Source of the DNA: Yuukianura sp. NJ FZ-2021 | Lineage: Eukaryota | NCBI GenBank assembly: GCA_046563655.1 | Contig: JAJCTO010000010.1 | Coordinates: 558,001 to 622,000, forward strand | Length of the DNA stretch: 64,000 bases | Direction of reading: 5' to 3' | In this document: piece by piece, positions 1 through 64,000 of the stretch | How the letters are laid out: each line of letters opens with the position of its first letter | Position numbering within the stretch: position 1 is the stretch's first letter | The notes under the pieces: model-generated | The model's input: the letters and a program-made list of their open reading frames with translations, nothing else | Database searches by the model: none | What the model was told of the DNA's origin: nothing | Made by a program: the position numbers and the translations under genes

Positions 1-473
1 TTTGTTTCGTGAACTAGCTCGTCCAGATTCCGTTCCGGATAAGAAGTTGGAAAGCAGCCACACTTTAGAAGCGATTCCACTAGGCAAGGAATATCACTGA
101 CGTTCACTGTGAGAGGACCACCGCTTCGAATAAGAAACACTTGGTCTGATTCGTTTTTAATGCAGTGGATTGGAAGAAGTGGCGTATCAAGTTTGTCTTT
201 CATTATTTGAATTTCCGATGCTGGTGGTTGTCCCAGAACTTTGAATAACTTCAGGAATCCGTTCTTGCGGTTTCTTGTCATGATTCTTTCAAAATGTGGA
301 AGATCATTCATCATTCTCCCAGCTTCGATGTACGCTTTAACTAGTTTTTCGACCACGGTCGGTAGTTCCTCTGCTGCTAGCAGAATGGAGTGTTCAGCAA
401 TCTTGATAGCGATGACATCTTCCATGTCACTAAATGGTGTTAAAACTTCCATATACTGTCTAAACCCCTCCAT
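1..473 (-). CDS. Hypothetical protein, open at the window edge (MEGFRQYMEVLTPF...)
   Basis: Manual minus-strand translation from the ATG at 473 has no stop before base 1. No recognisable motif. Confidence 0.35.
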   Translation of the reverse strand, partial: MEGFRQYMEVLTPFSDMEDVIAIKIAEHSILLAAEELPTVVEKLVKAYIEAGRMMNDLPHFERIMTRNRKNGFLKLFKVLGQPPASEIQIMKDKLDTPLLPIHCIKNESDQVFLIRSGGPLTVNVSDIPCLVESLLKCGCFPTSYPERNLDELVHET

Positions 474-530
474 GGTTATAGTTGTGGATTGAGACTGGTT
501 TCAGAACTAATTGATTGCTAGTCTCAAAAC

Positions 531-725
531 TCACTGTTTAAGTACTACTTGGACAACGTTTGAAATGCTATTTTGAAATTTTTCAAATTTTATTTTTGGT
601 TCAATAACTTCATGCTGTCTCTCAATTAATTCTCTAATCAATGAACTTTTTCCACTTTGCGTAGGCCCACTCAAAACCATTACAAATGGATGAATTAATT
701 CAGGCCTGAACTCCATCTCCTTCAA
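531..725 (-). pseudogene. Truncated N-terminus of a Polinton packaging ATPase (A32/FtsK-like)
   Basis: HPFVMVLSGPTQSGKS Walker A, closely similar to HPFVMTCAGPTQAGKS at 12766. Similarity stops after about 45 aa. Confidence 0.75.
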
Positions 726-2100
726 AGTTTGTGGTGCAAATGAACTATAGAGATCAACAACCCCACATAATATTTTGCAAAGTACAATTCACCAAAACAA
801 GTTTGAAATCATTATTAATCACTGTTTTAGTTGTGATGTTGAAAAAGATCGTACTTAATTCTTTGCTAAAAAACGAATTCAACTGGATGACGCTATCTCA
901 GTTCCTAATTCGAAAAAGATCGAATTTAGTTCTTGCAGAAACGAAATGAACGATATGACGTAATTGCAAGTATATATATCGCATCTGGACCATACTTTCC
1001 ATACCAGTTTATTTCCAGAGCTTACATAGCAAAGACTTTCACAACTAGTTCACGATGTCAAAACGCGCAACCTTGAGTAACAACTTTCCACCCAAAAACG
1101 ATTTTGCGCGCGTTACATTGAAGAAAATTTGATGTGCAAAATATGCAAGCAAACATTCTCTACTACCCAGGAATTAGTAGCACACAAGACAAATGTGAAT
1201 TGTGAAACATCAGAAACAATTCTTGACTCTTACCGTATTTTACAGTGTTGTGTCTGTGATTCTCAGTTCGCAACACATTTACTCCTTCAAGAACATCTAA
1301 ATCATCACCATTCAATCAACCTTCCCCTGGAACCGCAGTATGGATCAGGCTTGCAAGATCAAATTAATGTTGTGCCTGTTACCGATGCCTTGAGTATAAT
1401 ATCAAAATATCGAGCTGATATGAATGTGTTCGAATGTAATGATGAAATCTCTGAACTGGATTTTTATAACAGTGTGAAAGCGTCAATTTTCGCAGTCCTC
1501 CAAACCGATCTTACAAAATGGAAAAATGTTAAAGTGTTCTTTACGATGAATTGTAGGTTCATCAAAGAGGATGTTGCTGGAGAAGTCGCCGACTCAACAA
1601 TCGGAAAATTTACCTCCTTCGCACACCTTCTATTCAACGCGGCAAATATACAACAGGTTTGGTCACTAGTGTGTCAGCAGTTTTCTTCAAAAATTGAAGA
1701 CTTCACGAGTGAGCGAAGTGGCTGGGTTCTCGACAAAATTACAAAGTTTAAGCTGACTACTTGTTTGTATAAGCTCTCAAACGTCGAAACATATATTGAA
1801 ACTCCTTATCCTCTGTCTGAGTACTCCAAGGTTTTACTGAACATTGATAACAGTGTCGAGTGGCATGACAATCGACAAAACAAGTGTTTCTTGTGGTCAG
1901 TGTTAGCACACGATAAGATTGCAGGAGTGACAAATGCTAACAATAATCGAGCACGTTACGACAAAAGGGTTGCAAGTTATGTGAAACATATTGACAAATT
2001 TAATCTGAATGGGATTAAGTTTCCGATGACCATAAATCAGTTGCCCAAATTTGAGGAACAAAATCCTAATATATCTTTAACCGTTCTTGGGTATGATATG

Positions 2101-3529
2101 AGTCAATGTGTTGGGTGGGCAATTCCCCCCCCCCCCCTACCCTTTTTTCTTTTGCACAAAATGCTTTTCTTTTTGCACTTTTGTGCAACTTTTTATATTT
2201 GGTTTTTTGTCCATGCTCACTGTATGTTAAGAGTTTAATTAGTTTTTAAAAATAATTTTCAAAAATATTTTGCGGTTTTGTGGTTTTAGTCCAAGCACAT
2301 ACCTGAAAAATCCTCTCTTCTTTGCACTTTTATGCAACTTTTTAGTTTTTGTTTATAGCTTGGGCTTATTTTAAACTTGGTATTTAATTTGGTTTTTTAT
2401 TTTTTTTTGTGTTTGAAAATACTACTTTCCCGGAAGCTATCTTTCTCGGAAACTTTTTAAATAGTAAATTCTCAAAAATTTTTCCTTCTAAACATCTTTC
2501 AAAAATATTTTGAGATTAAGGAACGTCTTGAAGTTTGCGGTTTTTTAATTGCCAATTACTTCGTATTGCATTTGTCAATTAGAGTGTCCCAAAAAAAAAA
2601 CGTACGACAAGTTCAAGCAATGGGAACTTTTGACATTGTAAGTTGATTGACTCGTGTACAAAATACAAACTTATTTCCAATATAAACCTAATTTGCAAGC
2701 ACAAGGGCAATGGTGGGAGGTCTGCCTTCTAGCTTTTCGCAGAGTGAATAACGGGTCACTCACCGCAAAAGCATTACGTAACCATTTCAATGCTACAATT
2801 TGACTAGTCAGCGTTTCCATCTAGTTGCTTATGATCCGTGGAGTGTTGGTACGCAAGTTTATACGAAACCGAGTGCTCATTTTGGTATTGGTTTTTTTCA
2901 AAATCACAAATCTCACCGACTAATTTCTGCCGCTAGACATCAACCTCGTTTACTATTGGTCCGCTAGTCCTTCAAAACTACACATACTAGTTGTTTTGAA
3001 TGGGCAGGGAAATAGCTTTATCGCAAGTCAACTGCCCAAGGACGTTCAAATCCCTCGAGTTTGACGACCAAGTGCGTCAACCTGACTTCTGACTGGTCGA
3101 CGTGTTGTTGCCCCAGAGGGCGTGGCTAGTACAATATTGAAATTTGATTGGTCAAAATCCCAGCCCGTGTATCAATTTCAGCCAATTGGCGCCCAGCTCG
3201 CTTTTGATTGGTCGACTTGTTGCTGACCCAGAGGGCTTTGCCAGTAAAATACTGAAATTTGCTTGGTAAAATCCCAACCTGTAAACCAATTTCAGCCATT
3301 TGGCGTCCATCTCGCTTCTGATTGGTCGACGAGTCGTTGCATCAGTGGGCGTGGCCAGTACATTGCTGCAGTTTGATTGGTCAAAATCCCAAGCCCTATA
3401 CCAATTTTCGGCCAATGGGCGTGCAGCTCGCTTCTGATTGGTCGACATGTCGTTCAAAAATGGCCTAGTCCCACCAATGGGAGTGGCTGGTCGCAAAATG
3501 TTTTAAAATCCTCTGTCATTTTTTTCTAG
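2101..3529 (+). repeat. Left TIR of mini-Polinton 1, including ~115-bp CCAAT/GC-box tandem units at ~3090-3450
   Basis: Reverse-complement match to 7231-8588. GA(T/C)TGGTCGAC recurs at 3091, 3206, 3320 and 3436. Confidence 0.9.
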
Positions 3530-3787
3530 AAAGTGCAATAAAATAAACACGTGGGATCATAAAAAGTGGTCTCGAGACATCATTTGTTGCTGAACCCTGG
3601 CGTATATACAGCTTGCTGTGTGCGCCAGAACATTATAAACTGGCCAGTTTGGAAAACATTTAATCTTCACTGCTTTACCAAACCATACTCATTTGTAGTT
3701 TGACGAGCAACTGGAAAGGACGTGCTGGCAAAGCCGAAAGCAAAAGTAACCTCAAGGGTGTTTTTGACTGAGAGCGACACTGGTCCA

Positions 3788-4345
3788 ATGAATTCTGTAC
3801 AAGTTACGCCAAAGAATAGCAAGAAAACGAAAAACGAGGATGGAAATCAGGTGATGGGGTTCCTCTCAAATGAAGAATTGCAAGTTCTGGAATCGGCTAA
3901 TCGAAGAAACGCAAGAGTTGAGGATGACGATTCTGACGGACGGTCCAAGTTACCTCGCAAGTTGCAAAAAACGTCGCTGCAACATGGAAGAATGTCGCCA
4001 TTTGAACAGCATATCCCACACCAAATGTCGCCAAGTGACACAGAAACACGCAAAACATCGAAAAAATCACGCCGCAAAGGGTCAAAGTCTATGAAATTGA
4101 CGCGAAAATGAAAAGAAGGCGGAAGAAAAGAGGAGAGAATCGAATCCCCACGCTGTAGTGGAGCAGAATCTGATGCAGATTCAACAAAAAAGGACAAAAA
4201 ACATCAAAAAGTCACCCAAACTGACGTTGCAGGAAAGAAATCAACTAGAAAAACTTCAAAAAGGAAACCAAAAAGGGGGCAAACTGGACTTAAGTATGCT
4301 ACTTCGTACAAGAATGGTGCAAATGGTAGCCTGCTTCTGCGGTGA
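3788..4345 (+). pseudogene. Lys/Arg/Ser-rich basic protein (candidate virion core protein) with one in-frame TGA at 4109-4111
   Basis: The same frame continues past the TGA (KEGGRKEE...KKSTRKTSKRKPKRG) to a TGA at 4343. It sits upstream of the MCP, as the basic ORF 37093-37500 does in mini-Polinton 2. Confidence 0.45.
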
Positions 4346-4413
4346 AACCACTTGCCTTTACACATTTGTCATTAAGTATAGTAGAAACTAAAGTCTCCCC
4401 ACCTTTTGACTAC

Positions 4414-4449
4414 TATAAATTAGCATTATTAGCCAGCTTGGCGGCCAGT
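4414..4449 (+). promoter_or_regulatory. TATA box plus initiator-like core promoter upstream of the mini-Polinton 1 MCP
   Basis: TATAAAT at 4414 and CCAGT at 4445, about 31 nt apart, the same geometry as at 35708/35739 and 37470/37501. Confidence 0.45.
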
Positions 4450-4769
4450 CGGCATGCGAAAGCCGAGGTGACAACACCTCTCCGCCAAAAAATTGTGCAA
4501 AATTGTACGTTTAGTGAGCAGAGTTGTCTTCAAACGGTCGCCAATCGATACCCAAAAGCCAAATTTAATACACTTTTCTGTCAAAAAGTTGGACATTTGA
4601 ATCCAAACGGTCGCCAGTCGGCATCGGCACGTCTTAACGACCACATCTCTCGACGTATTTTGGACAACAATTGGCTCTACATTGTTGAGGTTCAGCGAGA
4701 TTTAGCAAATACCCCAACAATAGTCTCACAGACTCGCTTGACCTAAAAGCAGGCTAACTAACCACGGAA

Positions 4770-6938
4770 ATGGAGCTTACAGTTCCAATGCACTCGAAGC
4801 TGGTGGACACAAATGCCAAATTGGACTTGTTTTCCATGCCAGACACCGAAGTTTCTTGTTTGCTGGACAATTATCTCAAAGTAGAGTCGTACTATGCCAC
4901 AAAAGGAAATGAATATCCGATTCATTTTTCGTTTTGGCAAATGGCCTACCTGGATTTGTCGGATTCGTTTTTTAGATTTGTAGTTTCCATTCGTAAAAAA
5001 GATGGTTCGGCACTCGGTGACACAGACAAGGTTGCTCCGGAAAATCTGTTCTTTCACACATTTGTGGAAGATTTTAAAGTCGTTGTCAACAACACGCAAG
5101 TCGTGGCCCAGGGGCCAAGGGCATACCAGAGGTGGTAGCCTGCAACTATTTTCCCCAACCTGCCCCGCCTGCACTGCAGGAATTTTTAGCCTGCACGCCT
5201 GCAGCCTGCAAAATTATCGAAAATCGGCAGCCTGCACGCCTGCACCTGCAAGGCTCTTCGGCAGGCCAGCCTGCAGCCTGCGCAGGCTGCCTGCAGTTAG
5301 CCTGCAATTTTTTATACGAACTGTAATCTACGGAAATTTTAATATACACTTACAACTACTGCGTAAATTCGTTTGCGTATAATGGCAATTACTCAATTAC
5401 CCTCGATTATCTGTCGGTTGTCCTTTCCAAACACGTAGGGAGAAAAATTCCTAGTAATAAATTGTTTTACGACACTGCTACCTTACTTTTGGTTTGTTTA
5501 ACTTTTAAAAATTCTGGATCCTTGCACATAAAAAAATCCTCAAAAGTTATACTGTCAAATCTTGCGTTGCCTACACGGGCAAGTGTAACGCCAACTTTAC
5601 TTAACCATATTTCTGCCTCCGGATTCATTATTTATTGTTTAAAGGCCCTATAGTGCAACTAATGTGCAGCAAAAAGTTTGCATGTAGTTCCATTGACTTT
5701 AATTCTTCAACATTCCAAAGTAATTTTTCTATTCGTTTCTGTCTTTTCTTGAAGTTTCTGAGAATAAACTCTCAAAAAATCACAGCCCGCAGCCTGCAGG
5801 CGAAATGCAGGCTCCTGCAGGCGCCTGCAGAACATTGCAGGCCGAACCCTCCCGCCTGTAACATTTCCAAATAAAAACGTGCACGCCTGCAGCCTGCAAA
5901 AATCCACCGCAGGTTGAGCCCGCCTGCACGTGCTGCAGGTTGGCCTGCAACCTGCGCAGGTTTACCTGCGGGCTACCACCTCTAGGGCATACCCGTACGA
6001 GGCTTGGATATTTACTCAACTTCAGCAAGGGATTGGTTCGAAAAGCAGTACATTGTCCAGGGAAATTTATTTTCCAGGCAATGTTATGGATAACTTTGAC
6101 GACACGAACCCAAGCTTCAAAGCTCGACTTGAGCTGACAAAAGTAATCAATTTGAGATGATTGGACGTCCGATGCTTGGAATTTTCACTTCGCCGCGACT
6201 TTTCCCGCCAGGAACACGGTTCAATTTTCAAATTCAACGGACAAACCCAGAGTTTTGCTTGTGCGGACCATCCTCTACAACGGAATACAAGGTTGAAGTG
6301 GAGTGTGCAGACTTTTACGTTCGCCAATATCGTCTAAATGAAAAGTTGACTACTCAACTTCGCACCGCATTTGCAAAAAAGAAAATGGCATTGTATTCTT
6401 TTGACAACGCCGTCAAGTTCTCTACGTACCCGTTGGGGTCACCGAATTTGAAATTCCAAAAATTATGCCTACGGCAATTCGGCCAAAGCTCCTCTGCATT
6501 GCAATTACGACAAGCGAAGTCGTCAATGGCAAACTCGAAAAGTCACCGTTTAATTTCAAACCACATGGGATCAAAAACATGAAGCTCAAATTCGAAGGAA
6601 AGGGAGTTGTTTTTGAGGAAATGAACTTTGAAAACAAAAATTACATGCTGGCCTACAACAACATGTGCAAGTTAATTTCACATGGAACCGACGGAAACGA
6701 CATTTCATATGAGCAATTTGTAAAGGGCAATGCGATTTTTGTGTTTGACACTCAAAACTTGCGATCAGACACGTTCAACCCTGGAAAAATTGGACAACTT
6801 GCATTGGGCCTTAGTTTTGACGAAAAAACAAAGGAAGAGCTAATGGTTATCACCATTGCCGTGGAAGACGTTACACTGGAAATTGGAGAAGGCGGACTAA
6901 TGCGTTTCGCATCTACGAAAAGCATTTTTTTCAAGTAA
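4770..6938 (+). pseudogene. Polinton-type double-jelly-roll major capsid protein, interrupted by a hAT MITE and two frameshifts
   Basis: KLDLFS, YLDLSDSF, APENLFFHTF, RAY|PYEAW across the MITE, SPFNFKPHG, GNDISYEQF and GNAIFVFD. Colinear with the MCPs at 37646 and 23669. Frameshifts at ~6145 and ~6420-6460. Confidence 0.88.
5127..5984. mobile_element. hAT-type MITE (858 bp)
   Basis: TIRs CAGAGGTGGTAGCC / GGCTACCACCTCTA. 8-bp TSD GGGCATAC (5119-5126, 5985-5992). Many subterminal GCCTGCA repeats. Confidence 0.92.
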
Positions 6939-7230
6939 TTTTTTTTCAACTTAAAATTTCAAAGCGTTCCTTCATATGTATTCCAATTACAATACTTTAT
7001 ACAATTCATAATCTTGTGTAATGTTTGGCATAAGGTTTGCTTGAAAATAAAAACCAGCATCATTAAAGCTAAGCAAAACCAATAGTCTAACCTTGGATTT
7101 ATTTAAAACTAGTTTTTAAGCGAATCGTTGAGACAGCGGAGTATTTCTGAGCCACATTAAGTTGGGTTTTTGTGGACCGGCTGTGGTTTGCATCTCATTT
7201 TTTCATGATTCCGCGAGTTTGTTGCATTCA

Positions 7231-8588
7231 CTAGCTAAAAAATGGCTGAGGGTTTTGAAACATTTTGCGACCAGCCACTCCCATTCGTGGGACTAGGCCA
7301 TTTTTTGAACGACATGTGGACCAATCAGAAGCGAGCTGCACGCCCATTGGCTGAAAATTGGTATAGCGTTTGGGATTTTGACCAATCAAATTTCAGCATT
7401 GTACTGGCCACGCCCACTGGGGCAACGACTCGTCGACCAATCAGAAGCGAGTTGGACGCAAATTGGCTGAAATTGGTATACGGGTTGGGATTTTGACCAA
7501 TCAAATTTCAGCATTGTATTGGCCACGCCCACTGGGGCAACGACTCGTCGACCAATCAGAAGCCGGGTTGACGCCCTTGTTTTTAAAATCCAGCGATTTG
7601 AACGTCATTGGCAAATCAAATTGCGATAAACGGATTCCAACGCCCATTTTTGAGGAAGGGCAGTTTTGAAAGACTCGCCGACCAATCACAGGCGAGGTTG
7701 ACGTCTACCGGCAGAGATGAATCGGTGAGATTTGTGATTTTGGACAAAACCAGTACTAAAGTGACCATTGGGTGTCGCAGAAGCTTGCGTACCACCAACT
7801 CCTCGGGTCATAAATAACTAGCATAGTAGTAAGTGTACTGTGTCGGAAACGCTCACCAGTCAAATTGCAGCATTGAAATGGTCACGTAATGGTTTTGCGG
7901 TGAGTAAAACGTTATTCACTTGGCGAAAAGCTACTGGCAGACTTCCCGAAAATGCCCTCGTGCTTGCCAATTACGGTCAAGTTTGTAATTTGTACACGAG
8001 TCAATCAACTCGAAAGGTAAAAGTTTTAATTGCTTACGTTTTTCGTTTACGTTAACATTTTTCGTGCGTTCTAATTAGCAATCGCGACACGGAAGTAATC
8101 GGCAATTAAAAAACCGCAAACGTGCCAGACGAACCTGTAAGTTAGGTCTTGTGTCATCTCAAAATATTTTCGACAGCTGTTTAGAAAGGAACCTGATGTA
8201 TAGAAAGAAACATTTTTGAGAATTTACTATTTAAAAAGGTTTCCGAGAAAAATAGCTTCCGGGAAAGTAGCATTTTCAAACACAAAAAAAAATTAAAAAC
8301 CAAATTAAATGCCAAGTTTAAAATGAGCCCAAGCTATAAACAAAAACTAAAAAGTTGCATAAAAGTGCAAAGAAGAGAGGATTTTTCAGGTAGGTGCTTG
8401 GACTAAAAGCACAAAACCGCAAAATATTTTTGAAAATTATTTTTAAAAACTAATTAAACTCTTAACATACAATGAGCATGGACAAAAAACCAAATATAAA
8501 AAGTTGCACAAAAGTGCAAAAAGAAAAGCATTTTGTGCAAAAGAAAAGGGGGGAGGGGGGGGGGAATTGCCCACCCAACACATTGACT
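7231..8588 (-). repeat. Right TIR of mini-Polinton 1
   Basis: Inverted copy of 2101-3529. Mirror ORFs (3152-3496 vs 7242-7496; 8454-8726 vs the end of 1129-2238) confirm it. Confidence 0.9.
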
Positions 8589-11500
8589 GATATGGATGTA
8601 AAACACTTGTCCGTGATCGAGGAAGAGGATCCAGCTGATGAGATTGAAACAAAAATAAGAAACTTTAAATTTATCCAGAGCACCCTCTCTATCATGTACA
8701 ACTCCAAAGAACAAAAAGTCATCCATGTGGATTTGTTGTGCTTAATGAATGGAAACAATTATCATTTCTTACTAATTCGAAGTCTGGAGGGCTTGATGCG
8801 TCACCCGCGCAATAATCATGTGAGCAGGATATGTCGTAATTGCCTGCAAAACTTTCAGAGCGAAAAGACTCTAACAAGCCATCAAACGCTCTGTTCAAAG
8901 TTTGAAACCCAGAAAGTCCGATATCCGAGAGGAGAATATGCAACAATGAAATTTGATAAGTGGAGTAGAACTCAACAAGCACCATTTAGATTTTATGCTG
9001 ACTTTGAAGCGTTTCTTTTCGAGTATGATTTCAATAACTTACCAGAGATGGAGCGACGAAAAATGAAGGCCCAGTTTTTTCAAAAGAAACCAAATGATAA
9101 TCCTCCCACTGCACAACGAACAAATATTCATACGGCTTGCGGTTTTGCATGGGTTTGCGTTGATTTCGAAGGAAACAGAAGGTGTAGGAGATACTATCGT
9201 GCCCAAACAGATGAAGACGAAGTTGCGTATGAATTTGTCAAAAGTATAGCCGACTATAGCTATGAGCTTATGGAAGAACTAAACGAGTATGAAGACGAAG
9301 CTCCGTCTATGTTGGAAGAAGTAGCGACCGAAGAATTGTTGGCAGAGTTTAGAGAGAAGAACGAGTGCTGCTTTTGTAAACTCAAGTTTTGTATCAATGA
9401 AACAGTTGTTCGACATCACTCTCACTTGCCACCATTTAACTTTGTTGGTCTCGCTCACAATTCTTGCAATTTAAAAGCTCAAATCAAGAAGAATTTTCCC
9501 GTCTTCATCCACAACTTTGGGTCTTACGACGCTCATTTCATCATACACGCCCTAGGGAAACTGAAGCAGGATAATGTGATAAGCCAGCCAGAGGTTATAG
9601 CTAAAAGCTCGGAGAAGTTGCTGTCTTTAAGCTTGAAACTGCCATTTAGACAAATTGAAACTGCACACGAGCTTCTAAGTAACGAAAGGGTGGGGAGACG
9701 AGTGAGGGGAGGAGGAACAATTCGGTTTTTGGACAGTCTAGGCTTCACATTAAAGTCACTGGAAAAACTCGTTCAAGTGATGAGAGCAGACCCAAACTCT
9801 AAGTTTCAAATTACTAGACAAGAATTTCACAGGGAAGTTGCCAACGGATGCAACATTGATTTACTGTTTAAAAAAGGGTCTTACCCTTATACACTCATGA
9901 AGTGCATTAAAGACTTTGAAAGAACATCTCTGCCATGCAAAGAGGACTTTTACAACGACCTCACGGAAGAAGCGATACAAGACGACGTTTACGAGCACGC
10001 ACAGGAAGTGTGGAAAAATTTTCACATTAAGCATATGGGCGAATGGCATGATTTGTACGTTAGACTTGACACTGTATTGCTAGCTGACGTCATGGAAAAC
10101 CTGAGAAAAATAATGTTGGATTACTATGAGTTGGATCTTGCGCACTACTTTTCTCTCCCGATGATGTCAATCGACTGTGCTCTGAAACGTAGTGGAATTA
10201 CGTTAGAGCTGATTAGCGATCCAACCATGCATTGCTGGATAGAACAAGCTATTCGAGGTGGATTTGTTAGTGTTGGAATGCAGAGAGCAGCTGCAGCGAA
10301 TAACCCATATATGCAGGAAGAGTTTGACCCAACCAAACCCAATAGTGACATCCTATATGAGTTCACCTTTACCGGTTGATCGATTTCATTGGCTCGATGA
10401 GGAGGAAATTGGAATGATTTCTGGAGACCTGGGTCGGTTTCTAGAAAATCAAGATACTTACAGGGCATATCTTAGAAGTTGACCTTGACATCAATCCGGA
10501 TTTGCATGACAAGTTAAACGAGTACCCTCCGGCTCCCGTAAAACGTAAAATTGAAGCCAGTGAACTTTCAGCATCATATCAAAAACCCTTAATTGAAGAC
10601 CTTGGAATCAATAGTGGAATTTATAAGGTTGACAAACTTGTAGCAGACTTGCACAACAAAAAAAACTACATCTTTCACAGCGAAACTCTAAGAGAATACT
10701 ACAAGCTGGGTGTGAAAGTCTCCAAAATTCATCGCGTACTTTCGTTTAGACAAGCAGCGTGGATGAAGCCGTTCATAGATTTTAACACTGACATGAGGAA
10801 AAAGGCGACGAGCGACTTTGAAAAAGACTTCTGGAAATTGTTAAACAATTCCGCATTTGGAAAAACAATCGAGCAAGTTCGCGATAGACAAAACGTGCGA
10901 ATCGTTACAGACAGACGAAAGGCGCTGTACTATAACAAAAAACCTACTGTACAAAATATTGTCGTTGTGAATGAATCTACTCGTTTGTTTATGATGAAGA
11001 AAAAATCAGTCAACCTAAACAAACCAATTTTCACCGGTGTGACAATCTTGGAAATCGCCAAAAAAATAATGTACGAAATGCATTATCAAGGTATTAAAAC
11101 TCTCTACGGAGATCGAGCAGTTTTACTCTATACAGACACAGACTCACTCAGTTACAAGATTGACACTGAAGACGTTTACAAGGACATGATGACACATGGC
11201 CAACTTTATGATATGAGTGAGTATCCAGAGCAAAATCCTATGTTCGGATTGTTCTATGACGTCACTAACAAAAAGGTTTTGGGGAAATTCAAAGACGAGT
11301 TCGCCGGTACTGTGATTACCCATGTGATTTGTCCAAGACCAAAAATGTACTCTATTCGCAGTGTAGGACTTCACAAGAAGGGAAAGGAGTGGGTGTGGAA
11401 AGAGTCATGCTCAAAAAAAGTTAAAGGTATTACCAAAGCGGCGGTAAAAAATCAAATCAAATTCAAAGACTTCTCGAATGTTCTGGAACAAAACATACAA

Positions 11501-11792
11501 ACAATGGTCAGCATGCGTGGACTTCGAAGTGTGGAACATCGTATTTTTACAGAAGTGATCCGAAAAAAGGCTCTTAGTGGGTTGGATACAAAACGTTTTG
11601 CAATTGACAGCGTCAATACTCTTGCGTTTGGCCACAAGGACATACCACTCTACAATATGTAGTCTAAAATAACGATTTAGAACTTGCGTTGTGCGGTGGT
11701 TCAATCGATAAGCATCAGATTGAGCCATCGCACAACTTTATGTTTGTAAAGTTCGAATCCAGTTTGGAAATTAACGTTTTATTTCATTGAAT

Positions 11793-12702
11793 TTAGTAGT
11801 TTACTTTTAACAATTGCTGCTCATAAAATCCGCCAGGTATTGGCACTCCTTTCAAATCCTGAAGAGAATAAACTCGAGGAATTGTTTCACGAACTTTGAC
11901 GACTGTGTAAATCTCCTTATTATAGTTTGCAGTATATCCTTTTTCGAATGTTTTCTTGTTTCTCGCAATCAAAACCCTGTCTCCCTCATAGAATTTTGGA
12001 GGATATATAACACAATTCGTTCTGGATACAGCGTATTGTACACTTTTGCTTCGTTTGCTTTTGTGACTTCGTTTGGCTTCATTTTTATGCTGCGATGATA
12101 CGAATTGTTGTATAAATTTTCAAAATCATGAAGCTTATTTACAAATCGCTTGGTGTTATTGTGTGTCATGTTCCAAACAATGTTCGAATGAATCTCTCGA
12201 TGACAACACTTTTCAAAGGCGAATAACTCCAAAACAGTTTGATTCCTAACCCGCTTATGTATTTTTCCATTGTTTTGTTTAAGAACTCTCCGCCCTTGTC
12301 AACGTTTATTCGTTTTGGTATGGCACCGCTTCGTTGAAGAATTTTCTTTAACGCGTTTGTTACAGTCATAGCAGTGTTATTTGGTATAGCTTCAATCCAT
12401 GCTTGCTTGGAAAATACGTCAATGATGACGAGGAGGTACTTCTTTTTGAAGTTGTAATTTGCAAATTTTCTAATATCCTTCGGATCCATTGCGTATTGTT
12501 CATGTATTCCGTTGGAGTATACCCTACGACGCAAAAATCGTCGTGTCACAGGGTAATGCAAGGTGTAGGCGGGCACAGACTTTAAACGCTGCTGTGCAAT
12601 TTTCCGTCTCGCTTTGCCCCCGTTGGGCAAAAAGTTTGACAGTCCGCTAAAGCTGCCAGAGTTCTCCAAATTCGTCCAACGCTCTGTCACCTTCCTTTCC
12701 AT
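11793..12702 (-). pseudogene. Polinton retroviral-like (rve, DDE) integrase A, frameshifted
   Basis: GSFSG, YTLH, YLLVIIDVFSK, VDKGGEF, IERFIRTL, NNSYHRSIKMKP, FEKGYTANY and GFYEQQL, spread over shifted frames. Confidence 0.9.
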
Positions 12703-12765
12703 GATGAAGAGTGATAAAAGCTGACAGCGCAAAGCAATATTTAATCAGTCAGCAAGCAGCGAAAC

Positions 12766-12979
12766 ATGGAATTCGACTATCGTCTTCGACATCCATTTGT
12801 GATGACATGTGCAGGACCTACTCAGGCTGGAAAATCAACCCTAATTGAGGAGCTGATAAGAAGAAAAGATGAACTAATATTCCCCAGGATTGAGAAAGTA
12901 ATATTCTGTTACAATGAGGATGAACCTGCTTTTGCAGATGGATTAAAAAAGCAGCTCGGAGACTCGCGCATACATTTCC
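12766..12979 (+). pseudogene. Polinton packaging ATPase, N-terminal part, truncated by the Helentron end
   Basis: HPFVMTCAGPTQAGKST Walker A, head-to-head with integrase A. The frame breaks at the 12980 terminal motif. Confidence 0.85.
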
Positions 12980-13236
12980 AAACAAGGTAGGGCGATGCTC
13001 AAGGGTTGAGCATAGGTCTTCTGGAGTAGACTAGTGATGCGACATAAAAAATGGAGTTGGCAATGGACGTTACAGAATTGAAATGGCAATTTATTTCAAA
13101 ATATACGAGAATTAAACTAATGATTAGATCACGTACAAATACAATTCAAATGAGATAAGGCAAGCTAGTGACTGAACTTTATGAATTACTATTATAGAAT
13201 TACTAAACCTACGAGCAAGATTTCACGAATAGCAAT

Positions 13237-13869
13237 TCAATCTTCGGTTTGATTGTGACGCTTCTGTTTATCTTGTTTTAATTTCAATGTCTTCCTGAAG
13301 GAATGTAGCTGAGTAAACGTGGGAAGTTTTAGGTCCTCCAATTGTTTACCGTTAGCTGCAACTACTCTGAACATCAACCAAAGTGCGAGCAAGGAACAGG
13401 AATCCGGGTAGCAAGGCTTCATGATGTTTGGAAACTTGTATTTTTTAAACTTGATGTTTGTTTCAGGAAAACACGCTTGTAAGCGAAGCATCACATTACA
13501 TTTTGTTGCTTTTTCAAAGATTGATCCATTGTTTTGGCAATAGTAAATAGCTAAGCTTGCGTCGAGATCCAGAAACAAAAGGGAAATGTGGTCGAACAGT
13601 GTTGTTGGGATGTAGCCATGGGTATTGAACACTACCGGAATCATGATCTTCCGCTGTTCGACGTACTGTAGCGACGGGAATGAGGAGACCTTCATTGAAT
13701 AGATTTGTTTCAGAGATTTGCACACTCCGATCTTTGAGCCTTCAATTTCTACTGAGACGTCTCCTTCTTGGACAAAATGAAAGTTTTCTTTGTTTTTGTG
13801 TTTAAACTCAGCCACAATCTTCTGAAATTCGTCGGAAGCGATGCCATCAAAGAAAATTAATCGACCCAT
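13237..13869 (-). CDS. Putative Ulp1/SENP-like (clan CE) cysteine protease
   Basis: KIMIPV...DHISLLFLD...IYY...DSCSLLAL follows the IxIP...HWxLxxxD...YYDS...CG order of C48 proteases. The Asp position is not conserved. Confidence 0.5.
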   Translation of the reverse strand: MGRLIFFDGIASDEFQKIVAEFKHKNKENFHFVQEGDVSVEIEGSKIGVCKSLKQIYSMKVSSFPSLQYVEQRKIMIPVVFNTHGYIPTTLFDHISLLFLDLDASLAIYYCQNNGSIFEKATKCNVMLRLQACFPETNIKFKKYKFPNIMKPCYPDSCSLLALWLMFRVVAANGKQLEDLKLPTFTQLHSFRKTLKLKQDKQKRHNQTED

Positions 13870-14438
13870 TTCGCAGTTATAAAATTTTTATCTGAGAGAC
13901 ACTGATTAAAACTAAATACGATTTTGCAAATTTAAGATATTCGACACATTTTTACACTTATTATGTAACAACATTGCAAAATGCAGTCACATATGTTGTC
14001 AAGGAAACACTAATTAGGCCAAAAAGTCAAGAGAAATTAGTTTTAGGTATTTCAAAGTTTCGTAACTTTTGATAACGAAAACATGTATTGAATGCATTGA
14101 TACATCAAAATATGACATGAATGGACTCAGAAAACTGTCTGACGACATTCTTCAAATTTCTAACTATTGGAGTTAAATAAAATACCATGGCTAATTACTT
14201 AAAATTGAGTATCCGCCCACACAGTAAATAAGTCGTCATCACAACAAAACTGATGTTTATTTTTTAATGTTTATCAGAATTAGCACTAAGCAGCGTTTCG
14301 AAGTTATTAACGAAAATCATTTTTCAAAAGTTGTGATCCGTTCAAGTACGTTCAGATTCTCGTGACCAACGTGATCTACATTGAAGTTTTGTAACTCTTC
14401 AACTTTTTCTTCAAGTATCTATTGCGTAAGGCGTTAGT

Positions 14439-15696
14439 ATGCCGCCTAAGAAGAAGGGATCTTCTAATCCCAAAGCTGAGCCTTCGCAGAAGATTCCAAA
14501 ATGGGTCGATGCAGAAGGTAATTCATAAAATAAAACAAATTTTCAACATCATTGGTATACATTTTTTGGAACTCGTATTTTTCTTAAATAGAAATCGAAA
14601 CGAGTGATGCAGCTATTGATCAAGCGCAAAATGCCAGTGATGTGAGTGAGAACCTTGAATCCAATACTTCAAGTGCGGAACATAATGTACAACCTTCAGG
14701 TAATTGTTAAATGTACTTTGAAAACCAATGTCGCTTTTACAGTAGTATGACTAATCATTTTTATTTATTAAGCCTATCAAAGTGGATACGCTCTGATTGA
14801 ACCCATGCCAGGTTTTAGCGGTACCCAAAGCTGCATGTCGCCGTTTCAGCAGTGGAAAAGCCAGATTCGAAAAGCTCAAGTCAAAACAAGCGAGGACTCA
14901 ACTGAACTTGCCGTGATCGCTGTGAAGCAGCTGCATTCTAACCTCCCAGTTACATCTCGTGTAATCGAAGTTCTCGTGTTGAAGGTTGCACGACCAATGG
15001 CGTACGGAAACGGAGGACAGCTGTAGCATTTTGTTTTTGGTGACGAGTCCGGGGAGATCCAGTTCACTTTGTTTGGAGGAATGAAAACAGAATGGGAATC
15101 ACTGCTCCAGGTAAGTATAAATCAACAATTAGAAAATTATTTTCACATTGTATGAATAATTATCAGATAATCTGTTTCAGATCAACGCTTTTGTGCGGAT
15201 CGAAAACTTTTTACTTCGACCAAGGGACAACAGAAACAAATGGACAAACTCATCCTTTGATGCCAGTAGCGCTGACACCACCGTCATCACTGTACCCAAA
15301 GGAACTGCCAATGAAGTGAAGTTGTCACCAGTCGATTCCGAAGATCTCCAGTTAATGTCAGCCGGGCAATTTGTTGATATGGCGGGTCTTGTGATTCAAA
15401 TTCAAGATATCAAGGAGTGCACTACATGCAAACTGCGACAAATTACCCTTGTGGACAAGACTGGAAAATTTAGCGTCAAACTTTGGAACCATTTGTTTGA
15501 GACGTTGGAGGTTACTCAGTTTGAAGTCATGTTATTCAAGCTGGCTAAAATCTCAAGTTACAACGGAGTCAATTCAATCGATTGTAATCTCGGAGATTTG
15601 ATCTTAGTGGGAAATGATCACAGCATGGCTAAAGATTTGTCACAGTGGTTTGAGACTGCCGACGCAGATACGCTGAATCGACTATTACAACAGTAA
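14439..15696 (+). pseudogene. RPA70-like OB-fold ssDNA-binding protein, 4 predicted exons, one nonsense codon at 15024
   Basis: ATG at 14439 (MPPKKK). GT-AG introns at about 14518-14591, 14700-14772 and 15110-15180. FGDESGEIQFT (DBD-A-like); RQITLVDKTG...KLWN, KISSYNG and LSQWF (DBD-B-like). Confidence 0.75.
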
Positions 15697-15800
15697 AAAT
15701 CTTAATCAATTCTCATACAAAGTGATTAATTTCCAATAAGGAAACTACTTAAAAAAATAAATAAAACAAAAGTGTTTATGATTACTGACTTTTTACACAG

Positions 15801-18560
15801 TTTATTTGTTTATTTGCCACTGATACCCTGCATACAGGTAATTACATCGTGGATGCTTGTAGTAAAGTTAAGAAGTAATGAGTACTGTAATGAATGAAGT
15901 ATTGCGATATTCGTTAGTTTAAGTTAAGGTGTAAAATGTGAAATTAAATTAAAAGAAAATATGAGCGAATGGAATTGATTTAAGTTAATTAATTTTTTTT
16001 TAAGATAAGTTAAAATTGTAAAGGAGCGATTCTAGGCTATCATCTAGAGAATTCAAATAGTTAAGTTCGGAGATTTGCTGCCGCTCCACGAAGTACGCTG
16101 CAATAGTTTTACGCAATATGGAGGGACTTGTACTGGTTAGTAGTGAACGATATTCCACAGGTAACAAATTAATGAGACGCGACACGGTTGGAACGAACGA
16201 TTTCGGGTGGTATTTCCTGCTATTCACAACGTATGTACCGGATCTGGTAGATGTAGTGTTGGACGAGTGACACGAAATTTCTGAGGTGATGGATTCGAAG
16301 TACGGAATTTTGTTACAAACCAAGTTTCGGTATACAAGTAGTTGTTCTACGATGCCGATGTTGGTTGGAATTAGCCAGTTTAGAGTAGAGTTGATTTTTG
16401 AACGAACACAGTCTTTTTTTCGCATTTTGAAAATGAATCGTATGGCTCGTCTGAATATTTTGTTGACGCAGTTGAAATTAGACTTGTTGCAGTTAGACCA
16501 AAGTATGATCATGTAATTAATAATTGGAATAAAGTAAGAAGTGATCATTAGTTTTCTGTTGAACTCGGACAGAAGGTCTTGAATAGGGTAAAAAGACCAC
16601 AAGATTCTGTTGCACTTTTTAACCATTTCACTTATGTGTTCACACCAAGATAATGAGTTGTCCAGTATCAGCCCAAGTGTCTTGAAGGAAGTTACACTTG
16701 TGATTGCAGTATTTGCAATATTTAGGGTGATCTGGCCAATGTTTTTGACTGTGTTTTTGCTTCCAACCAGTAGCACCTTCGTTTTTTCAATATGGATGTT
16801 GTGATGGTTGATCTTCATCCATTGAACGATGTTGGAAATGACTGCTTCCGCTCTCAGAATTAATTGATCAATCAATTTAGGGTCCCCTCCAATGACGATG
16901 TTATTGTCATCGGCGAATAAAATTGGAGTTCCATCATTGATTATCCATGGCAAATCGTTGATCATGATTGAAAATAGAAGTGGGCCTAGGATGGATCCCT
17001 GGGGTACTGAGAGTATTGTTGGTTTTCGTTGTGAAAAATTCCCATTGATGTTTACTTGCTGAGTCCTGCTGTTGAGGTAAGATTCAAACCATGAAGTTGA
17101 AACATTGTACCACTTCAGTTTTTCAATTAAGATATTTTTGTCAACCGTGTCAAATGCTTTTTGCAAATCAAGTGAGATGATTAGGCAGACCTCACCAAGA
17201 TGTAATTTAGAATAAACTAACTCCGTTAGAGCCAATTGAGCCATGGGTGGTGGAATGGTGTTGTCTGAGTCCAAATTGATTTTTATGTAATAGTGAGTGA
17301 CGACTGAGAAAAGTTTTCAGTTGCTGATGTGCGAATTTTTCACACAGTTTTGCGATGAGAGGTTGTAATGATATTGGCCGTGTTTCAGAAGGATGTTTGG
17401 GGTTGCAAACTTTTGGCAATGGGATCACAACAGAGTTCTGTAGCGAATTTGGGAAGACTCCACTTGTAAAACTTTGGTTAATAATGTGAACTAATTGATT
17501 TGAAATGTTTGGTGCTTCAATGCAGTGAGAAAGAATCCAATTTGAGAGCCCACACTGATCTTTAGTTTTCTTGAGTTTGTTCTTGGTAGTCTTCCATGTT
17601 TTGATCAGTGTCGATGTTGTGATTTTTGTTAGGTTGAATTTTTCAATGGGTGTAATGATTGCTGGCGGTTTGACCGGAAGCGCACTTGCAATAAATTTTG
17701 GAGTTGTAATTGAAATATAGTAGTCATTAATTTCATCAGGAGTGAAGCTAAGACTCACTTTCGCTTTTTGTGCGGTTGGGCGAATTTTGTTTATTGCTTT
17801 GTGAGGGCCAAGCTTTTTGATCGCTATATTAAGTGTGTCTTTCATGTCTAATTTCACATTCACCTTCACTAATTTTTTTAATTTCTTTAGCTCCGCATTC
17901 TGAAGGTTTGACAGATTTGAAACTTTCGCCAGAAGGTCACGCTCAGCGATGAGAGTTTTTGTTTTACTTGAGATCGTAAGTGGAGTCGTGCGTTGGGTAA
18001 TCGATAATTTCTTTACTTTAATTGTATCACGGAAATTAGTGCTAACTTTGGAAATAAATTCTTGAAACTGCGAGTCCAAGTTGCTTTCGGTGTCACTGAA
18101 AGTAGTAAAGCTGGACTTTAGGCCAAATTCTTCGTAGTCAAAGTTGGTGTAGTCTTCGTAAATAATGTTCACTTTCGGGAGTTTGGGTTTCACTAGGTTG
18201 ACTGTAATTAGTGTAGCACTGTGATCTGAAATACTGGGATCAAATACATTTGTGGTTTCTATGAGGCTAGGATTGTTAGTAAAAATTAGATCAAGTGTTG
18301 AATTGCCTCTGGTTGGGTCAGTGATGAGTTGATTAAAGATGGAGGTAGTTTGTTTGAAATTGGCTTGACACTTGGCTGGAATGTTAATTTTGTTTAAGTT
18401 GAAGTCACCCAGAACAAAACAATTTTTTTTGGAGAGCGCAAGCTCTTTAAAAAGTTCAGTCATTGAGTTAAGGTCTGCATCAATAGCCTTTGAGGTGTAA
18501 TTTGGAATTCTGTAGACACTAGAAATGATGATGGATTTGTTGTAATTAAGTTTGAAAAAA
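15801..18560 (-). mobile_element. 5'-truncated LINE (CR1/L2-group) with partial APE endonuclease and RT, frameshifted at ~17250
   Basis: GDFN, TLDLIF and SDH (endonuclease). RPISL, DLQKAFDTV, VPQGSILGPLLF, FADD and LGLILD (RT). Short AATAAAC-like repeats at the 3' end. Confidence 0.9.
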
Positions 18561-18897
18561 AAATTCCCAACTTGAAGGCTAAAGTTAAACTTGAATTTTT
18601 TCACAAAATACCAAATGCATAGAACCGAAAAAGGGTAATTACTTAAAAATTCTTCGTAGCGTTTATCTAAGAAAACTTGAAGTTGGAATATAGAATCGAG
18701 AAATGCTTATTACTTTCGTATGTTCATATTACTTTCGTAAATTTCCTTTATGAAAACTGATTGGAACTAATAAACATTTTTATTGCAGTAAAATTCCTAC
18801 AGAACTTTGTATATAAATTGCTTCATTTGGAGAATGATTGTTTGATTAGTATCACTGCGATGAAGTTGAATTAATACAGATGGTAGTATCGATGCAC

Positions 18898-20100
18898 TCA
18901 TGGCGAAAAACGACCCCAAATTGGCTCGTGAATGGAAGTGGCGGAGATGTACAATCCAATAGAGTGCAAAGGAAACGAAGACAGTATTGCGTCGATTGAT
19001 GTTCCGAACTTCGTGGTAGGCATAGTCGGGGATTGAAGGGCCAATCCCAGAGTAGCCAATGACATCATCTCCGGAGATTCTCGTAAGGCAATGTTCACGT
19101 TCAAATCACCAGCCACAATTGTACGTGTTCCTCCAAGCTCCCCCATAACGTCTGCAAGCGCAGTAGCCACCAAACTAAAATTGAAACCTGGTGACCGGTA
19201 TAAGGCGATCACATTTGTGCCAGATATATTAACACAGGCGAGGCTGCAAGTTCCGGTTCCATGTTCAACGAATCTTGACGTGGCATGTCGAACTTGATCT
19301 GTCAAATGTTGCCTGATGTAAATCCTGGCCCCCAGTGCTCGCCTTTCAGTCGCACAATCCACGCTGCACATTTTGACATGATCTCCAATTGTAAAATTGT
19401 CTTCCGGTAGAGTCCATGTCTCCACAAATAACAGAATATCGCTCATTTTGCAACTGGCGTCAGTGTTTTGGCAAGGACTGAACGTTGTGGTATAGAAATT
19501 GAATTAATCCGTCTTCCCGCTGATGCAGAGATCGAAACACCGGCAGCAGTTTCATGGTTTCATGTCGCTCCATTTCCAATGCTAGTGGGCTTGTAGGCGA
19601 AAGAGGCTTAGGTGCCCTGAAGTCCCCCATAATGTAAAGCCCACTGGCTTTCGTAGGTCGAGAACAACCGACGTAGATTAAGGCACGAGAGATGTGACGG
19701 GTACCATCAATATGCAGTACGGCACTGTGAAATATAAATTGGCGTAAGTTTTAATATCTTCTGTACGTGACGTGATATACTTACGCTGTGCAAGTGATGC
19801 CTTGACTCTTGTGAATTGTAATTGCTTCAGCTGGAACGAGAGGGAATTGTTTTCGTGTGATTTTGATATTTGCGTTCTTTTGATGTATCTCCTGTGTGAG
19901 CATTTCCACTGGCGTCCAAATCGACTCTACGCCTAAATTTCCGGCAATAAATCCATACCGATGTCGCAACTGTTGACCACTTCTTAAATCTTCGAATTCT
20001 ATCCACAAGCGAAGTGGGATACGGTCATCAGGATCCTGTACTGCAACCCCAAGATCGATTCTCCGTAGAATGCCAGTCACCCCATTTACCAATCCATCTG
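18898..20100 (-). pseudogene. Helentron Pif1 helicase C-terminus fused to APE endonuclease
   Basis: GLVNG, RKQFPLVPAEAITIHKSQG, a 60-nt GT-AG intron at 19725-19784, YVGCSR, then YHNVQSL, ETW, YRSP, GDLN, TSID and SIHEP. Confidence 0.85.
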
Positions 20101-20264
20101 ACCATCCAATACTAGCAGCAGCATATGAAGATGCTACCAAAAACAAGCCAAATAGCTATTTATTTTTTGACATGTCCCAACAACAAAATGATGAACACAG
20201 AATTCGCTCTGAAATATTTCCAGATTCAACTTGTATTGTTTATTTACATCGGAAAAGTTATTGA
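20100..20264 (+). pseudogene. Polinton packaging ATPase, C-terminal fragment
   Basis: AYEDATKNKPNSYLFFD...RIRSEIFP is a typical Polinton ATPase tail. The central Walker B region is absent. Confidence 0.7.
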
Positions 20265-20623
20265 ACGTGTTTCTTAAGTTCTAACATTGCTTGTAATAAA
20301 CAATTAAACAATTCAAATTTCATGCTGAGTCCAATGATTCCTTCGACTGGATTCCTGATGTTAATGTGGGTGGCGGCTGGGGACGCTATACCAACCTCGT
20401 CCCCAAGATATACCATCCAGCCATCGTCCAAATGTACTTGGGGTGCCGGGTATGGCTTCGTAGCAGAGGTTTTAATTTCAACCAGAGTAGGGATTATTAC
20501 AGTTCCCTTGACAGCAGATTTGACGTTCCGGTTCTTTAATCGCTTCAATTTTGGCGGATTTGGTGCTTTCACGTGCTGAATTTCGTATTCAAAGGTTGGT
20601 GATGGAGAACGGGACTTTTCCAT
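20258..20623 (-). CDS. Hypothetical Polinton protein, possible PC4-like domain
   Basis: HINIRNP...GLSMKFELFNCL loosely resembles the PC4 pattern (YVxIR...GISL...W..L). Weak. Confidence 0.3.
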   Translation of the reverse strand: MEKSRSPSPTFEYEIQHVKAPNPPKLKRLKNRNVKSAVKGTVIIPTLVEIKTSATKPYPAPQVHLDDGWMVYLGDEVGIASPAATHINIRNPVEGIIGLSMKFELFNCLLQAMLELKKHVQ

Positions 20624-20854
20624 TTTATTAACACCACAATTCAGAGAACACGACTTGCAAATGTTGATTGTCGTGGAGGATTTTTTTGTGAAAAGAAATC
20701 GGAAAAATCTTGTAATCGCTGAACAAGTACAGCTCATGACCAACACGAGTGACGAACTAACCAAAAATCTCAAATTGTGACTATTGAAATACCTTATTTT
20801 CCCCATCAATGTGACTCATGACGTCAGTCAAGCTTTGTCACGTGAGGAGTCACA

Positions 20855-21184
20855 ATGTCGGAGAAGATTAAGTCCAACAAACGTTTTTTAAAATACATTT
20901 CCAGTTGTACACCGGCTCAGCGAGAAGCGTTATTACGTCATGCCACCCCAGATGAGATAAAGAGTCTTTGTGAGTGCGTCATGAATGCGTACTGCAAAAA
21001 CGTTTCCCTAACACCATCTGTCGTTGCTAAACTCAAACCGTTCCGTGGCACAATAACGAAAATTGCAAGGCATCCAAAGCAGTCGATTCGGAAACGGAGA
21101 TTGCTTTTAAGTCAGCGAGGTGGCGCATTTTTACCTATTCTTCTCTCAGCGCTCTTGCCGACAGTACTCTCTCTTTTCAAATAA
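20855..21184 (+). CDS. Polinton PW protein
   Basis: Basic helical protein with LCECVMNAY, ending QRGGAFLPILLSALLP (QxGG motif plus hydrophobic tail). Confidence 0.8.
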   Translation: MSEKIKSNKRFLKYISSCTPAQREALLRHATPDEIKSLCECVMNAYCKNVSLTPSVVAKLKPFRGTITKIARHPKQSIRKRRLLLSQRGGAFLPILLSALLPTVLSLFK

Positions 21185-21576
21185 TGATGCGTCGAATGCG
21201 TCTAGTACCGGCAAAGAAGGCGTTAGAATGTCAAAAGGCATTAGAAAGTCAAAAGAATCCAACAAAGCACAATTCAAAAAAGTCATCGTCAACGACTTCT
21301 GAGAACAGGAAACCTACTAGAAAACCAGTCAAAAAATCAAACGTTAAAACCGTTCTCTCAAAAAGGAAACCACCAAAAGAGGTGAAAAATATGATTTATC
21401 AAGACAAGTTGCGCAGAACTATTGCCCGACAAAAGATTGCTGCTCAAAAACCGCTTTTGGTTAAAAACGTTTCGAAAGAAACTCTTGCGACGCAGCCAAT
21501 TTTTATGAAAGCGACTTCGCCGGAAGGTTACCATGACTTGAATAGCTTTAGCGTTGTTTCTGCTCCATACAAGTAG
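21184..21576 (+). CDS. PW-adjacent Polinton protein, homologous to 26457-27026
   Basis: RRMRLVP...VKNMIYQ...PLLVKNV versus RKMKLVP...VKVLLYQ...PILVKNV. Confidence 0.6.
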   Translation: MMRRMRLVPAKKALECQKALESQKNPTKHNSKKSSSTTSENRKPTRKPVKKSNVKTVLSKRKPPKEVKNMIYQDKLRRTIARQKIAAQKPLLVKNVSKETLATQPIFMKATSPEGYHDLNSFSVVSAPYK

Positions 21577-21791
21577 TATGTAAAGTACAACACTTGTAAA
21601 TCCCCCCCTATGTAACAGACTTGAGCAATACCAGACCACTTGTCAACACCTTTTTCTTAAGAACACTAGACCACTTGTCAATACTTTCTCTTAGTCAACA
21701 GCATAATCAACTGCCGTCAGAGAAATTCTATATTCGAATATAAATGAGATTTACAAATGAGAAACGCTTTCATTTCTACGTCGCACACAGA

Positions 21792-23240
21792 ATGGATAAC
21801 TTTTATGTTCATCTTCAAAGCGACTCATCCCAAGGATTCTATCCTTCAAACACCATTTCTAATTTCCGTAATCATCTCAGTCGACCAATTACATTAGACG
21901 ACAATGCATACGAAGTAGCATTAGCTGAGTGTAGCTACACATTCAAAAACCCTACAATTGGCACAAATCAACACGTGCTTAGTATTAGATCAATTCACGG
22001 AATCGAAAACCCAGATCCAGAAAATGGTTAAAAAATTCATAACAATTTACCGAGCCATGGGATTGACAGTTCTGGAGTTCTCTATGTTGACAAAGAAAAA
22101 AAGTTAATTTCGTCTATCTTGTGGGATTTTTGTGCTTCACATGGATGTGACCTCCCGTACGGCACAACACTTTTCAATCAAGAAAATAAAGACTTTGGGA
22201 AGCTAAATATGATTGTTAATATAACACAAACAAAGCTGGCAGCAAGACAAAAAATCACAAATATTCATGAATTGTGTAAAGAACTTGCTAGTTTACTTAA
22301 ACCATTTGCCATAACAGTGGAGACGGATGAAGTCCAGTTTAATAAAAATATTCTCACAGTTCGGATAATATACGACAAACCACACACTCAAGAAGCAATC
22401 GTGTTTACAAGCAAAATCCATGAGATTTTAGGGCAACATGGAAGTGGAATGATTTACAAAGATAAAAAAATTGTTAATCTTATGCATTCGATTGACATAC
22501 CAATTAATATCGAACAATATGACCAAATGCTTTCTGTAAATGTCATTGATCACGCACTCAGATTATATCATCTAGAACAATTGACACACTTACAATCAGA
22601 TAACAAATTCAAAATGTCAAATAAAATGTTTTGGAAAAGTGTTGCGAAATCTTCCCCTGTTCCACTAAACATAAGTGAATATGAAGACAAAATGATAACA
22701 TATTCTATGAAAGCAGAGCACGTCTACCTAGCAGCTAAATGTAGCTCAATTGAAGACATGATAGCTGCAATAAATAGCTCAGCAATTGGATATAAATTTC
22801 AACTCAATGAAAATCATATAACATACACCATTGACTCTGCCAAATTCAAGGGTGAAGACATTCAGTTCAATAGCTACTGTGCAGCTGTTTTGGGTTTAAC
22901 CCACACTAAAGTAAAAACTGATGATGAAGGAAATAAAGTTTTCGTTGGGGAATACGTTCCAGCTTTCAACTATGGTAAAACACGAATGTTTATTTACACT
23001 GATATTGTTGAAAATCAGTTTGTAGGCCACCAGATGGCTCCACTACTAAGAATCGCCAACTACGAAGGAGAAAATAACAAAGTTGCCACCATTGATTTTG
23101 CACATTTGCAATACATTCCTGTTAAAAAAACTTACATTGAATCCATCCATGCATTTATAAGAAGTGAATCTGGAGATACTTTGCCATTTGATACTGGTAC
23201 ATTCTCAGCTACACTTCACTTTCGTCAGAGAAGATTTTAG
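21792..23240 (+). pseudogene. Polinton minor capsid (penton/PX) protein with a long central insertion and one in-frame TAA at 22029
   Basis: N-terminal FYVHLQSDSS..FYPSNTISNFRNHL...YEVALAE. C-terminal FIYTDIV...VGHQMAPLLR...YIPV...LPF...TLHFR. Confidence 0.85.
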
Positions 23241-23241
23241 A

Positions 23242-23676
23242 ATGCAGCGTCATACTGTTGATGACTTTTACCAAGTATTTCAACCACAATCTGGAGGCGG
23301 TGATATTTCTGGAAGATTACTTTTTTACAACCCAAACTTTGTACGCCAGAAAGGGGCTGGCTTTGGATCATTCTTGTTGAATATTGGAAGAAAGTTGATC
23401 CCAATAGCTAAAAAGTATATTTTACCACACGCTACAACTGCACTGAAAAATGTTGCTTATGACGTTTTAAACAATAATAGTAATTTAGTTGATAGCCTAA
23501 AATCCAATGTCAAACAAGCCATAAAAGGAGTTGGAAACGACATTTTGAACCAGTCTGGAAGTGGAGGTGGAAGTGTAATAAAGTCAAGAAAACGAAAAAT
23601 ACATAAAAATTCTTTTTCGTGTTTTCAGAGAAAAAAAGCTAAAAAGTCAATATCTCATAACATCTTCAACGTCTAA
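23242..23676 (+). CDS. Polinton PZ core protein
   Basis: Repeated QxGxG motifs (QSGGG, QKGAG, QSGSG), amphipathic FGSFLLNIGRKLIP segment, basic tail ending NIF. Lies between the minor and major capsid genes. Confidence 0.8.
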   Translation: MQRHTVDDFYQVFQPQSGGGDISGRLLFYNPNFVRQKGAGFGSFLLNIGRKLIPIAKKYILPHATTALKNVAYDVLNNNSNLVDSLKSNVKQAIKGVGNDILNQSGSGGGSVIKSRKRKIHKNSFSCFQRKKAKKSISHNIFNV

Positions 23677-25926
23677 ACGATCTCGAGAAAACCCCAGAGT
23701 TGACTTTTTACGCAGTGAAACTGATTTGTTCACAGAACCAGGATACGATATCTCAATACAACATTCAACAAGTGTTGAGTACTTTCCCTTAAATAATATA
23801 AGTGATAAAACGGCGCCACTCACATTTTTTATTCAAGGAAATGACCTACAATACCTCGACTTTGCAGAATCCAAACTTTACATCCGCTGTAAACTTACAA
23901 AAGAAAATGGAACAGATTTGGAAAAAGTAACAGACGCTGCTGTGCTTACATACGCACCAATTAACAACTTTTTACATTCAATGTTTGACAAAGTTACGAT
24001 ACACCAAGGTGGGTAAACAAACAAAAGCTACAGAAGGTTATCCAGCACCTCGGGTTTTTCAATTTTGTGCAAAAATTTTCAAAAATGAAACCGGTTCATC
24101 TTGACTCCATTTCTATTGCAATTTTAGTCTTTTTTTTTCTTTTTTTTTTTTATTCAAAAATTTTTATAAAAAAAAAATCATACAATCCCATCAAATAATT
24201 TATTATGTACTTAACTAATGAGAGGAAACGGGTTTCCACTCAACAAAAACTGATTAGCTTTCCCTGTATTCCTGAATCTTCCCTTGCGGAGTCCTTGAAT
24301 TACACGCTTGTAGCGTATCCGTGATGCGCAAATCCTGCTCGAATGTGCTTGACGCAGGACTTTGACTTCAGCCTTGAGGTTTCTCCATTTGTCACGATAA
24401 GAGGAACACTTCTTCTTGTCACTGCGCGTCGTAGGTTGGGCTAAACCAAATTGGGATACACTATTAGGATCAATTGAAAATTAAAATTTACAAAATTCTT
24501 ACCCTCAAGTCGTCAAGCATTGGAAAGTGAGATGAGCAGATTCGGGAAGAGTCACTGAACTTTGTCGAACAAATACTCTCCCATTCAGGTCGAATTGCTT
24601 GTGCTTTCGGCACTCTGAAGAACTTAAGTTTTGTAAACCCAGACTGCACTTTGTATGTATTTTTACGACAATCTGGCATGGAGCAACACAGCACCATCGT
24701 TAAATCTACCTGATACTCGAATTCTTAATTCAAATCAAGTCGAGCAGTTGGAAAAAATTGGAAGAAAATGCGTAAACCGAATCGGAGGAAAATTGGAGGA
24801 AAGGCGTAAACAAAATTGGAGGAAAATTGGAGGAAAAAATTGTTTTCTTCCAAAAACTTGAAACAGGGAGGTACTGGACAACCTCTTGTAGCAAATACAA
24901 TCGGTTGCTATAGCAACCTTGCGATACACTTGAATGAAATGGAAATAACAAGCAAATGTAGCTACTATCCTCAGAGAGCCTACATTGAAAGCTTCTTGGG
25001 ATATAACAAAAATTATAAAAAATCGATAGGAGAAGCTGCAATGCTAACAAAGACGGAATCAGAATTGAACACAACTGATTTTTGAAGGATTTTTGAAACG
25101 CAAAGACTTGGTTGATGGTAGCAAAGTTTTTGAAGTTGCAGGAAAATTACATACAGAACTTTTTAGCCAACCACGATTTCTGATTCCTGGAATTGACGTG
25201 AGAATTCAACTACATAAATCAAGCGATGCATTTTGTTTACAATGCGTAGGCTCAGCCAAGCAAAACATAAAGTTTGCAATGTTGGAGGCCAAAATGATTG
25301 TCCGAAAACATCAATCATTACCATCCATTCAGCTTGCGCATTTAAAACATATGGAAAACGGTCATCCGGTAGTATATCCAAATCGATTTGTGGATATAAA
25401 GTCTTATACTCTTCCGAGTGGTACTTTGTTTAATACGAATGAAAACATTCTGACTGGTCAAATCCCAAATCGTCTGATTTTGGGGTTAGTATCGAGTACT
25501 TCATTGCATGGGACCTGCGAAACAAACCCTTTGGCATTTAGTCATTTTGACGTTAGTCAAATTAATGTAAAAGTCAATGGAGAAAATATCGCGGAACATG
25601 TTGTTGAGATGGATTCAGCAGAAAACAGGAATGTGTTAGCCTACTTGTCACTATTTGAAAATTTAGGCCTAACAAATTGTGATGCTGGAGTTGACATAAA
25701 GTTAGACGAGTACAAAAACGGCAAAGCTTTACATGTTTTTAATTTAAGAAATATAAAAGATACGTTTTGCCTTCCAAAATTTGGAAACGTAGCAATAACG
25801 ATAAGATTTAAGGCAGCGACAACTGAATCAATCACCGCAATTGTTTATGCAGAGTACGAGTCAACACTATACATTAATCGAGAAAAACAAATTTATCTTA
25901 AAGATTATGCAAAGGAATCAATATGA
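23669..25926 (+). pseudogene. Polinton major capsid protein (PY), interrupted by a P-element derivative and frameshifted at ~25082
   Basis: ETDLF, YLDFAESKL, APINNFLHSMF | YYPQRAYIE, FSQPRFLIPG, GQIPNRLILG, NPLAFSHF and YAEYE. The apparent start codon reads ACG at 23669. Confidence 0.9.
24005..24921 (-). mobile_element. Non-autonomous P-element/THAP-family DNA transposon (917 bp)
   Basis: Ends CAAGGT / ACCTTG. 8-bp TSD CGATACAC (23997-24004, 24922-24929). Subterminal inverted repeats at ~24028-24051 and ~24868-24892. THAP zinc finger ORF 24488-24697 (CCSMPDC...FFRVP...W...RICSSHF). Confidence 0.88.
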
Positions 25927-26449
25927 TGAATACGGTAGAATTGATGTATTGTTTAACAAGAATCATGCAACGGCAAAAAGGACAATACGATGTGTTACCA
26001 TGTGACAAATTAAAACATTACAAAATTCAGAGTTATCCGTTGTTATTAATTATCAATAGTGATGAGAGTCACCTGGAAGGAAAACACTGGGTAGGGGTAT
26101 ACGTCAAACGTTTTGGATCCGAAGTCGAATTCTTTTGTAGTTATGGAAGAAGCATATATCAATATTCACACTATTTTATCGATAATTTGCAATTCGTCTA
26201 AAGTCAAACATTCTGGAAAGCCAGCAGCGAGTACAAAGTGCATACACAACCACTTGCGGAAACCATGTGCTATTTTTCTTGCACAAAAGACTTGTGGGAT
26301 GTCCAAGAAATACATTTTATCGTGTATTTAGTAATGATTATGTTAAAAATGATAAAATAGTATTGAAGTTTGTAAATAAGATATTTAGAAAACAATTTAT
26401 TCCATCTCATAAAAACACTCAATGTTGTCAATGTGAAAATAGCAAATAA
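25923..26449 (+). pseudogene. Polinton adenain-like cysteine protease, frameshifted
   Basis: IINSD...GKHWV, EFFCSYG and a downstream TTCG segment. Overlaps the MCP stop. Confidence 0.85.
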
Positions 26450-26456
26450 AAATATT

Positions 26457-27026
26457 TTAAACTCGTAACCATTTAATTTTTTGTGATCTTGTTTTCATTT
26501 TGGATTTTGTTGGAGATGACTCTTCTCTTCTTCTCTTGCCGCTACTAACTACTCGATGTGTAGCTTCATCCTGATTTGGGGGTGATGAAACACGTGATGA
26601 ACCAATTTCAGAACCAAGTTCGTCTGCTCTAGGTTCAAGTGCTAATCGATCATCTCCAGATTCTTGATTGTCCAATAGAAAAAGGTTTGACTTTGGAGAA
26701 CGTTGTACATCTTTTGTAGCGTCATCTTTTTTAACAATCAACGTCTTCAAATAATTGATAATTGTCATCAAGTTTGGATCGTCTGATACTTTTCTATCAT
26801 CAACGTTTTTTACAAGAATAGGCGTCTTTTTGGTTAGATTATGTATATTTTGAAGTTCACGATTGGCTTGTTGGTATAATAAAACTTTGACGTCATCACT
26901 CAAATTTGAATTTAGGGCAGTTTTCTTATCGACTTCAACCTTTTCGTCCGTGGTTTGATTATATTTTGCGAGTTGTATTAATCTATTAAAAAAGCTCTCA
27001 GGAACTAATTTCATTTTTCTATCCAT
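26457..27026 (-). CDS. PW-adjacent Polinton protein (second copy)
   Basis: MKLVP, VKVLLYQQ, PILVKNV, C-terminal IKWL. Immediately follows the second PW gene. Confidence 0.6.
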   Translation of the reverse strand: MDRKMKLVPESFFNRLIQLAKYNQTTDEKVEVDKKTALNSNLSDDVKVLLYQQANRELQNIHNLTKKTPILVKNVDDRKVSDDPNLMTIINYLKTLIVKKDDATKDVQRSPKSNLFLLDNQESGDDRLALEPRADELGSEIGSSRVSSPPNQDEATHRVVSSGKRRREESSPTKSKMKTRSQKIKWLRV

Positions 27027-27355
27027 GTCAATTTTATTAGTTGTGATGCTATAAATGTAAGCACTGGTGGAATTAGAGCACCCAAGAATCCTCCCTTTTG
27101 AATAATCAATTTTTTGCTTAGCTTATCAGATGGATTAGAAAAGGCTAGACGAGTTAGTACGGATTTGTAACGTTTCAATTTGCCAAATACTTTTTTACGG
27201 ATTGGAATATTTTTTCTTGCCACATTTAGAATTGACTCTCTAATAGACTTAATCTGTTCGGAATTGGCTTTACGAATGAGTGCTTTTCGCTTATGCACTC
27301 CAGCTTTAAGAAGTTTTTTTAAAAAAGATTTTTGGCGAACAACTCGGTTGACCAT
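27011..27355 (-). CDS. Polinton PW protein (second copy)
   Basis: RKALIRKANSEQIKSIRESILNV...IQKGGFLGALIPP, homologous to 20855-21184. Confidence 0.8.
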   Translation of the reverse strand: MVNRVVRQKSFLKKLLKAGVHKRKALIRKANSEQIKSIRESILNVARKNIPIRKKVFGKLKRYKSVLTRLAFSNPSDKLSKKLIIQKGGFLGALIPPVLTFIASQLIKLTWIEK

Positions 27356-27445
27356 TCTGATGAAGGTGCAAAAGCAAAATGCAAAGAATACACAATGTAT
27401 TAAACATAAATACATTTGTTGATAATACGTTAGTAGGTATTTGGT

Positions 27446-28579
27446 ATGGAGCAGGAAATTTTGAATTCCTATACTGATACAAAAAATGTTGGATCATTTA
27501 CTGGTGCTGATAATTTTTACAAAACAAATAAATTTGCTGGAAAAAAAAAGATTGCAAACATACTGCTAGGAGCGAAAGGCTATAGGCTCCACCATCCTGC
27601 AAAAAAATTTGTGCGTAAAATTGTTTATTGTCCAGCATTGTACGACCAAGTAGGAGTAGATTTAATTGATATACAAAAATACAAAAAGTCAAACTATGGA
27701 AAACGTTAGATTTTAGTGGTGGTGGACTGCTTTAGTAAAATGGCATTTATGGAAGCATTAAAAGATAAAAAATGTGAAACAGTACGTTTGGCAATGGAAA
27801 ACATACTTGATCGTAACAAAATAAAATTTTCATACTGTCAAAGTGATGGTGGGAGTGAATTTGTAGGAAAAGTTATGAAAAAATGGTACCTAGATAATAA
27901 TATTACACATTTTGTAACTTCCAGTCCTATTAAAGTTAGCTATGTTGAGCGATTCATTCGTACCATATTTTCTCAAATATCACGCTATATGACGCAGAAT
28001 AACACAAAACGTTTTGTACACAAACTAAGAGATTTTGAGCATTCATACCAAAATTCTTATCATCGTTCCATTGGTACAACACCGGCTTCAGTGACCAAAA
28101 ATAATGAGTGTGAAATTTGGGAAAAATTGTATGGAAAAGTACGGAAAATTAAAAAATCAAAAATCTTCAAAGTAGGAAACAAAGTAAATATTAAAATTAC
28201 AAAAAAAAATTTAGCAAAGGTTATTCTCCCAATTTTGAAGATAAGGTATATAATACAGTGAGCGCCACCTAAAACCATATACCCCTATTTTGTTTCCGTA
28301 GAAACAAGTTGAAAATTTGGTAAACATGGGGGGAAAGGTAACTCAAAATGTGAATTTTTAGTTAACTCTTATGATGGAATTTTTTGCAACTCGCACAGTT
28401 TCAATGGTTTTCCCTCCACCGTTGCGAAATTAAACAATTTGGGGTGCATGGTTTTAGCTGGCGCTCACTGTATAACCAGAGTCATACAAACAAGTCCTGT
28501 GACGTATGAAGTTTCAGATGAAAAGAATAGTATATTAAGTAGAAAATTTTATCAACAAGAGTTAGTTTTAATTGAATAA
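27446..28579 (+). pseudogene. Polinton integrase B, with an in-frame TAG at 27707, a frameshift and a MITE insertion
   Basis: GSFTG, VDLIDI, VVDCFSK, QSDGGSEF, VERFIRTI, NSYHRSIG and FYQQEL. Confidence 0.9.
28256..28470. mobile_element. Tc1/mariner-type MITE (215 bp)
   Basis: TIRs CAGTGAGCGCCACCTAAAACCAT / ATGGTTTTAGCTGGCGCTCACTG, flanked by TA on both sides. Confidence 0.9.
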
Positions 28580-28832
28580 CACTGGTAATGTGTGCTTTGA
28601 AAGACTGGTTCATGTCACTATTTTCCTGTAGAAATTCGATAAAATGTAATCAAATACAAATCTCTTGCACGGATGGGTCAATTAAGATAAACATTGGATC
28701 CAAGAACCTTGTTTTGGAAAAGCAGCAATTAATCCAATGTATTGAACAACTTCAGAAGCTAGTATAAAAACTCGAATTGTGCAAGATTTTCATTTGTATT
28801 CACTTGCATTTCTAGCCGAGTAAACATCTACA

Positions 28833-29111
28833 ATGGTGAAAATCAGGAGCGACAACTTGAATCCTCTATTTATTTATTTGAAGAATCAATTTGGAAACTT
28901 AACTGTAAATTTAAAGAGAAAACACTACTTGTTAAAAATTTATCCAAACGAATTTGAAGGAACAATCAAAACATTAATTCATTATCACATTGCTACTGGA
29001 GGTTCATCTGAATTCTTTGACGATTTGGATCAAATAATATCAAAAGCAAAGGAGAAACATGAGGAATTTGAATCTCGCCGAATTTGGAATGAAGATTGTG
29101 ATATTGAATAA
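28833..29111 (+). CDS. Hypothetical protein, probable Polinton accessory gene
   Basis: ATG-initiated 92-aa ORF with an upstream TATAAAA (~28764) and a downstream AATAAA. No motif. Confidence 0.35.
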   Translation: MVKIRSDNLNPLFIYLKNQFGNLTVNLKRKHYLLKIYPNEFEGTIKTLIHYHIATGGSSEFFDDLDQIISKAKEKHEEFESRRIWNEDCDIE

Positions 29112-29162
29112 TTCAAAATAAAAACTGAGCCAATAAATAACAATAATTTTATTTACATTTTC

Positions 29163-29573
29163 TTAAACATTTAGTTTACAATTTGGTTGACACTTTTCAA
29201 ACTTTTCTGTTAGACGTCCATGCACGACAAGTCTTTTCAAATAGTAGACAACTTCATCCAAATCCTCCACTGAAAGTCCAGCATCTTTCCATTGTGTAGC
29301 AATTTCCTTAATCAAAGTTTTCCCATTGTCCTTCACGTTAAAATTGAGATAGGAGCTTTCTCCATTGGAAGTTTCACAAACCAAATGAGCAATCAGAGTA
29401 GAATTAATTGACGATTTTGTAAAACCAATCTTGAGACGCTTTCGTAACGTTTCATCAGAAAAATCCAAAGTCTTCCCATCTCTAATTTCTTGGATTTGTA
29501 GTGGTAAAAGGTCAGTCAATAAAGGCTGAACAATATTGAACAGATTCTTAATATGTATGTTTGACTCCATCAT
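29163..29573 (-). CDS. Hypothetical protein, probable Polinton accessory gene
   Basis: 136-aa ORF with protein-like composition, convergent with 28833-29111. Confidence 0.35.
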   Translation of the reverse strand: MMESNIHIKNLFNIVQPLLTDLLPLQIQEIRDGKTLDFSDETLRKRLKIGFTKSSINSTLIAHLVCETSNGESSYLNFNVKDNGKTLIKEIATQWKDAGLSVEDLDEVVYYLKRLVVHGRLTEKFEKCQPNCKLNV

Positions 29574-30192
29574 GAAAGTAAATGAAAAAGAATCAACTTG
29601 CTACTCGTTGCGGGGAAGGAAGGCGTCGTGTGACAAGGGACCATTGGCTTTGTCTGGAGATCAAAGTGCTACAAACATGTATCCTGGTGTAAATTGGATC
29701 CCCACGAATAACGTACCATATACAAAGGCATGTCCCCACGGTGGTCACTGCGATAAAAGCGTAGTGGCAAAATTCTCAATTATTCGCGCCTATGCATGCG
29801 GAGTTTTGCCTGGCTTCGACCCTGATACAGTGAGTGCATTGGGTCCTCTGGAGACAATTCAAGAAACTGCAAGTACTAGCTATCTGAACCGAGTCACAGA
29901 TGCTGGCATTGGATTGAGAACAGCAGTAATAAACTTGTTGAATGAGACGGATACTCCAGAATCACCAAAGTGGCATCCCTCAAGTCTTGTAATTGCTGAT
30001 CCTAATTTGGAACCCTTCGCCTTTCGCACATTGGTTTGGACACAGCAAAGCACTTGGAATGGTACTGAAAGTACAATGGTACACATGAAAAGAAAGCCAA
30101 GAGTTTCAACAAGGCCAGACACGAAGGAAATGTACCTCAACTTTAGTTTACACGAAAGTCTTGGTGTAATTTCAGAATTGTATTCTCATTAA
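29572..30192 (+). CDS. Hypothetical protein
   Basis: About 200-aa ORF with no recognised motif. Confidence 0.3.
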   Translation: MKVNEKESTCYSLRGRKASCDKGPLALSGDQSATNMYPGVNWIPTNNVPYTKACPHGGHCDKSVVAKFSIIRAYACGVLPGFDPDTVSALGPLETIQETASTSYLNRVTDAGIGLRTAVINLLNETDTPESPKWHPSSLVIADPNLEPFAFRTLVWTQQSTWNGTESTMVHMKRKPRVSTRPDTKEMYLNFSLHESLGVISELYSH

Positions 30193-30376
30193 TCGACATT
30201 GTATTCTCGGAGGTTTAGACGATGAATTGAAACCAGTTTTTGGTATCCTCAAGGAAAAGTTTCAACGGAGGTAAGTTTTTTTACAACTTTTTTTCTGAAT
30301 GTTTCAAATTTTTTTTTTGAATTTTGCAGATCCGGGGGAGGGAGGGGGAGACGCCGTGCCGCTGCCGCCGCCGCCA

Positions 30377-30484
30377 TATGAAGCCTATGGCTTCATAACA
30401 TATGCGAATAACGCATAGGATATGCCCTTTGGGCATAAAATATGCCCCTATGGGGCATAAGGAGCCTTATGCGAATAACGCATA
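30377..30484. repeat. Cluster of five TATG...CATA palindromes
   Basis: Hairpins start at 30377, 30401, 30421, 30441 and 30468. Confidence 0.8.
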
Positions 30485-30776
30485 AAAATTGAATAAAATG
30501 AGAGTCATGGGTGGAAATGTAGTGTAGTTTTGTTTTTGACTATGGAGTGTCCAGACTTTGATTTTCGTCTTTTAACACCATTTTGTATGACAATTTCTGG
30601 TCCATCTCAATATGAAAAGTCTACAATTTATATCTACATCGTCAATACAAGCCGTAGATGACGATGGCGAGGACAATGAGGAAAGTGAAGGCTCAGAGAG
30701 CTATTCGGAGGCTGACGAAGATGACAACGAGATGCAATCGGACTCGTCGGCCTGAAAATATAAGATGTGCACTTTG

Positions 30777-30823
30777 AAACAAGGTAGGGCGATGCTCAAG
30801 GGTTGAGCGTTGGTCTTCTGGAG
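30777..30823 (-). mobile_element. Second copy of the Helentron 3' terminal hairpin motif
   Basis: AAACAAGGTAGGGCGATGCTCAAGGGTTGAGC..GGTCTTCTGGAG is nearly identical to 12980-13026. Confidence 0.75.
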
Positions 30824-31065
30824 GTAGTTGGCAATTCATACGGCTTTTAACCGGCTGTCCGCAAACCCGTTCAAGAAAAACGTTAAGAAAAAGCAGTCAG
30901 GTGTTTAAATTTTGTAGGATTATGCCGTATTTATACATTTCCATGGCGCTCTTCTTTCTGTTATTTTTTATGCCTTCTTTTCCAAATTAGGAAAAGAATC
31001 ACACCTTTCTTATACAAAACAAACAACGAAAGGAATTGCAATTACAAATGCCGTTCCTTTTTTCC

Positions 31066-31340
31066 TAAACCCACGTTGCACGCATGGTTTAAACCTAAGT
31101 TGCACGCACGGTTTAAACCCAAGTTGCACGCAGGGTTTAAACCCAAGTTTTATGCAGGGTTAAAACCCAAGTTTTATGCAGGGTTAAAACCCAAGTTATG
31201 CAGTGTCTACGTGGGTTTTAGACCCTGCGTGCATTTTTAAAATTGCAAGCAGGGTTTAAACCCAAGTTTCACGCAGGGTTTAAACCCACGTGGGTAGTAG
31301 GGATTAACACCCCACGTCGCATGTTGGGTTTAAAACCCAC
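31066..31340. repeat. ~22-bp tandem array with a palindromic GGGTTTAAACCC core
   Basis: Units such as AAGTTGCACGCAGGGTTTAAACCC recur with variants. Confidence 0.8.
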
Positions 31341-32433
31341 CATGGCAAAACAGGGACCGCGGGCGCGCGTGTCCCTGCAAACATGAGGTTTTTTAAAAAA
31401 AATTCTCATATATGGTTTCCCAAATTTGTTTTTTGACAATTTTTTTCCATCTTATTGAATCCTCGTTTGTAGTAATAACGTTTCCCCGTTTTTGTAATCT
31501 ATCCTTGATTGATGAAGATTTGAGTGGATATGAGTCTATAGCTTTGTCATATTGTTTTAGAGATAAGGTTGGTGGTGTACCAAATGTATTACATTTGCCA
31601 TGCTCCTCTTCCTCCTCATCCCTAACAATTTCAGAATCTCTTTCAAAAAGTGATGGAAGGGGTGTTGTTTTGTTCCCTAGTTCTAGTAATTTTAAAATTC
31701 TTCCTTGTACTACCAGCTTGTTTTTTGTTGGTACTTTTTTTTTTCAAGAATTCTATGGACAGTTTGTTGTTGTGTTTGAAGTTCTTCAAATTTACGCAAA
31801 TGTTTATTAACTTCATTTGATCCTGATGGTACATTGAAAAGTAAATTTCGTTTTTTTTTTTTTGCCCTACGACATGCATGATATTTCAAGAAGGGATCTG
31901 CTGATTATCAATTAAAATATCCCAATTAAATCATTTACAAAATATACAAATCATTTACAAATCAAAATCATTACAAAAACAAAGCATAACACAAAGAAAA
32001 AAAACACTTCCATTTTTTAATATTGCACAACACGCGATACGGAGCTTATATTTTACGAAAATGATTTCAGAGAAACAATAGTTTGAAACATTAGGCAGCA
32101 TACAATTTTTTTCCTGGCAGCCCACACGTCCCTCAAACAGCATGCTGGAGTATCTACATCTATGTTCAAGTCACATCCCACTGCATGATATCATGTCAGC
32201 TTCCTCAACACGGATGGAATGTTGCGAAGTTCAAAGTAGACACTCTTTTCATACAGCCATGTATAGGATCGACACAAATTGATGTAGTCCCGATGAAGCA
32301 GCTTCAACTTCTTGTGGTTAGGTCTCGTAGTTAGCTTCACATAGTTTAAAACCTCAGCGTCCAACCCTTGATCCGTAACTGTGTAATATAGAAAATCCAC
32401 AACATGGCATTCTGTAATTAACAATAGTATACT

Positions 32434-32811
32434 CAGTGTTGGTGGATATCCACTTTTTCGACATTTCATCCACGGCTGGAAATCCAGTGGAAGAAATGGA
32501 CGAAATAGATGAATCCAAAGGGGCGGAGCTTTGCCCTCTGAATTTGAATTAATTGACTACAAACAACTAAAAAAAGTGAAAACACAGTTCAAAAACTACG
32601 TATATATCGTTTTTAAATACGTTTTAAATAATATATTAACTATAATCGCGAAAGTAAAGCTTTCTGATATCATTTCGTAAATTTAAATGTGAATTTGATT
32701 TGAATTTCGCGCAAAATTTGTGATTTCTTCCATCCACTTTTAGTTTCGTCCATTTGGGGTGCGTTTCTTCCAGTGGATATCCACTGGACGTTTAAGCGTC
32801 CACCAACACTG
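32434..32811. mobile_element. hAT-type MITE (378 bp)
   Basis: TIRs CAGTGTTGGTGGA / TCCACCAACACTG. 8-bp TSD AGTATACT (32426-32433, 32812-32819). Confidence 0.88.
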
Positions 32812-34480
32812 AGTATACTACACACTCACATTACCTCGGTTTGAGATTCTTCAAAATATTAGCAAGCTTGTTCGCCAAGTGAATATCAATGGAAAATGAG
32901 ATACCAATTCAACAACTCCTGATTATACCAATCGGAACATCACAACAATGTCTTCTTTTCAAAAAAAAAATGACACGAAATTTTAAGGATTTAAATTTAG
33001 AACAGCTTTGAGTCAAGGCATTGCTTTTCTCTACGTACGCACAAAATCAGGGAATAGCCAGCTTGAGTTTATTCATTTTCAACTATTTAAATTTGTATTG
33101 TGTTACAAAAAACTCACTAGCATGTGACAAATTGTCTCGCCAGGATTTCTCCATGAACGGGTTATCAAACATCATCGAAGCGAACCATGACGGAATCGGC
33201 AGATCGATATTTCGACGAATTTGGATACAAGTAGAATCGGTGTGAACTAGGGATGGCACGAATTGGTCGCAGTTCCCACCAGCGCGCAAAATAGTTTCGT
33301 TGATAAGTTGTGAAGTACACAATCCCTTCGTAGAGACTGAATGCGTCCGTATTGCGCAACTCGGCGTCGACGTAGTCAGCGATGGCGCCGCACCGAAATC
33401 TTCCGAGCAGAGTAAAGAATCGTTCAACAAACATGCCTCTGCAAATTCCGGAGAATTCTCGCCCTCTTGATACGAAGATTGAGTGTCACAAAATGCTGGA
33501 GTTACAGAACTCCTGAACGTCGAGGTGCCAGTGGTAGAAAACTGCGTCGAGGGTACATTGTTTGAATTCATTTAAATTAGCTTGGCTGACTGAGCCTGGT
33601 CGATCAATGGCAAAAAGAGCACGGGCGTAACAGTCGAGTCCACGTGGGCCTCCGGGGCTTAAGGCTTCCTCTCGTAGGTACACGAGAAGGTCTGCTACTT
33701 CAGTTTCGGCCAAGAGCGGTTGATGCCTACTCATACCAACTGGACTGAACTGTGACGGTTAGGCTAGGACTTACACCTTATTATTATTATCCCAGGTCCG
33801 TGCGCCTAATTCACTAAGCTACAACTGGTAGGTAACGACTTTTATAGCCACCCCACTGTACGTAACCACGGTATTTATTCATTATTTATTATTCATCATT
33901 ATTCGGTTAGGTTCCTCAAACAAACGTTCGTTGTACCTCCATATTGTTCATAAATCCTTCCATTTCGCTCCGAATGATAACTTCCCTCCCAGATTCGCAG
34001 GTTATATGCATATTATATTATGCATATTATATGCATATTATATTACGAATTTAATTCGTAATATAAACGATTAGTCACAACGGATCTGGGCTCCTACTCA
34101 CCGTTTGCATTCAGTTCTTGAGGGCGCTTGTGTACATCATACAACATCATTCACATTTCAAGCCTTCCATGATTCAAAAAACTTTCAATTAAAAAAGCTT
34201 TCAATTCAAAAAGAAATTTCCTTAGATACTGTTAAAATGAACAAAGCGAAAACAATCCTGGAAACCGAACTTGAGTTTTCAGAGCTATCCTGACAAACCT
34301 GCTGCTCATGGCACTACACACTCGTAATATGTTCTTAATCTTCCCCGCAATTCCGTCGTAATATCTTCCTACTCTCCTCCTCCACATTGTTCCCACTCAT
34401 GACTCGTTCTTAACCCCCTACTCTCATCCAACGGTTGTCGGGACTTGGTGGGTGGTGGAGGTAGGTGGTGGGTGGTCGTC

Positions 34481-35584
34481 AGCTAATGGCAGTGGTAAGG
34501 AAATTCCCAAAAATCCAAGATGGCCGCCGCGTCTGCGCAAAAACGTTTTTTATGACGTCATCACCCCCCCCCCCCCTTCCGCACCCCCCATACCCCCCCC
34601 ACTATATATCCCTTCCCCCTATATCCACCACCCCCCACGTGACCCCCAACTCACGTGCCCCGCCTCCCCCAAACCACAAAATTGAAATTTTAAAAAAAAA
34701 GAATCAATTTTTAAAAAAAAAATCAATTTTGAAAAAAATCATTTTTTGAAAAAAAATTTTTTCCTGAAATTTAGAAATTGGAAAATGTTTTGAAACTTGG
34801 AAATTGAAATCAAAACTCAAGATAAATTTCCCCAAATTACCCCAACTTGAAATGTCAAGGTCACGCCAATTTTTTCAAGGTCACGCCAAATTTTTCAAGG
34901 TCACGCGCGCCCTTTGCATTGGCATATGAATTTGCGTCAGGTCATGCGCGCCCATTTGCAATTTCATGTAACTTGTTTACAACATTTCAATTTTTTTTTC
35001 AAGGTCAAGCGAGCATTTTTAAATTGAAATGTCCCGGGAGCCCTTTTCTGGGATCCCGGGACCAAGAAGATCAAGTATGGTACATGGGCGGTACATTCGG
35101 CTGGTCAGAGGATTAGTGGGGTGCCACTCGGCCACTGCCAAAACAAACCGCAAACCACTTCCGGCTAGCCTGCCAAAAGAAACCGCAAACCACTTCCGGT
35201 CAACTTGCCCGTGCACATGCACGTACAATTCCATTTGAATTTTCACTTTGCAAAACAACATCAAGGTCAAAGGTCAAACCGAGTTCAGCTAGCTCGGGGG
35301 CGTGACTAGTCGCCCGTCTCTTGAGCCAATCAGCTTTGAGCATTTCAAAAGTGGGCGTGGCTCGAGGAAATGGAGCAATTTGATTGGTCGAGACTTGCCG
35401 CAACACTGGGGGCGCGATAGCTCTGGCAAATGAACGTTTACCATTTCAATCGGGGGCGTGGCCTCGGAAAATGGAGACATTTGATTGGTCGACAAAACTT
35501 GCCATTGCCACACATTGGGCCCGCCCTCAAGCCATAGTGTTGTCATTTCCTGCTTAAACTCAGACAAGTCGCCCGGGCGGACTG
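34481..35584 (+). repeat. Left TIR of mini-Polinton 2
   Basis: Near-identical reverse complement of 39477-40533. Mirror ORFs 35289-35567 and 39494-39772 give identical translations. Confidence 0.93.
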
Positions 35585-35688
35585 TTTATACACAAAATGG
35601 TCATGCTTATTTGTCGGTGGTTACATTGCGACTGTCCCGTCTTCACCCCTTGCCACGCGACCCCTGCATTTTTTGCAGTTTTTTACGG

Positions 35689-35743
35689 TGACGTCATCGG
35701 CTGTGCCTATATAAGGCCGTGACGTTGCCACAAGCGGCTCAGT
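35689..35743 (+). promoter_or_regulatory. Core promoter of the mini-Polinton 2 minor capsid gene
   Basis: CRE TGACGTCA at ~35689, TATATAAG at ~35708 and TCAGT initiator at ~35739. Confidence 0.6.
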
Positions 35744-35835
35744 GTTTCACTAGCTTCTGCGTCGGTAACATTACCTTCTCCTACAAAAGTTTAAGTGAAA
35801 GTGTTAATTTGTTATTGTTCAACTCGCCGTCAGCA

Positions 35836-36906
35836 ATGGCCGTCGTTGTTAAACCCAGTTCGCGATACATTATCGTGGATAGTGCTTTAAACAGCAGCTT
35901 TTACCCAGAAAATAAACCAAACGAGTTTCGTGCCAATTTGGATCCTGTGCTTCATGGCTGGAAGCAACCACTGGAGGTTGCCATTTCTGGAATGCACTAC
36001 ACTCCAGCACCCAAAACCCAACGTAACATTTTTGGCCACAGTGAGGGTGACAATGTCATAAACGTAACCGAGCACTTGGAGGTGACGGTTACAATCTCAA
36101 AAATGGATGGAATAATAAAGTTTTTCGGTCATGTCTACAAGGAATTGAAAAAATTTGACCGAAAAATTGTCATATCATACACAAACAAGGTCTTTTCACT
36201 TACCAACGACGAAAAGGACCACGTGGTTACCATGACGGCCGAGTATGCTTGAGCCTTTGGCTTTGATACCAACACGTTCCCAAATGGAGTGACGCATGGC
36301 CATGAATATTCCGAAGCTGTTTTTGACGCAATTGATCCAACAATTAACATGACGCTCCACATTTTCCAAGACAAGGTCAACTTGGCAACCGTGGTAGAAC
36401 CAAAAGAAAAGACGGTGGAAGGCCTGATTCAGGCCATGAACGCCGCCTTGGCTCCATTTCAAATTACATTCAAGTACTCTGAGGAAGAGGCTGTACTCAA
36501 ATACACCCGAGAATCTACACCCAATTACATTACGACCCTCTCGCCACTTTTGGACAAAATATTTGGACTGCCGATGGGAGCCGCATTCAAGGGATTTAGC
36601 CAAACGAATCCAGCCAAAGCCGAAATTGACCTTGGGGTGACGTCAAAACATCTCCTTGTCGTGTGCGATCTTGCGGAATATACCCAGTTTGGAGACAAGG
36701 TGCTGCCGTTGATTGGAATATTCCCACAAGGCGATCAGGATGGCAAACCAGTCGACTTGGAAGTCAATGTACCGCGTTGATTTGCGGTAAAAGGACAGTC
36801 GATGATCAATTCCATTTACGTTCAACTTTTGGACGAAAACCTGGCACCAATTCCTGAAGCACACAGCGCAACCCAACTTGTTCTTCACGTCAGAAAATCC
36901 ACCTAA
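35836..36906 (+). pseudogene. Minor capsid (penton/PX-like) protein of mini-Polinton 2, with two in-frame TGA codons (36250, 36778)
   Basis: YIIVDS...FYPENKPNEFRANL...LEVAISGMHY. C-terminal VVCDLAEYTQFGDKVLPLI...SIYVQLLDEN...LVLHVR matches the termini of 21792-23240. Confidence 0.8.
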
Positions 36907-37092
36907 ATTGTCCAAAAACCAGTTATTAACGGCCACAAAAGACAAAATCTGTTCAGTTGACGTCTGACTTGCGACCAAGCAACACGAAAACAGTGCAAAA
37001 CATTGTAAAATTTACACCAAAACCCTTAAAAACGTCGTCAGTATCAACTTTGTGCTCGTTGAAGCAACATCTAGTGCATTTTTTGTGTAAAA

Positions 37093-37500
37093 ATGGAAGT
37101 TGACGAACCAGGAAACTCTGATTTTAGCAACAATAGTGACAGTTTGACGCCAGAAAATGGCGAAAACAAGTGCGACAATGCAAGTTTAGCCACAAAAACG
37201 ATATCATCGCCCGCTATTGTTCAAAAAATGTCCGCGGAATTGCCCAAAAAGAAGGTCAGAAAGCGCTCACGCCCCAAAAAAGTACCAAATTTGAAGAAAA
37301 ATTTACCCAAAAATGGGTCGAGCAGTACAGATTCAGACGAAAATCTTTGCAACAATTGCAGAAAAATGCAAATTTCTAAAGACAATAGCAGAAAACCAAA
37401 AAAATCTGCCAAAAGTGGGCGAAAAAGGCGTAAAATTGTTGCAAAATTGCAAAATTTGGCGCAAAAGGCTATAAAAGGGAGCCTATTTCACAACAATTAG
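37093..37500 (+). CDS. Lys/Arg-rich basic protein (candidate core protein)
   Basis: KKKVRKRSRPKK and KSGRKRRK. Occupies the PZ position between the minor and major capsid genes. Confidence 0.45.
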   Translation: MEVDEPGNSDFSNNSDSLTPENGENKCDNASLATKTISSPAIVQKMSAELPKKKVRKRSRPKKVPNLKKNLPKNGSSSTDSDENLCNNCRKMQISKDNSRKPKKSAKSGRKRRKIVAKLQNLAQKAIKGSLFHNN

Positions 37501-37505
37501 TCAGT
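37470..37505 (+). promoter_or_regulatory. TATA plus initiator upstream of the mini-Polinton 2 MCP
   Basis: TATAAAA at 37470 and TCAGT at 37501. Confidence 0.6.
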
Positions 37506-37645
37506 CTGCGTCTGAATTTCGACGAGTAAACACGTGTCTAGTGCGCAGTGCTACCATAAAATTTACGCGTTAAACCTTGGAAATAGTGCTCAGTCGTCAT
37601 TTGGCAACCGTCGGAGCAACATCTCGTGCGTGTTTTTGTGCTAAA

Positions 37646-38969
37646 ATGGAGGTTAATGTGCCAGTGAATTCGAAATTGGTCACCACAAGTGCCAAATTTG
37701 ACCTATTTTCAAAGCCAACCACGGATGTGTCGTTCATTTTGGGCAATTATCTAGTAGTGAAACCATTTTCACCATCGACAGACCCTAATCCAATCTACTT
37801 TCGAGTGGAACAGCCGGCACATGGTTATATATGGTTACTTGGACCTGTCGGATTCTTTCCTAAAACTAGTGTTTTCAATTAAAAAAAGTGATGGAACTCC
37901 ACTCACCGATGCAGACAAAATTGCGCCTGAAAATTTATTTTTTCATGCGTTCATTGACGACTTCAAAGTTTTGGTCAACAATTGCCAAGTAGTTGCTCAA
38001 GGATACCGAGCATACTAGTATGAAGCCTGGATGCTCACTCAACTCTTTAACGGCATTGGAACCAAATGCAGCACATTGTCAAAAGTGGGTTATTATGCCG
38101 GAGATGTCATGGACACCTACGACGACACAAACCCGAGTTACAAGGCGCGATTAAACTTGGCAAAAAATAGTCAAACATTTGAAATGATTGGGCGCCCGTT
38201 TGTCGGCCTATTTACGACCAAAAAGTTATTCCCGCACAACACTCAATTCTATTTTGAAATTAAAAAGAGCGATGCATCCTTTTGCTTGCGAGGACCGGCC
38301 ACTACCACCAAATACAAAATTACAGTCGAATCGGCCGAGTATTATATTCGCCAAGTGAATCCCAGCGAAAAAATAGTGACTCAGATCCGGCAAGGGTTTG
38401 CAAAAAACAAAGTGGCCAACTATTCATACGATCAGGCCCACATGCGTTTAGAATATGTGTCGAAAAATCTCAGTTCGGTTGACTTAACAAATGCCTACCA
38501 CAGTACTATGCACCCAAAACTTCTTTTAGTTGGCATTTTGGAACTAGAAGTTTACGAAGGGAAAAAAGTTGAAAAGTCACCATTCAACTTTAAACCCCAC
38601 GGTGTTAGCCGTCTGTTGCTAAAATTTGAGCAAAAGCCCTTAGTCTATCAAGAAATGATTTTCAAAGACAAAAATTACATGCTTGCCTATCACAATTTGT
38701 GCAAGTTGGTTTCTCGTCAGACTGAAGGAAATGACATTTCCTACGACAAGTTTGTAAACGGAAATGCAATCTTTGCATTTGACGTCCAGGATTTGTGGAC
38801 TGACGGATACAATGCGACCAGATCTGGACAATACGGATTGGAAATTGATTTTGAAACCCCGACCACAAAGGATTTGGTGGTTCTCATCGTCGGAATCGAA
38901 GACGAAACTTTACAAATTGATGGAAATAGAATTACTGGACTTGCATCCAACAAAAAAATATTCTTTTAA
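37646..38969 (+). pseudogene. Major capsid protein of mini-Polinton 2 (frameshift ~37830, TAG at 38016)
   Basis: KFDLFS, YLDLSDSF, APENLFFHAF, FEMIGRP, SPFNFKPHG, GNDISYDKF and GNAIFAFD. Colinear end to end with 4770-6938. Confidence 0.9.
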
Positions 38970-39476
38970 AAATAACTTTATTTTTAATCTTTATTAGCCC
39001 TGTCTCAACTCTTTTTTGTTGTATACTTTTCAAAATTTGAAAAATAAACTAATCTCCTCATTGAAAAAAAAACATGATGTCTTTTATAAATAAAAGTAGA
39101 AAAAAATGAAAAAAAAAACAGAAATTAAAAAAACGAAAAAAAAAAACGAAAAAAAGGACAAAAAAGAAACCAAAAACTGCATTCATGTTTTTGGTTTTCC
39201 ATCAAGTTCATCAAGGTGTTGGCACAAATTGCCGGTTATGTTCTATACGGTTATTCAAAGTCAGGTTCATGCCGTACGTTTTTCTGATAAGACGTTTCCG
39301 TAATTTATTTCAACATAGTTGTGTAAGCGTAAGCTTGCGGGCATACCAGTGACAAACGCCAAGCCTACGTATATATTGTTCCGTAAATGCTTGAGCTACA
39401 TAAAAATTATTTGGAGGCAGATTGAATCGAACTCACGGCCCCTACCATAAGATGTAATCGAAATGGACGCTCTGAC

Positions 39477-40533
39477 CAGTCCGCCCGGGCGACTTGTCTG
39501 AGTTTAAGCAGGAAATGACAACACTATGGCTTGAGGGCGGGCCCAATGTGTGGCAATGGCAAGTTTTGTCGACCAATCAAATGTCTCCATTTTCCGAGGC
39601 CACGCCCCCGATTGAAATGGTAAACGTTCATTTGCCAGAGCTATCGCGCCCCCAGTGTTGCGGCAAGTCTCGACCAATCAAATTGCTCCATTTCCTCGAG
39701 CCACGCCCACTTTTGAAATGCTCAAAGCTGATTGGCTCAAGAGACGGGCGACTAGTCACGCCCCCGAGCTAGCTGAACTCGGTTTGACCTTTGACCTTGA
39801 TGTTGTTTTGCAAAGTGAAAATTCAAATGGAATTGTACGTGCATGTGCACGGGCAAGTTGACCGGAAGTGGTTTGCGGTTTCTTTTGGCAGGCTAGCCGG
39901 AAGTGGTTTGCGGTTTGTTTTGGCAGTGGCCGAGTGGCACCCCACTAATCCTCTGACCAGCCGAATGTACCGCCCATGTACCATACTTGATCTTCTTGGT
40001 CCCGGGATCCCAGAAAAGGGCTCCCGGGACATTTCAATTTAAAAATGCTCGCTTGACCTTGAAAAAAATTGAAATGTTGTAAACAAGTTACATGAAATTG
40101 CAAATGGGGGCGCATGACCTGACGCAAATTCATATGCCAATGCAAAGGGCGCGCGTGACCTTGAAAAATTTGGCGTGACCTTGAAAAAATTGGCGTGACC
40201 TTGACATTTCAAGTTGGGGTAATTTGGGGAAATTTACCTTGAGTTTTGATTTCAATTTCCAAGTTTCAATACATTTTCCAATTTCTAAATTTCAGGAAAA
40301 AAATTTTTTTCAAAATTGATTTTTTTTTCAAAAATTGATTTTTTTTTCAAAAAATGATTTTTTAACAAAGAATTTCAATTTTGTGGTTTGGGGGAGGGGG
40401 GGCACGTGAGTTGGGGGTCACGTGGGGGGGGGGGGTGCGGAAGTGGGGGGGGTGACGTCATGTGCAAAACGTTTTACGCAGACGCGGCGGCCATCTTGGA
40501 TTTTTGGGAATTTCCTTACCACTGCCATTAGCT
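39477..40533 (-). repeat. Right TIR of mini-Polinton 2
   Basis: Inverted copy of 34481-35584. Confidence 0.93.
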
Positions 40534-40746
40534 GTCGTCGTCGTGGTAGTGGTGGTGGCGGTGGGTGGGAGGTGGTGGTTCTGTTTGTGGGAAATTATTC
40601 AGCACACGACTGTAGGCAACCGACAGAAATTTGTACAATTTATTCAGTTGCAAACAGAAAAACTTTTTTTTTTAATGATGTAACTTTGTATATGCAATAA
40701 AAAATCCATTCCTCGTTTCACAATTTTTCACCGTCGAAAAAAAAAT

Positions 40747-41181
40747 TTATTCAGTTGTCAAAAAAAAACTTTCTGAAACAAATAGAATTTTTTTTAAAAA
40801 GCGTTTGATCCTTCGTCGCAAAGTGCGTTGGGTGGCAAACACATTTGGCGAAATCCCAACGCATTTGCGGGGTCGGCCTTTTCGTCGCCTGGGAGGATCC
40901 GGTCCTGCAACATCCGCTCCCGTTCCCCCTGCTTCGGCCTTTGTCACTCCCGCTCGATCCGCTTTGGCCTTGGTCACTCCCGCTCCTTCCGCGCCGGGTA
41001 CTTCCGCCCTGGCTTCTGTCACAGACGAACCGACCTTGGGTGCTCCCTCCCCGGCTCCTGCCGCTCTACCTCCTTCCGCCTCGGCCTTAGGCACTCCCGC
41101 TCCGTCGTCAGTACGACGATGTCGATTTAGTGCTTCCGTTCGAGAAAAAGGAATGCCACAAATTTCGCAGTAGACGTTCAT
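40747..41181 (-). CDS. Small protein with a C2H2-like finger, GAGVTKAEA-type repeats and an AT-hook
   Basis: CEICGIPFSRTEALNRH; Ala/Gly-rich repeats; RRRKGRPRK. Confidence 0.5.
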   Translation of the reverse strand: MNVYCEICGIPFSRTEALNRHRRTDDGAGVPKAEAEGGRAAGAGEGAPKVGSSVTEARAEVPGAEGAGVTKAKADRAGVTKAEAGGTGADVAGPDPPRRRKGRPRKCVGISPNVFATQRTLRRRIKRFLKKILFVSESFFLTTE

Positions 41182-42012
41182 AACGTAAATTACAATAATT
41201 GTAGAGCTTAGATGGGTAGTATTGTATTAAGTACAGCACGTTCGCACTCTGCGGATACAAACTTGCAACTGAACAAAATTTCAGCAACGGAAAGTTTATA
41301 ACGAATTGTGGTGGTGGTGGTGGTGGTGATGTTGGTGGTGGTGGTGGTGATGTTGGTGGTGGTGGTGGCGATGTTGGTGGTGGTAGTAGTTGTGTACTCC
41401 ACTGGTGCATCGAAGCAAAATTAGAAAATATTTCATTTTTTGATGTATAGAAAAGGTAAGTTTAATCCTGGTTAATTGAACACAATCTTTCATGTTGTTT
41501 GCATTCAATAGTAAATATTTTGCAACCTTGCTGTCGTTTCTAACCTCTGTTGGTATTAATTATTTTTGAGGGTTATTTTGCGTGCTGGTACAAACGTACC
41601 AAAATATATAACGAATTGAGTTCTGTGTATTTTTAACATCACCCCAATTATACCTGAAGTAGTGCTGTGTCTTGACACTAATTGACCCCAAAACTCTCAT
41701 TGAACTAATGCAATTGGTGGGCTAGTTGGGGATAAAATTTAAGGATCTATTGAGATGGTGGGTGTGTAAACTATACAAAAAATTTGTTTGTGCATTGACA
41801 CATTTTTCTCTTCATTGCACTACAGTCTGACGGATAATAGAAATCCAAAGAATTGTTTCTCATGCTACCGCACTTTTGTCTCTTCCGGAAGGAATTATGA
41901 AGATGAACACAAATCGCAGTTCGGCTCTGTTCGATGCCTCAATGTTTCGGCAAAGCACAGTTCAGAAGTATTCCGAATCGTCTATTTACATCTATGCTTC
42001 CAAACAAGTCCA

Positions 42013-43608
42013 TGTCACTCGGCACCAGTCGGTGAGACCCGGCAAGATTCGGTGAGATTTGTCAAGAGTCGGTGAGACACGGCAGGTGTGCTTAAGAGTC
42101 GCCAAGAGTCGGTGTGACTCGGCTAAAGTCGGTGAGGCAGCAGAAGGTGAAATGACGTAATTGTTGAAAATACGCATCTGGACTTTGTACTGATACATAA
42201 CATACACACAAAGAGGCATGAGTCACCACTGTCCTTGAGCCTTCGAAAAATAAATTCGGACTTTGTACCTTCAAACCAAAGCTTTCGAAAACCTAACCTT
42301 TGCACCTAACCTTGCTTTCTTAATGAGTTATATGTGTGACTCACCAAACGATTTAAGAACGTTTTACGTTCTTAGCTGACATTACCTTTGGACCTTCACC
42401 TTCCATTCTTGTTTGAGTTATTTCGATGACTCAACTTTCGAAACTAGAACGTTTTACGTTCTTGCGCACACCAACCATGCTACTTATTATCCTGACCTCT
42501 GTGACCTGCCTAATAACCTAACTAGAAGCCTTAAGGGCTGGGTGGAAGAATCTCAGTAGAACCGCCATTGAAACGGGGTGAATCTTTCAGACTATTCAGA
42601 AACCTATCACCAACTAATGAATTATTTAGTTATTCTCTGAAAATAACTAATAGTCGACGCCCCCTTGGCCTCTGCGGGTCTATCACCCGCTCACCCCTCG
42701 TGACCTAATTTCTTTGACCCATCCGGGCCCTCAAGGAATCTGAACTGATTATAAGATCAAAGAATAGGGTGGAGCCAAGCCTACCTAATTCACCAGTTAC
42801 TCCATGACTAATCATTTTGAATCCAGGTGGGGCCTGGTCCCACCAGCCCCACCATCGGTCCTAACTGCCCAAGTTACTAATCTAAATGAACAAGATGAAC
42901 AAGTCCAAACCTAGCTCCCTTAAACAATGGATAGAGTAATTGTTTCATTTACCTCTTCAGCTACGGTTGGATTCTCGGCAGTTAACGGAATTTAGCAAGA
43001 GCGAAGTTTAGACGCAGCGACGACGGAAAGTTGGATTTTCAGAATTTATTCCTCAAAGAGAGTGTATAGTAACCTAACGTTTTGAAAATAGATCCCGGAG
43101 GGCTTAAGAGAAAATCTAATTTGAAAATGACTTAACTTCTATACAATGTTCACGGATATTTATAGAATATTTCCTAACCTACGTTGTCCTCTAATTTGCC
43201 TTACCCTTGGCAACGTGTGTCCGCAATCAGACGTTAATGACCAGGATTTATAATCCAGTTCAGTCATTAATGTCTGATATCAGACAAAGTTTTGAGTGTA
43301 TGCAAATTGAAATCTCGTCAATTTGTATGAAAATCACTCGCTTTACTTGTGACATTGCATGTCCATCAAGTGTGAAAACTTGTTGGACAAGTAGAATTGA
43401 CGTTTCAGCCTTCTGCTGAATTGTCAGAGCAAAGATTATTTGTAATAAATCTTTGCAACTATGTTGCAAAAGCGAGTGTGCCAATTTGCATACAAAACAG
43501 AAGGCATGTTTTTCACTCTTATCACTAATTACTCTTAATTAGTACTTTATCTGGATTTATCTTGTCCCGAAATTTGAATTTCGGGAGAAGTAAAAATCCG
43601 TCGTTACA
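42013..43608 (-). mobile_element. LTR/leader remnant of a family related to the 45519 retroelement (left boundary uncertain)
   Basis: Minus strand begins TGTAACGACGGATTT, versus TGTAACGCCGGATTT at 45519. Colinear shared blocks: ATCCTGGTCATTAACGTC, CAACCGTAGCTGA..AGGTAA, GGTGGGACC(A)GGCCCCACCT and GTTTCAATGG.GGTTCTACTGAGAT. Confidence 0.8.
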
Positions 43609-43880
43609 GATGAACATCACCAACGACTTTTTTAACCACTACAAAGTTCCTGTCAACGTAGAAGATGCCTATAGGATTGGAAAATTAAACCCATCATCCG
43701 ATAAGCCCCGGCCAATTAAGGTGAAAATTTCGACATTCGCTCAACGCATGCAAGCTCTACAGCTTCGGAAGACTTTCATACAAAACAAAGACATTTACTC
43801 CATTATTTAAGACCTTACCGTGGAAACCAGAATTGAAAGAAAAAAATCGTGAATTAAGACAACGTGCTTCTGATTCCCGA
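43609..43880 (+). pseudogene. LINE ORF1 fragment (CR1/L2-like)
   Basis: VEDAYRIGK...KPRPIKVK...DLT pattern, frameshifted. Confidence 0.6.
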
Positions 43881-44057
43881 ACGCGAGCGTCAGGAACACC
43901 CAATCCTACTATTCCCAGAACCTTTGCTTCGGCCACTCGAAGCTCATTCCCTGCCCCAAAATGAGGGCTCGGCCGCCCTATCAATAGCTTACCAAACAAA
44001 ACAGGTACAGGATCCTGCAGCGAAGCATTTCTAAGCAACATGACAATCTTCTATTTG

Positions 44058-44934
44058 TGTTGGGGGGTAAACCGATAGTTCATAATGTTAGGCTAATTTT
44101 AGTTTACATTTTTCATGCATTTTCCATTTCCTAGAATAAGGTTATTTTTACTTTAGTGACAGGGATTAGAAACACTCGTTTCTTCCTTTTCTCAACATCT
44201 AAGTTACTCACACTGATTTACATTGTCTTCTCATTCTATTCATTTTTACTATAAGGCTAGGAATACTCATTCCTTCTGCACTTCACTTGTCTTCGTAGGT
44301 TATAAATAGTAGTGACACACAGTCACTTGACATTCATTCTAAGTTCAGTTTTTGAGTTGAATTCCAGTCTTGTAACCGTCTTCTTTCCCATTTCATACAT
44401 TACACATTCAATAAACAACATAACGTAATTCTCGATGTTCTGACTTTTATGTGACTTCACCACAATTCACTTGCTCTCCCACATTTTCTCATCTGAGGTC
44501 ACAGAGCTCATCGAACATTTTGGTGCCGAAAGACGGTTACTGCCAAAAGCCTGGATCCAGACTGACACCACGTCACATTCAACATGCCGGAAGTCCTCTC
44601 TCTCGTCCTTAAGCGAACAGCTCAGAAGCACAAACTGGCGAAAATCCTAAGGGACGTAAGTAACGTCTATTCACCGGCTACTCAGTTTGAACTCCACAAA
44701 CTACTGGATCAAACTAAAAAGATCGAAGGTATTGTCCAATCCCTTCAAAATGAAATTCTAACGTATATGTCTAATGAGGATGATTTAATGCCTCAACTTG
44801 AAGCTTCAGAACACATTGATGACATGATTGTTAAGATCCATGGTCTTATCAATGGAGAGTTAGCGAAGCTGGAATCCAACACCCAGAGTGGATCCCATAG
44901 AGTTACCAAGACAATTCGATTTTTTTTCTTTTAA
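44058..44934 (+). mobile_element. Truncated BEL/Pao-like LTR retrotransposon: LTR 44058-44517, PBS at 44521, gag N-terminus 44584-44934
   Basis: TGTT...AACA ends, TATAAATA at 44301, AATAAA at 44410, PBS TGGTGCCGAAA (tRNA-Phe-like) and a helical gag start LKRTAQKHKLAKI. Confidence 0.75.
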
Positions 44935-45518
44935 CTAGAGTGGACATAAGGCATTTTTTCAACAAAATTTGTGAAGCATTTCTAAAGCGGAAAAAAAACC
45001 GTTTTCATCTTAAGTTTAAGCCAGGTTCACACAAACTATTAATTGCAGGTGTCATTTTTTAAAACTTCGAAAATTATTCGCGAATTCACGACAAAGTTAA
45101 ATCTAGGGTTTTGTTTTTCAGAAAAACTATCAACTATAATCTGTGATTCTGGAAAATGCGACTAGTAGTGGTGTGGACGTAGATAGTAACTATAAGATTA
45201 GTTAATTTAACGTTTAAATTTACTTTAGCTTTGTTGAAGTACTTGAAACTATTTGGAAGTAGGGTAGATTTTATTTTACAGCAGAGTTTAAATTGGAAAA
45301 TTGGAAATACTCTGGATCTAACACTACTGACCTCTGAAAATTACAGTTTTGTTACATACAAGTGTTACGAACAGTAGTTGGATTTAGCTTAACGGTTTCC
45401 TTCTGGCAATGTAATGAAACCTAATCTTACAGTATTGTCTAATGACCAAGCGAAATTTTTATCGAATTTGTAGTTGATTAAGATATTTAAATGTAATTTT
45501 ATTCAAATCATCTGCGCG

Positions 45519-46290
45519 TGTAACGCCGGATTTCGAGCCACCTCCAAATCAATCAATTGATCTGGAGTTGGGCCGAATTCGGACGCTTAATTAAGTTAAG
45601 ACAAAACTAGTTAAAACCAGTTAAGAGACATGTCGAGTATGCAGATTGATAATTAAGGGAAGTTTTGAAATTGAGACAGGAGGTCTCAAGACTTATGATA
45701 AGAAAAAGGTGATTTGACAAGTCCTTTGGACTTGTCATGTAAAACAACTTGCTCAGCAAGTTTGACATCTGTCAAACATGGGGTGTCCACTCGCAAGAGA
45801 GTTGATTCTCCCATTCAAAATCCCTGTTTATCAATTTGCATAGGATCGTAACTTTGTGCAATCTTGGACATTAATGACAAAGCAGGATCATAGATCCTGG
45901 TCATTAACGTCCAACTTTGAACTCAGGTCGCTAAGCGTCCCTCAGTTGAAGGACAAGCTGGGTCAAGAGTAAGGTTATAAATATAAGTAACAACTTGTTA
46001 GCGTTAAGTCATTTTTGAATTAGCTTTTGGGGAAGCATCTCTCTCTCTCTCTCTCAGGTCAGTTTGACTAGATTATAAAGTCGCTCTTTAGAATAAGTCT
46101 TTTGGGGAACAATAAACACTCTTCCTGGGAATTCTCTCCGCCGTTCGTCAATTCTTCATCTTCGAAGCTTGCATATCTGCCACCGTCACTTCCGCTGATT
46201 CTGCTGTTCAGGGTTCTACTGGTGTCAACCGTAGCTGACCAAGGTAAGGGAATCTTCCCTTCTCATACATGATTTAATAAGGGTAGCTAG
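45519..46290 (+). repeat. 5' LTR (minimum extent; 3' end not resolvable)
   Basis: Matches 63238-64000 with scattered substitutions and a CT-repeat indel. TATAAATA at ~45975, AATAAA at ~46110. Confidence 0.92.
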
Positions 46291-48380
46291 ACGAGCATAT
46301 TGAGACACCTAGGTGATGTGGGTCGGGTGGGACCGGCCCCACCTAAAGAGTAGAAGGTAGGGTAGGGAGTGGGACTGAAGTACGGTCCACTCAGGTCATT
46401 GAGCTAACTAGAATCCAGGGACCCAGAGGGGTCAAGTTTTCAGGTCAATTAGGGTGGGACGGGTGTTAAACCCGCTATGCTGTTGCAATTAGCTGTTTGG
46501 TTGTTTTCAGAGGACAATCAAGGGATAGTATTCGTGTTAGGTTAACGTAACAATGGAGTTCAAAAATCACCCTGTTTCAATGGAGGTTCTACTGAGATCC
46601 TTCTGTAAAGTCCCTAGATTCACTTAAGGTCAAGCGAGGTCAACTAGAATAACGTTTAACATAACGTCTAGAGAAAGCAGTTCTTAGAATTTGAAACTCG
46701 CTTTTGGCGGGAAAATTTGAATCTGAAAATTTTTACTATTTGCAAGGGTGGGCCTATAGCCCACAGCCTAAATGGCAAGTCCTCTTTCACATTTCTGAAG
46801 AACTTTTGAAGAATGACTTTTGGCGCGAAAATTTAAATTTTGAAAATTTAAAGTAAGATGTATAGATGAACATCAAGTCTTATCTTCTTGCAGTTCAGTA
46901 GTCAGTTCTAAGCAAAATTTTTAAAGTTTCATGTGTTACATCTAAAGTTTCTCCCATTTTATAATTCTGTTTTTGCGAAAAGCCGAAAATAGTGCAAATT
47001 TTAGCAAACTCATATTTCATAAAATTCTCAGCTGATTTGAATTCATTTCAACGAAGTACAATTGCATAACGTCTGATTAATCCCTGAAGAAGTCATAATA
47101 AGTTAATCAACTACTATACAAGTTTCATTGCATAAAATTGTGAACAGAATTTCGGCGCGAACACTCAAAATTTAAACTAGTAGAATTCACGCATGGACTT
47201 ACATTTCAATTTTATTCAAATGACAAATTCTTGAATTTCGAATTAAGTTTCAATTGAAAATTAAAATTTATCTTTTCATTTAGTGTCTTTTCAAACATAG
47301 ACAGGATTAACGTAAATTCGCATTTAGAAAAAGGCTTTTTGACGTTATGACCTCTCTTGACCTCAACAGTTTTTGGTATAGGAGTAACTATACCCCTACA
47401 ATGTAATCATCCACTGATCTCGCACAAGTTTTTAAGACTGAATTTGAAATAATGACAGAAACCCGTTTAACTTTCTTCTGTTTCTTTCTTCTCAAAGCTT
47501 TCACTTCATAATTAAAGAGTAGAGTGGAAGGGGGGAACCCTTCCCACAGTTAGTCGACACTTAAGTAGAGTGAAGGGAGGAGCCTTCGCTCAATTAGCAA
47601 AGATTTAGAAATGACTTCGTCACGAGGGAGGATAGACCTCGTGACTATGTAGTACTGTTTAAGGACAATAGCTTTAGGTCTGAGTCCTCGTAAGGACTTG
47701 ATGCTTCCCGCCTTTAGGGACAAGTCGGGGTCAAGAGGTAGACCCTTAGCAACTGGTGTATGTTTGACCGGGGTCATGGTATTTGGCGAGAATGCCCCAT
47801 GACTGCTCTTAGTCGAAGGATAATCCGAACGCTTGCGGACGCTGGAGTCGCGACCAGCCGAAACTTGTTATTAGGTAGGACATAAGCTAGAATCTAGACA
47901 ACAGGATACCGCGCTAGGTCCGGAGGTGGCGAAGGTTCCGCCTGAGACCGATGGGCTTAGCATAGTTAAAATCAGGGAAAAGGTCAAGTCTCTGCAGCTG
48001 TTCCTTAGAGCACTAGTGATGCGAAGGGGCGGGGTACCACAGCCCCTCTGAAGAATGGCTTTAGAAATTTTCATAGAGTTGTCGTCAACTCAAGGTCAGA
48101 TCCCAGTCCATGGAGCATCATGCCCGGACCTAGCCAGTCCGATAGGCCATCTATCTCACTGATGATGTCACACAAGTTGACAAATACACCCCATGCTCAA
48201 GGAAGGGAGCATTATTGTAATTTACCTCGAGATTTTGGACTGGGAGGGGACTGAACCTACTGCAGGAGAGCTTGTCAGGGTGTTAGGGACTAGCATTAAG
48301 TAGGCCCTACCTTCATGAAATGAAGGAGGAGTATTAACTCCATACACAACCTTCCAGGAAGAGGAAAACAGCAGAGAAGG

Positions 48381-49760
48381 ATGTCTCTCTACGTTTTGCT
48401 GTTAATTACATTGACGCTGATGGCGGAAGGATCCGTGCTCACGAGAGAGGACGATGGAGCCATCCGATGCTGGGAGGAAGACCCACTTGATAGTCTTAGG
48501 ACAAAGCGTCATGTGTTCAATACGAGGATGTGGAAAACGTTCCAACTAGGATGGACTTTAGAGGACGTACCCTCGGAGATCCGAAAAGCCGACGTCCTTA
48601 CTGATATTAAGCTAGCGTTCCAGAGATGGAATGAGATTTCAAATTTCACATTTATGAATAAGCCAGGTGACTCAACTGCAGAGATCCAAATTAAGTTTGC
48701 TAAGTTTGATCATAACGACTCAAAACCATTTGACGCTGAGCGTGGTATCCTAGGCCATGCCTTCTATCACAGTGAAGGGATAGGAGGAGATGTGCATTTA
48801 GATGCATCTGAAAAATGGGCTACAGGTCACAATGCCTCTGGCATTAACTTATACACCGTAATGTTACACGAAGTAGGTCATGCCCTGGGGCTTGTCCATA
48901 CTTCGGAGAATAGTTCCATCATGTTCCCATGGTATAAGATAAGGGACCCCCAACTAAACTTGAGCATAGTAGACAAACAAGCTCTTGAGCGACTCTACGA
49001 GCAGGCTCACTTGATCCTACAAATCGATGCCGAAAAGAAGGAAGTCCAACAGCAGCTGTACCGAGCCGTGAGTTCAAGACCCATAGAACACGCTTATCAT
49101 TTAAGTAGCATCTACTTCCTATTTCAAGGATTTGGACATTACCAAGTAGAAAGAACTGGGAAACTTAGTTATCCTAGATTTGTTATCAATCATCAATATT
49201 TTCAATATTTTCCTGAAAATATCCGAATCGAGAGGATCTTCCCATTCGATGGACATCTCTACATTTTTGCCAATGGAAAATACTGGAAATACTTCTCCAA
49301 CACCATCTTAGACAAAGGGTACCCAGCTGACACAAGGGAACTAGGAATTTCCACTCCAATTACTGGAGTCATAACGCAGAGACGTACATTGTACTTACAA
49401 GTAAATGGCACATGGCTAGGTTACTACCACTCTCAGGGGAAACTGTTTCCTCAAGATAAAGTTCATAACCCTGTACAGTTGAGTGAGGTGCATGCACCTG
49501 TTGTAAGCATAAATGAGCATCACCTGGGCTTTTATTCTTTAGAACGGAGTCTTATCATGGAATACGATTGGAATTTCCGACTCCACAGATACTATAAGCT
49601 AGCTAAGTTTCTCGGAATTGACTGTGAACCTAGTTCAGGCGATCTGACTGCTGAGGTAGCAGAGATCGGAGCACTTACATGGGCATTTTTCGGTGTCATG
49701 ATAATTTTCTCACTGATAGCAGTGACAATTATCTTTAATTCTATCCATTGTGATGAATAA
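48381..49760 (+). CDS. Membrane-type matrix metalloproteinase (M10A) with hemopexin-like domain, intronless, inside the retroelement
   Basis: Signal peptide; RC...D remnant plus RTKR furin site; HNDSKPFDAERGILGHAF; GGDVHLDASEKW; zinc motif HEVGHALGLVH; Met-turn SIMFPWY; hemopexin-like DGHLYIFANGKYWKY..KGYP; C-terminal transmembrane helix. Confidence 0.93.
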   Translation: MSLYVLLLITLTLMAEGSVLTREDDGAIRCWEEDPLDSLRTKRHVFNTRMWKTFQLGWTLEDVPSEIRKADVLTDIKLAFQRWNEISNFTFMNKPGDSTAEIQIKFAKFDHNDSKPFDAERGILGHAFYHSEGIGGDVHLDASEKWATGHNASGINLYTVMLHEVGHALGLVHTSENSSIMFPWYKIRDPQLNLSIVDKQALERLYEQAHLILQIDAEKKEVQQQLYRAVSSRPIEHAYHLSSIYFLFQGFGHYQVERTGKLSYPRFVINHQYFQYFPENIRIERIFPFDGHLYIFANGKYWKYFSNTILDKGYPADTRELGISTPITGVITQRRTLYLQVNGTWLGYYHSQGKLFPQDKVHNPVQLSEVHAPVVSINEHHLGFYSLERSLIMEYDWNFRLHRYYKLAKFLGIDCEPSSGDLTAEVAEIGALTWAFFGVMIIFSLIAVTIIFNSIHCDE

Positions 49761-49850
49761 AATCCAAGAATTTATTTTCTGGTTTAGGATCTATACCTAA
49801 AGTTGTATGTATATAATTTGCTTAAGGTATTACGCCCGTTTCAAAAGGGC

Positions 49851-50252
49851 ATGAGTACTGGTGATTCCGGATCGGGGAAAAAGAGGGATCGAGGAACACC
49901 AGAATTTTCATTCACTGCATTGGATTCGGTGTTAAAGGACAATCGGTCCAAGTCGAAGTCGCCTAAGAATCGAGAGGAGGAAATTGCTTCAGGCACGCAA
50001 GCAGGGTCCAGCACCAGTCCAACGAATCCAGAGATCAGGGCCATACCGGAGGTAGTGGTTGTCCAACCTCCATCCAACCCAACGATCATAGTGAAGGACG
50101 AGCGTGTGGCAAGGAAAAGCCAGCACACAGCTAAGGCCGCGAAGGCTGACAGGTCAGATCGTCCTATTCTTATTCCAAATCCTACTCAGGAAAGAGGTAG
50201 TCTCCGTAATGACTTAAGTTTGATTTATCCGGCACTATCCAAGGCGACATGA
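49851..50252 (+). CDS. ORF0 upstream of gag (disordered, S/P/K-rich); its stop overlaps the gag ATG (ATGA)
   Basis: ATG at 49851, with an ATGA overlap at 50249-50252. Confidence 0.45.
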   Translation: MSTGDSGSGKKRDRGTPEFSFTALDSVLKDNRSKSKSPKNREEEIASGTQAGSSTSPTNPEIRAIPEVVVVQPPSNPTIIVKDERVARKSQHTAKAAKADRSDRPILIPNPTQERGSLRNDLSLIYPALSKAT

Positions 50253-51368
50253 GTGATCCAAATAATACTGGTGCAGGGGCTCCGGGTGGGAGTACCCCTG
50301 GTCCTGTGGCATTAGTGGCACCAGGTGGAACCGGGAACGTGTTTGTTTCGGTGTGGAACCCACCTGGTGATCCCATCTTCGAAGGAAAACGGGGATCCCA
50401 AGCCACGAATTTCATGCAAACTTTCAAAGCAGTTGCTGCTACGCAACACTGGGATGACACTGCGAAGGTCACCCATTTTCCTCTCTATCTCACCAAGTAC
50501 GCTAAGACTTGGTGGCTGAACTACTGTACAGACTGTAAAAGGGATCCAGCCAACATTGATGACGATGGCGAAGTGTTGCCTTTGTCGTGGCCTAAAATTG
50601 AGGCAGCTTTTAAGTTGGACTTCAAGTCCAGGCTTACCGAAGACGCCCTTGAGCATAAACTTGCTCAAATGCGGCGCGGAAAGAATGGTCCGTATCGAGG
50701 AGTACTGTAGTAACATTATGCGGTTGTGCGATCAGTTAGACAAAAGTCTGGGAACCGTCATGAAGGACGAAAAACGGGTTAAATACTTATTGAAGGGTCT
50801 TGGGCAGGAGGAAAGTCATGAGGTCTTTCTCCGACAGCCCAAGACTCCTAAGGATGTTATTGATTTCTTGATCCAAAAGGAGGACTACGAATTTATGATG
50901 GACAGAAAGAAAGATTCTAGTAGCCAGAAAAGGATGGTAGCTAGGTTCAACGCTATGGGGATCGAGGAAGGTCAAGAAGATTCCAACACCAGCGGAAAGG
51001 ACTCACGTCCTCGCGGGGGTTACCGCGGTAGCTGGAACAGGGGAAATAACCGTGGATACGGTAAAGCCGGACATGGATACTCCCGTGGTGGAGGGGGGTC
51101 CAAGAGGGACGATTCCAACGGTAACCGGGGTAGTGGTTCTCGGAATACACAAGGTTCATCCCGAGGACGTTGGAACAACCGCGGTGGTCGTGGATCAGGG
51201 CGACCCCGTGAAGCCGATAGAAAAACTCATCTTGTTGACGGTACTCCCATAGAATGCTGGACATGTGGAGAGAATCACCGCCGAGTTGACTGTCCAAAAC
51301 ACAACAAACGACCATCGGCAAACGCTACTCCGCCTACTGTTCCGGAAAACTCCACTGCACGTCAGTAG
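50249..51368 (+). pseudogene. gag (capsid plus CCHC nucleocapsid), one frameshift at ~50690
   Basis: PIFEG, W..AKV..FPLYL..AKTWW, SWPKIEAAF, IEEYC, VKYLLKGL, an RG-rich region and CWTCGENHRRVDC. Confidence 0.88.
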
Positions 51369-51400
51369 GGGGAGCTGACGTCATTCTTTCATGTCCCCCT
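51344..51400 (+). other. -1 ribosomal frameshift signal (gag-pol)
   Basis: G_GAA_AAC slippery site in the gag frame, 8-nt spacer, stem ACGTCAG/CTGACGT with loop AGGGGGA complementary to TCCCCCT (51394-51400). The -1 frame is open into pol. Confidence 0.8.
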
Positions 51401-54400
51401 TTTCACCAAAACGAAACATTAAATGAACCAACTATCAATTCCATGCAACTCGATGTTAATGATTCCAAACTCCGAGGAAATTTCATTACCCCAATTTTTA
51501 TTAACGAATCTGGCACACTTTTTCGAAAAACTTGTTTAATTGACAACGGAGCTTCTGTTAGCATCGTTACAAAACATAACGTTGAAACATTTGACAAATT
51601 AAGCCAACCTTTCAAAATAAAATTAGCCAATGACAGCCATGTCAAAATTTTAGGCACTTCCAGAATTAGAGTTCAGTTCACCCGCACCAAGGATGAATTC
51701 TTTGATTGGGATTTCTTTGTCATAGATAAAAGTTTTGTGGATTTCATTATTGGATTAGATTTTCAAGCGGCCAATTTAATGCAGTACCGGCTGCTTAATC
51801 CCAACGGTTTAGCAGAATTCCAATTTCAGGGAATGTGTCACCCTAAACGTCTTAACGTTTTCCCTTCCACAGGAACTAAAACAATTCTGAATTCAGTCAA
51901 GGTGGAAGGAAGTAATTTGTGCAAAAAGAATCATCCATCCACACCTAAAGTCTTGACAGTAGAAGAGGTAGTTCTTCCACCGTTCGCCACCACTCAGGTA
52001 AAAGTATCTCCTGTCAATATGATTAGTGGAACTTTAGCATTTGAACCTAATGGAACTGGACTTGACAAATTGGGCATTTGCATTCCTCATTTAGCCCATA
52101 TTCCAGAAGGGGAATTCCTTATTCCAGTCGATAATCCAAGACCAGTTCCTGTGACACTTTACAGAGGTGTAAATGTCGGATGGATTAGCCGAGTTATAGT
52201 TAGAGATTCGCAACCGGAAGAAGAAATTCGAGCAGCTCGTTTTAAATCAACTCGGGAAAATATAGACTCCATCGATATCAATCCAGAATTAGATCCTGGG
52301 CAGAGACAACAATTGAGAGAACTCATCTTAGAGTACGGAGATGTCTTTGCTTTCAATTTGGACCAGCTAGGGAAAGCTAAGGATGTTAGTTTCCGGATTG
52401 ACACTGGAGATGCACTTCCTGTAAGTTGCCCTCCATACAAGAAATCCCCAGTTGAAAAGAAAATTATAGAAAAGGAAGTCGAAACACTGTTAAATGCGGG
52501 CATTATTCGGGAGAGTCAATCACGTTGGTCCGCAGGAGTCTCTTTAGTAAGAAAACAAAATAGTGACAAGTTTAGAATGTGCGTTGATTGGAGACGCCTC
52601 AAGTGAGCTCTTAGCATCATTCAACGGAGCCAAATATTTTAGCGTAATGGATTTGATGTCAGGTTACTTTCAATTACCCATCCATCCTGACGACGTGGAG
52701 AAAACCAGCTTTGTAACACACACAGGAGCGTATGAATATCTCTTTGTAGGTTTCGGCCTAACAAACGCCCCAGCAGCATTTTCTGCCTTTCTCAAAACAG
52801 TACTGGGTAATCTGCTGCATTCCATTGCCACTGCATACCTAGACGATGTATGTTGTTACAGTAAAGACTTTCCGAGTCATTTGAGCAATCTGAGAAAAGT
52901 TTTTGAACAATTTCGTACATATAATTTGACTCTCCAACCACCAAAATGTCATTTCGGACAGACTAAAATTGAACTCCTAGGTCACATCATTTCAAGGGAA
53001 GGGGTTTCAGTTAATCCAAATAAAGTTAGTGCCATTTCCAAGATGCCTCCTCCTACCAACATCGGGGAGATCCGAACTTTCTTAGGAATGGCGGGATACT
53101 ATAGGAGATTCATTTTGAATTACAGTCTTATAGCAGCTCCACTGACTTCTTTGACTTAGAAAAATGCAGCTTTCAAATGGGATTTAGAACAACAACAAGC
53201 ATTTGACACGCTACGAGAAAAACTAACTTCGGCTCCAATCCTCACATTCTTCAACGAGAATGCAGACTTAGAACTCCATACTGATGCTTCTAACAAGGGT
53301 ATAGGAGCAGTACTCAATCAGCGGGACCCAGATGGCGTCCTGCGAGTAGTAGTTTACGCCAGTCGAACGTATCGTGGCGCCGAGGAACGCTACAACACTA
53401 GCGAGCAGGAAGCTCTAGCTGTTGTTTGGGGTCTGGACAAGTTTAGGGAATTTATAGGCTTCAAGGGCATTACTATTGTCGTAGATCATCATGCACTATG
53501 CTACTTGAAAACATGTAAAAATCTTAGAAACAGTCGTCTTGCTCGTTGGGCCTTGCGACTTCAGGATGTTGTTTATGAAATTAAACACATCAATGGTAAA
53601 AGCCATGTCCAGGCAGACTGTTTAAGCAGATTTCCTATATCTGAACCAGAAGGTGAAAAGAAATTCATCGATGATTTTCCCACTACATGGTATAGTATGC
53701 AGTTAGTAACTCCAGTAGAATATACGGAGAATCTGGCTCAGGAGCAAATGAAAGACAGGAAATTAGAGACTATCATTCAATCTCTCCATGCAGGAAAAAC
53801 TAAATACTGTACATCTTTTGACTATTCCGAGGATCTTTTAAAATTTATTTGCAAACAGACGAAACAATATTTGCCAGTCATACCAGCTCACTTGGTAGAC
53901 TGTGCCATTCCACGTTTCCATGATGATACATTGGCTGGACACCTTGGTATCGCCAGGACTATCGCCAGAATTCGACAAAGTATTTTCTTTTTCAAAATGG
54001 AAAAACGTGTAACGTCATACATTAGACATTGTCCGACGTGTCAACTAAGAAAGTCTAAAAATGTGAAGCCTTACGGCTTCTTGACGCCGATTGACATCAG
54101 CTCTCTTGCTCTGTTTGACAAGTGCAGTATTGATGTCATAGGCCCTCTGAACAGAACCAAGCGAGGGAATCGCTATATTGTTGTCCTAGTTGAATTCGTA
54201 TCGAGATACATTTTTGCTAAAGCAATACCCGAAAATACCACCAAAGAGATGATCTCATTTCTGACTGAGATAATTCAAACCCACGGAGTTTTCAAAACTC
54301 TTCTTTCTGACAATGCTAGTACTTTTCAATCCTCATTCTTTAAAGAGTTCAACAAATTGATTGGGATTACCAATCTGTACTCTACTCCGTATCACAGCAG

Positions 54401-55262
54401 GACCAACGGTTTAGTCGAGCGTACCAACCGAAGCCTCGAGGAGGTACTTACTAATTATGTCTCCAGCACCCAGCGTGATTGGGACAAATATTTAGGGTCT
54501 GCTGTTTACAGCCTAAATACAGCCGTCCATAAGGACAGCTCAGGACTTAGCAGTTACTACATTCTCCATGGACGGAATCCACTACATCCTATGGACGTCG
54601 CTTTGGACACCGTCAAGGACGCCGTTGAAATTCCGACGCGTATCCAACGCATGGAAGCAGCACGGAAAGCTGCACAAGCTGGACTTCGGAAAGCCCAGGC
54701 AAGGCAGGCGAGGTTGTTCGACCCGGGTCGCCAACCCTTCGAATTTAAGGTCGGTGACCTAGTACTCCTTAAAGTACATAAAACAAAACCAGGGATAAGC
54801 CGCAAACTCGCCATGCGGTTTAAAGGCCCCTACATCGTGATTGGGAGGAAATCCTCTCTCTCTTATTATTGTCGGTTGCGGGACGCAGATCCCGACTCTA
54901 AGCTCACTCGAGTCCACATTGAGAACATGAAAGCGTTTCATGAATCCGACATGTCGTACGTAACAACGGCTGCTTCAGGAGTAGCAGCAGATCAAGTTGG
55001 GGAAGGGCATGATAAGCCCACACCCGGAATTTTTTTCGACCTCCCGGTCACAGAAAAAGAGATTAGTGAAACTGTCAACGATGACGCCGAGGTTGACTCT
55101 GAGGTCGACAGTGACGTCGGCCAAGTATCAACTGATGAGGACATTTCCTCAGAAGAAGAAGAAATTAGTAAGGCCAACGTGGCCGACGAAAAAGCAAAAG
55201 AACCCGAGATAGTGACGCGCTCAGGAAGAGTTGTCAGAAAGCCTGTGAGGTTCTTGTCATAA
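51344..55262 (+). pseudogene. pol (protease, RT, RNase H, integrase), with a deletion/frameshift at ~52603 and a TAG at 53157
   Basis: LIDNGAS; RMCVDWR, DLMSGYFQ, FGLTNAP, YLDD; TDASNKGIGA, EQEALA, DHHAL; GHLG..RT, CPTCQ, IDVIGP, SDNA, GLVERTN and FKGPY. Confidence 0.93.
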
Positions 55263-55385
55263 GACGCACCACTAATTAACTACTCATATAGGATTATGGA
55301 GGCGGGAAATTAGGTAGTTAAGGTAGTTAAGTGGTAGGACAGCTTCAGAATATTTAGGAACTTTTCATTCCCCTAGAAAAGAAAA

Positions 55386-57542
55386 ATGGCGGCGATCTAC
55401 GCCTCAATAACTCTTCTTCTACTCACCCCTGTCGCTGCATACGAAATAATACCAAAACAAGTACGAGTGACCACTGGAGCCTTAATCCGAGAGGTCAAGA
55501 ACGTAGAGTTGTACTCATCAAGCGTCCCCTTGATCTATGATGTCATGGCAAATTTCTCGGAATTACCAAAGGGCATCCTAACCCCCAAACGTTGCCAATC
55601 AGGACAAAACTGCGTGTTTCCGCTCGCGATGCGACCGTATGTTGAACATGTCACCGATGTGATGCAAAAGATAATCGAGGACTTAATGATGAGTCCATCC
55701 AAAACCACGACCCGGCAGAAACGTTTCAGCATAGACGACTACAACCCGTTGACATGGATTGGTGACCTTTACTCCATATGCTGTGGCGTAGCTTCTAAAC
55801 GAGATCTGAAGGAATATCAAGTCGATTCTCAGAAGGTACAACAATTCATGGAATCAATCAAAAGAGCTGTGGTCACTTCAGACCAAAACATAATCACAGT
55901 AAAGGATAGTTACGAGTTGTTTCGAAGTAACATCTCCAGGTTCATGAATCGTATTCATGACAACATCCAAACGTTGTACGCTGAGCAGTTGAACGTTACT
56001 ATTCTTGAAACGCAGCTGGAACAACGCGTTGAAGAAGCATTCGAAGAATTGGACTTCCAACGAAGAGGATTTGTTCAAATCTACAACCACATAAACGCCA
56101 TCACCGAGATCATCCGATTCAAAGATCTCCAAGACCACTGTAGGTCCCAGACAATCCCTTTGTTAGCAATCCAACCGAAGAAGCTGCAAAGAGACTTGAG
56201 AAGTATCAGGAGGCTCATCAACAAGGATGGTTACGATCTTGTTGTCCCAGAGACCGAAATCTCTAAGTACTACAAACTAAAGATCGCAGATTGTGTCACA
56301 ACTACCGAAGGGAGAATTATCTTCCAACTACGCATTCCAATCAGAAAAACTGAAGATGATTGGCAACTACATGAGATGGTCAATATTCCCTTCAGCTATC
56401 GGGGAAGCACATGTATCATCCAGCACGCCCCAACTTACTTAGCTACAAGTAAGAATAACCTGGTAACAATCCAAGGAACCCAACTCCACCAATGTCAACC
56501 GGACACAGGACTCTGTAAAATCCCGAACTTCAACTCCGATCCGTTATCCGGGTACCTTTGCGCACAAAGGTTGTTGCGAGGAGCTAGCGTTCAAGAGCTC
56601 AACCAGGTCTGTTTATTCGAGTGCCTCGCGGATCAAAACGAATTCGCGATAACACAGTTGGACTATCATACATTCATTCTGACCGGTGCTCCCGAAGGGA
56701 TGGCCGTACATTGTGGAACAGAAGATGCCGACCGAATCTATCCACTGAGAGTCCCCGCTGACGGTATCGGAAGTATCGAAGTACAGTTGCCATGCGATTG
56801 TCAACTAGTCATCCCAGGAAGAATGCCAGTCCGACCACCTTATCCTTGTCCAACAGGACCTATCACCTACCCTAAGGTTAATATAGTCATACCAGCGATG
56901 ATGTCAAAGGTCGATTTGTTACTAAAGGCAACAGAATCTCGAGACTCAAAGGAGTCCACCATTTTTCCTAGCATCGAGTCCGTCTTCAACGAGACATGGG
57001 AGTTAGACTCTCCAAAACTAAACCTCACGGAGGTCACGCAGCTAAAGACACTGATTGTTCCCCAATTGGTAGCCAAAATGGCCCCATCAAGCAACACTGC
57101 ACTAATAATATGGAACGTTCTGATGAGCCTAGTGTTAGCTTTTCTCTTCTACCGTGAAATCAGCCGGCATGGAGGTTACATGCTAGGTTTTCCTATGTTA
57201 GGAGGACAGTTCGGCCAGGCCCAAGCAACTGCCGAAGTCCACGAACACCATGCCTGGAACTTAGGAATCACTCTACTATTAATTTTGGTCTTCGTGGTAT
57301 TTTTTATGTTTGGATACGCATACGCGATCTATATGCGACGCAAGAGCGGCCGAAATTGGCCAAGCGGTGAGATCAGGGCAGATGGAACTGACCTCGACCA
57401 ATTTGAGAAAGGAGGACGAACCTCATTCCATTCACCACTCAAAATCCAGGTCGTCCAGGCGATGGACACCATTCAGGAGGAAGAAGAGGAAAGAGTTACT
57501 TCCGACAGTGACAGCGCTTCGGAAGAACAGGAGGAATTGTAA
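55386..57542 (+). CDS. env-like class I fusion glycoprotein (baculovirus F/errantivirus-like), intact
   Basis: Signal peptide, RQKR furin site followed by a hydrophobic fusion-peptide-like segment, heptad region, Cys-rich ectodomain with N-glycan sequons, and C-terminal hydrophobic helices. Confidence 0.85.
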   Translation: MAAIYASITLLLLTPVAAYEIIPKQVRVTTGALIREVKNVELYSSSVPLIYDVMANFSELPKGILTPKRCQSGQNCVFPLAMRPYVEHVTDVMQKIIEDLMMSPSKTTTRQKRFSIDDYNPLTWIGDLYSICCGVASKRDLKEYQVDSQKVQQFMESIKRAVVTSDQNIITVKDSYELFRSNISRFMNRIHDNIQTLYAEQLNVTILETQLEQRVEEAFEELDFQRRGFVQIYNHINAITEIIRFKDLQDHCRSQTIPLLAIQPKKLQRDLRSIRRLINKDGYDLVVPETEISKYYKLKIADCVTTTEGRIIFQLRIPIRKTEDDWQLHEMVNIPFSYRGSTCIIQHAPTYLATSKNNLVTIQGTQLHQCQPDTGLCKIPNFNSDPLSGYLCAQRLLRGASVQELNQVCLFECLADQNEFAITQLDYHTFILTGAPEGMAVHCGTEDADRIYPLRVPADGIGSIEVQLPCDCQLVIPGRMPVRPPYPCPTGPITYPKVNIVIPAMMSKVDLLLKATESRDSKESTIFPSIESVFNETWELDSPKLNLTEVTQLKTLIVPQLVAKMAPSSNTALIIWNVLMSLVLAFLFYREISRHGGYMLGFPMLGGQFGQAQATAEVHEHHAWNLGITLLLILVFVVFFMFGYAYAIYMRRKSGRNWPSGEIRADGTDLDQFEKGGRTSFHSPLKIQVVQAMDTIQEEEEERVTSDSDSASEEQEEL

Positions 57543-57930
57543 TTTTCCTCACAAGAAAAGATAGTAATAGTGATTAGCATTAGTTAAGCTGTTAAAATTA
57601 ACAATACCTAATTACTAAAACCTGATAAAAAGTTCAACACTAGTTCATAAGTACACTGAATTTCACCAAATGCGGGAGCTACAATGATAGACATTCAACC
57701 GATAAATTTTCAAAAAATAATTATAACTACCAGAAAATATAACTAGGTGTTTTAAGCCATGCGCAAGAAGATGTGGTAGTATTCTGGATAGGAATGTTTT
57801 ACATGCCGCTGTAGTTTAACTGGAAAATAACTATCGTAATCCCTAGCTCACAAGGAAGTTAGCCTAATTAACAATTAGTAAGAAGAATCAAAAACTTTAG
57901 TAAACGAGTTAGGAACTCTATTACGTTTAG

Positions 57931-58200
57931 ATGCCGCGTAGCTGTACTTGGTGTGGCCGGCCGAATTCCGGTGGAAAACCAAGAACGCGTTTGTTAAAAC
58001 CCGACTCGTTAAACCAGGAACTCCGTATTCCAATGGAACACTTCTGGATGGAGTTCTGCGGAGGATGCCAGAAGAAGGCAATGTGCGAACTTGAGGAAGG
58101 AGACACCCTTCGATTTTACATGGACTATCGCGTCAACCCAAGTTGCGCACTTTCCGCGTCTTACAAAGACAAACCTTTAAAATATAACCCAAAGAAATAA
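57931..58200 (+). CDS. Small CxxC...CxxC putative zinc-binding accessory protein
   Basis: CTWC and CGGC motifs in an ATG-initiated 89-aa ORF. Confidence 0.45.
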   Translation: MPRSCTWCGRPNSGGKPRTRLLKPDSLNQELRIPMEHFWMEFCGGCQKKAMCELEEGDTLRFYMDYRVNPSCALSASYKDKPLKYNPKK

Positions 58201-58339
58201 GCATACAAGCAGCGCATCTATTTTGAAGATTAGTAGATAGTACTCAGGAGTAGCAGGCTAGAATAGTAAAATAAATAGAACTTTGTAAAACAATAGACTA
58301 AAAACACGTCATTTTCAGAATTCAGAATTCTAAAAACTC

Positions 58340-59143
58340 ATGTCAGTGAACGGACTTCACAACCTGCCAGCTGGATTCATAGACGCAGTTCGAGAAAGAA
58401 ACCAACCAAATCAGCGGTACGAGAGAGCGAGATTTCTCGCCTCGAGGAGTGTAATCGAGCTGGGTCTCCTCAAAGACTGTTTTCCCGAACTAAAGGAACT
58501 GATAGACAGCTTGGTCAAGACTACTAAACTCGCGTGGAAACCACTGATCAACAAGCTAGAAATCTGGATTTGGGAAGATCCACGCTCTACTTATAGGTAC
58601 CAGCTGACTCACTGCAGACACGAGCTAATCTGCAGATTCGCCCAGATTAGAATCGATCGATTCCCGCTAACTCTTGTGTCATTCGTCCGACACTGTGAAG
58701 GAATACTTGATCTTGGGATCAAGACAGACGAGTTCCTGCGACTTGGCTTACAGGAAAAGCTCGAACTAACTCACTTCACCACCATACACATCACTCGTCA
58801 GCCAGGAGCTCCACTAACCGATTTCCGGACCGACAGTCTGATATTAGCTGTAACTCGACGACCCTACCGACCATACTGCTTCCGAGACTTGGCCGACATC
58901 CTTCACTGCAACGGAGGACGGAGGGAAGAAGTAAAGTACTTCTTCAGCCTTTACGAAACAGAGAAAATCATCTACTGGAGCACACTGTCCGAACGCCAAG
59001 TCCAACGCCGAGAGAAGACAAAGGAGACTCAGGAACGCAGAGGGTTGAGTACAGACGACCAACTCATCGACGAAATTTGTGTCGCAGGCGACGCTTACGC
59101 CGAGACTTGTGACGACTACTTGGAGTCAGATAAGGAAAACTAG
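58340..59143 (+). CDS. Accessory protein of unknown family ('ORF-X1'), paralog of 60623-61357
   Basis: Shares FP.L..F, PY.F..LA, RE..., IY and RRGL..D...D blocks with ORF-X2. Confidence 0.7.
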   Translation: MSVNGLHNLPAGFIDAVRERNQPNQRYERARFLASRSVIELGLLKDCFPELKELIDSLVKTTKLAWKPLINKLEIWIWEDPRSTYRYQLTHCRHELICRFAQIRIDRFPLTLVSFVRHCEGILDLGIKTDEFLRLGLQEKLELTHFTTIHITRQPGAPLTDFRTDSLILAVTRRPYRPYCFRDLADILHCNGGRREEVKYFFSLYETEKIIYWSTLSERQVQRREKTKETQERRGLSTDDQLIDEICVAGDAYAETCDDYLESDKEN

Positions 59144-59166
59144 TTTCATTTCATTTTCCTTTCAAA

Positions 59167-59742
59167 ATGGCTTACTTTGAGCCCATAGAGTTCACTTTAC
59201 ACTCTCCAGACGCCAAGGCACCTCACTGGGGGGAAGCCCATGAGGCTGGCCTTACTATTTACACTTCCGCAGATTATGACATTTCGCCAGGAGACCGTTG
59301 TGTTGTTTCCACCGGAATCGCCTTGCGCATTCCGTTAGGACTTTTCGGAAGAATAACTTCTATTTACAGACATACGCTTAGTCATGGAATAACCGTTGCC
59401 CCAGAGGTCATGGAAGGGGGTACAATATCAGGCATTTGCAAAATAACGATTTTCAACCATGGCAAGAAATCTTTCCACCTAAGAAAAGGTGATGCAATTG
59501 CGCAGGTCACGTGCGAAAAATTCTACAAACCGGAGATCAAGGACAAACCCTTAGGGTTTTACTACCACGCTGAAGACGATGACAAATGGCATATTAACTA
59601 TCAAGCAAATGAGGTCTTTCTTCGTCAGCCGAAAACTCCTCAAGATGTCGTTGACATTCTCATTCAAAAAGAAGACTACCAATTTATGATGAACAGGAAG
59701 CAGGACTCCACTTCCCTTCGACAACCGCTGCTCCAGGAGTAG
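59167..59742 (+). CDS. dUTPase-fold protein with degenerate catalytic motifs, fused to a gag-derived segment
   Basis: SPDAKAP, AGLTIY, VSTGIALRIP.G.FGRI, IFNHG..F..KGDAIAQ. The AGxD, RSG and GxID motifs are lost. Confidence 0.8.
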   Translation: MAYFEPIEFTLHSPDAKAPHWGEAHEAGLTIYTSADYDISPGDRCVVSTGIALRIPLGLFGRITSIYRHTLSHGITVAPEVMEGGTISGICKITIFNHGKKSFHLRKGDAIAQVTCEKFYKPEIKDKPLGFYYHAEDDDKWHINYQANEVFLRQPKTPQDVVDILIQKEDYQFMMNRKQDSTSLRQPLLQE

Positions 59743-60622
59743 CAGCAGACGAAGTTGGGGAAGGCACTCACGTTGTGAGTTGGCAACCAATAATTTTTTT
59801 TTTGAGAAGTTATAAGTGTGTGATAAAAGTAGATAGTTTCGAGACGCAATCATTCGAATGGTGGTAATACCACATACTGAATTAAAATAACTAACAAGGC
59901 CACTGATAATAAGCCTTTGGTTTTCCGAGTTCAAAATTACATAAGCAATAGAAATCGAAATTTGGTGCATTAATCTTAGTTCGAATTTTTAAAAATTTAA
60001 ACTAATGGTGATACTGTTGACATAAGATTGGCCATAGACATTAGGGTCACCAGAATGAAGTACCTCGACTCCAGTCAAGAACTGAATCACTGATGTTTAG
60101 TTTACTGTTTTCTTTTATGAAGGCATTTCTTAAAGCAACTGCGTTTAGCATTCATTTAAGCATAGGAAACCACTGATATGGTAGGAATTTGAGTTTATTG
60201 TCATCGCCTAGTTATACTCAACTATTATACACAGTCATCAGTCATCAGTCGCCTACTGTTCCACTTACATCATCATTAGAAACTAGCGTGAACAAAACAC
60301 ACACTGCTGTTTACATGTGTTAGGTTTGATAGAATTACAATGAATTTTTGGTTACGCGTAACTGACGCAAACTTAGCCGAATGCTTAGGAGGAGATATAT
60401 CAAACATGTTCGACTACGTTAGGTTAGGAACAGAGAAATGGTCAGAAAGAAATCAAAAGTAGTCGTGTAAATTCAAAAACTATTAATCATATTTGTCAGA
60501 AACATAACGATTTTAGGTTATCAAGGAAATCTCGCTTGAGAATTTATCCAGACGACTTCCAGTGCTGGCGCGTGCGATTGCCAACTCGCGTATCAGAAAC
60601 CGAGCCTGGAGAATACTAAAAT

Positions 60623-61357
60623 TTGGAACCATCCAGGAGAATATACAGCCACGATCACATGAGCTGCGTTACGCAGAAACCTGGAGCCATCCAACTAAAC
60701 GAGTTACCAGAGCTTGCACTAGGTAAGATTTTCCAGTTCTGCTGTCTACAGGACATAAGCAACATCACGGAGGTTTTTCCAAGTCTATTAACGTTTGTAG
60801 AAGCAACAAAAAGAGAAGTTCGCGCAAAACAAAAATTTATATTTGATAACGTTGTTGTACTAAAACCAGGATATAATATTGGGATACTAAAAGTTGATCA
60901 TGATAGTCAAACTAAAATAGAAAACTTCCTATCAAACGTACCACTTAACGCATTTCCTGTCGCGCTAAGCCAATTTATCTTAGACTTCAATCAACCCATT
61001 CAACTTCACTGGCAAGCTGTAGTAACCTTCTCTCCAGAAGAATTAGAAAAAGTATTGCGCAAATTTAGAGACGAGTTTTATAGTTTCCGAGAATACTGTA
61101 CGTTTGTTCCGATCGGTCCAAGACCAAAACCATACCGTTTTCAAACGTTAGCTAAACAAATCCGTCTTTACACAAACGACAGAGAGGACCTAGCGTCTCA
61201 TTTAGAAAAGATATATGCTGAGGAACTTCCGATTTACTTAGCTGGATTCACTGTCGCTCAACGCAGAGCACGAAAACGCGCTAGGAGACATTATATACGG
61301 CGTGGATTGGAAGTAACGGACGAGTGGCTAGATATTGCACTCTGGGAATTCCTTTAA
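60623..61357 (+). CDS. Accessory protein ORF-X2 with an N-terminal F-box-like motif
   Basis: LNELPELALGKIFQFCCLQDISNITEV matches the F-box pattern LxxLPxxxLxxIFxxLxxxDLxxxxxV. First ATG is at ~60659. Confidence 0.65.
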   Translation: MEPSRRIYSHDHMSCVTQKPGAIQLNELPELALGKIFQFCCLQDISNITEVFPSLLTFVEATKREVRAKQKFIFDNVVVLKPGYNIGILKVDHDSQTKIENFLSNVPLNAFPVALSQFILDFNQPIQLHWQAVVTFSPEELEKVLRKFRDEFYSFREYCTFVPIGPRPKPYRFQTLAKQIRLYTNDREDLASHLEKIYAEELPIYLAGFTVAQRRARKRARRHYIRRGLEVTDEWLDIALWEFL

Positions 61358-61396
61358 AAACAAAGGGAGAAGCGATTTCAGTAAATAACATCGAGA

Positions 61397-62281
61397 ATGC
61401 TGAAATACAAGCGACATTCATGGGCAGCGTTGCCTTTACGAAAAACTTCCGCAACTTTGCCAGGATTCACGTTTTCATGCCCCTTTGATACTACACTTCC
61501 AGCTAAAGGGCAAGCAGTCATAAATACATTCATTCAAGTAGAAGTTCCGGAAGGAACTTTTGGTTGCATTGTCCCTTCCCAACAGTTAGGTAATTTAATT
61601 AACGTAAAAATGGAATTTATCGGACAGGAGCGTTGTGAGCCTATACAAATTACATTATTTTCCCATGACATTGAGGACCGCGTTATAAAACGAGGTCAAG
61701 GAATTGCCGAAATTGTTTGTCAAAATTATCAGGAATTTGAGTTTGAGGAAGTTCAGGAACTTCCGAGGACAAAGGAAATTGTCCCACGTCCAACATGTGC
61801 CGAGAAGGTTTGGTTTGGAATAATCAAATCTAATCTCCTCATCATTCCTTCTAGTTCGCGCACTAGAAGATCTTTTACCCCAAGGCCAATCGACTTCGGC
61901 CAAAGCAAACGTATAATTTTCCCAGAAGGAAAATTATTTCCAGTTTTGCAGTACATTGAGAAATTAGGAGATCGGCGTCAGAACCAAATCGCGATCCGGA
62001 AAAACTTTTTCATACAATTAAATACAAAAGACATCGAAGACATTTGTCTACACTATCAAATATATCCACCCAGTTATTATTTCAAATACAAGGATATGAT
62101 TTGTATTGACTTACTCGAATGTGAGGCTAAATCGTCGTTTCGATTATTGGCCAAGACACTCGAAGGTTATCGAAATCATGGTTTACCAATTCGAGAAGAA
62201 TTGATCAACCATGTTAAAAACAAATCCAGAGAGGATTACGAACTACGACCTCGAAGTAATCTGTTTCCACATAACTATTAA
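61397..62281 (+). CDS. Second degenerate dUTPase-fold protein with a C-terminal ORF-X-like domain
   Basis: T.IQVEVPEGTFGCI, LFSH...IKRGQGIAEIVC...EEVQELPRT. The tail SFRLLAKTL...REELINH resembles RFQTLAKQI...REDLASH. Confidence 0.75.
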   Translation: MLKYKRHSWAALPLRKTSATLPGFTFSCPFDTTLPAKGQAVINTFIQVEVPEGTFGCIVPSQQLGNLINVKMEFIGQERCEPIQITLFSHDIEDRVIKRGQGIAEIVCQNYQEFEFEEVQELPRTKEIVPRPTCAEKVWFGIIKSNLLIIPSSSRTRRSFTPRPIDFGQSKRIIFPEGKLFPVLQYIEKLGDRRQNQIAIRKNFFIQLNTKDIEDICLHYQIYPPSYYFKYKDMICIDLLECEAKSSFRLLAKTLEGYRNHGLPIREELINHVKNKSREDYELRPRSNLFPHNY

Positions 62282-63237
62282 CTCACTTAGAAGTATGTCC
62301 TCTAAGAGTAGTGTTACTAAAATTTGTAATCATAAGTTGATAATAAGCTGTCAAAATTAATTATAATGCATATTCACAAACTTAACCATAAGAGAATAAA
62401 AGAGAAGAATGAAGATCCGATACATCCCATTCACGTGTTCCAGTCTGGACGTACCAGTCGAGTCTGATTTGCAACATCATCGTCCTATTGGGCGCTGGAG
62501 TACGACGTAGCTTTGATCGAGTTCGAACTCCTGTGAGCAAAAGGTCAATAATGCTGCGCTACGCAACTAAGTCTAATTGAAACTTGATCAACTCTCACCT
62601 CCCTGAAGTACATTGAACGACGGTTATCAATTGAACACGGACGACCACAGTCCTCAGGACAGTCCAGGGAGCCAAGCAACTCAACGAGAGTTTACGGGAG
62701 ATGTACATGAGCAGTAAAGACGACTCAACTCCCCGTCGCAGTAGCTATCGCGGAAACTACAACGACTCCACTGAGAATTACGAATGAAGATTCGGAGCGG
62801 CACAGACAAGTTAGAAACCGAAAGGTGAAAGCCCGCAACACATGATGACACCACCGTACGAGACCAATGGCTGGCGAGCTACGCATCCATTCAGAATTTA
62901 GCTCCATCACAGAATACTGTCCGGCGGAATCCGCATAACGGTGTACTCAGAAATAGCAGACCCAATGTCTCCAAGCACCCATTGGAATTCTTTAAATTCT
63001 GTAAGCTAGCTTTCACTCATGATGTTAGTCTTAAATCAACCTTGGCTATTGTTACATCAATATTATACTATGTCAAATTCGGGTAGAACAGTTCTATGTT
63101 ATCCATTTATGAGTTCAGGCCTCAAATCCATGACATCAAATTTGTAGATCGGAACACCATAAAACATTATGTTAGGATACTCTGTTATACAATAAGGAAA
63201 TCTACGAGGACGTAGATTAGTACAAGTTGGGGAATAA

Positions 63238-64000
63238 TGTAACGCCGGATTTCGAGCCACCTCCAAATCAATCAATTGATTTGGAGTTGGGCCGAATTCG
63301 GACGCTTAATTAAGTTAAGACAAAACTAGTTAAAACCGGGTAAGAGACATGTCGAGTATGCAGATTGATAATTAAGGAAAGTTTTGAAATTGAGACAGGA
63401 GGTCTCAAGACTTTTGATAAGAAAAAGGTGATTTGACAAGTCCTTTGGACTTGTCATGTAAAACAACTTGCTCAGCAAGTTTGACATCTGTCAAACATGG
63501 GGTGTCCACTCGCAAGAGAGTTGATTCTCCCATTCAAAATCCCTGTTTATCAATTTGCATAGGATCGTAACTTAGTTCAATCTTGGACTTTAATGACAGA
63601 ACAGGATCATAGATCCTGGTCATTAACGTCCAACTTTGAACTCAGGTCGCTAAGCGTCCCTCAGTTGAAGGACAAGCTGGGTCAAGAGTAAGGTTATAAA
63701 TATAAGTAACAACTTGTTAGCGTTAAGTCATTTTTGAATTAGCTTTTGGGGAAGCATCTCTCTCTTAGATCAGTTGACTAGATTGTAAAGTTGCTCTTTA
63801 GAATAAGTCTTTTTGGGAACAATAAACACTCTTCCTGGGAATTCTCTCCACCGATCGTCAATTCCTCGTCTTCGAAGCTTGCACATCTGCCACCGTCACT
63901 TCCGCTGATTCTGCTGTTCAGGGTTCAACTGGTGTCAACCGTAACTGACCAAGGTAATTGAATCTTCCCTTCTCATACATGATTTAATAAGGGTAGCTAG
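63238..64000 (+). repeat. 3' LTR, truncated by the window end
   Basis: Direct repeat of 45519-46290, preceded by AAGTTGGGGAATAA (PPT-like). Confidence 0.92.

Follow-up and report, generated by a model that had tools for sequence, protein, structure and literature searches.

The locus and its gene content

The window, i.e., the whole stretch of DNA that was analysed (64 kb), contains a small element (element 1, Table 1) that jumped into the pPolB gene of a larger, full-size Polinton. As a mobile unit, element 1 is discrete, and its insertion bears the Polinton signature, namely AG..CT ends and a 6-bp target-site duplication (TSD). By direct reading, its tips are AGTCAATG from position 2101 and CATTGACT up to position 8588 (AGT...ACT). 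In the whole window, the 24-nt terminus has only two copies, one at each end of the element in inverted orientation (0 expected by chance). The terminal inverted repeats (TIRs) are imperfect and about 1.4 kb long, with 2101 to about 3565 pairing with 8588 to about 7200. The two arms share 96% identity in the outer 334 nt and 87% in the inner 368; over 1304 aligned columns, the value is 80%. Both arms contain tandem units of 114/115 bp (3.2 copies on the left, 2.2 on the right); in the inner part of the left TIR (3086-3454), these are 114-bp units with GC-box/inverted-CCAAT modules (see below).

Table 1. Features annotated in the window.
Feature	Position	Strand	Remarks
Host Polinton pPolB, upstream part	1081-2100	+	interrupted by element 1; C2H2 zinc-finger matches at N-terminus
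TSD, left copy (GATATG)	2095-2100		direct reading; equals 8589-8594
Element 1	2101-8588		6.5 kb; ends and TSD read directly
Left TIR, element 1	2101 to ~3565	+	C-run near tip; tandem units in inner part
Basic ORF, element 1	3782-4391	+	Lys/Arg-rich; two frames (3704-4111, 4101-4391); no Pfam family
MCP gene, element 1	4770-6938	+	double jelly-roll family, pseudogene; tblastn vs element 2 MCP
MITE	5128-5983	.	856 bp; secondary insertion; 17-nt inverted ends; 10-bp duplication AGGGCATACC
Right TIR, element 1	~7200-8588	-	115-bp tandem units at 7308-7563
TSD, right copy (GATATG)	8589-8594		direct reading; 6 bp, perfect
Host Polinton pPolB, downstream part	8595-11662	+	in register with upstream part across TSD
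Integrase genes	12166-12744; 27710-28261		rve matches (Pfam)
Element 2	34481-40533	+	6053 bp; ends AGCTAATGG...CCATTAGCT; TSD GTCGTC at 34475-34480 and 40534-40539
TIRs, element 2	34481 to ~35585; ~39477 to 40533
Penton gene, element 2	35836-36906	+	two in-frame stops
Basic ORF, element 2	37093-37500	+
MCP gene, element 2	37646-38969	+	one frameshift, one in-frame stop

The unique part of element 1 holds a basic ORF and the gene for the major capsid protein (MCP). With the element 2 MCP as tblastn query, the MCP gene is recovered in four pieces (4767-5126, 5996-6142, 6133-6411 and 6423-6926) that are 47-70% identical to the query. The last three each occupy a different frame, and the first two are separated by a MITE, which is flanked by copies of its duplication at 5118-5127 and 5984-5993. 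The gene has at least two frameshifts besides the MITE, and this copy of the element is dead. Without the MITE, element 1 comprises 5622 bp. None of its 41 stop-free ORFs of at least 60 aa matched any Pfam family at E<=0.001; in particular, there is no rve match, whereas the two integrase genes of the window do match rve. A translated self-comparison of the window revealed no likeness to integrase, ATPase or pPolB inside element 1, and tblastn with the penton ORF of element 2 and the penton of the large Polinton gave no match in 2101-8588. A penton gene near the MCP gene is therefore absent from element 1; it is present but broken in element 2.

The original prediction had described AG...CT ends, TIRs of about 1.4 kb, a perfect 6-bp TSD and a length of about 5.6 kb without the MITE, and it had listed only a basic ORF and an MCP, without pPolB, integrase, ATPase or protease. 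The ends were re-read at 2095-8594, and they, the measured length and the blank Pfam and self-comparison results all agree with this description. The ends and TSD also fit the Polinton-type integration signature that had been proposed, since Mavericks have AG..CT/AGT..ACT end motifs and perfect 6-bp TSDs according to PMC8097293. That the element keeps its own capsid gene holds insofar as the MCP gene is retained, but this copy of it is a pseudogene. The frameshifts in the MCP gene, the split basic ORF and the location inside the pPolB ORF had not been mentioned.

The downstream part of the interrupted polymerase gene has a break of its own between 10379 and 10445. Its neighbours in the Atlas bear the name DNA polymerase, 14-27% of their members have PF03175, and tblastn matches were obtained to the polymerases of loci L011 and L015. 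No significant Pfam family was found for the pPolB of the host Polinton, and a phmmer search of its C-terminal part against PDB gave 0 matches.

Four sequencing runs from two organisms were compared as Logan contigs. In a contig of run X2, positions 2100 and 8637 are joined via 42 letters of other sequence, so that 6494 bases net are missing. This equals element 1 plus one TSD copy, so the contig represents the exact empty site. MITE-free copies of element 1, about 96-97% identical, are found in all four runs, and their contigs skip exactly 866 bases (5117 to 5984). Another X2 contig (record 11, 3467-6551) links the TIR, across the basic ORF, with the MCP gene. Joints with sides of less than 30 letters (587 to 2243, 597 to 3987, 2910 to 6916, 3905 to 6694) were set aside as an unreliable kind. 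The "opposite strands" joints 2594/8063 and 3542/7203 are contigs of one TIR arm that were aligned to the other arm.

Relatives with the same reduced plan

The window contains a sister element (element 2), and a metagenome contig (L001) combines a basic ORF (1185-1670) and an uninterrupted MCP of 436 aa with inverted repeats at either end of the contig. As judged from their sequences, elements 1, 2 and L001 share a reduced capsid-module plan. The gene order of element 2 (penton, basic ORF, MCP) matches that of the full-length locus L011, where the basic ORF is at 4241-4714. The basic ORFs of elements 1 and 2, L001 and L011 are analogues by position. Those of element 1, element 2 and L001 have no detectable sequence similarity among them, so their equivalence is one of position and composition only. 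The unique core of element 1 minus the MITE measures 2768 bp, that of L001 about 2.9 kb and that of element 2, which includes the 1.1-kb penton gene, 3891 bp. Gene content is uneven, with a penton gene in element 2 and none in element 1 or L001.

In element 2, 592 nt of the TIR are 100% identical, yet the genes are disabled. The fold of its penton was inferred via the homologue from L011. For the model of this L011 penton (pLDDT 73), pentons of mavirus, Sputnik and adenovirus were recovered with E values between 5e-8 and 1e-4, the TM being low (about 0.3). The element 2 penton half has unnamed clusters alone among its ESM Atlas matches.

Identity of the capsid protein

A phmmer search with the MCP yielded 1596 representative proteins at E<=1e-3. 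The best homologue, P0002, is an intact protein of 437 aa that shares 45% identity with the MCP of element 2. Uninterrupted MCPs of 436-444 aa are encoded by L001, P0002, P0003, P0155 (on a contig of 5991 bp) and P0156. The AlphaFold (AF2) model of the intact L001 MCP has a pLDDT of 92 and, upon Foldseek comparison, matches the MCPs of PBCV-1, iridovirus (SGIV), Sputnik and mavirus at E 1e-15 to 1e-12. In BFVD, a protein of a Cotesia bracovirus ranks first, ahead of MCPs from NCLDV, virophages and adomaviruses. The element 1 gene is thus assigned as a Polinton-type double jelly-roll MCP on homology and on a homologue's model, the fold being predicted for L001 and not for the broken gene itself. 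Pfam and PHROGs returned no significant family for the MCP, penton, basic ORFs, pPolB and putative protease. An MCP alignment profile matched, among PDB sequences, adenovirus hexon alone and weakly (E 0.043), and an MCP profile scan of IMG/VR gave 87 pattern matches with 0 confirmed relatives.

Many of the 80 metagenome MCP loci have a match to integrase, penton, ATPase or pPolB alongside the MCP; the tblastn queries for these neighbours were the pPolB, ATPase, integrase and penton proteins of the window itself, and short contigs show the MCP alone. The MCPs of elements 1, 2 and L001 are 46-54% identical to each other but only about 21-28% identical to Polinton MCPs that are encoded beside integrase or penton genes; the MCP of the window's large Polinton is 21% identical to that of element 1. 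In an MCP tree of 55 rows, which included 28 Polinton-context loci and was computed by a "quick" method with SH-aLRT support only, elements 1 and 2 form a sister pair (SH-aLRT 99), which L001 and P0002 join (97). This group lies within a clade of seven rows with a stem of 0.72 (SH-aLRT 100). All three clade members of known context, two of them from one genome, are capsid-only, while all 29 rows labelled with integrase or penton are outside the clade. The clade rows P0002-P0005 are on contigs of just 1.5-3 kb. In L022, another clade member, a cytochrome P450 gene comes after an MCP remnant, at a distance of about 1.2 kb.

The comparison of nonsynonymous and synonymous change that had been suggested as a check was run on the MCPs of elements 1 and 2. 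Over 427 codons, pN is 0.27 and pS is 0.78 (saturated), which points to evolution of the MCP under purifying selection. This selection could date from full-length ancestors.

Shared termini and a putative promoter module

The termini of elements 1 and 2 align. A terminal motif, TGGNNNGGNAATTCCC, is found at the four ends of the two elements and elsewhere has one match with one mismatch, in an unrelated gene. In IMG/VR, this shared motif had 23 matches, which were taken as chance; apart from one on a 1.3-kb contig, none was clearly located at the end of a contig. Within the window, all 15 matches to GACCAATCA are in the TIRs of elements 1 and 2 (0.72 expected), as are all eight matches to GGCGTGGC-N17/18-TTGATTGGTC (0 expected). 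The latter had 0 matches in 103 loci. This bipartite module consists of what we take to be a GC-box and, after 17-18 nt, an inverted CCAAT box. Within the inner part of the TIR, it immediately precedes a TATA-like sequence and the first gene, and it is read as a putative promoter/enhancer of the capsid genes.

Origin of the reduced elements

According to PMC5499653, Polintons by definition encode pDNAP and integrase, so element 1, which has neither an rve integrase nor a polymerase, is not an autonomous Polinton. Devoid of these enzymes, it can only have been inserted by enzymes acting in trans. There is good support for a Polinton integrase as the source of this movement, and the original prediction had likewise proposed mobilisation in trans. 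We favour the interpretation that element 1 is a member of a long-lived, helper-dependent capsid-module lineage, and give it about an even chance of being correct. Element 1 would be a dead copy of a non-autonomous Polinton/Maverick derivative that kept the ends and part of the capsid module, i.e., the basic, core-protein-like ORF and the double jelly-roll MCP. An autonomous Polinton would have supplied integration, and probably also protein-primed copying of the ends, in trans. The lineage would have persisted in this reduced form, with the MCP under purifying selection while synonymous sites became saturated. Its working members would bring their own coat protein, and the helper Polinton would provide polymerase, terminal protein function, integrase, ATPase and protease.

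A more specific proposal, under which the clade's working members would be genuine satellite viruses of Polintons with an animal as host, is considered rather unlikely. Such TIR-bounded genomes of 5.6-6 kb would encode their own coat alone (MCP with or without penton, and a basic core-like protein), with a strong host-type promoter in the inner TIR driving the coat genes. Polymerase, packaging ATPase, protease and integrase would be borrowed from the helper Polinton. An own capsid gene would allow particles sized for a small genome, making these elements the eukaryotic equivalent of capsid-forming phage satellites, and insertion into the helper's polymerase gene would amount to parasite-on-parasite interference. 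The intact MCP of L001 and the purifying selection are indirect signs of the satellite-like character that had been attributed to element 1. The local copy, being a pseudogene, cannot itself be a working satellite.

It is also quite possible, at somewhat less than an even chance, that elements 1, 2 and L001 are ordinary deletion derivatives, formed separately and fairly recently from their own full-length parents by internal deletion or end-copying. The capsid genes would then be passive baggage near the end, and there would be neither a capsid-only lineage nor a satellite lifestyle. All capsid genes of the two window elements (the MCP of element 1, the penton and MCP of element 2) are broken, so these copies moved or persisted without working capsid genes, and the combination of identical TIR sequence and disabled genes in element 2 is expected if dead copies are still mobilised. 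The differing gene content fits independent deletions as well as stepwise reduction. Several metagenome contigs (L009, L015, L024) end right after the MCP, so this may be the last gene before the repeat and one deletion would suffice. In L011, the nearest full-length relative, the MCP is however internal, and about 4.5 kb of ORFs downstream separate it from pPolB, so that two deletions would be needed each time. Independent deletion also sits uneasily with the nearly equal unique cores (apart from the penton in element 2), with the uninterrupted MCPs of L001 and four further homologues, and with the clade itself, of which no full-length member was seen and whose members of known context are all reduced alike. 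The 10,869-bp contig of P0159, which codes for a 148-aa N-terminal fragment 60% identical to the L001 MCP, could be a full-length parent. Two of the weak joints (2910 to 6916 and 3905 to 6694, with sides of 21-26 letters) could represent further-deleted copies, but are of the kind flagged as unreliable. A full-length Polinton with the same TIRs and a near-identical MCP, which the original prediction had named as a sign of an ordinary derivative, does not occur within the window, given the distant MCP of the large Polinton; the uneven gene content, with a penton gene in element 2 but not in element 1 or L001, is a step towards the heterogeneous breakpoints that had been named as well.

The size of 5.6-6.1 kb, the long TIRs, and the presence of capsid genes without replication genes recall bidnavirus segments, which are TIR-bounded and roughly 6 kb long. 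Element 1 had also been proposed to be one segment of a multipartite virus. If this virus were derived from Polintons, a partner with the same termini would carry pPolB, integrase and ATPase and be packaged together with it or separately. A multipartite virus is very improbable: the window contains no such partner with pPolB or integrase, which leaves the idea unsupported, the 24-nt terminus (2/2 matches) and the shared terminal motif (one mismatched copy aside) being confined to the ends described above, and element 1 integrates in a transposon-like manner, with a TSD. An assembly artefact or chance inverted repeat, arising from mis-joined Polinton fragments, might come to mind in a repeat-rich region with nested elements, but is exceedingly improbable in view of the perfect TSD, the host ORF that is in register on both sides, the independent runs with the empty site and with contigs leading from the TIR via the basic ORF to the MCP, and element 2 with the same plan and a TSD of its own.

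Comparison with known systems

Elements 1 and 2 resemble autonomous Polintons/Mavericks (polintoviruses, adintoviruses) in their AG..CT termini, 6-bp TSD and long TIRs, and in the capsid families (double jelly-roll MCP, and penton in element 2). They differ by having no pPolB, integrase, ATPase or protease, by their size (5.6-6.1 kb versus about 15-20 kb) and by TIRs that make up about 35-45% of the element length. Like non-autonomous DNA transposons (internally deleted derivatives and MITEs), they keep the ends, depend on a transposase/integrase in trans and have defective copies in several places. Unlike these, the element 1 group retains a structural gene that appears to be under purifying selection over a long divergence, and three diverged members retain the same module. 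Ordinary derivatives are near-identical to their parent and retain arbitrary remnants, which distinguishes them from the element 1 group.

Satellite tobacco necrosis virus, virophages and capsid-forming phage-inducible chromosomal islands are satellites or capsid-encoding satellites. The resemblance is one of logic only, in that the helper would replicate the element, the coat would be its own and the genome is small relative to that of the helper. The local copies of the element are dead. Bidnaviruses are TIR-bounded linear replicons of about 6-7 kb with a parvovirus-like capsid protein and one segment with pPolB, while transpovirons are small TIR-bounded linear replicons (about 6-7 kb) that are not known to carry a capsid gene. 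Both share with elements 1 and 2 a small, linear, TIR-bounded form and a link by descent or lifestyle to pPolB elements, but they are not known to integrate with a Polinton-type 6-bp TSD. Transpovirons are named in PMC5499653 and PMC8877843.

Significance for Polinton biology

It is widely argued that Polintons are not only transposons but also viruses; according to PMC8097293, no Maverick particles have been observed. Non-autonomous Polinton relatives are barely described, and full-text literature searches for capsid-only Polinton derivatives found no paper. If elements 1, 2 and L001 are independent deletion derivatives, element 1 is a tidy example of nested, decayed Polinton derivatives. A lineage that shed its replication and integration genes while its coat gene stayed under selection would be difficult to account for if capsids were not produced or played no part in spread. 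The helper-dependent capsid-module lineage that we favour, if true, would thus provide indirect evidence for Polinton particles in animals and would add a helper-satellite layer to Polinton biology. The termini of about 30 nt and the putative TIR promoter module form a compact cis system with defined parts, suited to work on Polinton integration and protein-primed replication.

Structure and gene content of element 1

The capsid-only element 1 is firmly assigned as a non-autonomous Polinton derivative that was mobilised in trans, is nested in another Polinton and is now dead. The hexamer GATATG flanks it directly, outside both ends. Its 24-nt terminus has two sites in the window, its own inverted ends (chance expectation 0). 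The terminal inverted repeats (TIRs) pair over ~1.4 kb (2101 to ~3565 with 8588 to ~7200). Alignments of the two arms show 80% identity over 1304 columns, 96% for the outer 334 nt and 87% for the inner 368. Units of 114/115 bp are repeated in tandem within the inner arms (3.2 copies left, 2.2 right), which accounts for the offset alignments of the arms.

The original prediction that pPolB, integrase, ATPase and protease are lacking was borne out: none of the 41 stop-free ORFs (>=60 aa) inside the element matches Pfam at E<=0.001, and a translated self-comparison revealed no likeness to the window's own integrase or ATPase. The predicted length without the MITE (5622 bp) also held. Past the MITE, the capsid gene continues in three pieces (5996-6142, 6133-6411 and 6423-6926), each in a different frame, so that there are at least two frameshifts.

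Logan contigs from four public sequencing runs, covering two organisms and two studies, were compared with window 1-12000. Contigs of all four runs skip exactly from 5117 to 5984 (866 bases); thus, copies without the MITE exist. The longest of these contigs (2228 nt, run X2) extends from the left arm (3467) via the basic ORF to the major capsid protein (MCP) gene (6551) at ~96-97% identity, so the TIR-to-gene junction is common to other copies. An assembly artefact as the source of element 1 is ruled out by the independent runs. The summed contig depths of the MITE (5128-5983) reach thousands (runs X1-X3), far above neighbouring sequence; it is probably an abundant family.

Features of the window and of related metagenome loci
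Feature	Position	Strand	Remarks
Set 1 ATPase piece	3-788	minus	
Set 1 pPolB	1081-11662	plus	
Element 1	2101 (AGTCAATG...) to 8588 (...CATTGACT)		6488 bp
Lys/Arg-rich ORF	3782-4391		two frames; between element 1 arms
Element 1 capsid gene	4770-6938		between element 1 arms
MITE in element 1 capsid gene	5128-5983		856 bp; 17-nt inverted ends; 10-bp duplication
Set 1 integrase (rve)	11793-12744	minus	rve integrase ORF at 12166-12744
Second ATPase piece	12745-12990		
LINE	16000-18706	minus	between Polinton gene sets; RVT_1 and endonuclease matches
Penton-like ORF	22032-23240		
Second MCP	25069-25926		of the window's large Polinton
Second integrase (rve)	27710-28261		
Element 2	34481-40533		6053 bp; AG...CT ends; target-site duplication GTCGTC
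Element 2 gene 1			penton-like; two in-frame stops
Element 2 gene 2			basic ORF
Element 2 gene 3			MCP; one frameshift, one in-frame stop
Metalloproteinase ORF, matrixin-type	48324-49760		in ~17-kb interval; Peptidase_M10, E 4e-43
gag-pol ORFs			in ~17-kb interval; RVT_1, RNase H, integrase
721-aa ORF			in ~17-kb interval; envelope-protein-like appearance
Two dUTPase-domain ORFs	59134-59742, 61385-62281		in ~17-kb interval
L001			metagenome contig, 3944 bp; inverted repeats to both contig ends
L022			metagenome locus; decayed MCP (clade of elements 1 and 2 and L001), then ~1.2 kb, then cytochrome P450 gene

Insertion into a polymerase gene

Element 1 splits one long ORF (1081-2100 and 8595 onward), the halves of which are in register over the duplicated hexamer. 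This ORF is the protein-primed polymerase (pPolB) of a larger Polinton, the host Polinton. It has no Pfam family. Its nearest ESM Atlas clusters (score 0.98) are named DNA polymerase, with PF03175 on 14-27% of the members, and it matches the polymerase genes of the full-length metagenome Polintons L011 and L015. We take the usual family-B motifs to be present.

One contig of run X2 passes from 2100 to 8637 with an interposed stretch of 42 other letters. Net, it lacks 6494 bases, exactly the length of element 1 and one duplication copy; this is the empty target site, in a different allele or copy of the host Polinton. Mobilisation in trans, as originally proposed, is upheld: the Polinton-type insertion has no integrase or polymerase of its own. 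At 10352-10357, contigs of runs X1 and X2 have 36 extra letters without counterpart in the window, so that the window's copy of the host pPolB has a small deletion of its own, near an ORF break (10379-10445).

Capsid protein

The capsid gene of element 1 is a Polinton MCP, its predicted fold being modelled on the intact L001 homologue. The unbroken 316-aa part of the MCP of element 2, the sister element in the window, retrieved 1596 representative proteins at E<=1e-3 among 1.84 billion, mostly of ~430-440 aa (best 45% identical). An AlphaFold2 model of the L001 MCP (108-row alignment, mean pLDDT 92) matches the double jelly-roll capsids of PBCV-1, Singapore grouper iridovirus, Sputnik and mavirus (E 1e-15 to 1e-12, TM ~0.6). 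With this model, a BFVD search ranked a Cotesia bracovirus protein first, followed by MCPs of giant viruses, virophages and adomaviruses. By tblastn with the window's Polinton proteins, the gene order around this MCP family in metagenome loci is (pPolB) - ATPase - integrase - penton - MCP.

A tree of 55 MCP rows was computed by maximum likelihood with a "quick" method and SH-aLRT support only; the broken window MCPs were read through, with X at every break. Elements 1 and 2 are sisters (support 99) and join L001 and the related protein P0002 (97). This group is nested in a seven-row clade (support 100) that has a long stem, with 0.72 changes per column. All 29 integrase- or penton-associated rows (28 metagenome loci and the MCP of the window's large Polinton) fall outside this clade, to which L011 is the closest full-length element. 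The MCPs of elements 1 and 2 are 54% identical in amino acids, with 46-50% to L001 and 25-28% to L011; that of element 2 shares 21% with the large-Polinton MCP. Between elements 1 and 2, pS is 0.78 (saturated) and pN 0.27 (427 codons), a divergence too deep for a numeric dN/dS; the MCP was thus constrained for most of their long divergence.

Relatives with a reduced gene set

Element 2 has TIRs of ~1.1 kb. Their inner 592 nt (34993-35584 and 39477-40068) show 100% identity between the arms; in the outer 500 nt, identity is only 76-97%, and homopolymer runs there contain indels. Gene conversion, slippage or assembly error may have produced this uneven pattern. The penton-like gene of element 2 is tentatively assigned via an L011 homologue (25-32% identical), for the model of which (pLDDT 73) mavirus, Sputnik and adenovirus pentons rank first (E 5e-8 to 1e-4, TM only ~0.3). 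L001 carries a basic ORF and an uninterrupted 436-aa MCP, with no other gene. The unique cores are similar in size: 2768 bp in element 1 without the MITE, ~2.9 kb in L001 and 3891 bp in element 2, including the 1.1-kb penton gene. Further intact clade members are P0155 (437 aa, 5991-bp contig) and, on short contigs, P0156, P0002 and P0003; P0159 is a 148-aa fragment on a 10.9-kb contig. The basic ORFs of the mini-elements occupy the same position as L011 4241-4714, a small ORF that separates the penton gene of L011 from its MCP gene. The product of this small ORF has an extreme content of Lys, Arg and Gly, including several GG runs, and may resemble adenovirus core protein precursors.

Conserved features of the arms

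The outermost 28 nt of elements 1 and 2 have 18 identities with one gap (counted on the alignment). TGGNNNGGNAATTCCC occurs at all four ends and elsewhere once, with one mismatch, in an unrelated gene. All 15 window matches of GACCAATCA lie inside the TIRs of the two elements, in the inner arms (expected 0.72). The same holds for all eight matches of the bipartite module GGCGTGGC-N17/18-TTGATTGGTC (expected 0), two per arm and directed inward; 103 retrieved loci gave no match. TATA-like sequences lie directly inside the left arms, upstream of the first gene. By the usual motif definitions, we take the module to be a GC-box plus an inverted CCAAT box, a putative host-type promoter or enhancer. 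The remaining TIR sequence of the two elements is not alignable, and retention of the module despite this suggests a function.

Origin of the capsid-only elements

Excerpts of the literature describe Maverick end motifs, 6-bp target-site duplications and a genome size constrained to ~17 kb (PMC8097293), and Polintons as encoding pDNAP and integrase by definition, with "non-autonomous polintons" used there for Tlr1 alone (PMC5499653). Other excerpts report an anole apparently without non-autonomous copies (PMC3014272) and Maverick copies that are fragmented only (PMC8504770). Full-text literature searches gave no paper that describes capsid-only derivatives of Polintons. Repbase may contain entries for non-autonomous Polintons.

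We favour, at about even confidence, an origin of element 1 from a lineage that persists as a helper-dependent element with only the capsid module. Three diverged members with a common plan make one MCP clade, no full-length member of this clade is known, and the MCP is constrained with intact members in existence. In addition, the MCP gene is internal in L011, the nearest full-length relative, so that independent origins would need two deletions each. The main rival, separate ordinary deletions from unseen full-length parents, is a serious possibility, if on the doubtful side. The context is known for only three clade members, of which a single genome supplies two, and their gene content is unequal. 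Selection on the MCP could have operated in full-length ancestors, and the copies in the window, though dead, were evidently still being mobilised or kept. The suggestion that element 1 is a segment of a multipartite virus found no support.

Other elements and the polymerase lineage

Window 1-30200 contains at least two decayed Polinton gene sets side by side. A stretch of ~17 kb is enclosed by direct repeats at 45484-46290 and 63203-64000, whose translations are 88-95% identical; 45484-64000 is possibly one very large LTR element with captured genes.

The polymerases at window 8589-11662 and L011 10585-13302 do not match Pfam DNA_pol_B_2 even at E<=1; their Atlas neighbours carry this domain. 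The polymerase lineage of the host Polinton and L011 would escape annotation pipelines that rely on Pfam.

Follow-up and report, generated by a model that had tools for sequence, protein, structure and literature searches.

Does the small element at positions 34481–40533 of the DNA analysed here (a 64,000-nt stretch of contig JAJCTO010000010.1 from Yuukianura sp. NJ FZ-2021, hereafter the window), which carries capsid genes and no enzymes, belong to a lasting lineage of such elements, or is it debris of Polinton decay? Polintons are viewed as standing between viruses and transposons, and forms that shed their capsid genes and are pure transposons have been described. A form that instead sheds the enzymes and keeps the capsid genes, with a major capsid protein (MCP) clade of its own, would if real be a new layer of parasitism in the Polinton family and a concrete route to asking whether Polintons form particles and what determines particle size; read as a satellite, it would be a eukaryotic counterpart of the capsid-forming phage satellites. 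If the mini elements are deletion debris, the finding is ordinary. The element itself (element 2) was identified as a non-autonomous Polinton/Maverick (adintovirus-like) element whose interior consists of a virion structural cassette only.

Element 2 is a real element of 6,053 bp with the termini AGCTAATGG...CCATTAGCT, located at 34481 and 40533, and with the long, AG-starting terminal inverted repeats (TIRs) that are a hallmark of Polintons. Of the 1107 columns in the alignment of the two arms, 1027 were matches, 27 substitutions and 53 gaps, and the inner 592 nt of the arms were 100% identical. The left arm contained one TGACGTCA, five TCAAGGTCA sites and two 67-nt units ending in GATTGGTCGA; at no more than one mismatch, GATTGGTCGA was found 18 times in the window (expected 3.9), 16 of these in the TIRs of element 2 and of the first mini element (element 1). 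Both elements shared the terminal pattern AGnnAATG...TGG..GG.AATTCC, which occurred within the window only at their four termini. The AGnnAATG ends, listed in the first-pass annotation as common to the two elements, are thus real and part of a longer shared pattern, but the repeat of element 2 extends to about 1.1 kb, far beyond the 9 nt quoted there. The same annotation assigned element 2 its own target site duplication (TSD), and GTCGTC was indeed found on both flanks, a 6-bp duplication as is typical of Polintons; since it lies inside a GTC/GGT microsatellite, it is ambiguous, and its six-base match carries less weight than the unambiguous GATATG at element 1. For Polintons/Mavericks in general, an AGT end motif, TIRs of 46–1,447 bp and 6-bp TSDs are given in the available text of PMC8097293.

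Features of element 2 and its flanks (window positions)
Feature	Position	Strand	Basis or remark
Left putative TSD copy, GTCGTC	34475..34480	.	In GGT/GTC-rich tract; TSD-consistent but ambiguous
Left TIR, 1104 nt	34481..35584	+	Terminus AGCTAATGGCAGTGG...
Promoter-like pair TATATAAG, TCAGT 31 nt on	35708..35743	+	~95 nt before penton ATG; TGACGTCA at 35689
Penton (minor capsid, vertex) pseudogene, 356 codons	35836..36906	+	In-frame TGA 36250–36252, 36778–36780
Looser TATA-like...TCAGT pair near basic ORF	37006–37043		Motif search
Basic protein ORF, intact, 135 aa, lysine/arginine-rich	37093..37500	+	ORF translation
Promoter-like pair TATAAAAG...TCAGT	37470..37505	+	~140 nt before MCP ATG; overlaps 3' end of basic ORF
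MCP pseudogene, Polinton/adintovirus MCP family	37646..38969	+	Frame change ~37832–37836; TAG 38016–38018
A-rich non-coding tail, MCP stop to right repeat, with AATAAA	38970..39476	+	Sequence reading
Right TIR, 1057 nt	39477..40533	-	Arm alignment
Right GTCGTC copy	40534..40539	.	Flank comparison

The interior (35585–39476, 3,892 nt) was filled by three + strand genes, for a penton, a basic protein and the MCP, as originally annotated. Their order is the canonical one of the resident Polinton in the window and of the metagenome contig L004 (penton–basic–MCP–Peptidase_C5, the last at E 4.8e-4, below the Pfam cut-off). No structural gene was cut off at a deletion edge, and the promoter-like pairs were kept. 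Searches of Pfam and PHROGs gave a family above the cut-off for none of the three proteins. Homology to the Polinton penton (PX) was found in the C-terminal part of the penton: its last 128 residues aligned with the penton-position ORF of L004 (E 4e-6), which itself matched the resident ORF (3e-17), a profile–profile comparison (hhalign) with the resident and L004 pentons, in which the match was confined to the C-terminal 85 columns, gave E 1.8e-5 and a probability of 78%, and the C-terminus matched a fragment from locus L002 at 40%. For the N-terminal two thirds no relative was detected in a word-indexed search, and the unbroken penton piece returned only unnamed or unrelated clusters from the ESM Atlas. 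The basic protein has the C-terminal motif K-x-(I/L)-K-G-S-x-F in common with the metagenomic loci L001 and L002. No remnant of a protease or other Polinton gene was found in the tail behind the MCP, no tRNA was predicted by ARAGORN, and Rfam returned no more than a miRNA row far below threshold. TATA/TCAGT promoters had been proposed for the capsid genes: such pairs do sit before penton and MCP, and the only two strict pairs in the window are these, but the count is not above the shuffle mean of 1.6, so that the placement alone is suggestive.

The MCP, read through its lesions, aligned end to end with intact relatives of 437–444 aa. It belongs by sequence to the Polinton/adintovirus MCP family (family HMM 1.3e-75, compared with 2.8e-82 for the resident MCP); a profile of its relatives matched 6,597 representatives at E ≤ 0.001, and a search of PDB sequences using the MCP profile returned a single row at chance level and no real match. 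Identity was 54.4% to the MCP of element 1, 20.6% to the resident Polinton MCP (23669) and about 21–25% to the canonical MCPs compared here. The first-pass annotation had placed the MCP far nearer to element 1 than to the resident copy and had quoted peptide motifs common to both elements; the identities agree with the former, all of the motifs were present in both, and the phylogeny that it proposed as a check was run with a concordant result. The two MCPs were sisters (FastTree SH-like 1.0; SH-aLRT 99.6 in a tree of 24 tips) inside a distinct seven-tip clade (support 1.0 and 100), on a long stem of 0.58–0.62 substitutions per site and far from the resident MCP. Between the sisters, pS was 0.81 (saturated synonymous sites) and pN 0.27; with pS saturated and pN low, they parted long ago as working genes and not while decaying within this genome. 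The same signal would arise if selection had acted in full-length parents, each mini element being a recent deletion.

Polintons are defined by pPolB and an rve integrase (PMC5499653, available text). No match to rve, polymerase, ATPase or protease was obtained inside element 2, using Pfam and the L004 protease as queries. In the window, Pfam rve matches were located only at 12169–12744, 27710–28258 and 53160–55259, all outside the element, the L004 protease query matched only at 25926–26162, and pPolB (1081–11659) also lies outside an interior that holds three genes only. The Polinton hallmarks of pPolB, a retrovirus-like rve integrase and a packaging ATPase with an adenain-like protease are accordingly missing, and the element, with no polymerase, integrase, ATPase or protease, is non-autonomous. 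To be copied and inserted, it would depend on a protein-primed polymerase and an rve integrase provided in trans by a full Polinton able to recognise its termini. The same window contains full Polintons in a decayed state; no full-Polinton terminus of the type of elements 1 and 2 was found there, and neither an inverted repeat nor a TSD pair was found at the ends of the resident Polinton within the window.

The present copy of element 2 is dead, a point absent from the first-pass annotation. Four lesions were counted in the assembly sequence (two TGA codons in the penton; one frameshift and one TAG in the MCP), so that two of the three genes are pseudogenes and only the basic ORF is intact. 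Element 1 is dead as well, its capsid genes not being intact, and the pseudogene state of both window copies counts against the reading of a lasting capsid-only lineage. The inner TIR, with 3 substitutions over 815 aligned sites, sets a clock by which 0.2 stops were expected since insertion, whereas 3 were seen (P for at least three, 0.001); by the whole-TIR clock, the corresponding P was 0.16. Element 2 may thus have moved while already defective, which the whole-TIR value renders insecure. Gene conversion between the arms would break the TIR clock.

Among 5.8 billion clustered proteins, the MCP clade was represented by P0001–P0005 and P0023, with P0008 (38% identity) nearby; beyond elements 1 and 2 it is known only from metagenome contigs, and three viral-contig scans and one genome-contig scan returned no relative. 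P0001–P0005 were all on contigs of at most 6 kb, and P0023 was cut off by the end of a contig of 10.9 kb. As metagenome contigs are generally short, the short lengths weigh little. The contig of P0023 could be a full-length Polinton. At L001, intact basic and MCP genes were found between inverted repeats with nothing else, which makes this locus an independent third TIR-bounded, enzyme-less case. Such repeats were seen at only one of six metagenome loci; in the clade members with both flanks readable (elements 1 and 2, L001), inverted repeats enclosed structural genes only (3/3); the sample of DNA contexts is very small, four in all and one of them partial. The penton–basic–MCP order recurs in L002. 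A penton was recognisable in element 2 and L002 and in neither element 1 nor L001, so that the 'same architecture' ascribed to the two mini elements holds only in part. Variable penton content would also fit ongoing random deletion.

Non-autonomous Polintons were reportedly catalogued (Repbase) by Kapitonov and Jurka in 2006, together with a rule of AG termini. Like element 2, these combine Polinton ends and a TSD with a lack of enzymes, and trans-mobilisation is presumed for them. The cf-PICIs and P4-like phage satellites of bacteria are small integrated elements that carry capsid genes and were shown experimentally to depend on a helper. The analogy to them is functional only: the proteins are unrelated, and the helper dependence and particle formation of element 2 are putative. 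Virophages and Polinton-like viruses are described, in the available text, as 14–40 kb long and equipped with a replication protein, an ATPase and a protease of their own; the MCP-plus-penton module is common to them and element 2, and some integrate, but element 2 is devoid of their other genes. With autonomous Polintons/Mavericks (polintoviruses, animal adintoviruses), element 2 shares the 6-bp TSD, the long AG-starting TIRs and homologous penton and MCP genes, likewise ordered around a small intervening gene (PMC4028283, available text; L004), whereas it differs in the absence of pPolB, rve integrase, ATPase and protease, in size (6 kb versus about 13–25 kb) and in an MCP that forms a separate clade. 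In some Polintons, MCP, protease and ATPase have gone together and the enzymes remain (Krupovic et al. 2014; PMC4028283, same text); such modular loss in the same family is the mirror image of element 2, which has retained capsid genes and none of the enzymes. No description of a structural-gene-only Polinton or of a dedicated MCP clade was found in the literature covered, including the available text of PMC4028283, PMC5499653, PMC3014272, PMC8097293, PMC8502044 and PMC11161782.

On balance, we lean towards element 2 being a Polinton derivative that depends on a helper, carries structural genes only and stems from a persistent lineage. Element 2, element 1 and the metagenomic relatives would then have persisted as small structural-gene-only elements with the basic protein and MCP as constant core and the penton as an option, and would parasitise full-length Polintons, not each being an accidental deletion product. 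A long-lived capsid-only lineage had been suggested at the outset; the sister MCPs, the distinct clade, the motifs common to the termini and TIR repeats of elements 1 and 2, and L001 argue for it, while the differing architecture and the dead window copies do not.

A substantial, though lesser, chance is left to recurrent deletion, whereby elements 1 and 2 and L001 would each have arisen recently, by internal deletion, from a different and unsampled full-length Polinton with this MCP clade; a persistent capsid-only lineage would not exist, and the capsid genes would be passive leftovers, carried while the ends stay recognised. Consistent with this are the death of both window copies, the possible defect of element 2 at insertion, the unequal penton content of sister elements, the one clade member on a 10.9-kb contig and the degraded state of 96% of vertebrate Maverick loci (PMC8097293, available text); the dN/dS signal fits either reading. 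Random breakpoints, however, should sometimes truncate genes and retain other segments, whereas all three readable contexts keep the same genes whole and are without any enzyme, even the protease found canonically right after the MCP. Both genes of L001 are intact, and the clade stands on a long, fully supported stem with no member seen with enzymes.

Within the favoured reading of a persistent lineage, it is conceivable, though we regard it as rather unlikely, that the MCP clade marks an undescribed satellite group of animal Polintons/adintoviruses, with linear 4–6-kb TIR genomes that encode only a basic DNA-binding protein, their own MCP and sometimes a penton, draw on a helper for polymerase, integrase, ATPase and protease, and perhaps form smaller shells. 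A stronger version of the favoured reading, in which intact members would assemble separate and probably smaller particles from the MCP they encode, whether or not they also encode a penton, and a helper Polinton would supply only replication, packaging, maturation and integration, appears improbable. Whole capsid genes kept with their own promoter-like pairs, the intact MCP and basic genes of L001, the distinct and long-branched clade, and a length of about one third of the 12.7–24.6 kb of intact vertebrate Mavericks, whose size is apparently constrained (PMC8097293, available text), would suit it. Element 1 and L001, however, have no penton and could not close a shell alone, ATPase and protease are absent, and own intact capsid genes, as a satellite virus should have, were present in L001 and in neither of the dead window copies.

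An assembly artefact or host-domesticated capsid genes are very improbable: the perfect identity of the inner arms might in principle be assembly collapse and the four lesions rest on the assembly sequence, but the element has clean ends and, on both sides, GGT-rich sequence with a flank duplication, parts of the interior are present in sequencing runs of two studies, element 1, inserted in a pPolB ORF, has its unambiguous TSD and restores the host reading frame on removal, and the pseudogene state argues against domestication. A preference of both mini elements for insertion into polymerase genes was considered and dropped, the flanks of element 2 having no similarity to the pPolB ORF. No RNA run was listed among the runs containing words of element 2, and one run, under a second organism label (X4), contained 0.22 of the sampled words.

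Element 2, one of the two mini-Polintons in the window, is a real and well-delimited Polinton derivative that carries structural genes only and is, to judge by its reading frames, dead. It is a discrete element of 6,053 bp (34481-40533) in a window that is crowded with mobile elements and resembles animal, probably arthropod, DNA. The termini read AGCTAATGG...CCATTAGCT and are flanked on both sides by GTCGTC. The terminal inverted repeat (TIR) arms align over 1107 columns, of which 1027 are identical, 27 carry substitutions and 53 are gaps, and the outer, homopolymer-rich 290 columns held all differences except 3 substitutions and 2 gap columns. A blind scan of the whole window for a 6-bp duplication with an adjoining 16-nt terminal inverted repeat returned two non-trivial elements only, element 2 and the second mini-Polinton, element 1. 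The target of element 2 is a GGT/GTC tract, which weakens the evidence from the target-site duplication (TSD); both flanks are of the same repeat type, as is expected for a simple insertion. With this reservation, the TSD of its own that the first-pass annotation had ascribed to element 2 was recovered.

The penton, basic protein and major capsid protein (MCP) genes named in that annotation were all found in element 2, and no polymerase, integrase, ATPase or protease, nor any fourth gene, is encoded inside it. The MCP aligned end to end with intact metagenome proteins of 437-444 aa at 42-45% identity, and 6,597 representatives of protein clusters reached E ≤ 0.001 with a profile of these relatives. 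A family HMM, for which 131 of 152 proteins were used (21 outside 400-470 aa were left out), matched the MCP pieces of element 2 (1.3e-75), of element 1 and of the resident Polinton, a decayed full Polinton in the window. From gene context, the family was identified as the Polinton/adintovirus MCP, because one of its members stands in the order penton-basic-MCP-adenain-like protease on the metagenome contig L004, and another lies between penton-like and protease-like genes in the resident Polinton; a penton/MCP/protease arrangement of Polintons is described in excerpts of PMC4028283. The last 128 residues of the element 2 penton aligned with the penton-position ORF of L004 (E 4e-6), which itself matched the resident penton (3e-17), and profile-profile comparison of the element 2 penton gave E 1.8e-5 at a probability of 78%; for its N-terminal two thirds, a search for relatives detected none. 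The C-terminal KxLKGSxF-type motif of the basic protein also occurs in the corresponding ORFs of the metagenome contigs L001 and L002.

Coordinates of features in the window
Feature	Position	Strand	Remarks
Element 2, TIR arms	34481-35584 and 39477-40533		inverted; inner 592 nt identical
Element 2, penton gene	35836-36906	+	divergent; C-terminal similarity
Element 2, basic protein gene	37093-37500	+	135 aa; middle gene
Element 2, MCP gene	37646-38969	+	end-to-end alignment with metagenome relatives
Element 1	2101-8588		TSD GATATG; same blind scan
Insertion splitting element 1 MCP	5127-5984		858 bp; 8-bp TSD GGGCATAC; terminal inverted repeats CAGAGGTGGTAG/TAGAGGTGGTAG
ATPase-like piece	591-722	-	
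ATPase-like piece	12745-12987	+	
ATPase-like piece	30554-30628	+	
rve integrase	12169-12744	-	35-57% identity to the other, between aligned segments
rve integrase	27437-28258	+	
Resident penton	22209-23237		
Resident basic gene	23248-23670		
Resident MCP pieces	23582 to 25923		interrupted ~24014-24809
Resident protease	25926-26198		
TGACGTCA	34553, 35689, 36638, 40453; also 10085, 11257, 20819, 26888		

The penton frame of element 2 is broken by TGA at 36250-36252 and 36778-36780, with homology running on past the second stop, and the MCP by a frame change at ~37832-37836 and TAG at 38016-38018. Damage to the MCP is light, since the conserved positions of the family are otherwise retained. With the inner TIR as clock, 0.2 stops were expected since insertion versus 3 seen (P=0.001), while the whole-TIR clock gave P=0.16; the element may have been defective already at its last move. 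Element 1 (TIRs of ~1.4 kb) is nested within a Polinton's polymerase gene, namely the protein-primed DNA polymerase (pPolB) gene of the resident Polinton (flanks 1081-2100 and 8589-11659). Upon excision of element 1 together with one TSD copy, 340 and 596 codons join in frame, so that the interrupted pPolB ORF is still open; the following ORF (10445-11659) contains the motif YTDTDS, and the Atlas clusters closest to it (score 0.98) bear DNA_pol_B_2 and are for the most part from arthropods. The content of element 1 is a broken basic-like region and an MCP; a penton was not detectable in it. Its MCP is split by an insertion, which we take to be a hAT-type MITE, and shows two more frame changes downstream. 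Set against the open pPolB ORF, these lesions gave P ~0.03 (hand calculation), a hint that element 1, like element 2, was defective before its last move. If these hints on timing hold, the capsid genes of a copy were not required in cis for it to move. Element 2 combines Polinton-type ends and a flank duplication with structural genes only; its replication from the termini and its insertion with a 6-bp stagger would have had to be carried out by the pPolB and integrase of a helper Polinton.

MCP identity was 54.4% between elements 2 and 1, versus 20.6% and 23.1%, respectively, to the resident MCP, and the closer end-to-end kinship of the two mini-Polintons noted at first reading was borne out by phylogeny. 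In a FastTree analysis of 136 tips, elements 1 and 2 were sisters (support 1.0) within a seven-tip clade with L001 and the clustered proteins P0001-P0004 (support 1.0, stem 0.62), the resident MCP falling outside; IQ-TREE with 24 tips gave SH-aLRT values of 99.6 for the pair and 100 for the clade. The fragments P0005, P0023 and L002 were placed in the clade by score or identity, with P0008 (38%) nearby; P0023 stands at the end of a contig of 10.9 kb, and P0002 on one of 5.99 kb. Nei-Gojobori counts for three DNA pairs gave saturated pS (0.79-0.81) and lower pN (0.27-0.35); the clade's MCP genes therefore split long ago under purifying selection. Both elements carry the terminal pattern AGnnAATG...AATTCC, the first part of which had been noticed before, and CCAAT-type sub-repeat arrays ending in GATTGGTCGA, 16 of whose 18 window matches lie in their TIRs (3.9 expected). 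P0005, an intact clade MCP of 541 aa versus ~437, contains a mid-protein insertion of ~100 residues that is acidic and internally repeated.

The contig L001 (3,944 bp) is an independent third case of an enzyme-less element. Its intact 132-aa basic ORF and intact 436-aa MCP are enclosed by a pair of inverted arms, 3-454 and 3365-3795, which share 83% identity and extend to the contig ends, and neither penton nor enzyme genes are present on it. Such inverted repeats were found in only one of six metagenome loci. L001 also has tandem sub-repeats in and beside its inverted repeats (574-690, 843-958 and 3502-3944); GATTGGTCGA, present in the window elements, is absent from it. On L002, the order is penton end, basic gene, MCP start. 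As element 1 and L001 are without penton, the constant core is basic protein plus MCP, and the 'same architecture' proposed for the mini-Polintons holds loosely, for this core and not for the penton.

Non-autonomous Polintons have reportedly been catalogued by Kapitonov and Jurka (2006) and in Repbase. The Polinton definition requires pPolB and integrase (PMC5499653, in excerpt); element 2, without both, falls outside it, yet plainly descends from these elements. Polintons with a lost capsid module are described in excerpts of PMC4028283. No description of the reverse form, with capsid kept and enzymes lost, was found in literature searches or in the excerpts of PMC4028283, PMC5499653, PMC3014272, PMC8097293, PMC8502044 and PMC11161782. 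Gene presence for each Polinton is given in Table S1 of PMC4028283.

A lineage of structural-gene-only elements, as first proposed from elements 1 and 2, is plausible and somewhat probable, and has gained L001 as an independent metagenomic case, though it is not established. It is favoured by the 3/3 readable contexts with whole structural genes and zero enzymes, the intact genes of L001, the distinct, long-stemmed MCP clade and the end and sub-repeat motifs common to elements 1 and 2. Against it stand the tiny sample of contexts, the death of both window copies, the differing penton content of sister elements, and the 10.9-kb contig of P0023, which could be a full-length Polinton. Recurrent deletion, with no lasting capsid-only lineage behind the mini elements, we hold to be possible but rather doubtful. 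The selection signal on the MCP fits both readings alike.

At least two more Polintons have left remains in 1-33000. A non-LTR retrotransposon with endonuclease and reverse transcriptase ORFs (16003-19503, minus strand) is inserted amid Polinton remains, and an RPA-like OB-fold ORF lies at 15160-15693; the interruption of the resident MCP adjoins a THAP-domain ORF (24491-24724, minus strand). An LTR retroelement of ~18 kb with protease, RNase H and integrase ORFs fills 45519-64000, its LTR pieces (45519-46290 and 63238-64000) being 96% identical over 772 nt; a matrixin and hemopexin domain ORF between them (48324-49757) is an unusual passenger. The sequence TCAAGGTCA, presumably the extended half-site bound by nuclear receptors that act as monomers (FTZ-F1, SF-1 and ERR among them), occurs 12 times in the window (0.68 expected), with 10 copies in the element 2 TIR arms, five per arm (34855-35269 and 39792-40204); such arrays would suggest that the TIRs act as regulated enhancers. 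The palindrome TGACGTCA, which we assume to be CRE/ATF-like, was counted nine times (0.8 expected), eight of them within Polinton-derived sequence; each TIR of element 2 holds one copy in its outer end, and a further copy lies 19 nt upstream of the penton TATA box.

Follow-up and report, generated by a model that had tools for sequence, protein, structure and literature searches.

In invertebrates, the counterpart of retroviruses is found in the Ty3/gypsy elements that bear an env gene. It is well established that LTR elements and retroviruses can transduce genes, and several retroviral genomes hold an extra gene, as is the case for sag in the LTR of MMTV, the cyclin of walleye dermal sarcoma virus and v-onc. 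The matrix metalloproteinase (MMP) described here resembles such accessory or transduced genes in being an extra open reading frame (ORF) within an LTR-bounded genome, besides gag, pol and env. No accessory or transduced gene of retroviruses known to us codes for an extracellular protease, or is located in a Ty3/gypsy-type element between the LTR and gag.

Metazoan env-carrying Ty3/gypsy 'errantiviruses' have been described (Chary & Hayashi, eLife 2026, PMC13524379). As the main text of that study presents them, they share with the element of the window (the whole 64-kb stretch of DNA analysed here) the LTRs, gag, a PR-RT-RH-INT pol, a downstream env and the organisation in multi-copy families in animal genomes, and their env resembles that of the window in its signal peptide, furin-type site and membrane anchor. 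The window element differs from them by an MMP upstream of gag, by a much greater length (at least 18.5 kb) and by four further ORFs after env, two of which are dUTPase-like. Neither 'metalloprotein' nor 'metalloprotease' occurs in the main text of the study.

The LTR retrotransposons of bdelloid rotifers captured GDSL esterase/lipase, DEDDy exonuclease, dUTPase and env-like genes, with catalytic residues kept (Rodriguez, Kenefick & Arkhipova, Viruses 2017, PMC5408684). In the body of that article they resemble the window element by the combination of extra enzyme and env-like genes, and by the retention of invariant catalytic residues. The placement is different: the bdelloid captured ORFs lie downstream of pol (ORF3) and the dUTPase within pol, whereas the window enzyme, predicted to be extracellular, lies 5′ of gag. 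No metalloproteinase appears among the bdelloid captured ORFs, and 'metallo' has no occurrence in the body of the article.

The granulovirus MMP, 'mp-nase', has been proposed to degrade the basement membrane and to aid systemic spread, according to the relevant part of PMC4500397. The statement of the initial annotation that some insect DNA viruses carry MMPs agrees with this proposal and with the 128 matrixin relatives recovered from IMG/VR contigs (22-41% identity over segments of at least 60 residues; the contigs that carry the best of them measure 100-230 kb). Granulovirus (betabaculovirus) and other large-DNA-virus matrixins share the complete HExxHxxGxxH with the window MMP, but the carrier is there a large dsDNA virus and here a retroelement. 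Our literature search found no description of an MMP in any LTR retroelement, as the initial annotation had supposed. The finding thus falls under accessory-gene capture by env-bearing Ty3/gypsy elements, a known process, and the MMP as captured gene is apparently new.

We consider it fairly probable that the window holds an old copy, by now decayed in part, of a multi-copy endogenous retrovirus family of Ty3/gypsy type that bears an env and whose genome includes an MMP accessory gene upstream of gag. Its features are collected in Table 1.

Table 1. Features of the element in the window (window positions; all on the + strand)
Feature	Position	Strand	Basis or remark
5′ LTR, proven part	45519..46290	+	starts TGTAACGCC; alignment to 3′ LTR
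LTR remainder and/or long non-coding leader	46291..48380	+	three TTTGGCGCGAAA-like repeats
MMP ORF	48381..49760	+	ATG 48381, stop 49760, 459 aa; Pfam, PDB sequence, AF2, fold comparison
gag region	49851..51368	+	three reading frames: 49788-50252, 50213-50710, 50520-51368; zinc-knuckle-like CWTCGENHRRVDC
pol, PR-RT-RNaseH-INT	51290..55262	+	Pfam, ORF reading
env-like ORF	55386..57542	+	open, 718 aa
Small Cys-rich ORF, 89 aa	57931..58200	+	downstream of env
ORF of 267 aa, no known family	58340..59143	+	no Pfam match
dUTPase-like ORF 1	59167..59742	+	PF00692, E 4.7e-14
ORF of 232 aa, no known family	60659..61357	+	no Pfam match
dUTPase-like ORF 2, 294 aa	61397..62281	+	PF00692, E 9.8e-10
3′ LTR, reaching window end	63238..64000	+	alignment to 5′ LTR

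Organisation of the element

The two LTRs are 95.855% identical over 772 columns, and the 3′ copy is still aligned at the window end, so that the length of the element is given as at least 18.48 kb. For the same reason, as the 3′ LTR runs off the window, the end of the 5′ LTR before 48381 is an assumption, under which the MMP is likely placed between the 5′ LTR and gag. The terminal inverted-repeat scan, with 30 matches where shuffles lead one to expect 30.3, yields weak candidates for the 3′ end of the 5′ LTR, at ~46552 and ~46940. Between the proven LTR part and the MMP (46291-48380) there is no ORF of at least 110 aa and no Rfam match, a single sub-threshold snoRNA match being found overall; we detected no tRNA genes. 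A purine-rich GGGGAATAA stands just 5′ of the 3′ LTR.

These data bear on a different placement, in which the MMP would lie inside an unusually long LTR of more than 4 kb, as sag does in the MMTV LTR, would be present twice per element, and would have the LTR polyadenylation signal at its stop codon. Indeed, the 3′ LTR leaves the window after 763 nt still aligned, leaving the LTR length without an upper bound, an AATAAA overlaps the MMP stop codon with gag beginning 90 nt downstream, and a T-arm-based pattern for the primer binding site (14 matches against 8.7 expected) has no match in 46291-49850, which includes the whole of 46291-48380. We nevertheless regard this placement as very unlikely. 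Near 49760-49850 nothing pairs with the LTR start as a terminal inverted repeat, the two candidates mentioned above being better though weak, and the sequence after the MMP stop has no initial TGG next to a CA end. Moreover, by eye, a TATA-like box (~45977) and an AATAAA (~46111) are already present in the proven LTR part. The depth in one run of the second organism (X2) also differs, with 18.6 and 18.5 in the proven LTR bins against 6.7, 0.39 and 10.3 over 46269-48170, depth being distinct from copy number.

The gag region gives a Retrotrans_gag match under the Pfam cut-off (E 3.5e-4, 21.2 bits, cut-off 24.1). In pol, the Pfam domains follow in the order Peptidase_A3 (E 7.8e-5), RVT_1 (8.8e-22), RT_RNaseH (3.9e-31), Integrase_H2C2 (3.2e-16) and rve (1.4e-8); judged by this domain order, the element is of Ty3/gypsy (Metaviridae) type; it also bears an env. 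In the window copy, pol loses its frame near 52600 and meets an in-frame stop at 53157-53159; in the contig comparison, extra letters appear at 52602 in other copies, which also have a sense codon in place of the stop. The window copy is dead for gag-pol, and the MMP and env ORFs are open. We also looked at pol relatives as a guide to the clade and set them aside: there were 1009 matches, and each of the 120 listed was a chimeric gene model from the genome of a single pseudoscorpion, at ~27-38% identity.

The env protein has a signal peptide; after an RQKR at aa 110-113 comes a hydrophobic stretch, and two hydrophobic segments lie at the C-terminus. It has three homologues of 717-740 aa (52, 49 and 38% identity), and none of the four members matches Pfam. 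Its language-model features are nearest to the Baculo_F and Gypsy env clusters (0.94-0.95), with recognition below the usual level, and serve as a lead only; neither Pfam nor AF2 gave homology to F, the AF2 model being unusable (pLDDT 38.6). No env relatives were found in viral contigs. A metagenome contig, L001, repeats the order pol, env, small ORF, and the window's small Cys-rich ORF has its counterpart, likewise after env, in L001 5047-5316 (42% identity, 91 aligned residues). As L001 comes without its 5′ part, it does not show an MMP in relatives. The env-related metagenome proteins are without a detectable MMP partner, as the databases hold no MMP relative above 44% identity.

Downstream of the small ORF, the 267-aa and 232-aa ORFs have no detectable similarity to each other, and the two dUTPase-like ORFs are 25% identical over 113 residues (E 2.7e-7). 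The C-terminal end of dUTPase-like ORF 1 enters a patch of sequence duplicated from gag and the C-terminus of INT: 59609-59708 is 78% identical to 50818-50917, and 59721-59764 is 91% identical to 54963-55006. One contig of run X1 starts at 59608, beside this patch.

The initial annotation had described an element of more than 18 kb with MMP and env intact and with the MMP between the 5′ LTR and gag. The length agrees with that given by the LTR pair. 'Intact' is right for the MMP and env ORFs, to which the annotation applies it; it could not be said of gag, which is spread over three frames, or of pol. As to the position, the MMP does lie inside the LTR pair and upstream of gag, and the end of the LTR ahead of it is likely.

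The metalloproteinase and its relatives

The 459 codons of the MMP ORF read through without stop or frame break. From N- to C-terminus the protein consists of a signal peptide, a mini-propeptide, a furin site, a matrixin domain, a linker helix, hemopexin-like blades and an anchor. The matrixin catalytic domain (aa 51-206) matches PF00413 with E 3.9e-43 and 147.5 bits (cut-off 24), covering profile positions 2-158 of 159. In a 36-row alignment the ORF has the expected residue in each of the 14 invariant columns (W83, H126, A127, H139, E144, H163, E164, G166, H167, G170, H173, M181, D198, Y206), the zinc site HEVGHALGLVH (HExxHxxGxxH) and the Met-turn are complete, and the structural-metal ligands are present, H126 and H139 being invariant and H111 and D113 nearly so. 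The ORF is thus, as judged from these motifs, a matrixin (MEROPS M10A, PF00413) with complete catalytic machinery, for which proteolysis is predicted.

The RTKR at aa 40-43 is the sole RX[KR]R of the protein, and its column coincides with the RxKR/RxRR furin sites of other MMPs. The propeptide is short, with ~26 residues from the signal peptide to RTKR. Opposite the cysteine switch PRCGxPD stands 'IRCWEEDP', in which R and C (Cys30) alone are retained, and no PG_binding_1 match was obtained with Pfam, so that a folded three-helix prodomain is not recognised. The hemopexin-like region spans aa ~237-410. Pfam finds there a single Hemopexin repeat, under its cut-off (E 1.5e-3, 18.9 bits, cut-off 21.3); the first hemopexin Cys is missing and C415 lines up with the last one. 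In the full-length AF2 model three beta blades are confident (237-357) and a fourth has pLDDT <50. The model ends with a hydrophobic helix (422-457) with 7 polar residues at its tail, of TM or GPI-signal type.

Cellular MT-MMPs and the window MMP share the signal peptide, the RX[KR]R, the hemopexin-like region and a C-terminal hydrophobic anchor. Unlike MT-MMPs, the window MMP has no PG_binding-type prodomain, lacks the first hemopexin Cys, has an uncertain fourth blade, is intronless and lies inside a retroelement. With its furin site before the catalytic domain and its C-terminal anchor, it can be called a membrane-type MMP by architecture only. Most of the protein description given in the initial annotation therefore stands: the open, intronless 459-aa ORF with signal peptide, RTKR, HExGHxxGxxH and Met-turn is recovered alike by ORF reading, Pfam and alignment, and the prodomain is indeed reduced to a remnant that keeps its Cys. 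Three terms need to be narrowed. The hemopexin-like repeats are upheld in part, by three blades in the AF2 model, with one sub-cut-off repeat, a low-confidence fourth blade and an absent first Cys to be set against them; the 'TM anchor' is a hydrophobic helix compatible with TM and GPI signals alike; and 'membrane-type' describes the architecture, the tree giving no supported link to MT-MMPs.

Structural comparison places the catalytic domain among MMPs. The AF2 model has pLDDT >90 over residues 50-200, and its fold aligns with MMP-8, -12 and -13 with Z 24-25 and rmsd 1.2-1.5 A over 155-162 residues (VIA). The best Foldseek matches are full-length MMP-13, -1 and -12 (E 1e-22 to 3e-20). Among PDB sequences, 103 have E <=1e-10; the 60 shown are all MMPs or karilysin, with the MMP-20 catalytic domain at E 3.2e-31.

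The relatives are distant. An exhaustive search against 1.84 billion protein representatives gave 6050 matches, with best identities of 27-44% and no protein more than ~44% identical, and the top-scoring matches are gene models in which 2-3 MMP domains are fused. A word-index search gave 15 matches (best identity 29%). Ten more of the better matches (27-43%) include named ones from sea star, stick insects, sea anemone, amphioxus, cod and stork; they carry no taxonomic signal and were discarded as an indication of the source. A single-protein scan of viral contigs returned no close MMP relative.

The phylogeny that had been suggested for comparison with viral and cellular MMPs was built with FastTree on 193 catalytic domains, 39 of them from viral contigs, and gives no supported placement: no supported clade, cellular (MT-MMPs included) or viral, holds the element MMP. 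Its end branch is 1.24, with a warning for long-branch joining and a best identity of 41% over 137 columns. The five sequences nearest by path, on unsupported branches, are all cellular or metagenomic, and none is from the viral contigs. With the large-DNA-virus matrixins, at the identities given above, there is no supported grouping either; the window MMP, for its part, combines a furin site with a hemopexin-like region and a membrane anchor. By these searches no cellular or viral MMP known so far is closely related to it. As to a host or a viral origin, the tree supports neither, given the long branch and the absence of a supported clade.

Copies of the element in two organisms

The evidence for a family comes from alignments of assembled contigs from four public runs and two organisms, in which depth is not equal to copy number. 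The runs gave 314, 125, 793 and 635 contigs aligned to the window, in identity classes from >=99% to <90%. A contig of the second organism (X2 record 6, organism B, 7141 nt) spans 48615-50569, 50543-52602 and 52602-55687 with 39, 49 and 66 differences, and joins the MMP (codon 79 to end), gag and pol on one molecule at ~98% identity. In the first organism, X3 records 10 and 11 cover the MMP region at 85% and 95.6%. X3 record 12 (1785 nt) aligns from its position 1106 to gag 49846-50515 at ~83%; two MMP-region joints share depth 204.4, and this record is therefore apparently one diverged contig spanning MMP and gag. Since the MMP is joined to gag-pol in the second organism, and apparently also in a copy at ~83%, it is a gene of the family rather than a one-off retrocopy, as the initial annotation had anticipated; the contig at ~98% in the second organism and the copies diverged to 85% and 95.6% agree on this point. 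The 7.1-kb closed contig of run X2 has a joint 55687->48615, which we considered as an Env-MMP fusion and rejected: the joint is out of frame and gives no fusion protein.

These contigs also weigh on the idea that the MMP came from a host gene, from another element or from an assembly join, and came to stand between an LTR and an unrelated gag-pol-env. The 3.5 kb from the proven LTR part to gag is unusually long, and the recombination scar in the 3′ third shows the window copy to be rearranged elsewhere, both of which would fit such an event. However, the independent contig of the other organism has an unbroken MMP-gag-pol, contigs of the MMP region occur at several divergence levels with depths resembling those of pol, and the MMP ORF has neither flanking direct repeats nor a poly(A). 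We give this explanation hardly any credence.

Among the 40 listed of 2884 differences between copies, 25 are inside ORFs and 17 of these are synonymous. Four of the 40, which were chosen by the tool, fall in the MMP, and three of these four sites are synonymous. The sole non-synonymous one is private to the window copy and affects a position at least 90% conserved in MMPs, where the other copies encode the residue found in at least 90% of MMPs. In codon usage the MMP correlates with pol+env at r 0.68 and with the other ORFs of the window at 0.56, a difference that is not discriminating.

In the reading that we favour, the MMP would have been under purifying selection since its capture, as a gene of the element. 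It could instead be a passenger, that is, a host MMP cDNA which one ancestral element took up into its leader by transduction and which has since been copied along without use, open here by luck. The established transduction of genes by LTR elements and retroviruses makes such an origin plausible, and an intronless MMP with AATAAA at its stop and no folded prodomain is what a truncated cDNA might look like. The private change of the window MMP at a conserved position points the same way, and at 4% LTR divergence a 1.4-kb ORF left open by chance is, as an uncomputed estimate, not improbable. On the other hand, the MMP has at most 44% identity to 1.84 billion representatives and a long branch, yet its invariant residues, signal peptide, furin site and anchor are kept. 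Such divergence without decay argues for selection during its time in the element, an argument that fails if the host has a close cellular paralogue. The three synonymous changes of four and the lack of a poly(A) tract after the AATAAA also speak against a passenger, which we hold to be unlikely. Were it true, the MMP would still be a clean case of a host gene transduced, and carried over a long time, by an LTR element.

A last alternative is that the host keeps the MMP (and env) open at this insertion while gag-pol decays. The pattern of the window copy, with MMP and env open beside a gag with two frame changes and a pol with frame break and stop, is the one expected from such co-option. But two open ORFs of five are unremarkable at 4% LTR divergence, and it is the window MMP, not that of the other copies, that deviates at the conserved position. 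In addition, the rest of the window is repeat-rich, with LINE RT/endonuclease, integrase and zinc-finger fragments, and no host gene is recognisable in its 64 kb. Co-option at this locus thus seems most improbable.

Proposed role and expression of the MMP

For a family gene under selection, the following course may be proposed. The MMP would have been captured once as an intronless cDNA and would have lost the folded prodomain. The protein would enter the secretory pathway, where furin would cut at RTKR, and the mature enzyme would be displayed, next to the F-like Env, by the producing cell at its surface or by the particle in its envelope. Its cleavage of extracellular matrix, basal lamina or surface proteins could then let particles pass to a target tissue, for example the germline. 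That the MMP serves tissue-to-tissue passage of particles by matrix cleavage is, by analogy with the granulovirus MMP, a possibility that we put forward tentatively. A wider proposal, which we find rather doubtful, is that the window samples a lineage of complex, recently infectious invertebrate Ty3/gypsy retroviruses using an F-like Env and a furin-activated, anchored MMP to breach basal laminae (e.g. between soma and germline), in convergence with granuloviruses; the ~98% identity between copies in two organisms with different labels would in that case be due to a recent spread, possibly between species.

If true, a matrix protease encoded by the element and anchored at the surface would answer directly, and testably, how particles cross the matrix between tissues, and a basal-lamina-breaching MMP would be a solution so far unknown in any reverse-transcribing element. 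An extracellular enzyme would join the short list of LTR-retroelement accessory functions (env, dUTPase, esterase, exonuclease). It would also be the second independent adoption of an MMP by a virus-like agent, beside that of large insect DNA viruses.

The position of the MMP is awkward for translation, upstream of gag and ~2.3 kb from the likely transcription start. Its expression could proceed through a spliced subgenomic mRNA or from a promoter of its own in the 2-kb leader. The AATAAA overlapping the MMP stop could act as a polyadenylation signal and, if used, would truncate the genomic RNA. By eye, candidate splice sites are a donor-like GTAAGG at 46245 and an acceptor-like CCTTCCAG ending at 48357, the AG to which the donor would be joined; the repeat search further marks the leader repeats D1/D2.

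Organization of the element and its surroundings

A complete matrixin gene is carried in this genome by an LTR-bounded, env-bearing family of the Ty3/gypsy type. The copies of the bounding direct repeat start at 45519 and 63238, begin with TGTAACGCC and are 95.855% identical over 772 columns, in an alignment still continuing at the window end; a purine-rich tract precedes the 3′ copy. Between them come, in this order, a 2.1-kb stretch free of long ORFs, the matrix metalloproteinase (MMP) ORF, gag, pol, an env-like ORF, a Cys-rich ORF and four further ORFs, and the order of domains is that of Ty3/gypsy elements.

Features of the element and of the remaining window
Feature	Position	Strand	Description
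LINE-type element	16003-19503	-	Exo_endo_phos endonuclease ORF and RVT_1 reverse transcriptase ORF, E 7.2e-20
Integrase fragment	27710-28258		
MMP ORF	48381-49760	+	ATG to stop, 459 codons
gag region	between MMP and pol	+	weak Retrotrans_gag match, zinc-knuckle-like motif
pol		+	protease-RT-RNase H-integrase; RVT_1 8.8e-22, RT_RNaseH 3.9e-31, Integrase_H2C2 3.2e-16, rve 1.4e-8
env-like ORF	after pol	+	open, 718 aa
Cys-rich ORF	57931-58200	+	89 aa, directly after env
ORFs without known family	58340-59143, 60659-61357	+	one before each dUTPase-like ORF
dUTPase-like ORFs	59167-59742, 61397-62281	+	Pfam E 4.7e-14, 9.8e-10

The window copy is not intact and is dead. Its gag is distributed over three frames; within pol, the frame breaks near 52600 and an in-frame stop follows at 53157-53159. 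The break and the stop are private to this copy, since contigs from public runs have extra letters at the first site and a sense codon at the second. Over 79 nt (51290-51368) gag and pol are read in overlapping frames in a -1 relationship. No canonical slippery heptamer turned up in a pattern search; the overlap may reflect a programmed frameshift or decay. The two dUTPase-like ORFs, which lie downstream of env and not inside pol, share 25% identity. Where the first of them ends there is a patch (59609-59764) copied from gag 50818-50917 (78%) and from the integrase C-terminus 54963-55006 (91%); a run contig starts exactly at 59608, and depths shift there. This patch looks like a recombination scar, and copies of the element may therefore vary in their 3′ third.

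In the env-like protein, a signal peptide precedes an RQKR at residue 110, behind which runs a hydrophobic stretch; further hydrophobic segments lie towards the C-terminus. It has no Pfam match and its structural model (pLDDT 38.6) was too poor for use; its language-model features were nearest to the Baculo_F/Gypsy env clusters (0.95), which we treat as a lead. Three homologues were found, at 52, 49 and 38% identity. One lies on a 5.7-kb metagenome contig from a related element (L001), downstream of an open RT-RNaseH-integrase ORF and upstream of a small ORF (5047-5316 of that contig). The small ORF is 42% identical to our Cys-rich ORF, for an env that is only 52% identical, and the Cys-rich ORF is probably a real accessory gene.

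No host gene was recognised across the whole repeat-rich window. A 957-nt inverted repeat pair (34631-35584 and 39477-40429, 97.8% identical, about 3.9 kb apart) may have formed the two arms of a DNA transposon or foldback element. Likewise, 1.3-kb inverted arms at 2096-3338 and 7308-8593 (80% identical, about 4 kb apart), containing 115-nt tandem repeats at 3074-3418 and 7355-7574, may belong to another terminal-inverted-repeat element.

The MMP protein

The initial annotation had described an intact MMP with a signal peptide, an RTKR furin site, an HExGHxxGxxH motif, a Met-turn, hemopexin-like repeats and a TM anchor, and this picture of the protein proved correct, with reservations on the hemopexin part and on the term "membrane-type". 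Residues 51-206 match Matrixin (PF00413) with E 3.9e-43, scoring 147.5 bits where 24 is the threshold. In an alignment with 35 MMPs taken from searches, all 14 invariant columns are present in the ORF, among them H163-E164-x-x-H167-x-x-G170-x-x-H173, M181 of the Met-turn and the histidines that bind structural metal. Among solved structures, the catalytic domain of MMP-20 is nearest in sequence (E 3.2e-31). The AlphaFold2 model, built on the 36-row alignment, has pLDDT >90 across residues 50-200 and superposes about 158 residues on the catalytic domains of MMP-8, -12 and -13 (Z 24-25, rmsd 1.2-1.5 Å); the top Foldseek matches were full-length MMP-13, MMP-1 and MMP-12 (E 1e-22 to 3e-20).

The N-terminus forms a hydrophobic signal-like helix, separated by only about 26 residues from RTKR (40-43), the sole RX[KR]R of the protein, which in the alignment falls where furin-activated MMPs have their furin sites. 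Pfam gave no PG_binding_1 prodomain match in the ORF; an IRCWEEDP stretch aligns with the cysteine switch PRCGxPD, the Cys being kept. The C-terminal half is hemopexin-like and degenerate. The hemopexin assignment made earlier is confirmed in part: the model has three confident blades and a doubtful fourth, the one repeat found scores under the Pfam cut-off, and of the two cysteines that would close the domain the first is absent. A hydrophobic helix (422-457) followed by seven polar residues ends the protein; the term "membrane-type" describes this architecture and is no statement of kinship.

MMP across the family and signs of selection

Four public DNA runs carry the stretch, three from one organism A sample and one from organism B. 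The runs gave 314, 125, 793 and 635 contigs that match 45001-64000 with at least 80% likeness, at identities from at least 99% down to below 90%; their number and this spread indicate a multi-copy, diverged family. A single 7141-nt contig from organism B covers 48615-50569, 50543-52602 and 52602-55687 (39, 49 and 66 differences), so that a single molecule bears, at about 98% identity, gag, pol and all of MMP after codon 78. This independent contig is the main argument against nesting or an assembly artefact, which we hold to be very unlikely. In organism A, contigs over MMP alone were 85% (48492-49221) and 95.6% (48804-49325) identical, and a 1785-nt contig, from position 1106 onward, matches gag 49846-50515 with about 83% identity. 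Within MMP, two skips (48826 to 49158 and 49231 to 49354) have a depth of 204.4, exactly that of this contig, from which we infer a single diverged copy colinear from MMP to gag.

The MMP gene is real and family-wide: it is not confined to the window copy, MMP contigs occurring in both organisms, and a check for a duplication or poly(A) of its own found neither a poly(A) tract nor a flanking direct repeat. Host co-option at this locus appears very improbable.

The organism B contig is self-closing, 55687 joining 48615 out of frame, and has a depth of 278; the LTR, leader and 3′ part in that run are at 18 or less. The 7.1-kb unit, comprising MMP from codon 79, gag, pol and the first ~100 env codons, is high-copy and circular or tandem. 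It may exist as a tandem array or as an extrachromosomal circle, or its closure may be a loop made in assembly.

Only 40 of 2884 window-versus-run differences, chosen by the tool, were listed; 25 fall in ORFs, and 17 of these are synonymous (MMP 3/4, pol 9/14, env 3/3, the 267-aa ORF 1/1, the second dUTPase-like ORF 1/1, gag 0/2). The lone non-synonymous MMP difference is private to the window copy, at least 90% of the aligned MMPs and the other element copies sharing another residue. In so small a selected sample, these counts are weak evidence of selection. We judged the divergence of the protein a stronger argument. Among the best 150 matches listed from 1.84 billion protein representatives, identity was 27-44%; gene models in which two or three MMP domains are fused scored highest, and in the tree the MMP branch (length 1.24) has no supported neighbours. 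Such divergence, with all catalytic, structural, targeting and anchoring features kept, points indirectly to fast evolution under constraint within the retroelement, an argument that fails if the host has a close cellular MMP paralogue. We regard a selected accessory gene encoding an active MMP as reasonably probable, and transduction of a functionless passenger as rather unlikely.

Leader, expression and possible role of MMP

Since the 3′ LTR runs past the window end, the end of the 5′ LTR is not fixed from the window, and a terminal inverted repeat scan gave weak candidates (about 46552 and 46940) no better than chance. A pattern scan and a tRNA gene search recognised no primer binding site or tRNA gene. 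A TATA-like box and an AATAAA, read by eye, lie inside the proven LTR part, and for this reason we think that the LTR measures about 1-1.4 kb and is followed by a long leader with MMP in it; an LTR so long as to include MMP seems improbable.

The leader contains three TTTGGCGCGAAA-like repeats. A TTT(G/C)GCG(C/G)GAA-AATTT-like motif, present three times within 116-nt tandem units (at 46701-46849 and 47150-47187), resembles E2F-type sites; 46602-46820 is missing from some run copies, as contig joints show. By eye, a donor-like AAG|GTAAGG is found at 46244/46245 and an acceptor-like CCTTCCAG| ends 24 nt upstream of the MMP ATG. The stop codon of MMP shares nucleotides with an AATAAA. These signals suggest expression either by a spliced subgenomic mRNA or as a self-contained cassette.

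According to the available text of PMC13524379, env-carrying Ty3/gypsy elements are widespread among metazoans, and that of PMC5408684 describes rotifer LTR elements that have taken up enzymatic ORFs (GDSL esterase, DEDDy exonuclease, dUTPase). Both these and our element show accessory-enzyme capture, but MMP is a new type of gene and its position here is unusual. The terms "metalloprotein", "metalloprotease" and "metallo" are absent from the main texts of the two papers, and in the main texts of the open literature we found no description of an MMP in an LTR retroelement. Accessory-gene capture by env-bearing LTR retroelements is already known, MMP as the captured gene being new as far as searched.

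By established MMP biology, the protein would enter the secretory pathway, be activated by furin at RTKR and be displayed on the cell surface by its C-terminal anchor; with a mini-propeptide around Cys30, latency may be slight or absent. It could then open the extracellular matrix or basal lamina and let enveloped particles enter new tissues, by analogy with the granulovirus MMP, which has been proposed, in the available text of PMC4500397, to break down basement membrane and so serve systemic infection. The earlier interpretation is upheld as to a complete matrixin gene in an env-bearing family; a role in spread through matrix, proposed by analogy, seems possible but less likely than not. The enzyme might instead act on other substrates, for example surface or immune proteins of the host, or Env. 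Matrixins are also found in large DNA viruses: in IMG/VR, 128 of 602 pattern matches were relatives, and contigs of 100-230 kb carried the best of them.

Follow-up and report, generated by a model that had tools for sequence, protein, structure and literature searches.

The window, i.e. the whole stretch of 64,000 nucleotides analysed here, carries an 18.8-kb env-carrying Ty3/gypsy element on the forward strand, in which the features of this class, LTRs of the form TG...CA, a short target-site copy and the order PR-RT-RH-IN, are present. The 5' LTR (45519-46579, ~1060 nt, TG...CA) is preceded by a CGCG target-site copy, and the 3' LTR (63238-64000) extends 289 nt beyond the window and is then followed by CGCG. 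Both LTRs are of the family B type and share 96.4% identity; the 5' LTR is 94-95% identical to the C13 family B element, compared with 74-86% (partial) to family A.

The leader (46580-48018) is followed by an intronless matrix metalloproteinase gene (48324-49760), for which matrixin and hemopexin domains (Pfam; Peptidase_M10, E 4e-43) and a C-terminal hydrophobic segment could be identified. This gene lies within the element, 5' of gag, at the same position as in families A, A2, B, C, D and E, and had been missed in an earlier note on this DNA. Gag and pol (PR-RT-RH-IN, 49788-55262) are of the family A type, with 91-99% identity to the C5 copy; in the window copy they are interrupted, as the frame changes near 50520-50710 and again near 52551-52606, and a stop lies at 53157-53159. 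The env-like ORF (55377-57542, 721 aa) has a signal-like N-terminus, an RQKR site and hydrophobic segments at its C-terminal end, and gave neither a Pfam match nor a significant PDB sequence match. Accessory genes of complex retroviruses are expressed from spliced subgenomic RNAs; pyrimidine-rich AG sites, as putative splice sites, lie upstream of env and X1.

Downstream of env, four open frames lie in the order given in the earlier note: X1, which is the ORF-X of family A (58340-59143; stop-to-stop frame 58334-59143), the chimeric dUT1 (59167-59742; frame 59134-59742), the family B ORF-X X2 (60659-61357; frame 60620-61357) and dUT2, which consists of a pseudo-dUTPase domain and a domain Y (61397-62281; frame 61385-62281).

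Two element families joined in one copy

The tile identities along the element switch B-A-B. The middle belongs to family A (91-99% identity), and both LTRs and everything 3' of 59609 belong to an internally deleted family B. The first, homologous crossover from B to A can be placed approximately in the leader, where tiles are similar to both families (A, 92-98%; B, 87-96%); from 48019 they match A alone. The second junction, from A to B, lies inside dUT1 at a 6-nt microhomology, ATGAGG (59609-59614). From the same position the sequence is that of the scar left by the deletion in the family B derivative (59609-59764), composed of a gag scrap (59609-59708, 78% to 50818-50917) and an integrase scrap (59721-59764, 91% to 54963-55006), and the same scar is present at C13:270558-270749 and C8:6080923-6081114. 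Among 13 genome matches to 59450-59800, only the window itself crosses the junction.

The first ~160 codons of dUT1 are of family A, and the last ~42 run from the gag scrap across a short linker into the beginning of the integrase scrap. The gene is truncated ahead of domain Y, whereas the natural family A dUTPase gene has 317 codons and the same C-terminal domain as dUT2. The earlier statement that all four ORFs are open holds for the frames, but dUT1 is not a natural ORF, being a family A domain fused to family B scraps. Each of the eight other elements with X and dUT examined (two each of A, C and D, one each of A2 and B) has one dUTPase gene, and no remnant of a further gene, Z, could be found in the 3' region of the window by tblastn or blastn. 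It is concluded that the window element is a single integrated recombinant between family A, with the layout MMP-gag-pol-env-X-dUT+Y-Z, and a pol/env-deleted derivative of family B, with the layout MMP-gag'-X-dUT+Y. Such a recombinant would arise if reverse transcriptase, in a particle holding RNAs of both families, switched template twice, presumably in the shared leader and at the ATGAGG microhomology.

The mosaic is known as a single copy, and an identical sequence would also result if a resident family B copy had undergone a double crossover. Nevertheless, an assembly mis-join or a gene conversion after insertion, in place of recombination during reverse transcription, seems quite unlikely. 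A real insertion is favoured over a mis-join because the B-type LTRs match, a 4-nt target-site copy is present and the flanks are continuous; these flanks consist of an inverted-repeat element that lies within a Pao-like gag. Conversion and template switching are indistinguishable from one copy, although a 6-nt non-homologous join suits template switching better. The tandem duplication within the lineage proposed in the earlier note, with both cassettes of X and pseudo-dUTPase kept as a two-cassette system, agrees with the two sets of open frames in the window and with the expansion of X alone to four paralogs in family D, but is largely refuted and was rejected as highly improbable, since each half shows 93-99% identity to a different single-cassette family, dUT1 is cut and gag-fused at a junction found once, and a second X-dUT pair at C10:961 kb proved to belong to a different element, which a nested insertion (target-site copy GAAC) has interrupted. 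As it occurs in one recombinant copy, the doubled cassette itself carries little weight.

Loss of catalytic motifs in a conserved accessory block

A single cassette of X, dUTPase+Y and usually Z is kept in five families and in two metagenome contigs, L104 and L105, where the gene order is X-dUT-Z. Gene Z, which encodes an inactive Rrp6-like nuclease in natural cassette copies, had been overlooked in the earlier note. Family E has neither X nor dUT, and neither the dUT alignment nor env gave any locus in scans of IMG/VR. The natural accessory block of the clade is X, dUTPase+Y and Z under purifying selection.

Both dUTPase frames pass the Pfam dUTPase model (PF00692; dUT1 E 4.7e-14, dUT2 E 9.8e-10), and the dUT2 model, with the pseudo-dUTPase domain at ~aa 5-120, matches human dUTPase with Z 14.8 (rmsd 2.6, 111 aligned), so that the fold recognized in the earlier note is confirmed. 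The closest solved relatives are animal cellular dUTPases; a search of dUT2 against 5.8 billion proteins gave no match at E 0.001. The host has an intact dUTPase of its own, with introns, at C5:10.25 Mb. Trimeric dUTPases hydrolyse dUTP as homotrimers and carry five canonical catalytic motifs, among them motif 3 with its aspartate and motif 5, the P-loop. None is fully intact in dUT1 or dUT2. Family A has AGLTI, ITSIYRH, EVMEGGTISG, GDAIAQ as the nearest to intact, and no motif 5; dUT2 has PGFTF, IVP-SQ, EFIGQERCE, GQGIAE, and no motif 5. The five motifs are also not intact in families A2 and C. In family D, motifs 1-4 are nearly intact, and all five are intact in L104 and L105. The dUTPase of the clade has decayed, its forms ranging from intact and ancestor-like to a fold that lacks the motifs. 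A free tree, with very long branches to A/A2 and to B/C, parts these two groups, and a single clade is not rejected (p-AU 0.077), which corresponds to one or two losses of catalysis.

Between families, where dS is nearly saturated (1.3-2.8, with four of 12 pairs undefined), the dN/dS of the dUTPase domain was 0.11-0.20. In all seven within-family pairs the ratio was 0.10-0.18. For dUT2 compared with family C it was 0.20 for the dUTPase domain and 0.13 for domain Y. Judged by these ratios, the motif-less domains are under purifying selection and, because of this, simple decay is disfavoured. The pseudoenzyme reading of the earlier note is consequently sustained by fold, motif loss and selection, but relatives with intact motifs, which the note had regarded as a sign of simple decay, do exist.

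Domain Y (~61796-62227) had been described as a third ORF-X-like domain, and this is plausible but weak. BLASTP between X and Y gave E 0.11 and full-profile hhalign a probability of 0.6%; trimmed profiles reached 7-9% (E 0.004-0.005), with a score above all of 200 and all of 60 column shuffles. A Y profile searched against longer proteins matched one, the L104 protein, and an Atlas search with domain Y gave no usable match.

ORF-X as a putative F-box adaptor

X1 and X2 are homologous, as the earlier note had supposed: the pairwise comparison gave E 4e-4 at 23% identity, and leave-family-out profiles gave E 7e-26 and 2e-9. The dN/dS of X is 0.06-0.09 between families, and that of X1 against family A2 is 0.06. 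Five matches to the X profile were obtained among 1.84 billion representatives, of which four appear real and one is a chance LRR match, and none has a name. Against PDB sequences the best E was 0.05, to an unrelated protein.

In X2, a candidate F-box (~60677-60829) is followed by an alpha/beta domain without a clear fold match; in X1 the F-box-like N-terminus is degenerate and lacks a clear LP-helix motif. The X2 model (pLDDT 83) has helices at 31-38, 43-52 and 54-77. In a fold search in which all Z-scores were below 8, the caution level of the tool, the first four of the best 50 rows were F-box entries (Z 5.3, 5.1, 5.0 and 4.9; rmsd 2.2-6.0, 43-68 aligned, from X2 residues 20-23), and 15 of the 50 name an F-box protein or a Skp1 complex, cyclin F being counted as an F-box protein. 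In the Atlas, the top matches of ORF-X were F-box clusters (score 0.94, family common to 10 of 10), with 150 features in common compared with 170 typical of true members.

Docking of X2 to a stand-in Skp1, run without alignments, gave weak support, with a score of 0.55 against 0.06 for the best control, in a range (up to 0.60) that holds only 5 of 78 solved pairs, yet all four passing mismatches of 180. At least 64% of contacts were common to the runs and the partner pLDDT was at least 55. The docking mark is reached by 51 of 78 solved and 2 of 108 mismatched microbial pairs, and a Skp1-F-box pair may pass through memory of solved complexes. The Pfam F-box model stayed under its cut-off of 20.5 bits in the X2 N-terminus (12.8 bits) and in P0005 (14.1 bits or less) and gave no match in eight other N-terminal segments or P0003. 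Foldseek found no match to the X2 model at E 0.001 in PDB or BFVD, and the X C-terminal domain has no significant match to viral F-box adaptors. Taken together, ORF-X is probably an F-box protein, which the earlier note had not recognized.

X would then act as a substrate adaptor. Its N-terminal F-box is predicted, with good likelihood, to bind host Skp1, and its C-terminal domain would recruit a host protein to the SCF ligase, so that this protein is degraded, as happens with viral F-box proteins. The likeliest targets, named here tentatively, are anti-retroelement factors. Domain Y is probably a distant copy of the X C-terminal domain, and the dead dUTPase may, at somewhat under an even chance, be kept as a trimer scaffold that shows three copies of Y, i.e. 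as a multivalent binder and not as an enzyme.

Alternatively, the dUTPase domain could be a decaying passenger, held in frame only by the Y behind it, and X an unrelated helical adaptor and not an F-box protein. In the same pairs, the dUTPase domain is indeed less constrained than Y (pN/pS 0.32 vs 0.15 and 0.42 vs 0.29), the branches to A/A2 and B/C are very long, X and dUT are both absent from family E, and each single F-box test is sub-threshold. However, the pN/pS bootstrap intervals of the dUTPase domain do not exceed 0.54 despite near-saturated synonymous sites, the fold is confidently retained, and fold search, Atlas and docking all indicate F-box/Skp1, so that this alternative is considered unlikely. 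The account preferred here, a recombinant with a conserved cassette in which X serves as adaptor and the pseudo-dUTPase as scaffold, appears reasonably probable when taken whole.

In a wider and speculative extension, this invertebrate Ty3/gypsy clade might have turned independently into a 'complex retrovirus', with SCF adaptors of its own (the F-box protein X, in one family as four paralogs) that would degrade small-RNA or restriction factors of the host, a decoy formed by a pseudo-dUTPase trimer and displaying the binding domain of X, an RNA-binding pseudo-Rrp6 and a membrane metalloproteinase; the families would exchange modules by recombination, and the deleted, accessory-only element would be mobile in trans. 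Very little is known of the counter-defence that retrotransposons encode against the genome defences of animals and, if X is an F-box adaptor, a substrate pull-down would name a host factor by which an env-carrying gypsy element is restricted. In addition, the dUTPases of the clade form a natural gradation, with matched relatives, between the intact enzyme and the pseudoenzyme, which is useful for studying pseudoenzyme origins.

Comparison with known systems

In the open-licence literature, no paper was found that describes an F-box protein or a pseudo-dUTPase among the accessory genes of gypsy elements. As described for metazoan env-carrying Ty3/gypsy elements, the errantiviruses (Chary & Hayashi, PMC13524379), the order LTR-gag-pol-env and PR-RT-RH-IN is common to the window element, as is a furin-type site on the env-like ORF. 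The F-type env of errantiviruses, a class I fusion protein with furin site and fusion peptide, is a candidate type for the window Env. The bdelloid rotifer LTR retrotransposons Juno, Vesta and TelKA carry an ORF3 that encodes a DEDDy exonuclease, as well as a dUTPase domain; as reported there, this domain is part of pol, located between PR and RT, and the exonuclease has intact residues (Rodriguez et al., PMC5408684). In the clade studied here, by contrast, both genes are separate and post-env, have lost their motifs and stand beside X and MMP.

Polerovirus P0, nanovirus CLINK and poxvirus PRANC are small viral proteins that combine, as is proposed here for X, a divergent F-box with an unrelated substrate-binding part (PMC3588083); the main text of this review of viral F-box proteins contains no occurrence of 'retrovir' or 'retrotranspos'.

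Adenovirus E4-ORF1 was obtained as a fold match at rank 44. It is an inactive dUTPase derivative with a non-enzymatic role, and E4-ORF1-like signalling proteins carry a C-terminal PDZ-binding motif on a dUTPase-only chain. By eye, no such motif was found at the end of dUT2 (FPHNY) or of the family A protein (GWVDY), which both follow the extra domain Y. The beta- and gammaherpesvirus proteins UL72, UL31 and ORF11 are described as having a dUTPase fold without catalytic motifs and known or presumed non-enzymatic roles (PMC8961515), and the dUTPase-like peptide of BIV as an inactive dUTPase derivative with a role that is non-enzymatic or presumed so (PMC4531489). Unlike these viral derivatives, the pseudo-dUTPase described here is fused to domain Y, and intact and degenerate forms occur within one clade.

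Mosaic origin of the doubled cassette

After the env-like ORF, the frames X1, dUT1, X2 and dUT2 were found open and in that order, as the earlier note had described. All four are enclosed by one LTR element that starts at window position 45519 and ends 289 nt beyond the window, with LTRs 96.4% identical to each other and CGCG flanking both sides. By structure the element is Ty3/gypsy and its env only env-like; in its predicted working it resembles a complex retrovirus. An intronless matrix metalloproteinase (MMP) gene, intact-looking and of membrane type (48324-49760), lies ahead of gag and was present in 6/6 families examined. By eye, three insertions are nested at this site: the element lies within a small inverted-repeat element (window 44585-45518 and L011:2290-3460), which itself lies within a Pao/BEL-like gag. 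Elsewhere (window 1081-11662, 22032-25926 and 34477-40537), ORFs that by eye resemble DNA polymerase B and capsid genes, together with long inverted repeats reaching 592 nt at 100%, suggest Polinton-like and foldback elements.

The two X-dUT pairs had been read as a duplication, which was not borne out: the doubled cassette is a one-copy recombinant whose halves match families A and B. When the element was tiled by identity in 500-nt tiles, the 5' LTR was 94-95% identical to a family B element on contig C13, 48019-59618 was 91-99% identical to a family A element on C5, and the sequence from 59609 onward was 93-97% identical to the C13 element, one tile of 75% excepted; no family A match was obtained from 59609 up to the LTR region. 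With pol and env absent, the C13 element runs from gag through a 44-nt integrase scrap into X and dUT, and its deletion scar recurs in the window at 59609-59764. The join is ATGAGG, common to the family A dUT gene and family B gag. As the family A dUT gene is cut at this join, the window's dUT1 is chimeric and truncated; in its natural form the family A gene has 317 codons and, like dUT2, domain Y at its C-terminus.

In a genome search with window 58300-62400, close copies matched either the first 1319 bases or base 1310 onward, and only the window itself matched both. The junction was spanned by one of at least 13 genome matches to 59450-59800, and no second dUT gene was found in any of the 8 other X + dUT elements examined (A on C5 and C10, A2 on C10, B on C13, C on C9 and C10, D on C8 and C5, its C5 copy having a broken dUT frame). 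An apparent second X-dUT pair at C10:961 kb was rejected: it is the 3' part of the A2 element, which was split when an A element inserted into it and left a target-site copy GAAC. Gene conversion after insertion is a possible origin of the mosaic; the simplest cause would be two template switches during reverse transcription, giving the order B-A-B.

This pol- and env-less derivative of family B (C13:266073-276049(-); stretches L019 and L020) has LTRs 99.8% identical, a target-site copy AATA and open MMP, X and dUT frames; it is a non-autonomous element that moved recently and kept accessory genes. In a further deleted family B-like copy (L006:1250-2170(+); C4:10065195), the MMP N-terminus is joined in frame to the distal part of dUT+Y as one fusion, with 307 codons open.

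A conserved X-dUT-Z cassette

The X-dUT-Z cassette is real, conserved and under selection. Families A, C and D contain X, dUT+Y and gene Z. In family A2, X and dUT+Y are present and gene Z was not seen up to the LINE-like insertion that follows; neither the family B copies nor the window contain gene Z, and family E carries only gene Z of the cassette (5 loci examined). Gene Z is the last gene of A (L012:8311-9771, minus strand), C (L008:3-1337, minus), D (L055:4882-6480, plus) and E (L083:1436-2716, minus). A profile match (E 6e-11) marks it as Rrp6-like, and two catalytic aspartates, in ExoI and ExoII, are replaced. Another gypsy family (L082:2884-4119(+); C12:192884) has an Rrp6/RNase D-like ORF after pol with motifs intact by eye. 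Family D has four X paralogs, three between pol and env and the fourth after env (L054:7327-9937(+), L055:2938-3876(+)). A gypsy element nested in a family A copy (L091:1295-8223(-); C10:929295-936223) carries a tandem row of four cysteine-rich, glycoprotein-like ORFs downstream of pol; by eye these resemble gB.

A search of 1.84 billion proteins with the X profile gave 5 matches, 4 of them credible. Two were located on short metagenome contigs (L104 and L105), both ordered X-dUT-Z and ending short of pol and env. Within families, dN/dS was 0.10-0.18 in 7/7 pairs (X or whole dUT+Y). Between families dS is near saturation and the ratios are therefore rough: 0.16 for MMP (A vs B) and, for the dUTPase domain alone, 0.11-0.12 (A vs A2) and 0.20 (B vs C), with pN/pS intervals of this domain reaching up to 0.54.

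Predicted properties of the cassette proteins

Both dUT1 and dUT2 passed the Pfam dUTPase model and their dUTPase fold is certain; the closest solved sequences were human, shrimp and fly dUTPases. Most motifs are lost in A, A2, B and C, the replacements in A/A2 differing from those in B/C, and family D has motifs 1-4 nearly intact and motif 5 degenerate. Since catalysis requires the aspartate of motif 3 and the loop of motif 5 (PMC4531489), dUT1 and dUT2 are, judged from their sequences, very likely inactive; the proposed dUTPase fold without catalytic motifs thus held up. In the earlier note, intact motifs in other copies were to count as a sign of simple decay. All five are kept in L104 and L105, but the dN/dS of 0.11-0.20 speaks against neutral decay, and the motif loss is something other than that. 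The dUTPase tree has two long branches, to A/A2 and to B/C, and a single loss of catalysis was not rejected against two (p-AU 0.077). The host genome has its own dUTPase gene, with introns.

No Pfam match was obtained for X1 or X2, the F-box score staying under the cut-off. Their homology, also claimed earlier, was supported by leave-family-out profiles (E 7e-26 and 2e-9). With the X2 model (pLDDT 83), a fold search against 48,161 chains placed F-box entries at ranks 1-4, the best Z-score being only 5.3; an F-box protein or Skp1 complex was named in 15 of the 50 best rows, aligned from about residue 20. Foldseek gave no significant match with this model, and in the Atlas the matches of X2 were F-box clusters, with a score of 0.94 and 150 features in common, below the usual 170. 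When X2 residues 16-105 were docked on an animal Skp1 serving as stand-in, the support was weak: 0.55 compared to 0.06 for the best control (at least 64% of contacts in common, partner pLDDT at least 55). The docking mark was reached by 51/78 solved pairs and 2/108 mismatched microbial pairs; passing scores of 0.60 or under came from only 5/78 solved pairs and from all 4 passing mismatches of 180. Skp1-F-box complexes are already solved, so that docking may pass by likeness. With the negative Pfam and Foldseek results weighed in, fold search, Atlas and docking indicate that ORF-X is probably an F-box protein. The F-box motif of X1 is degenerate. Four Skp1 paralogs (L100-L103) were observed in the host genome.

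Domain Y was conserved in 6/6 aligned dUT+Y sequences, and no relatives beyond these six were found. Its predicted helix/strand order parallels the C-terminal part of X, and trimmed profiles paired X2 126-153 with the corresponding part of Y, scoring higher than all shuffles but reaching a probability of just 7-9%. The suggestion that Y is a third ORF-X domain is plausible, with the chances about evenly balanced.

Possible function and known systems

Most likely, the F-box of X would recruit host SCF, while its C-terminal domain would bind a host protein and hand it to SCF; defence factors can be guessed as targets. The dead dUTPase would probably be a trimer displaying Y, and the product of gene Z probably binds RNA. 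In recruiting SCF via an F-box, X would be like P0, CLINK and PRANC, for which SCF recruitment and delivery of a host protein are shown or proposed (PMC3588083). The cassette genes are unmentioned in the main text and 7 supplementary files of a metazoan errantivirus survey (PMC13524379), and literature searches, covering sources in part, found no published report of the cassette, which adds a further variant, carried by a retroelement, to the virus-like accessory genes. The nearest printed case is that of rotifer LTR elements, with a dUTPase embedded in pol and an active-type DEDDy ORF3 (PMC5408684).
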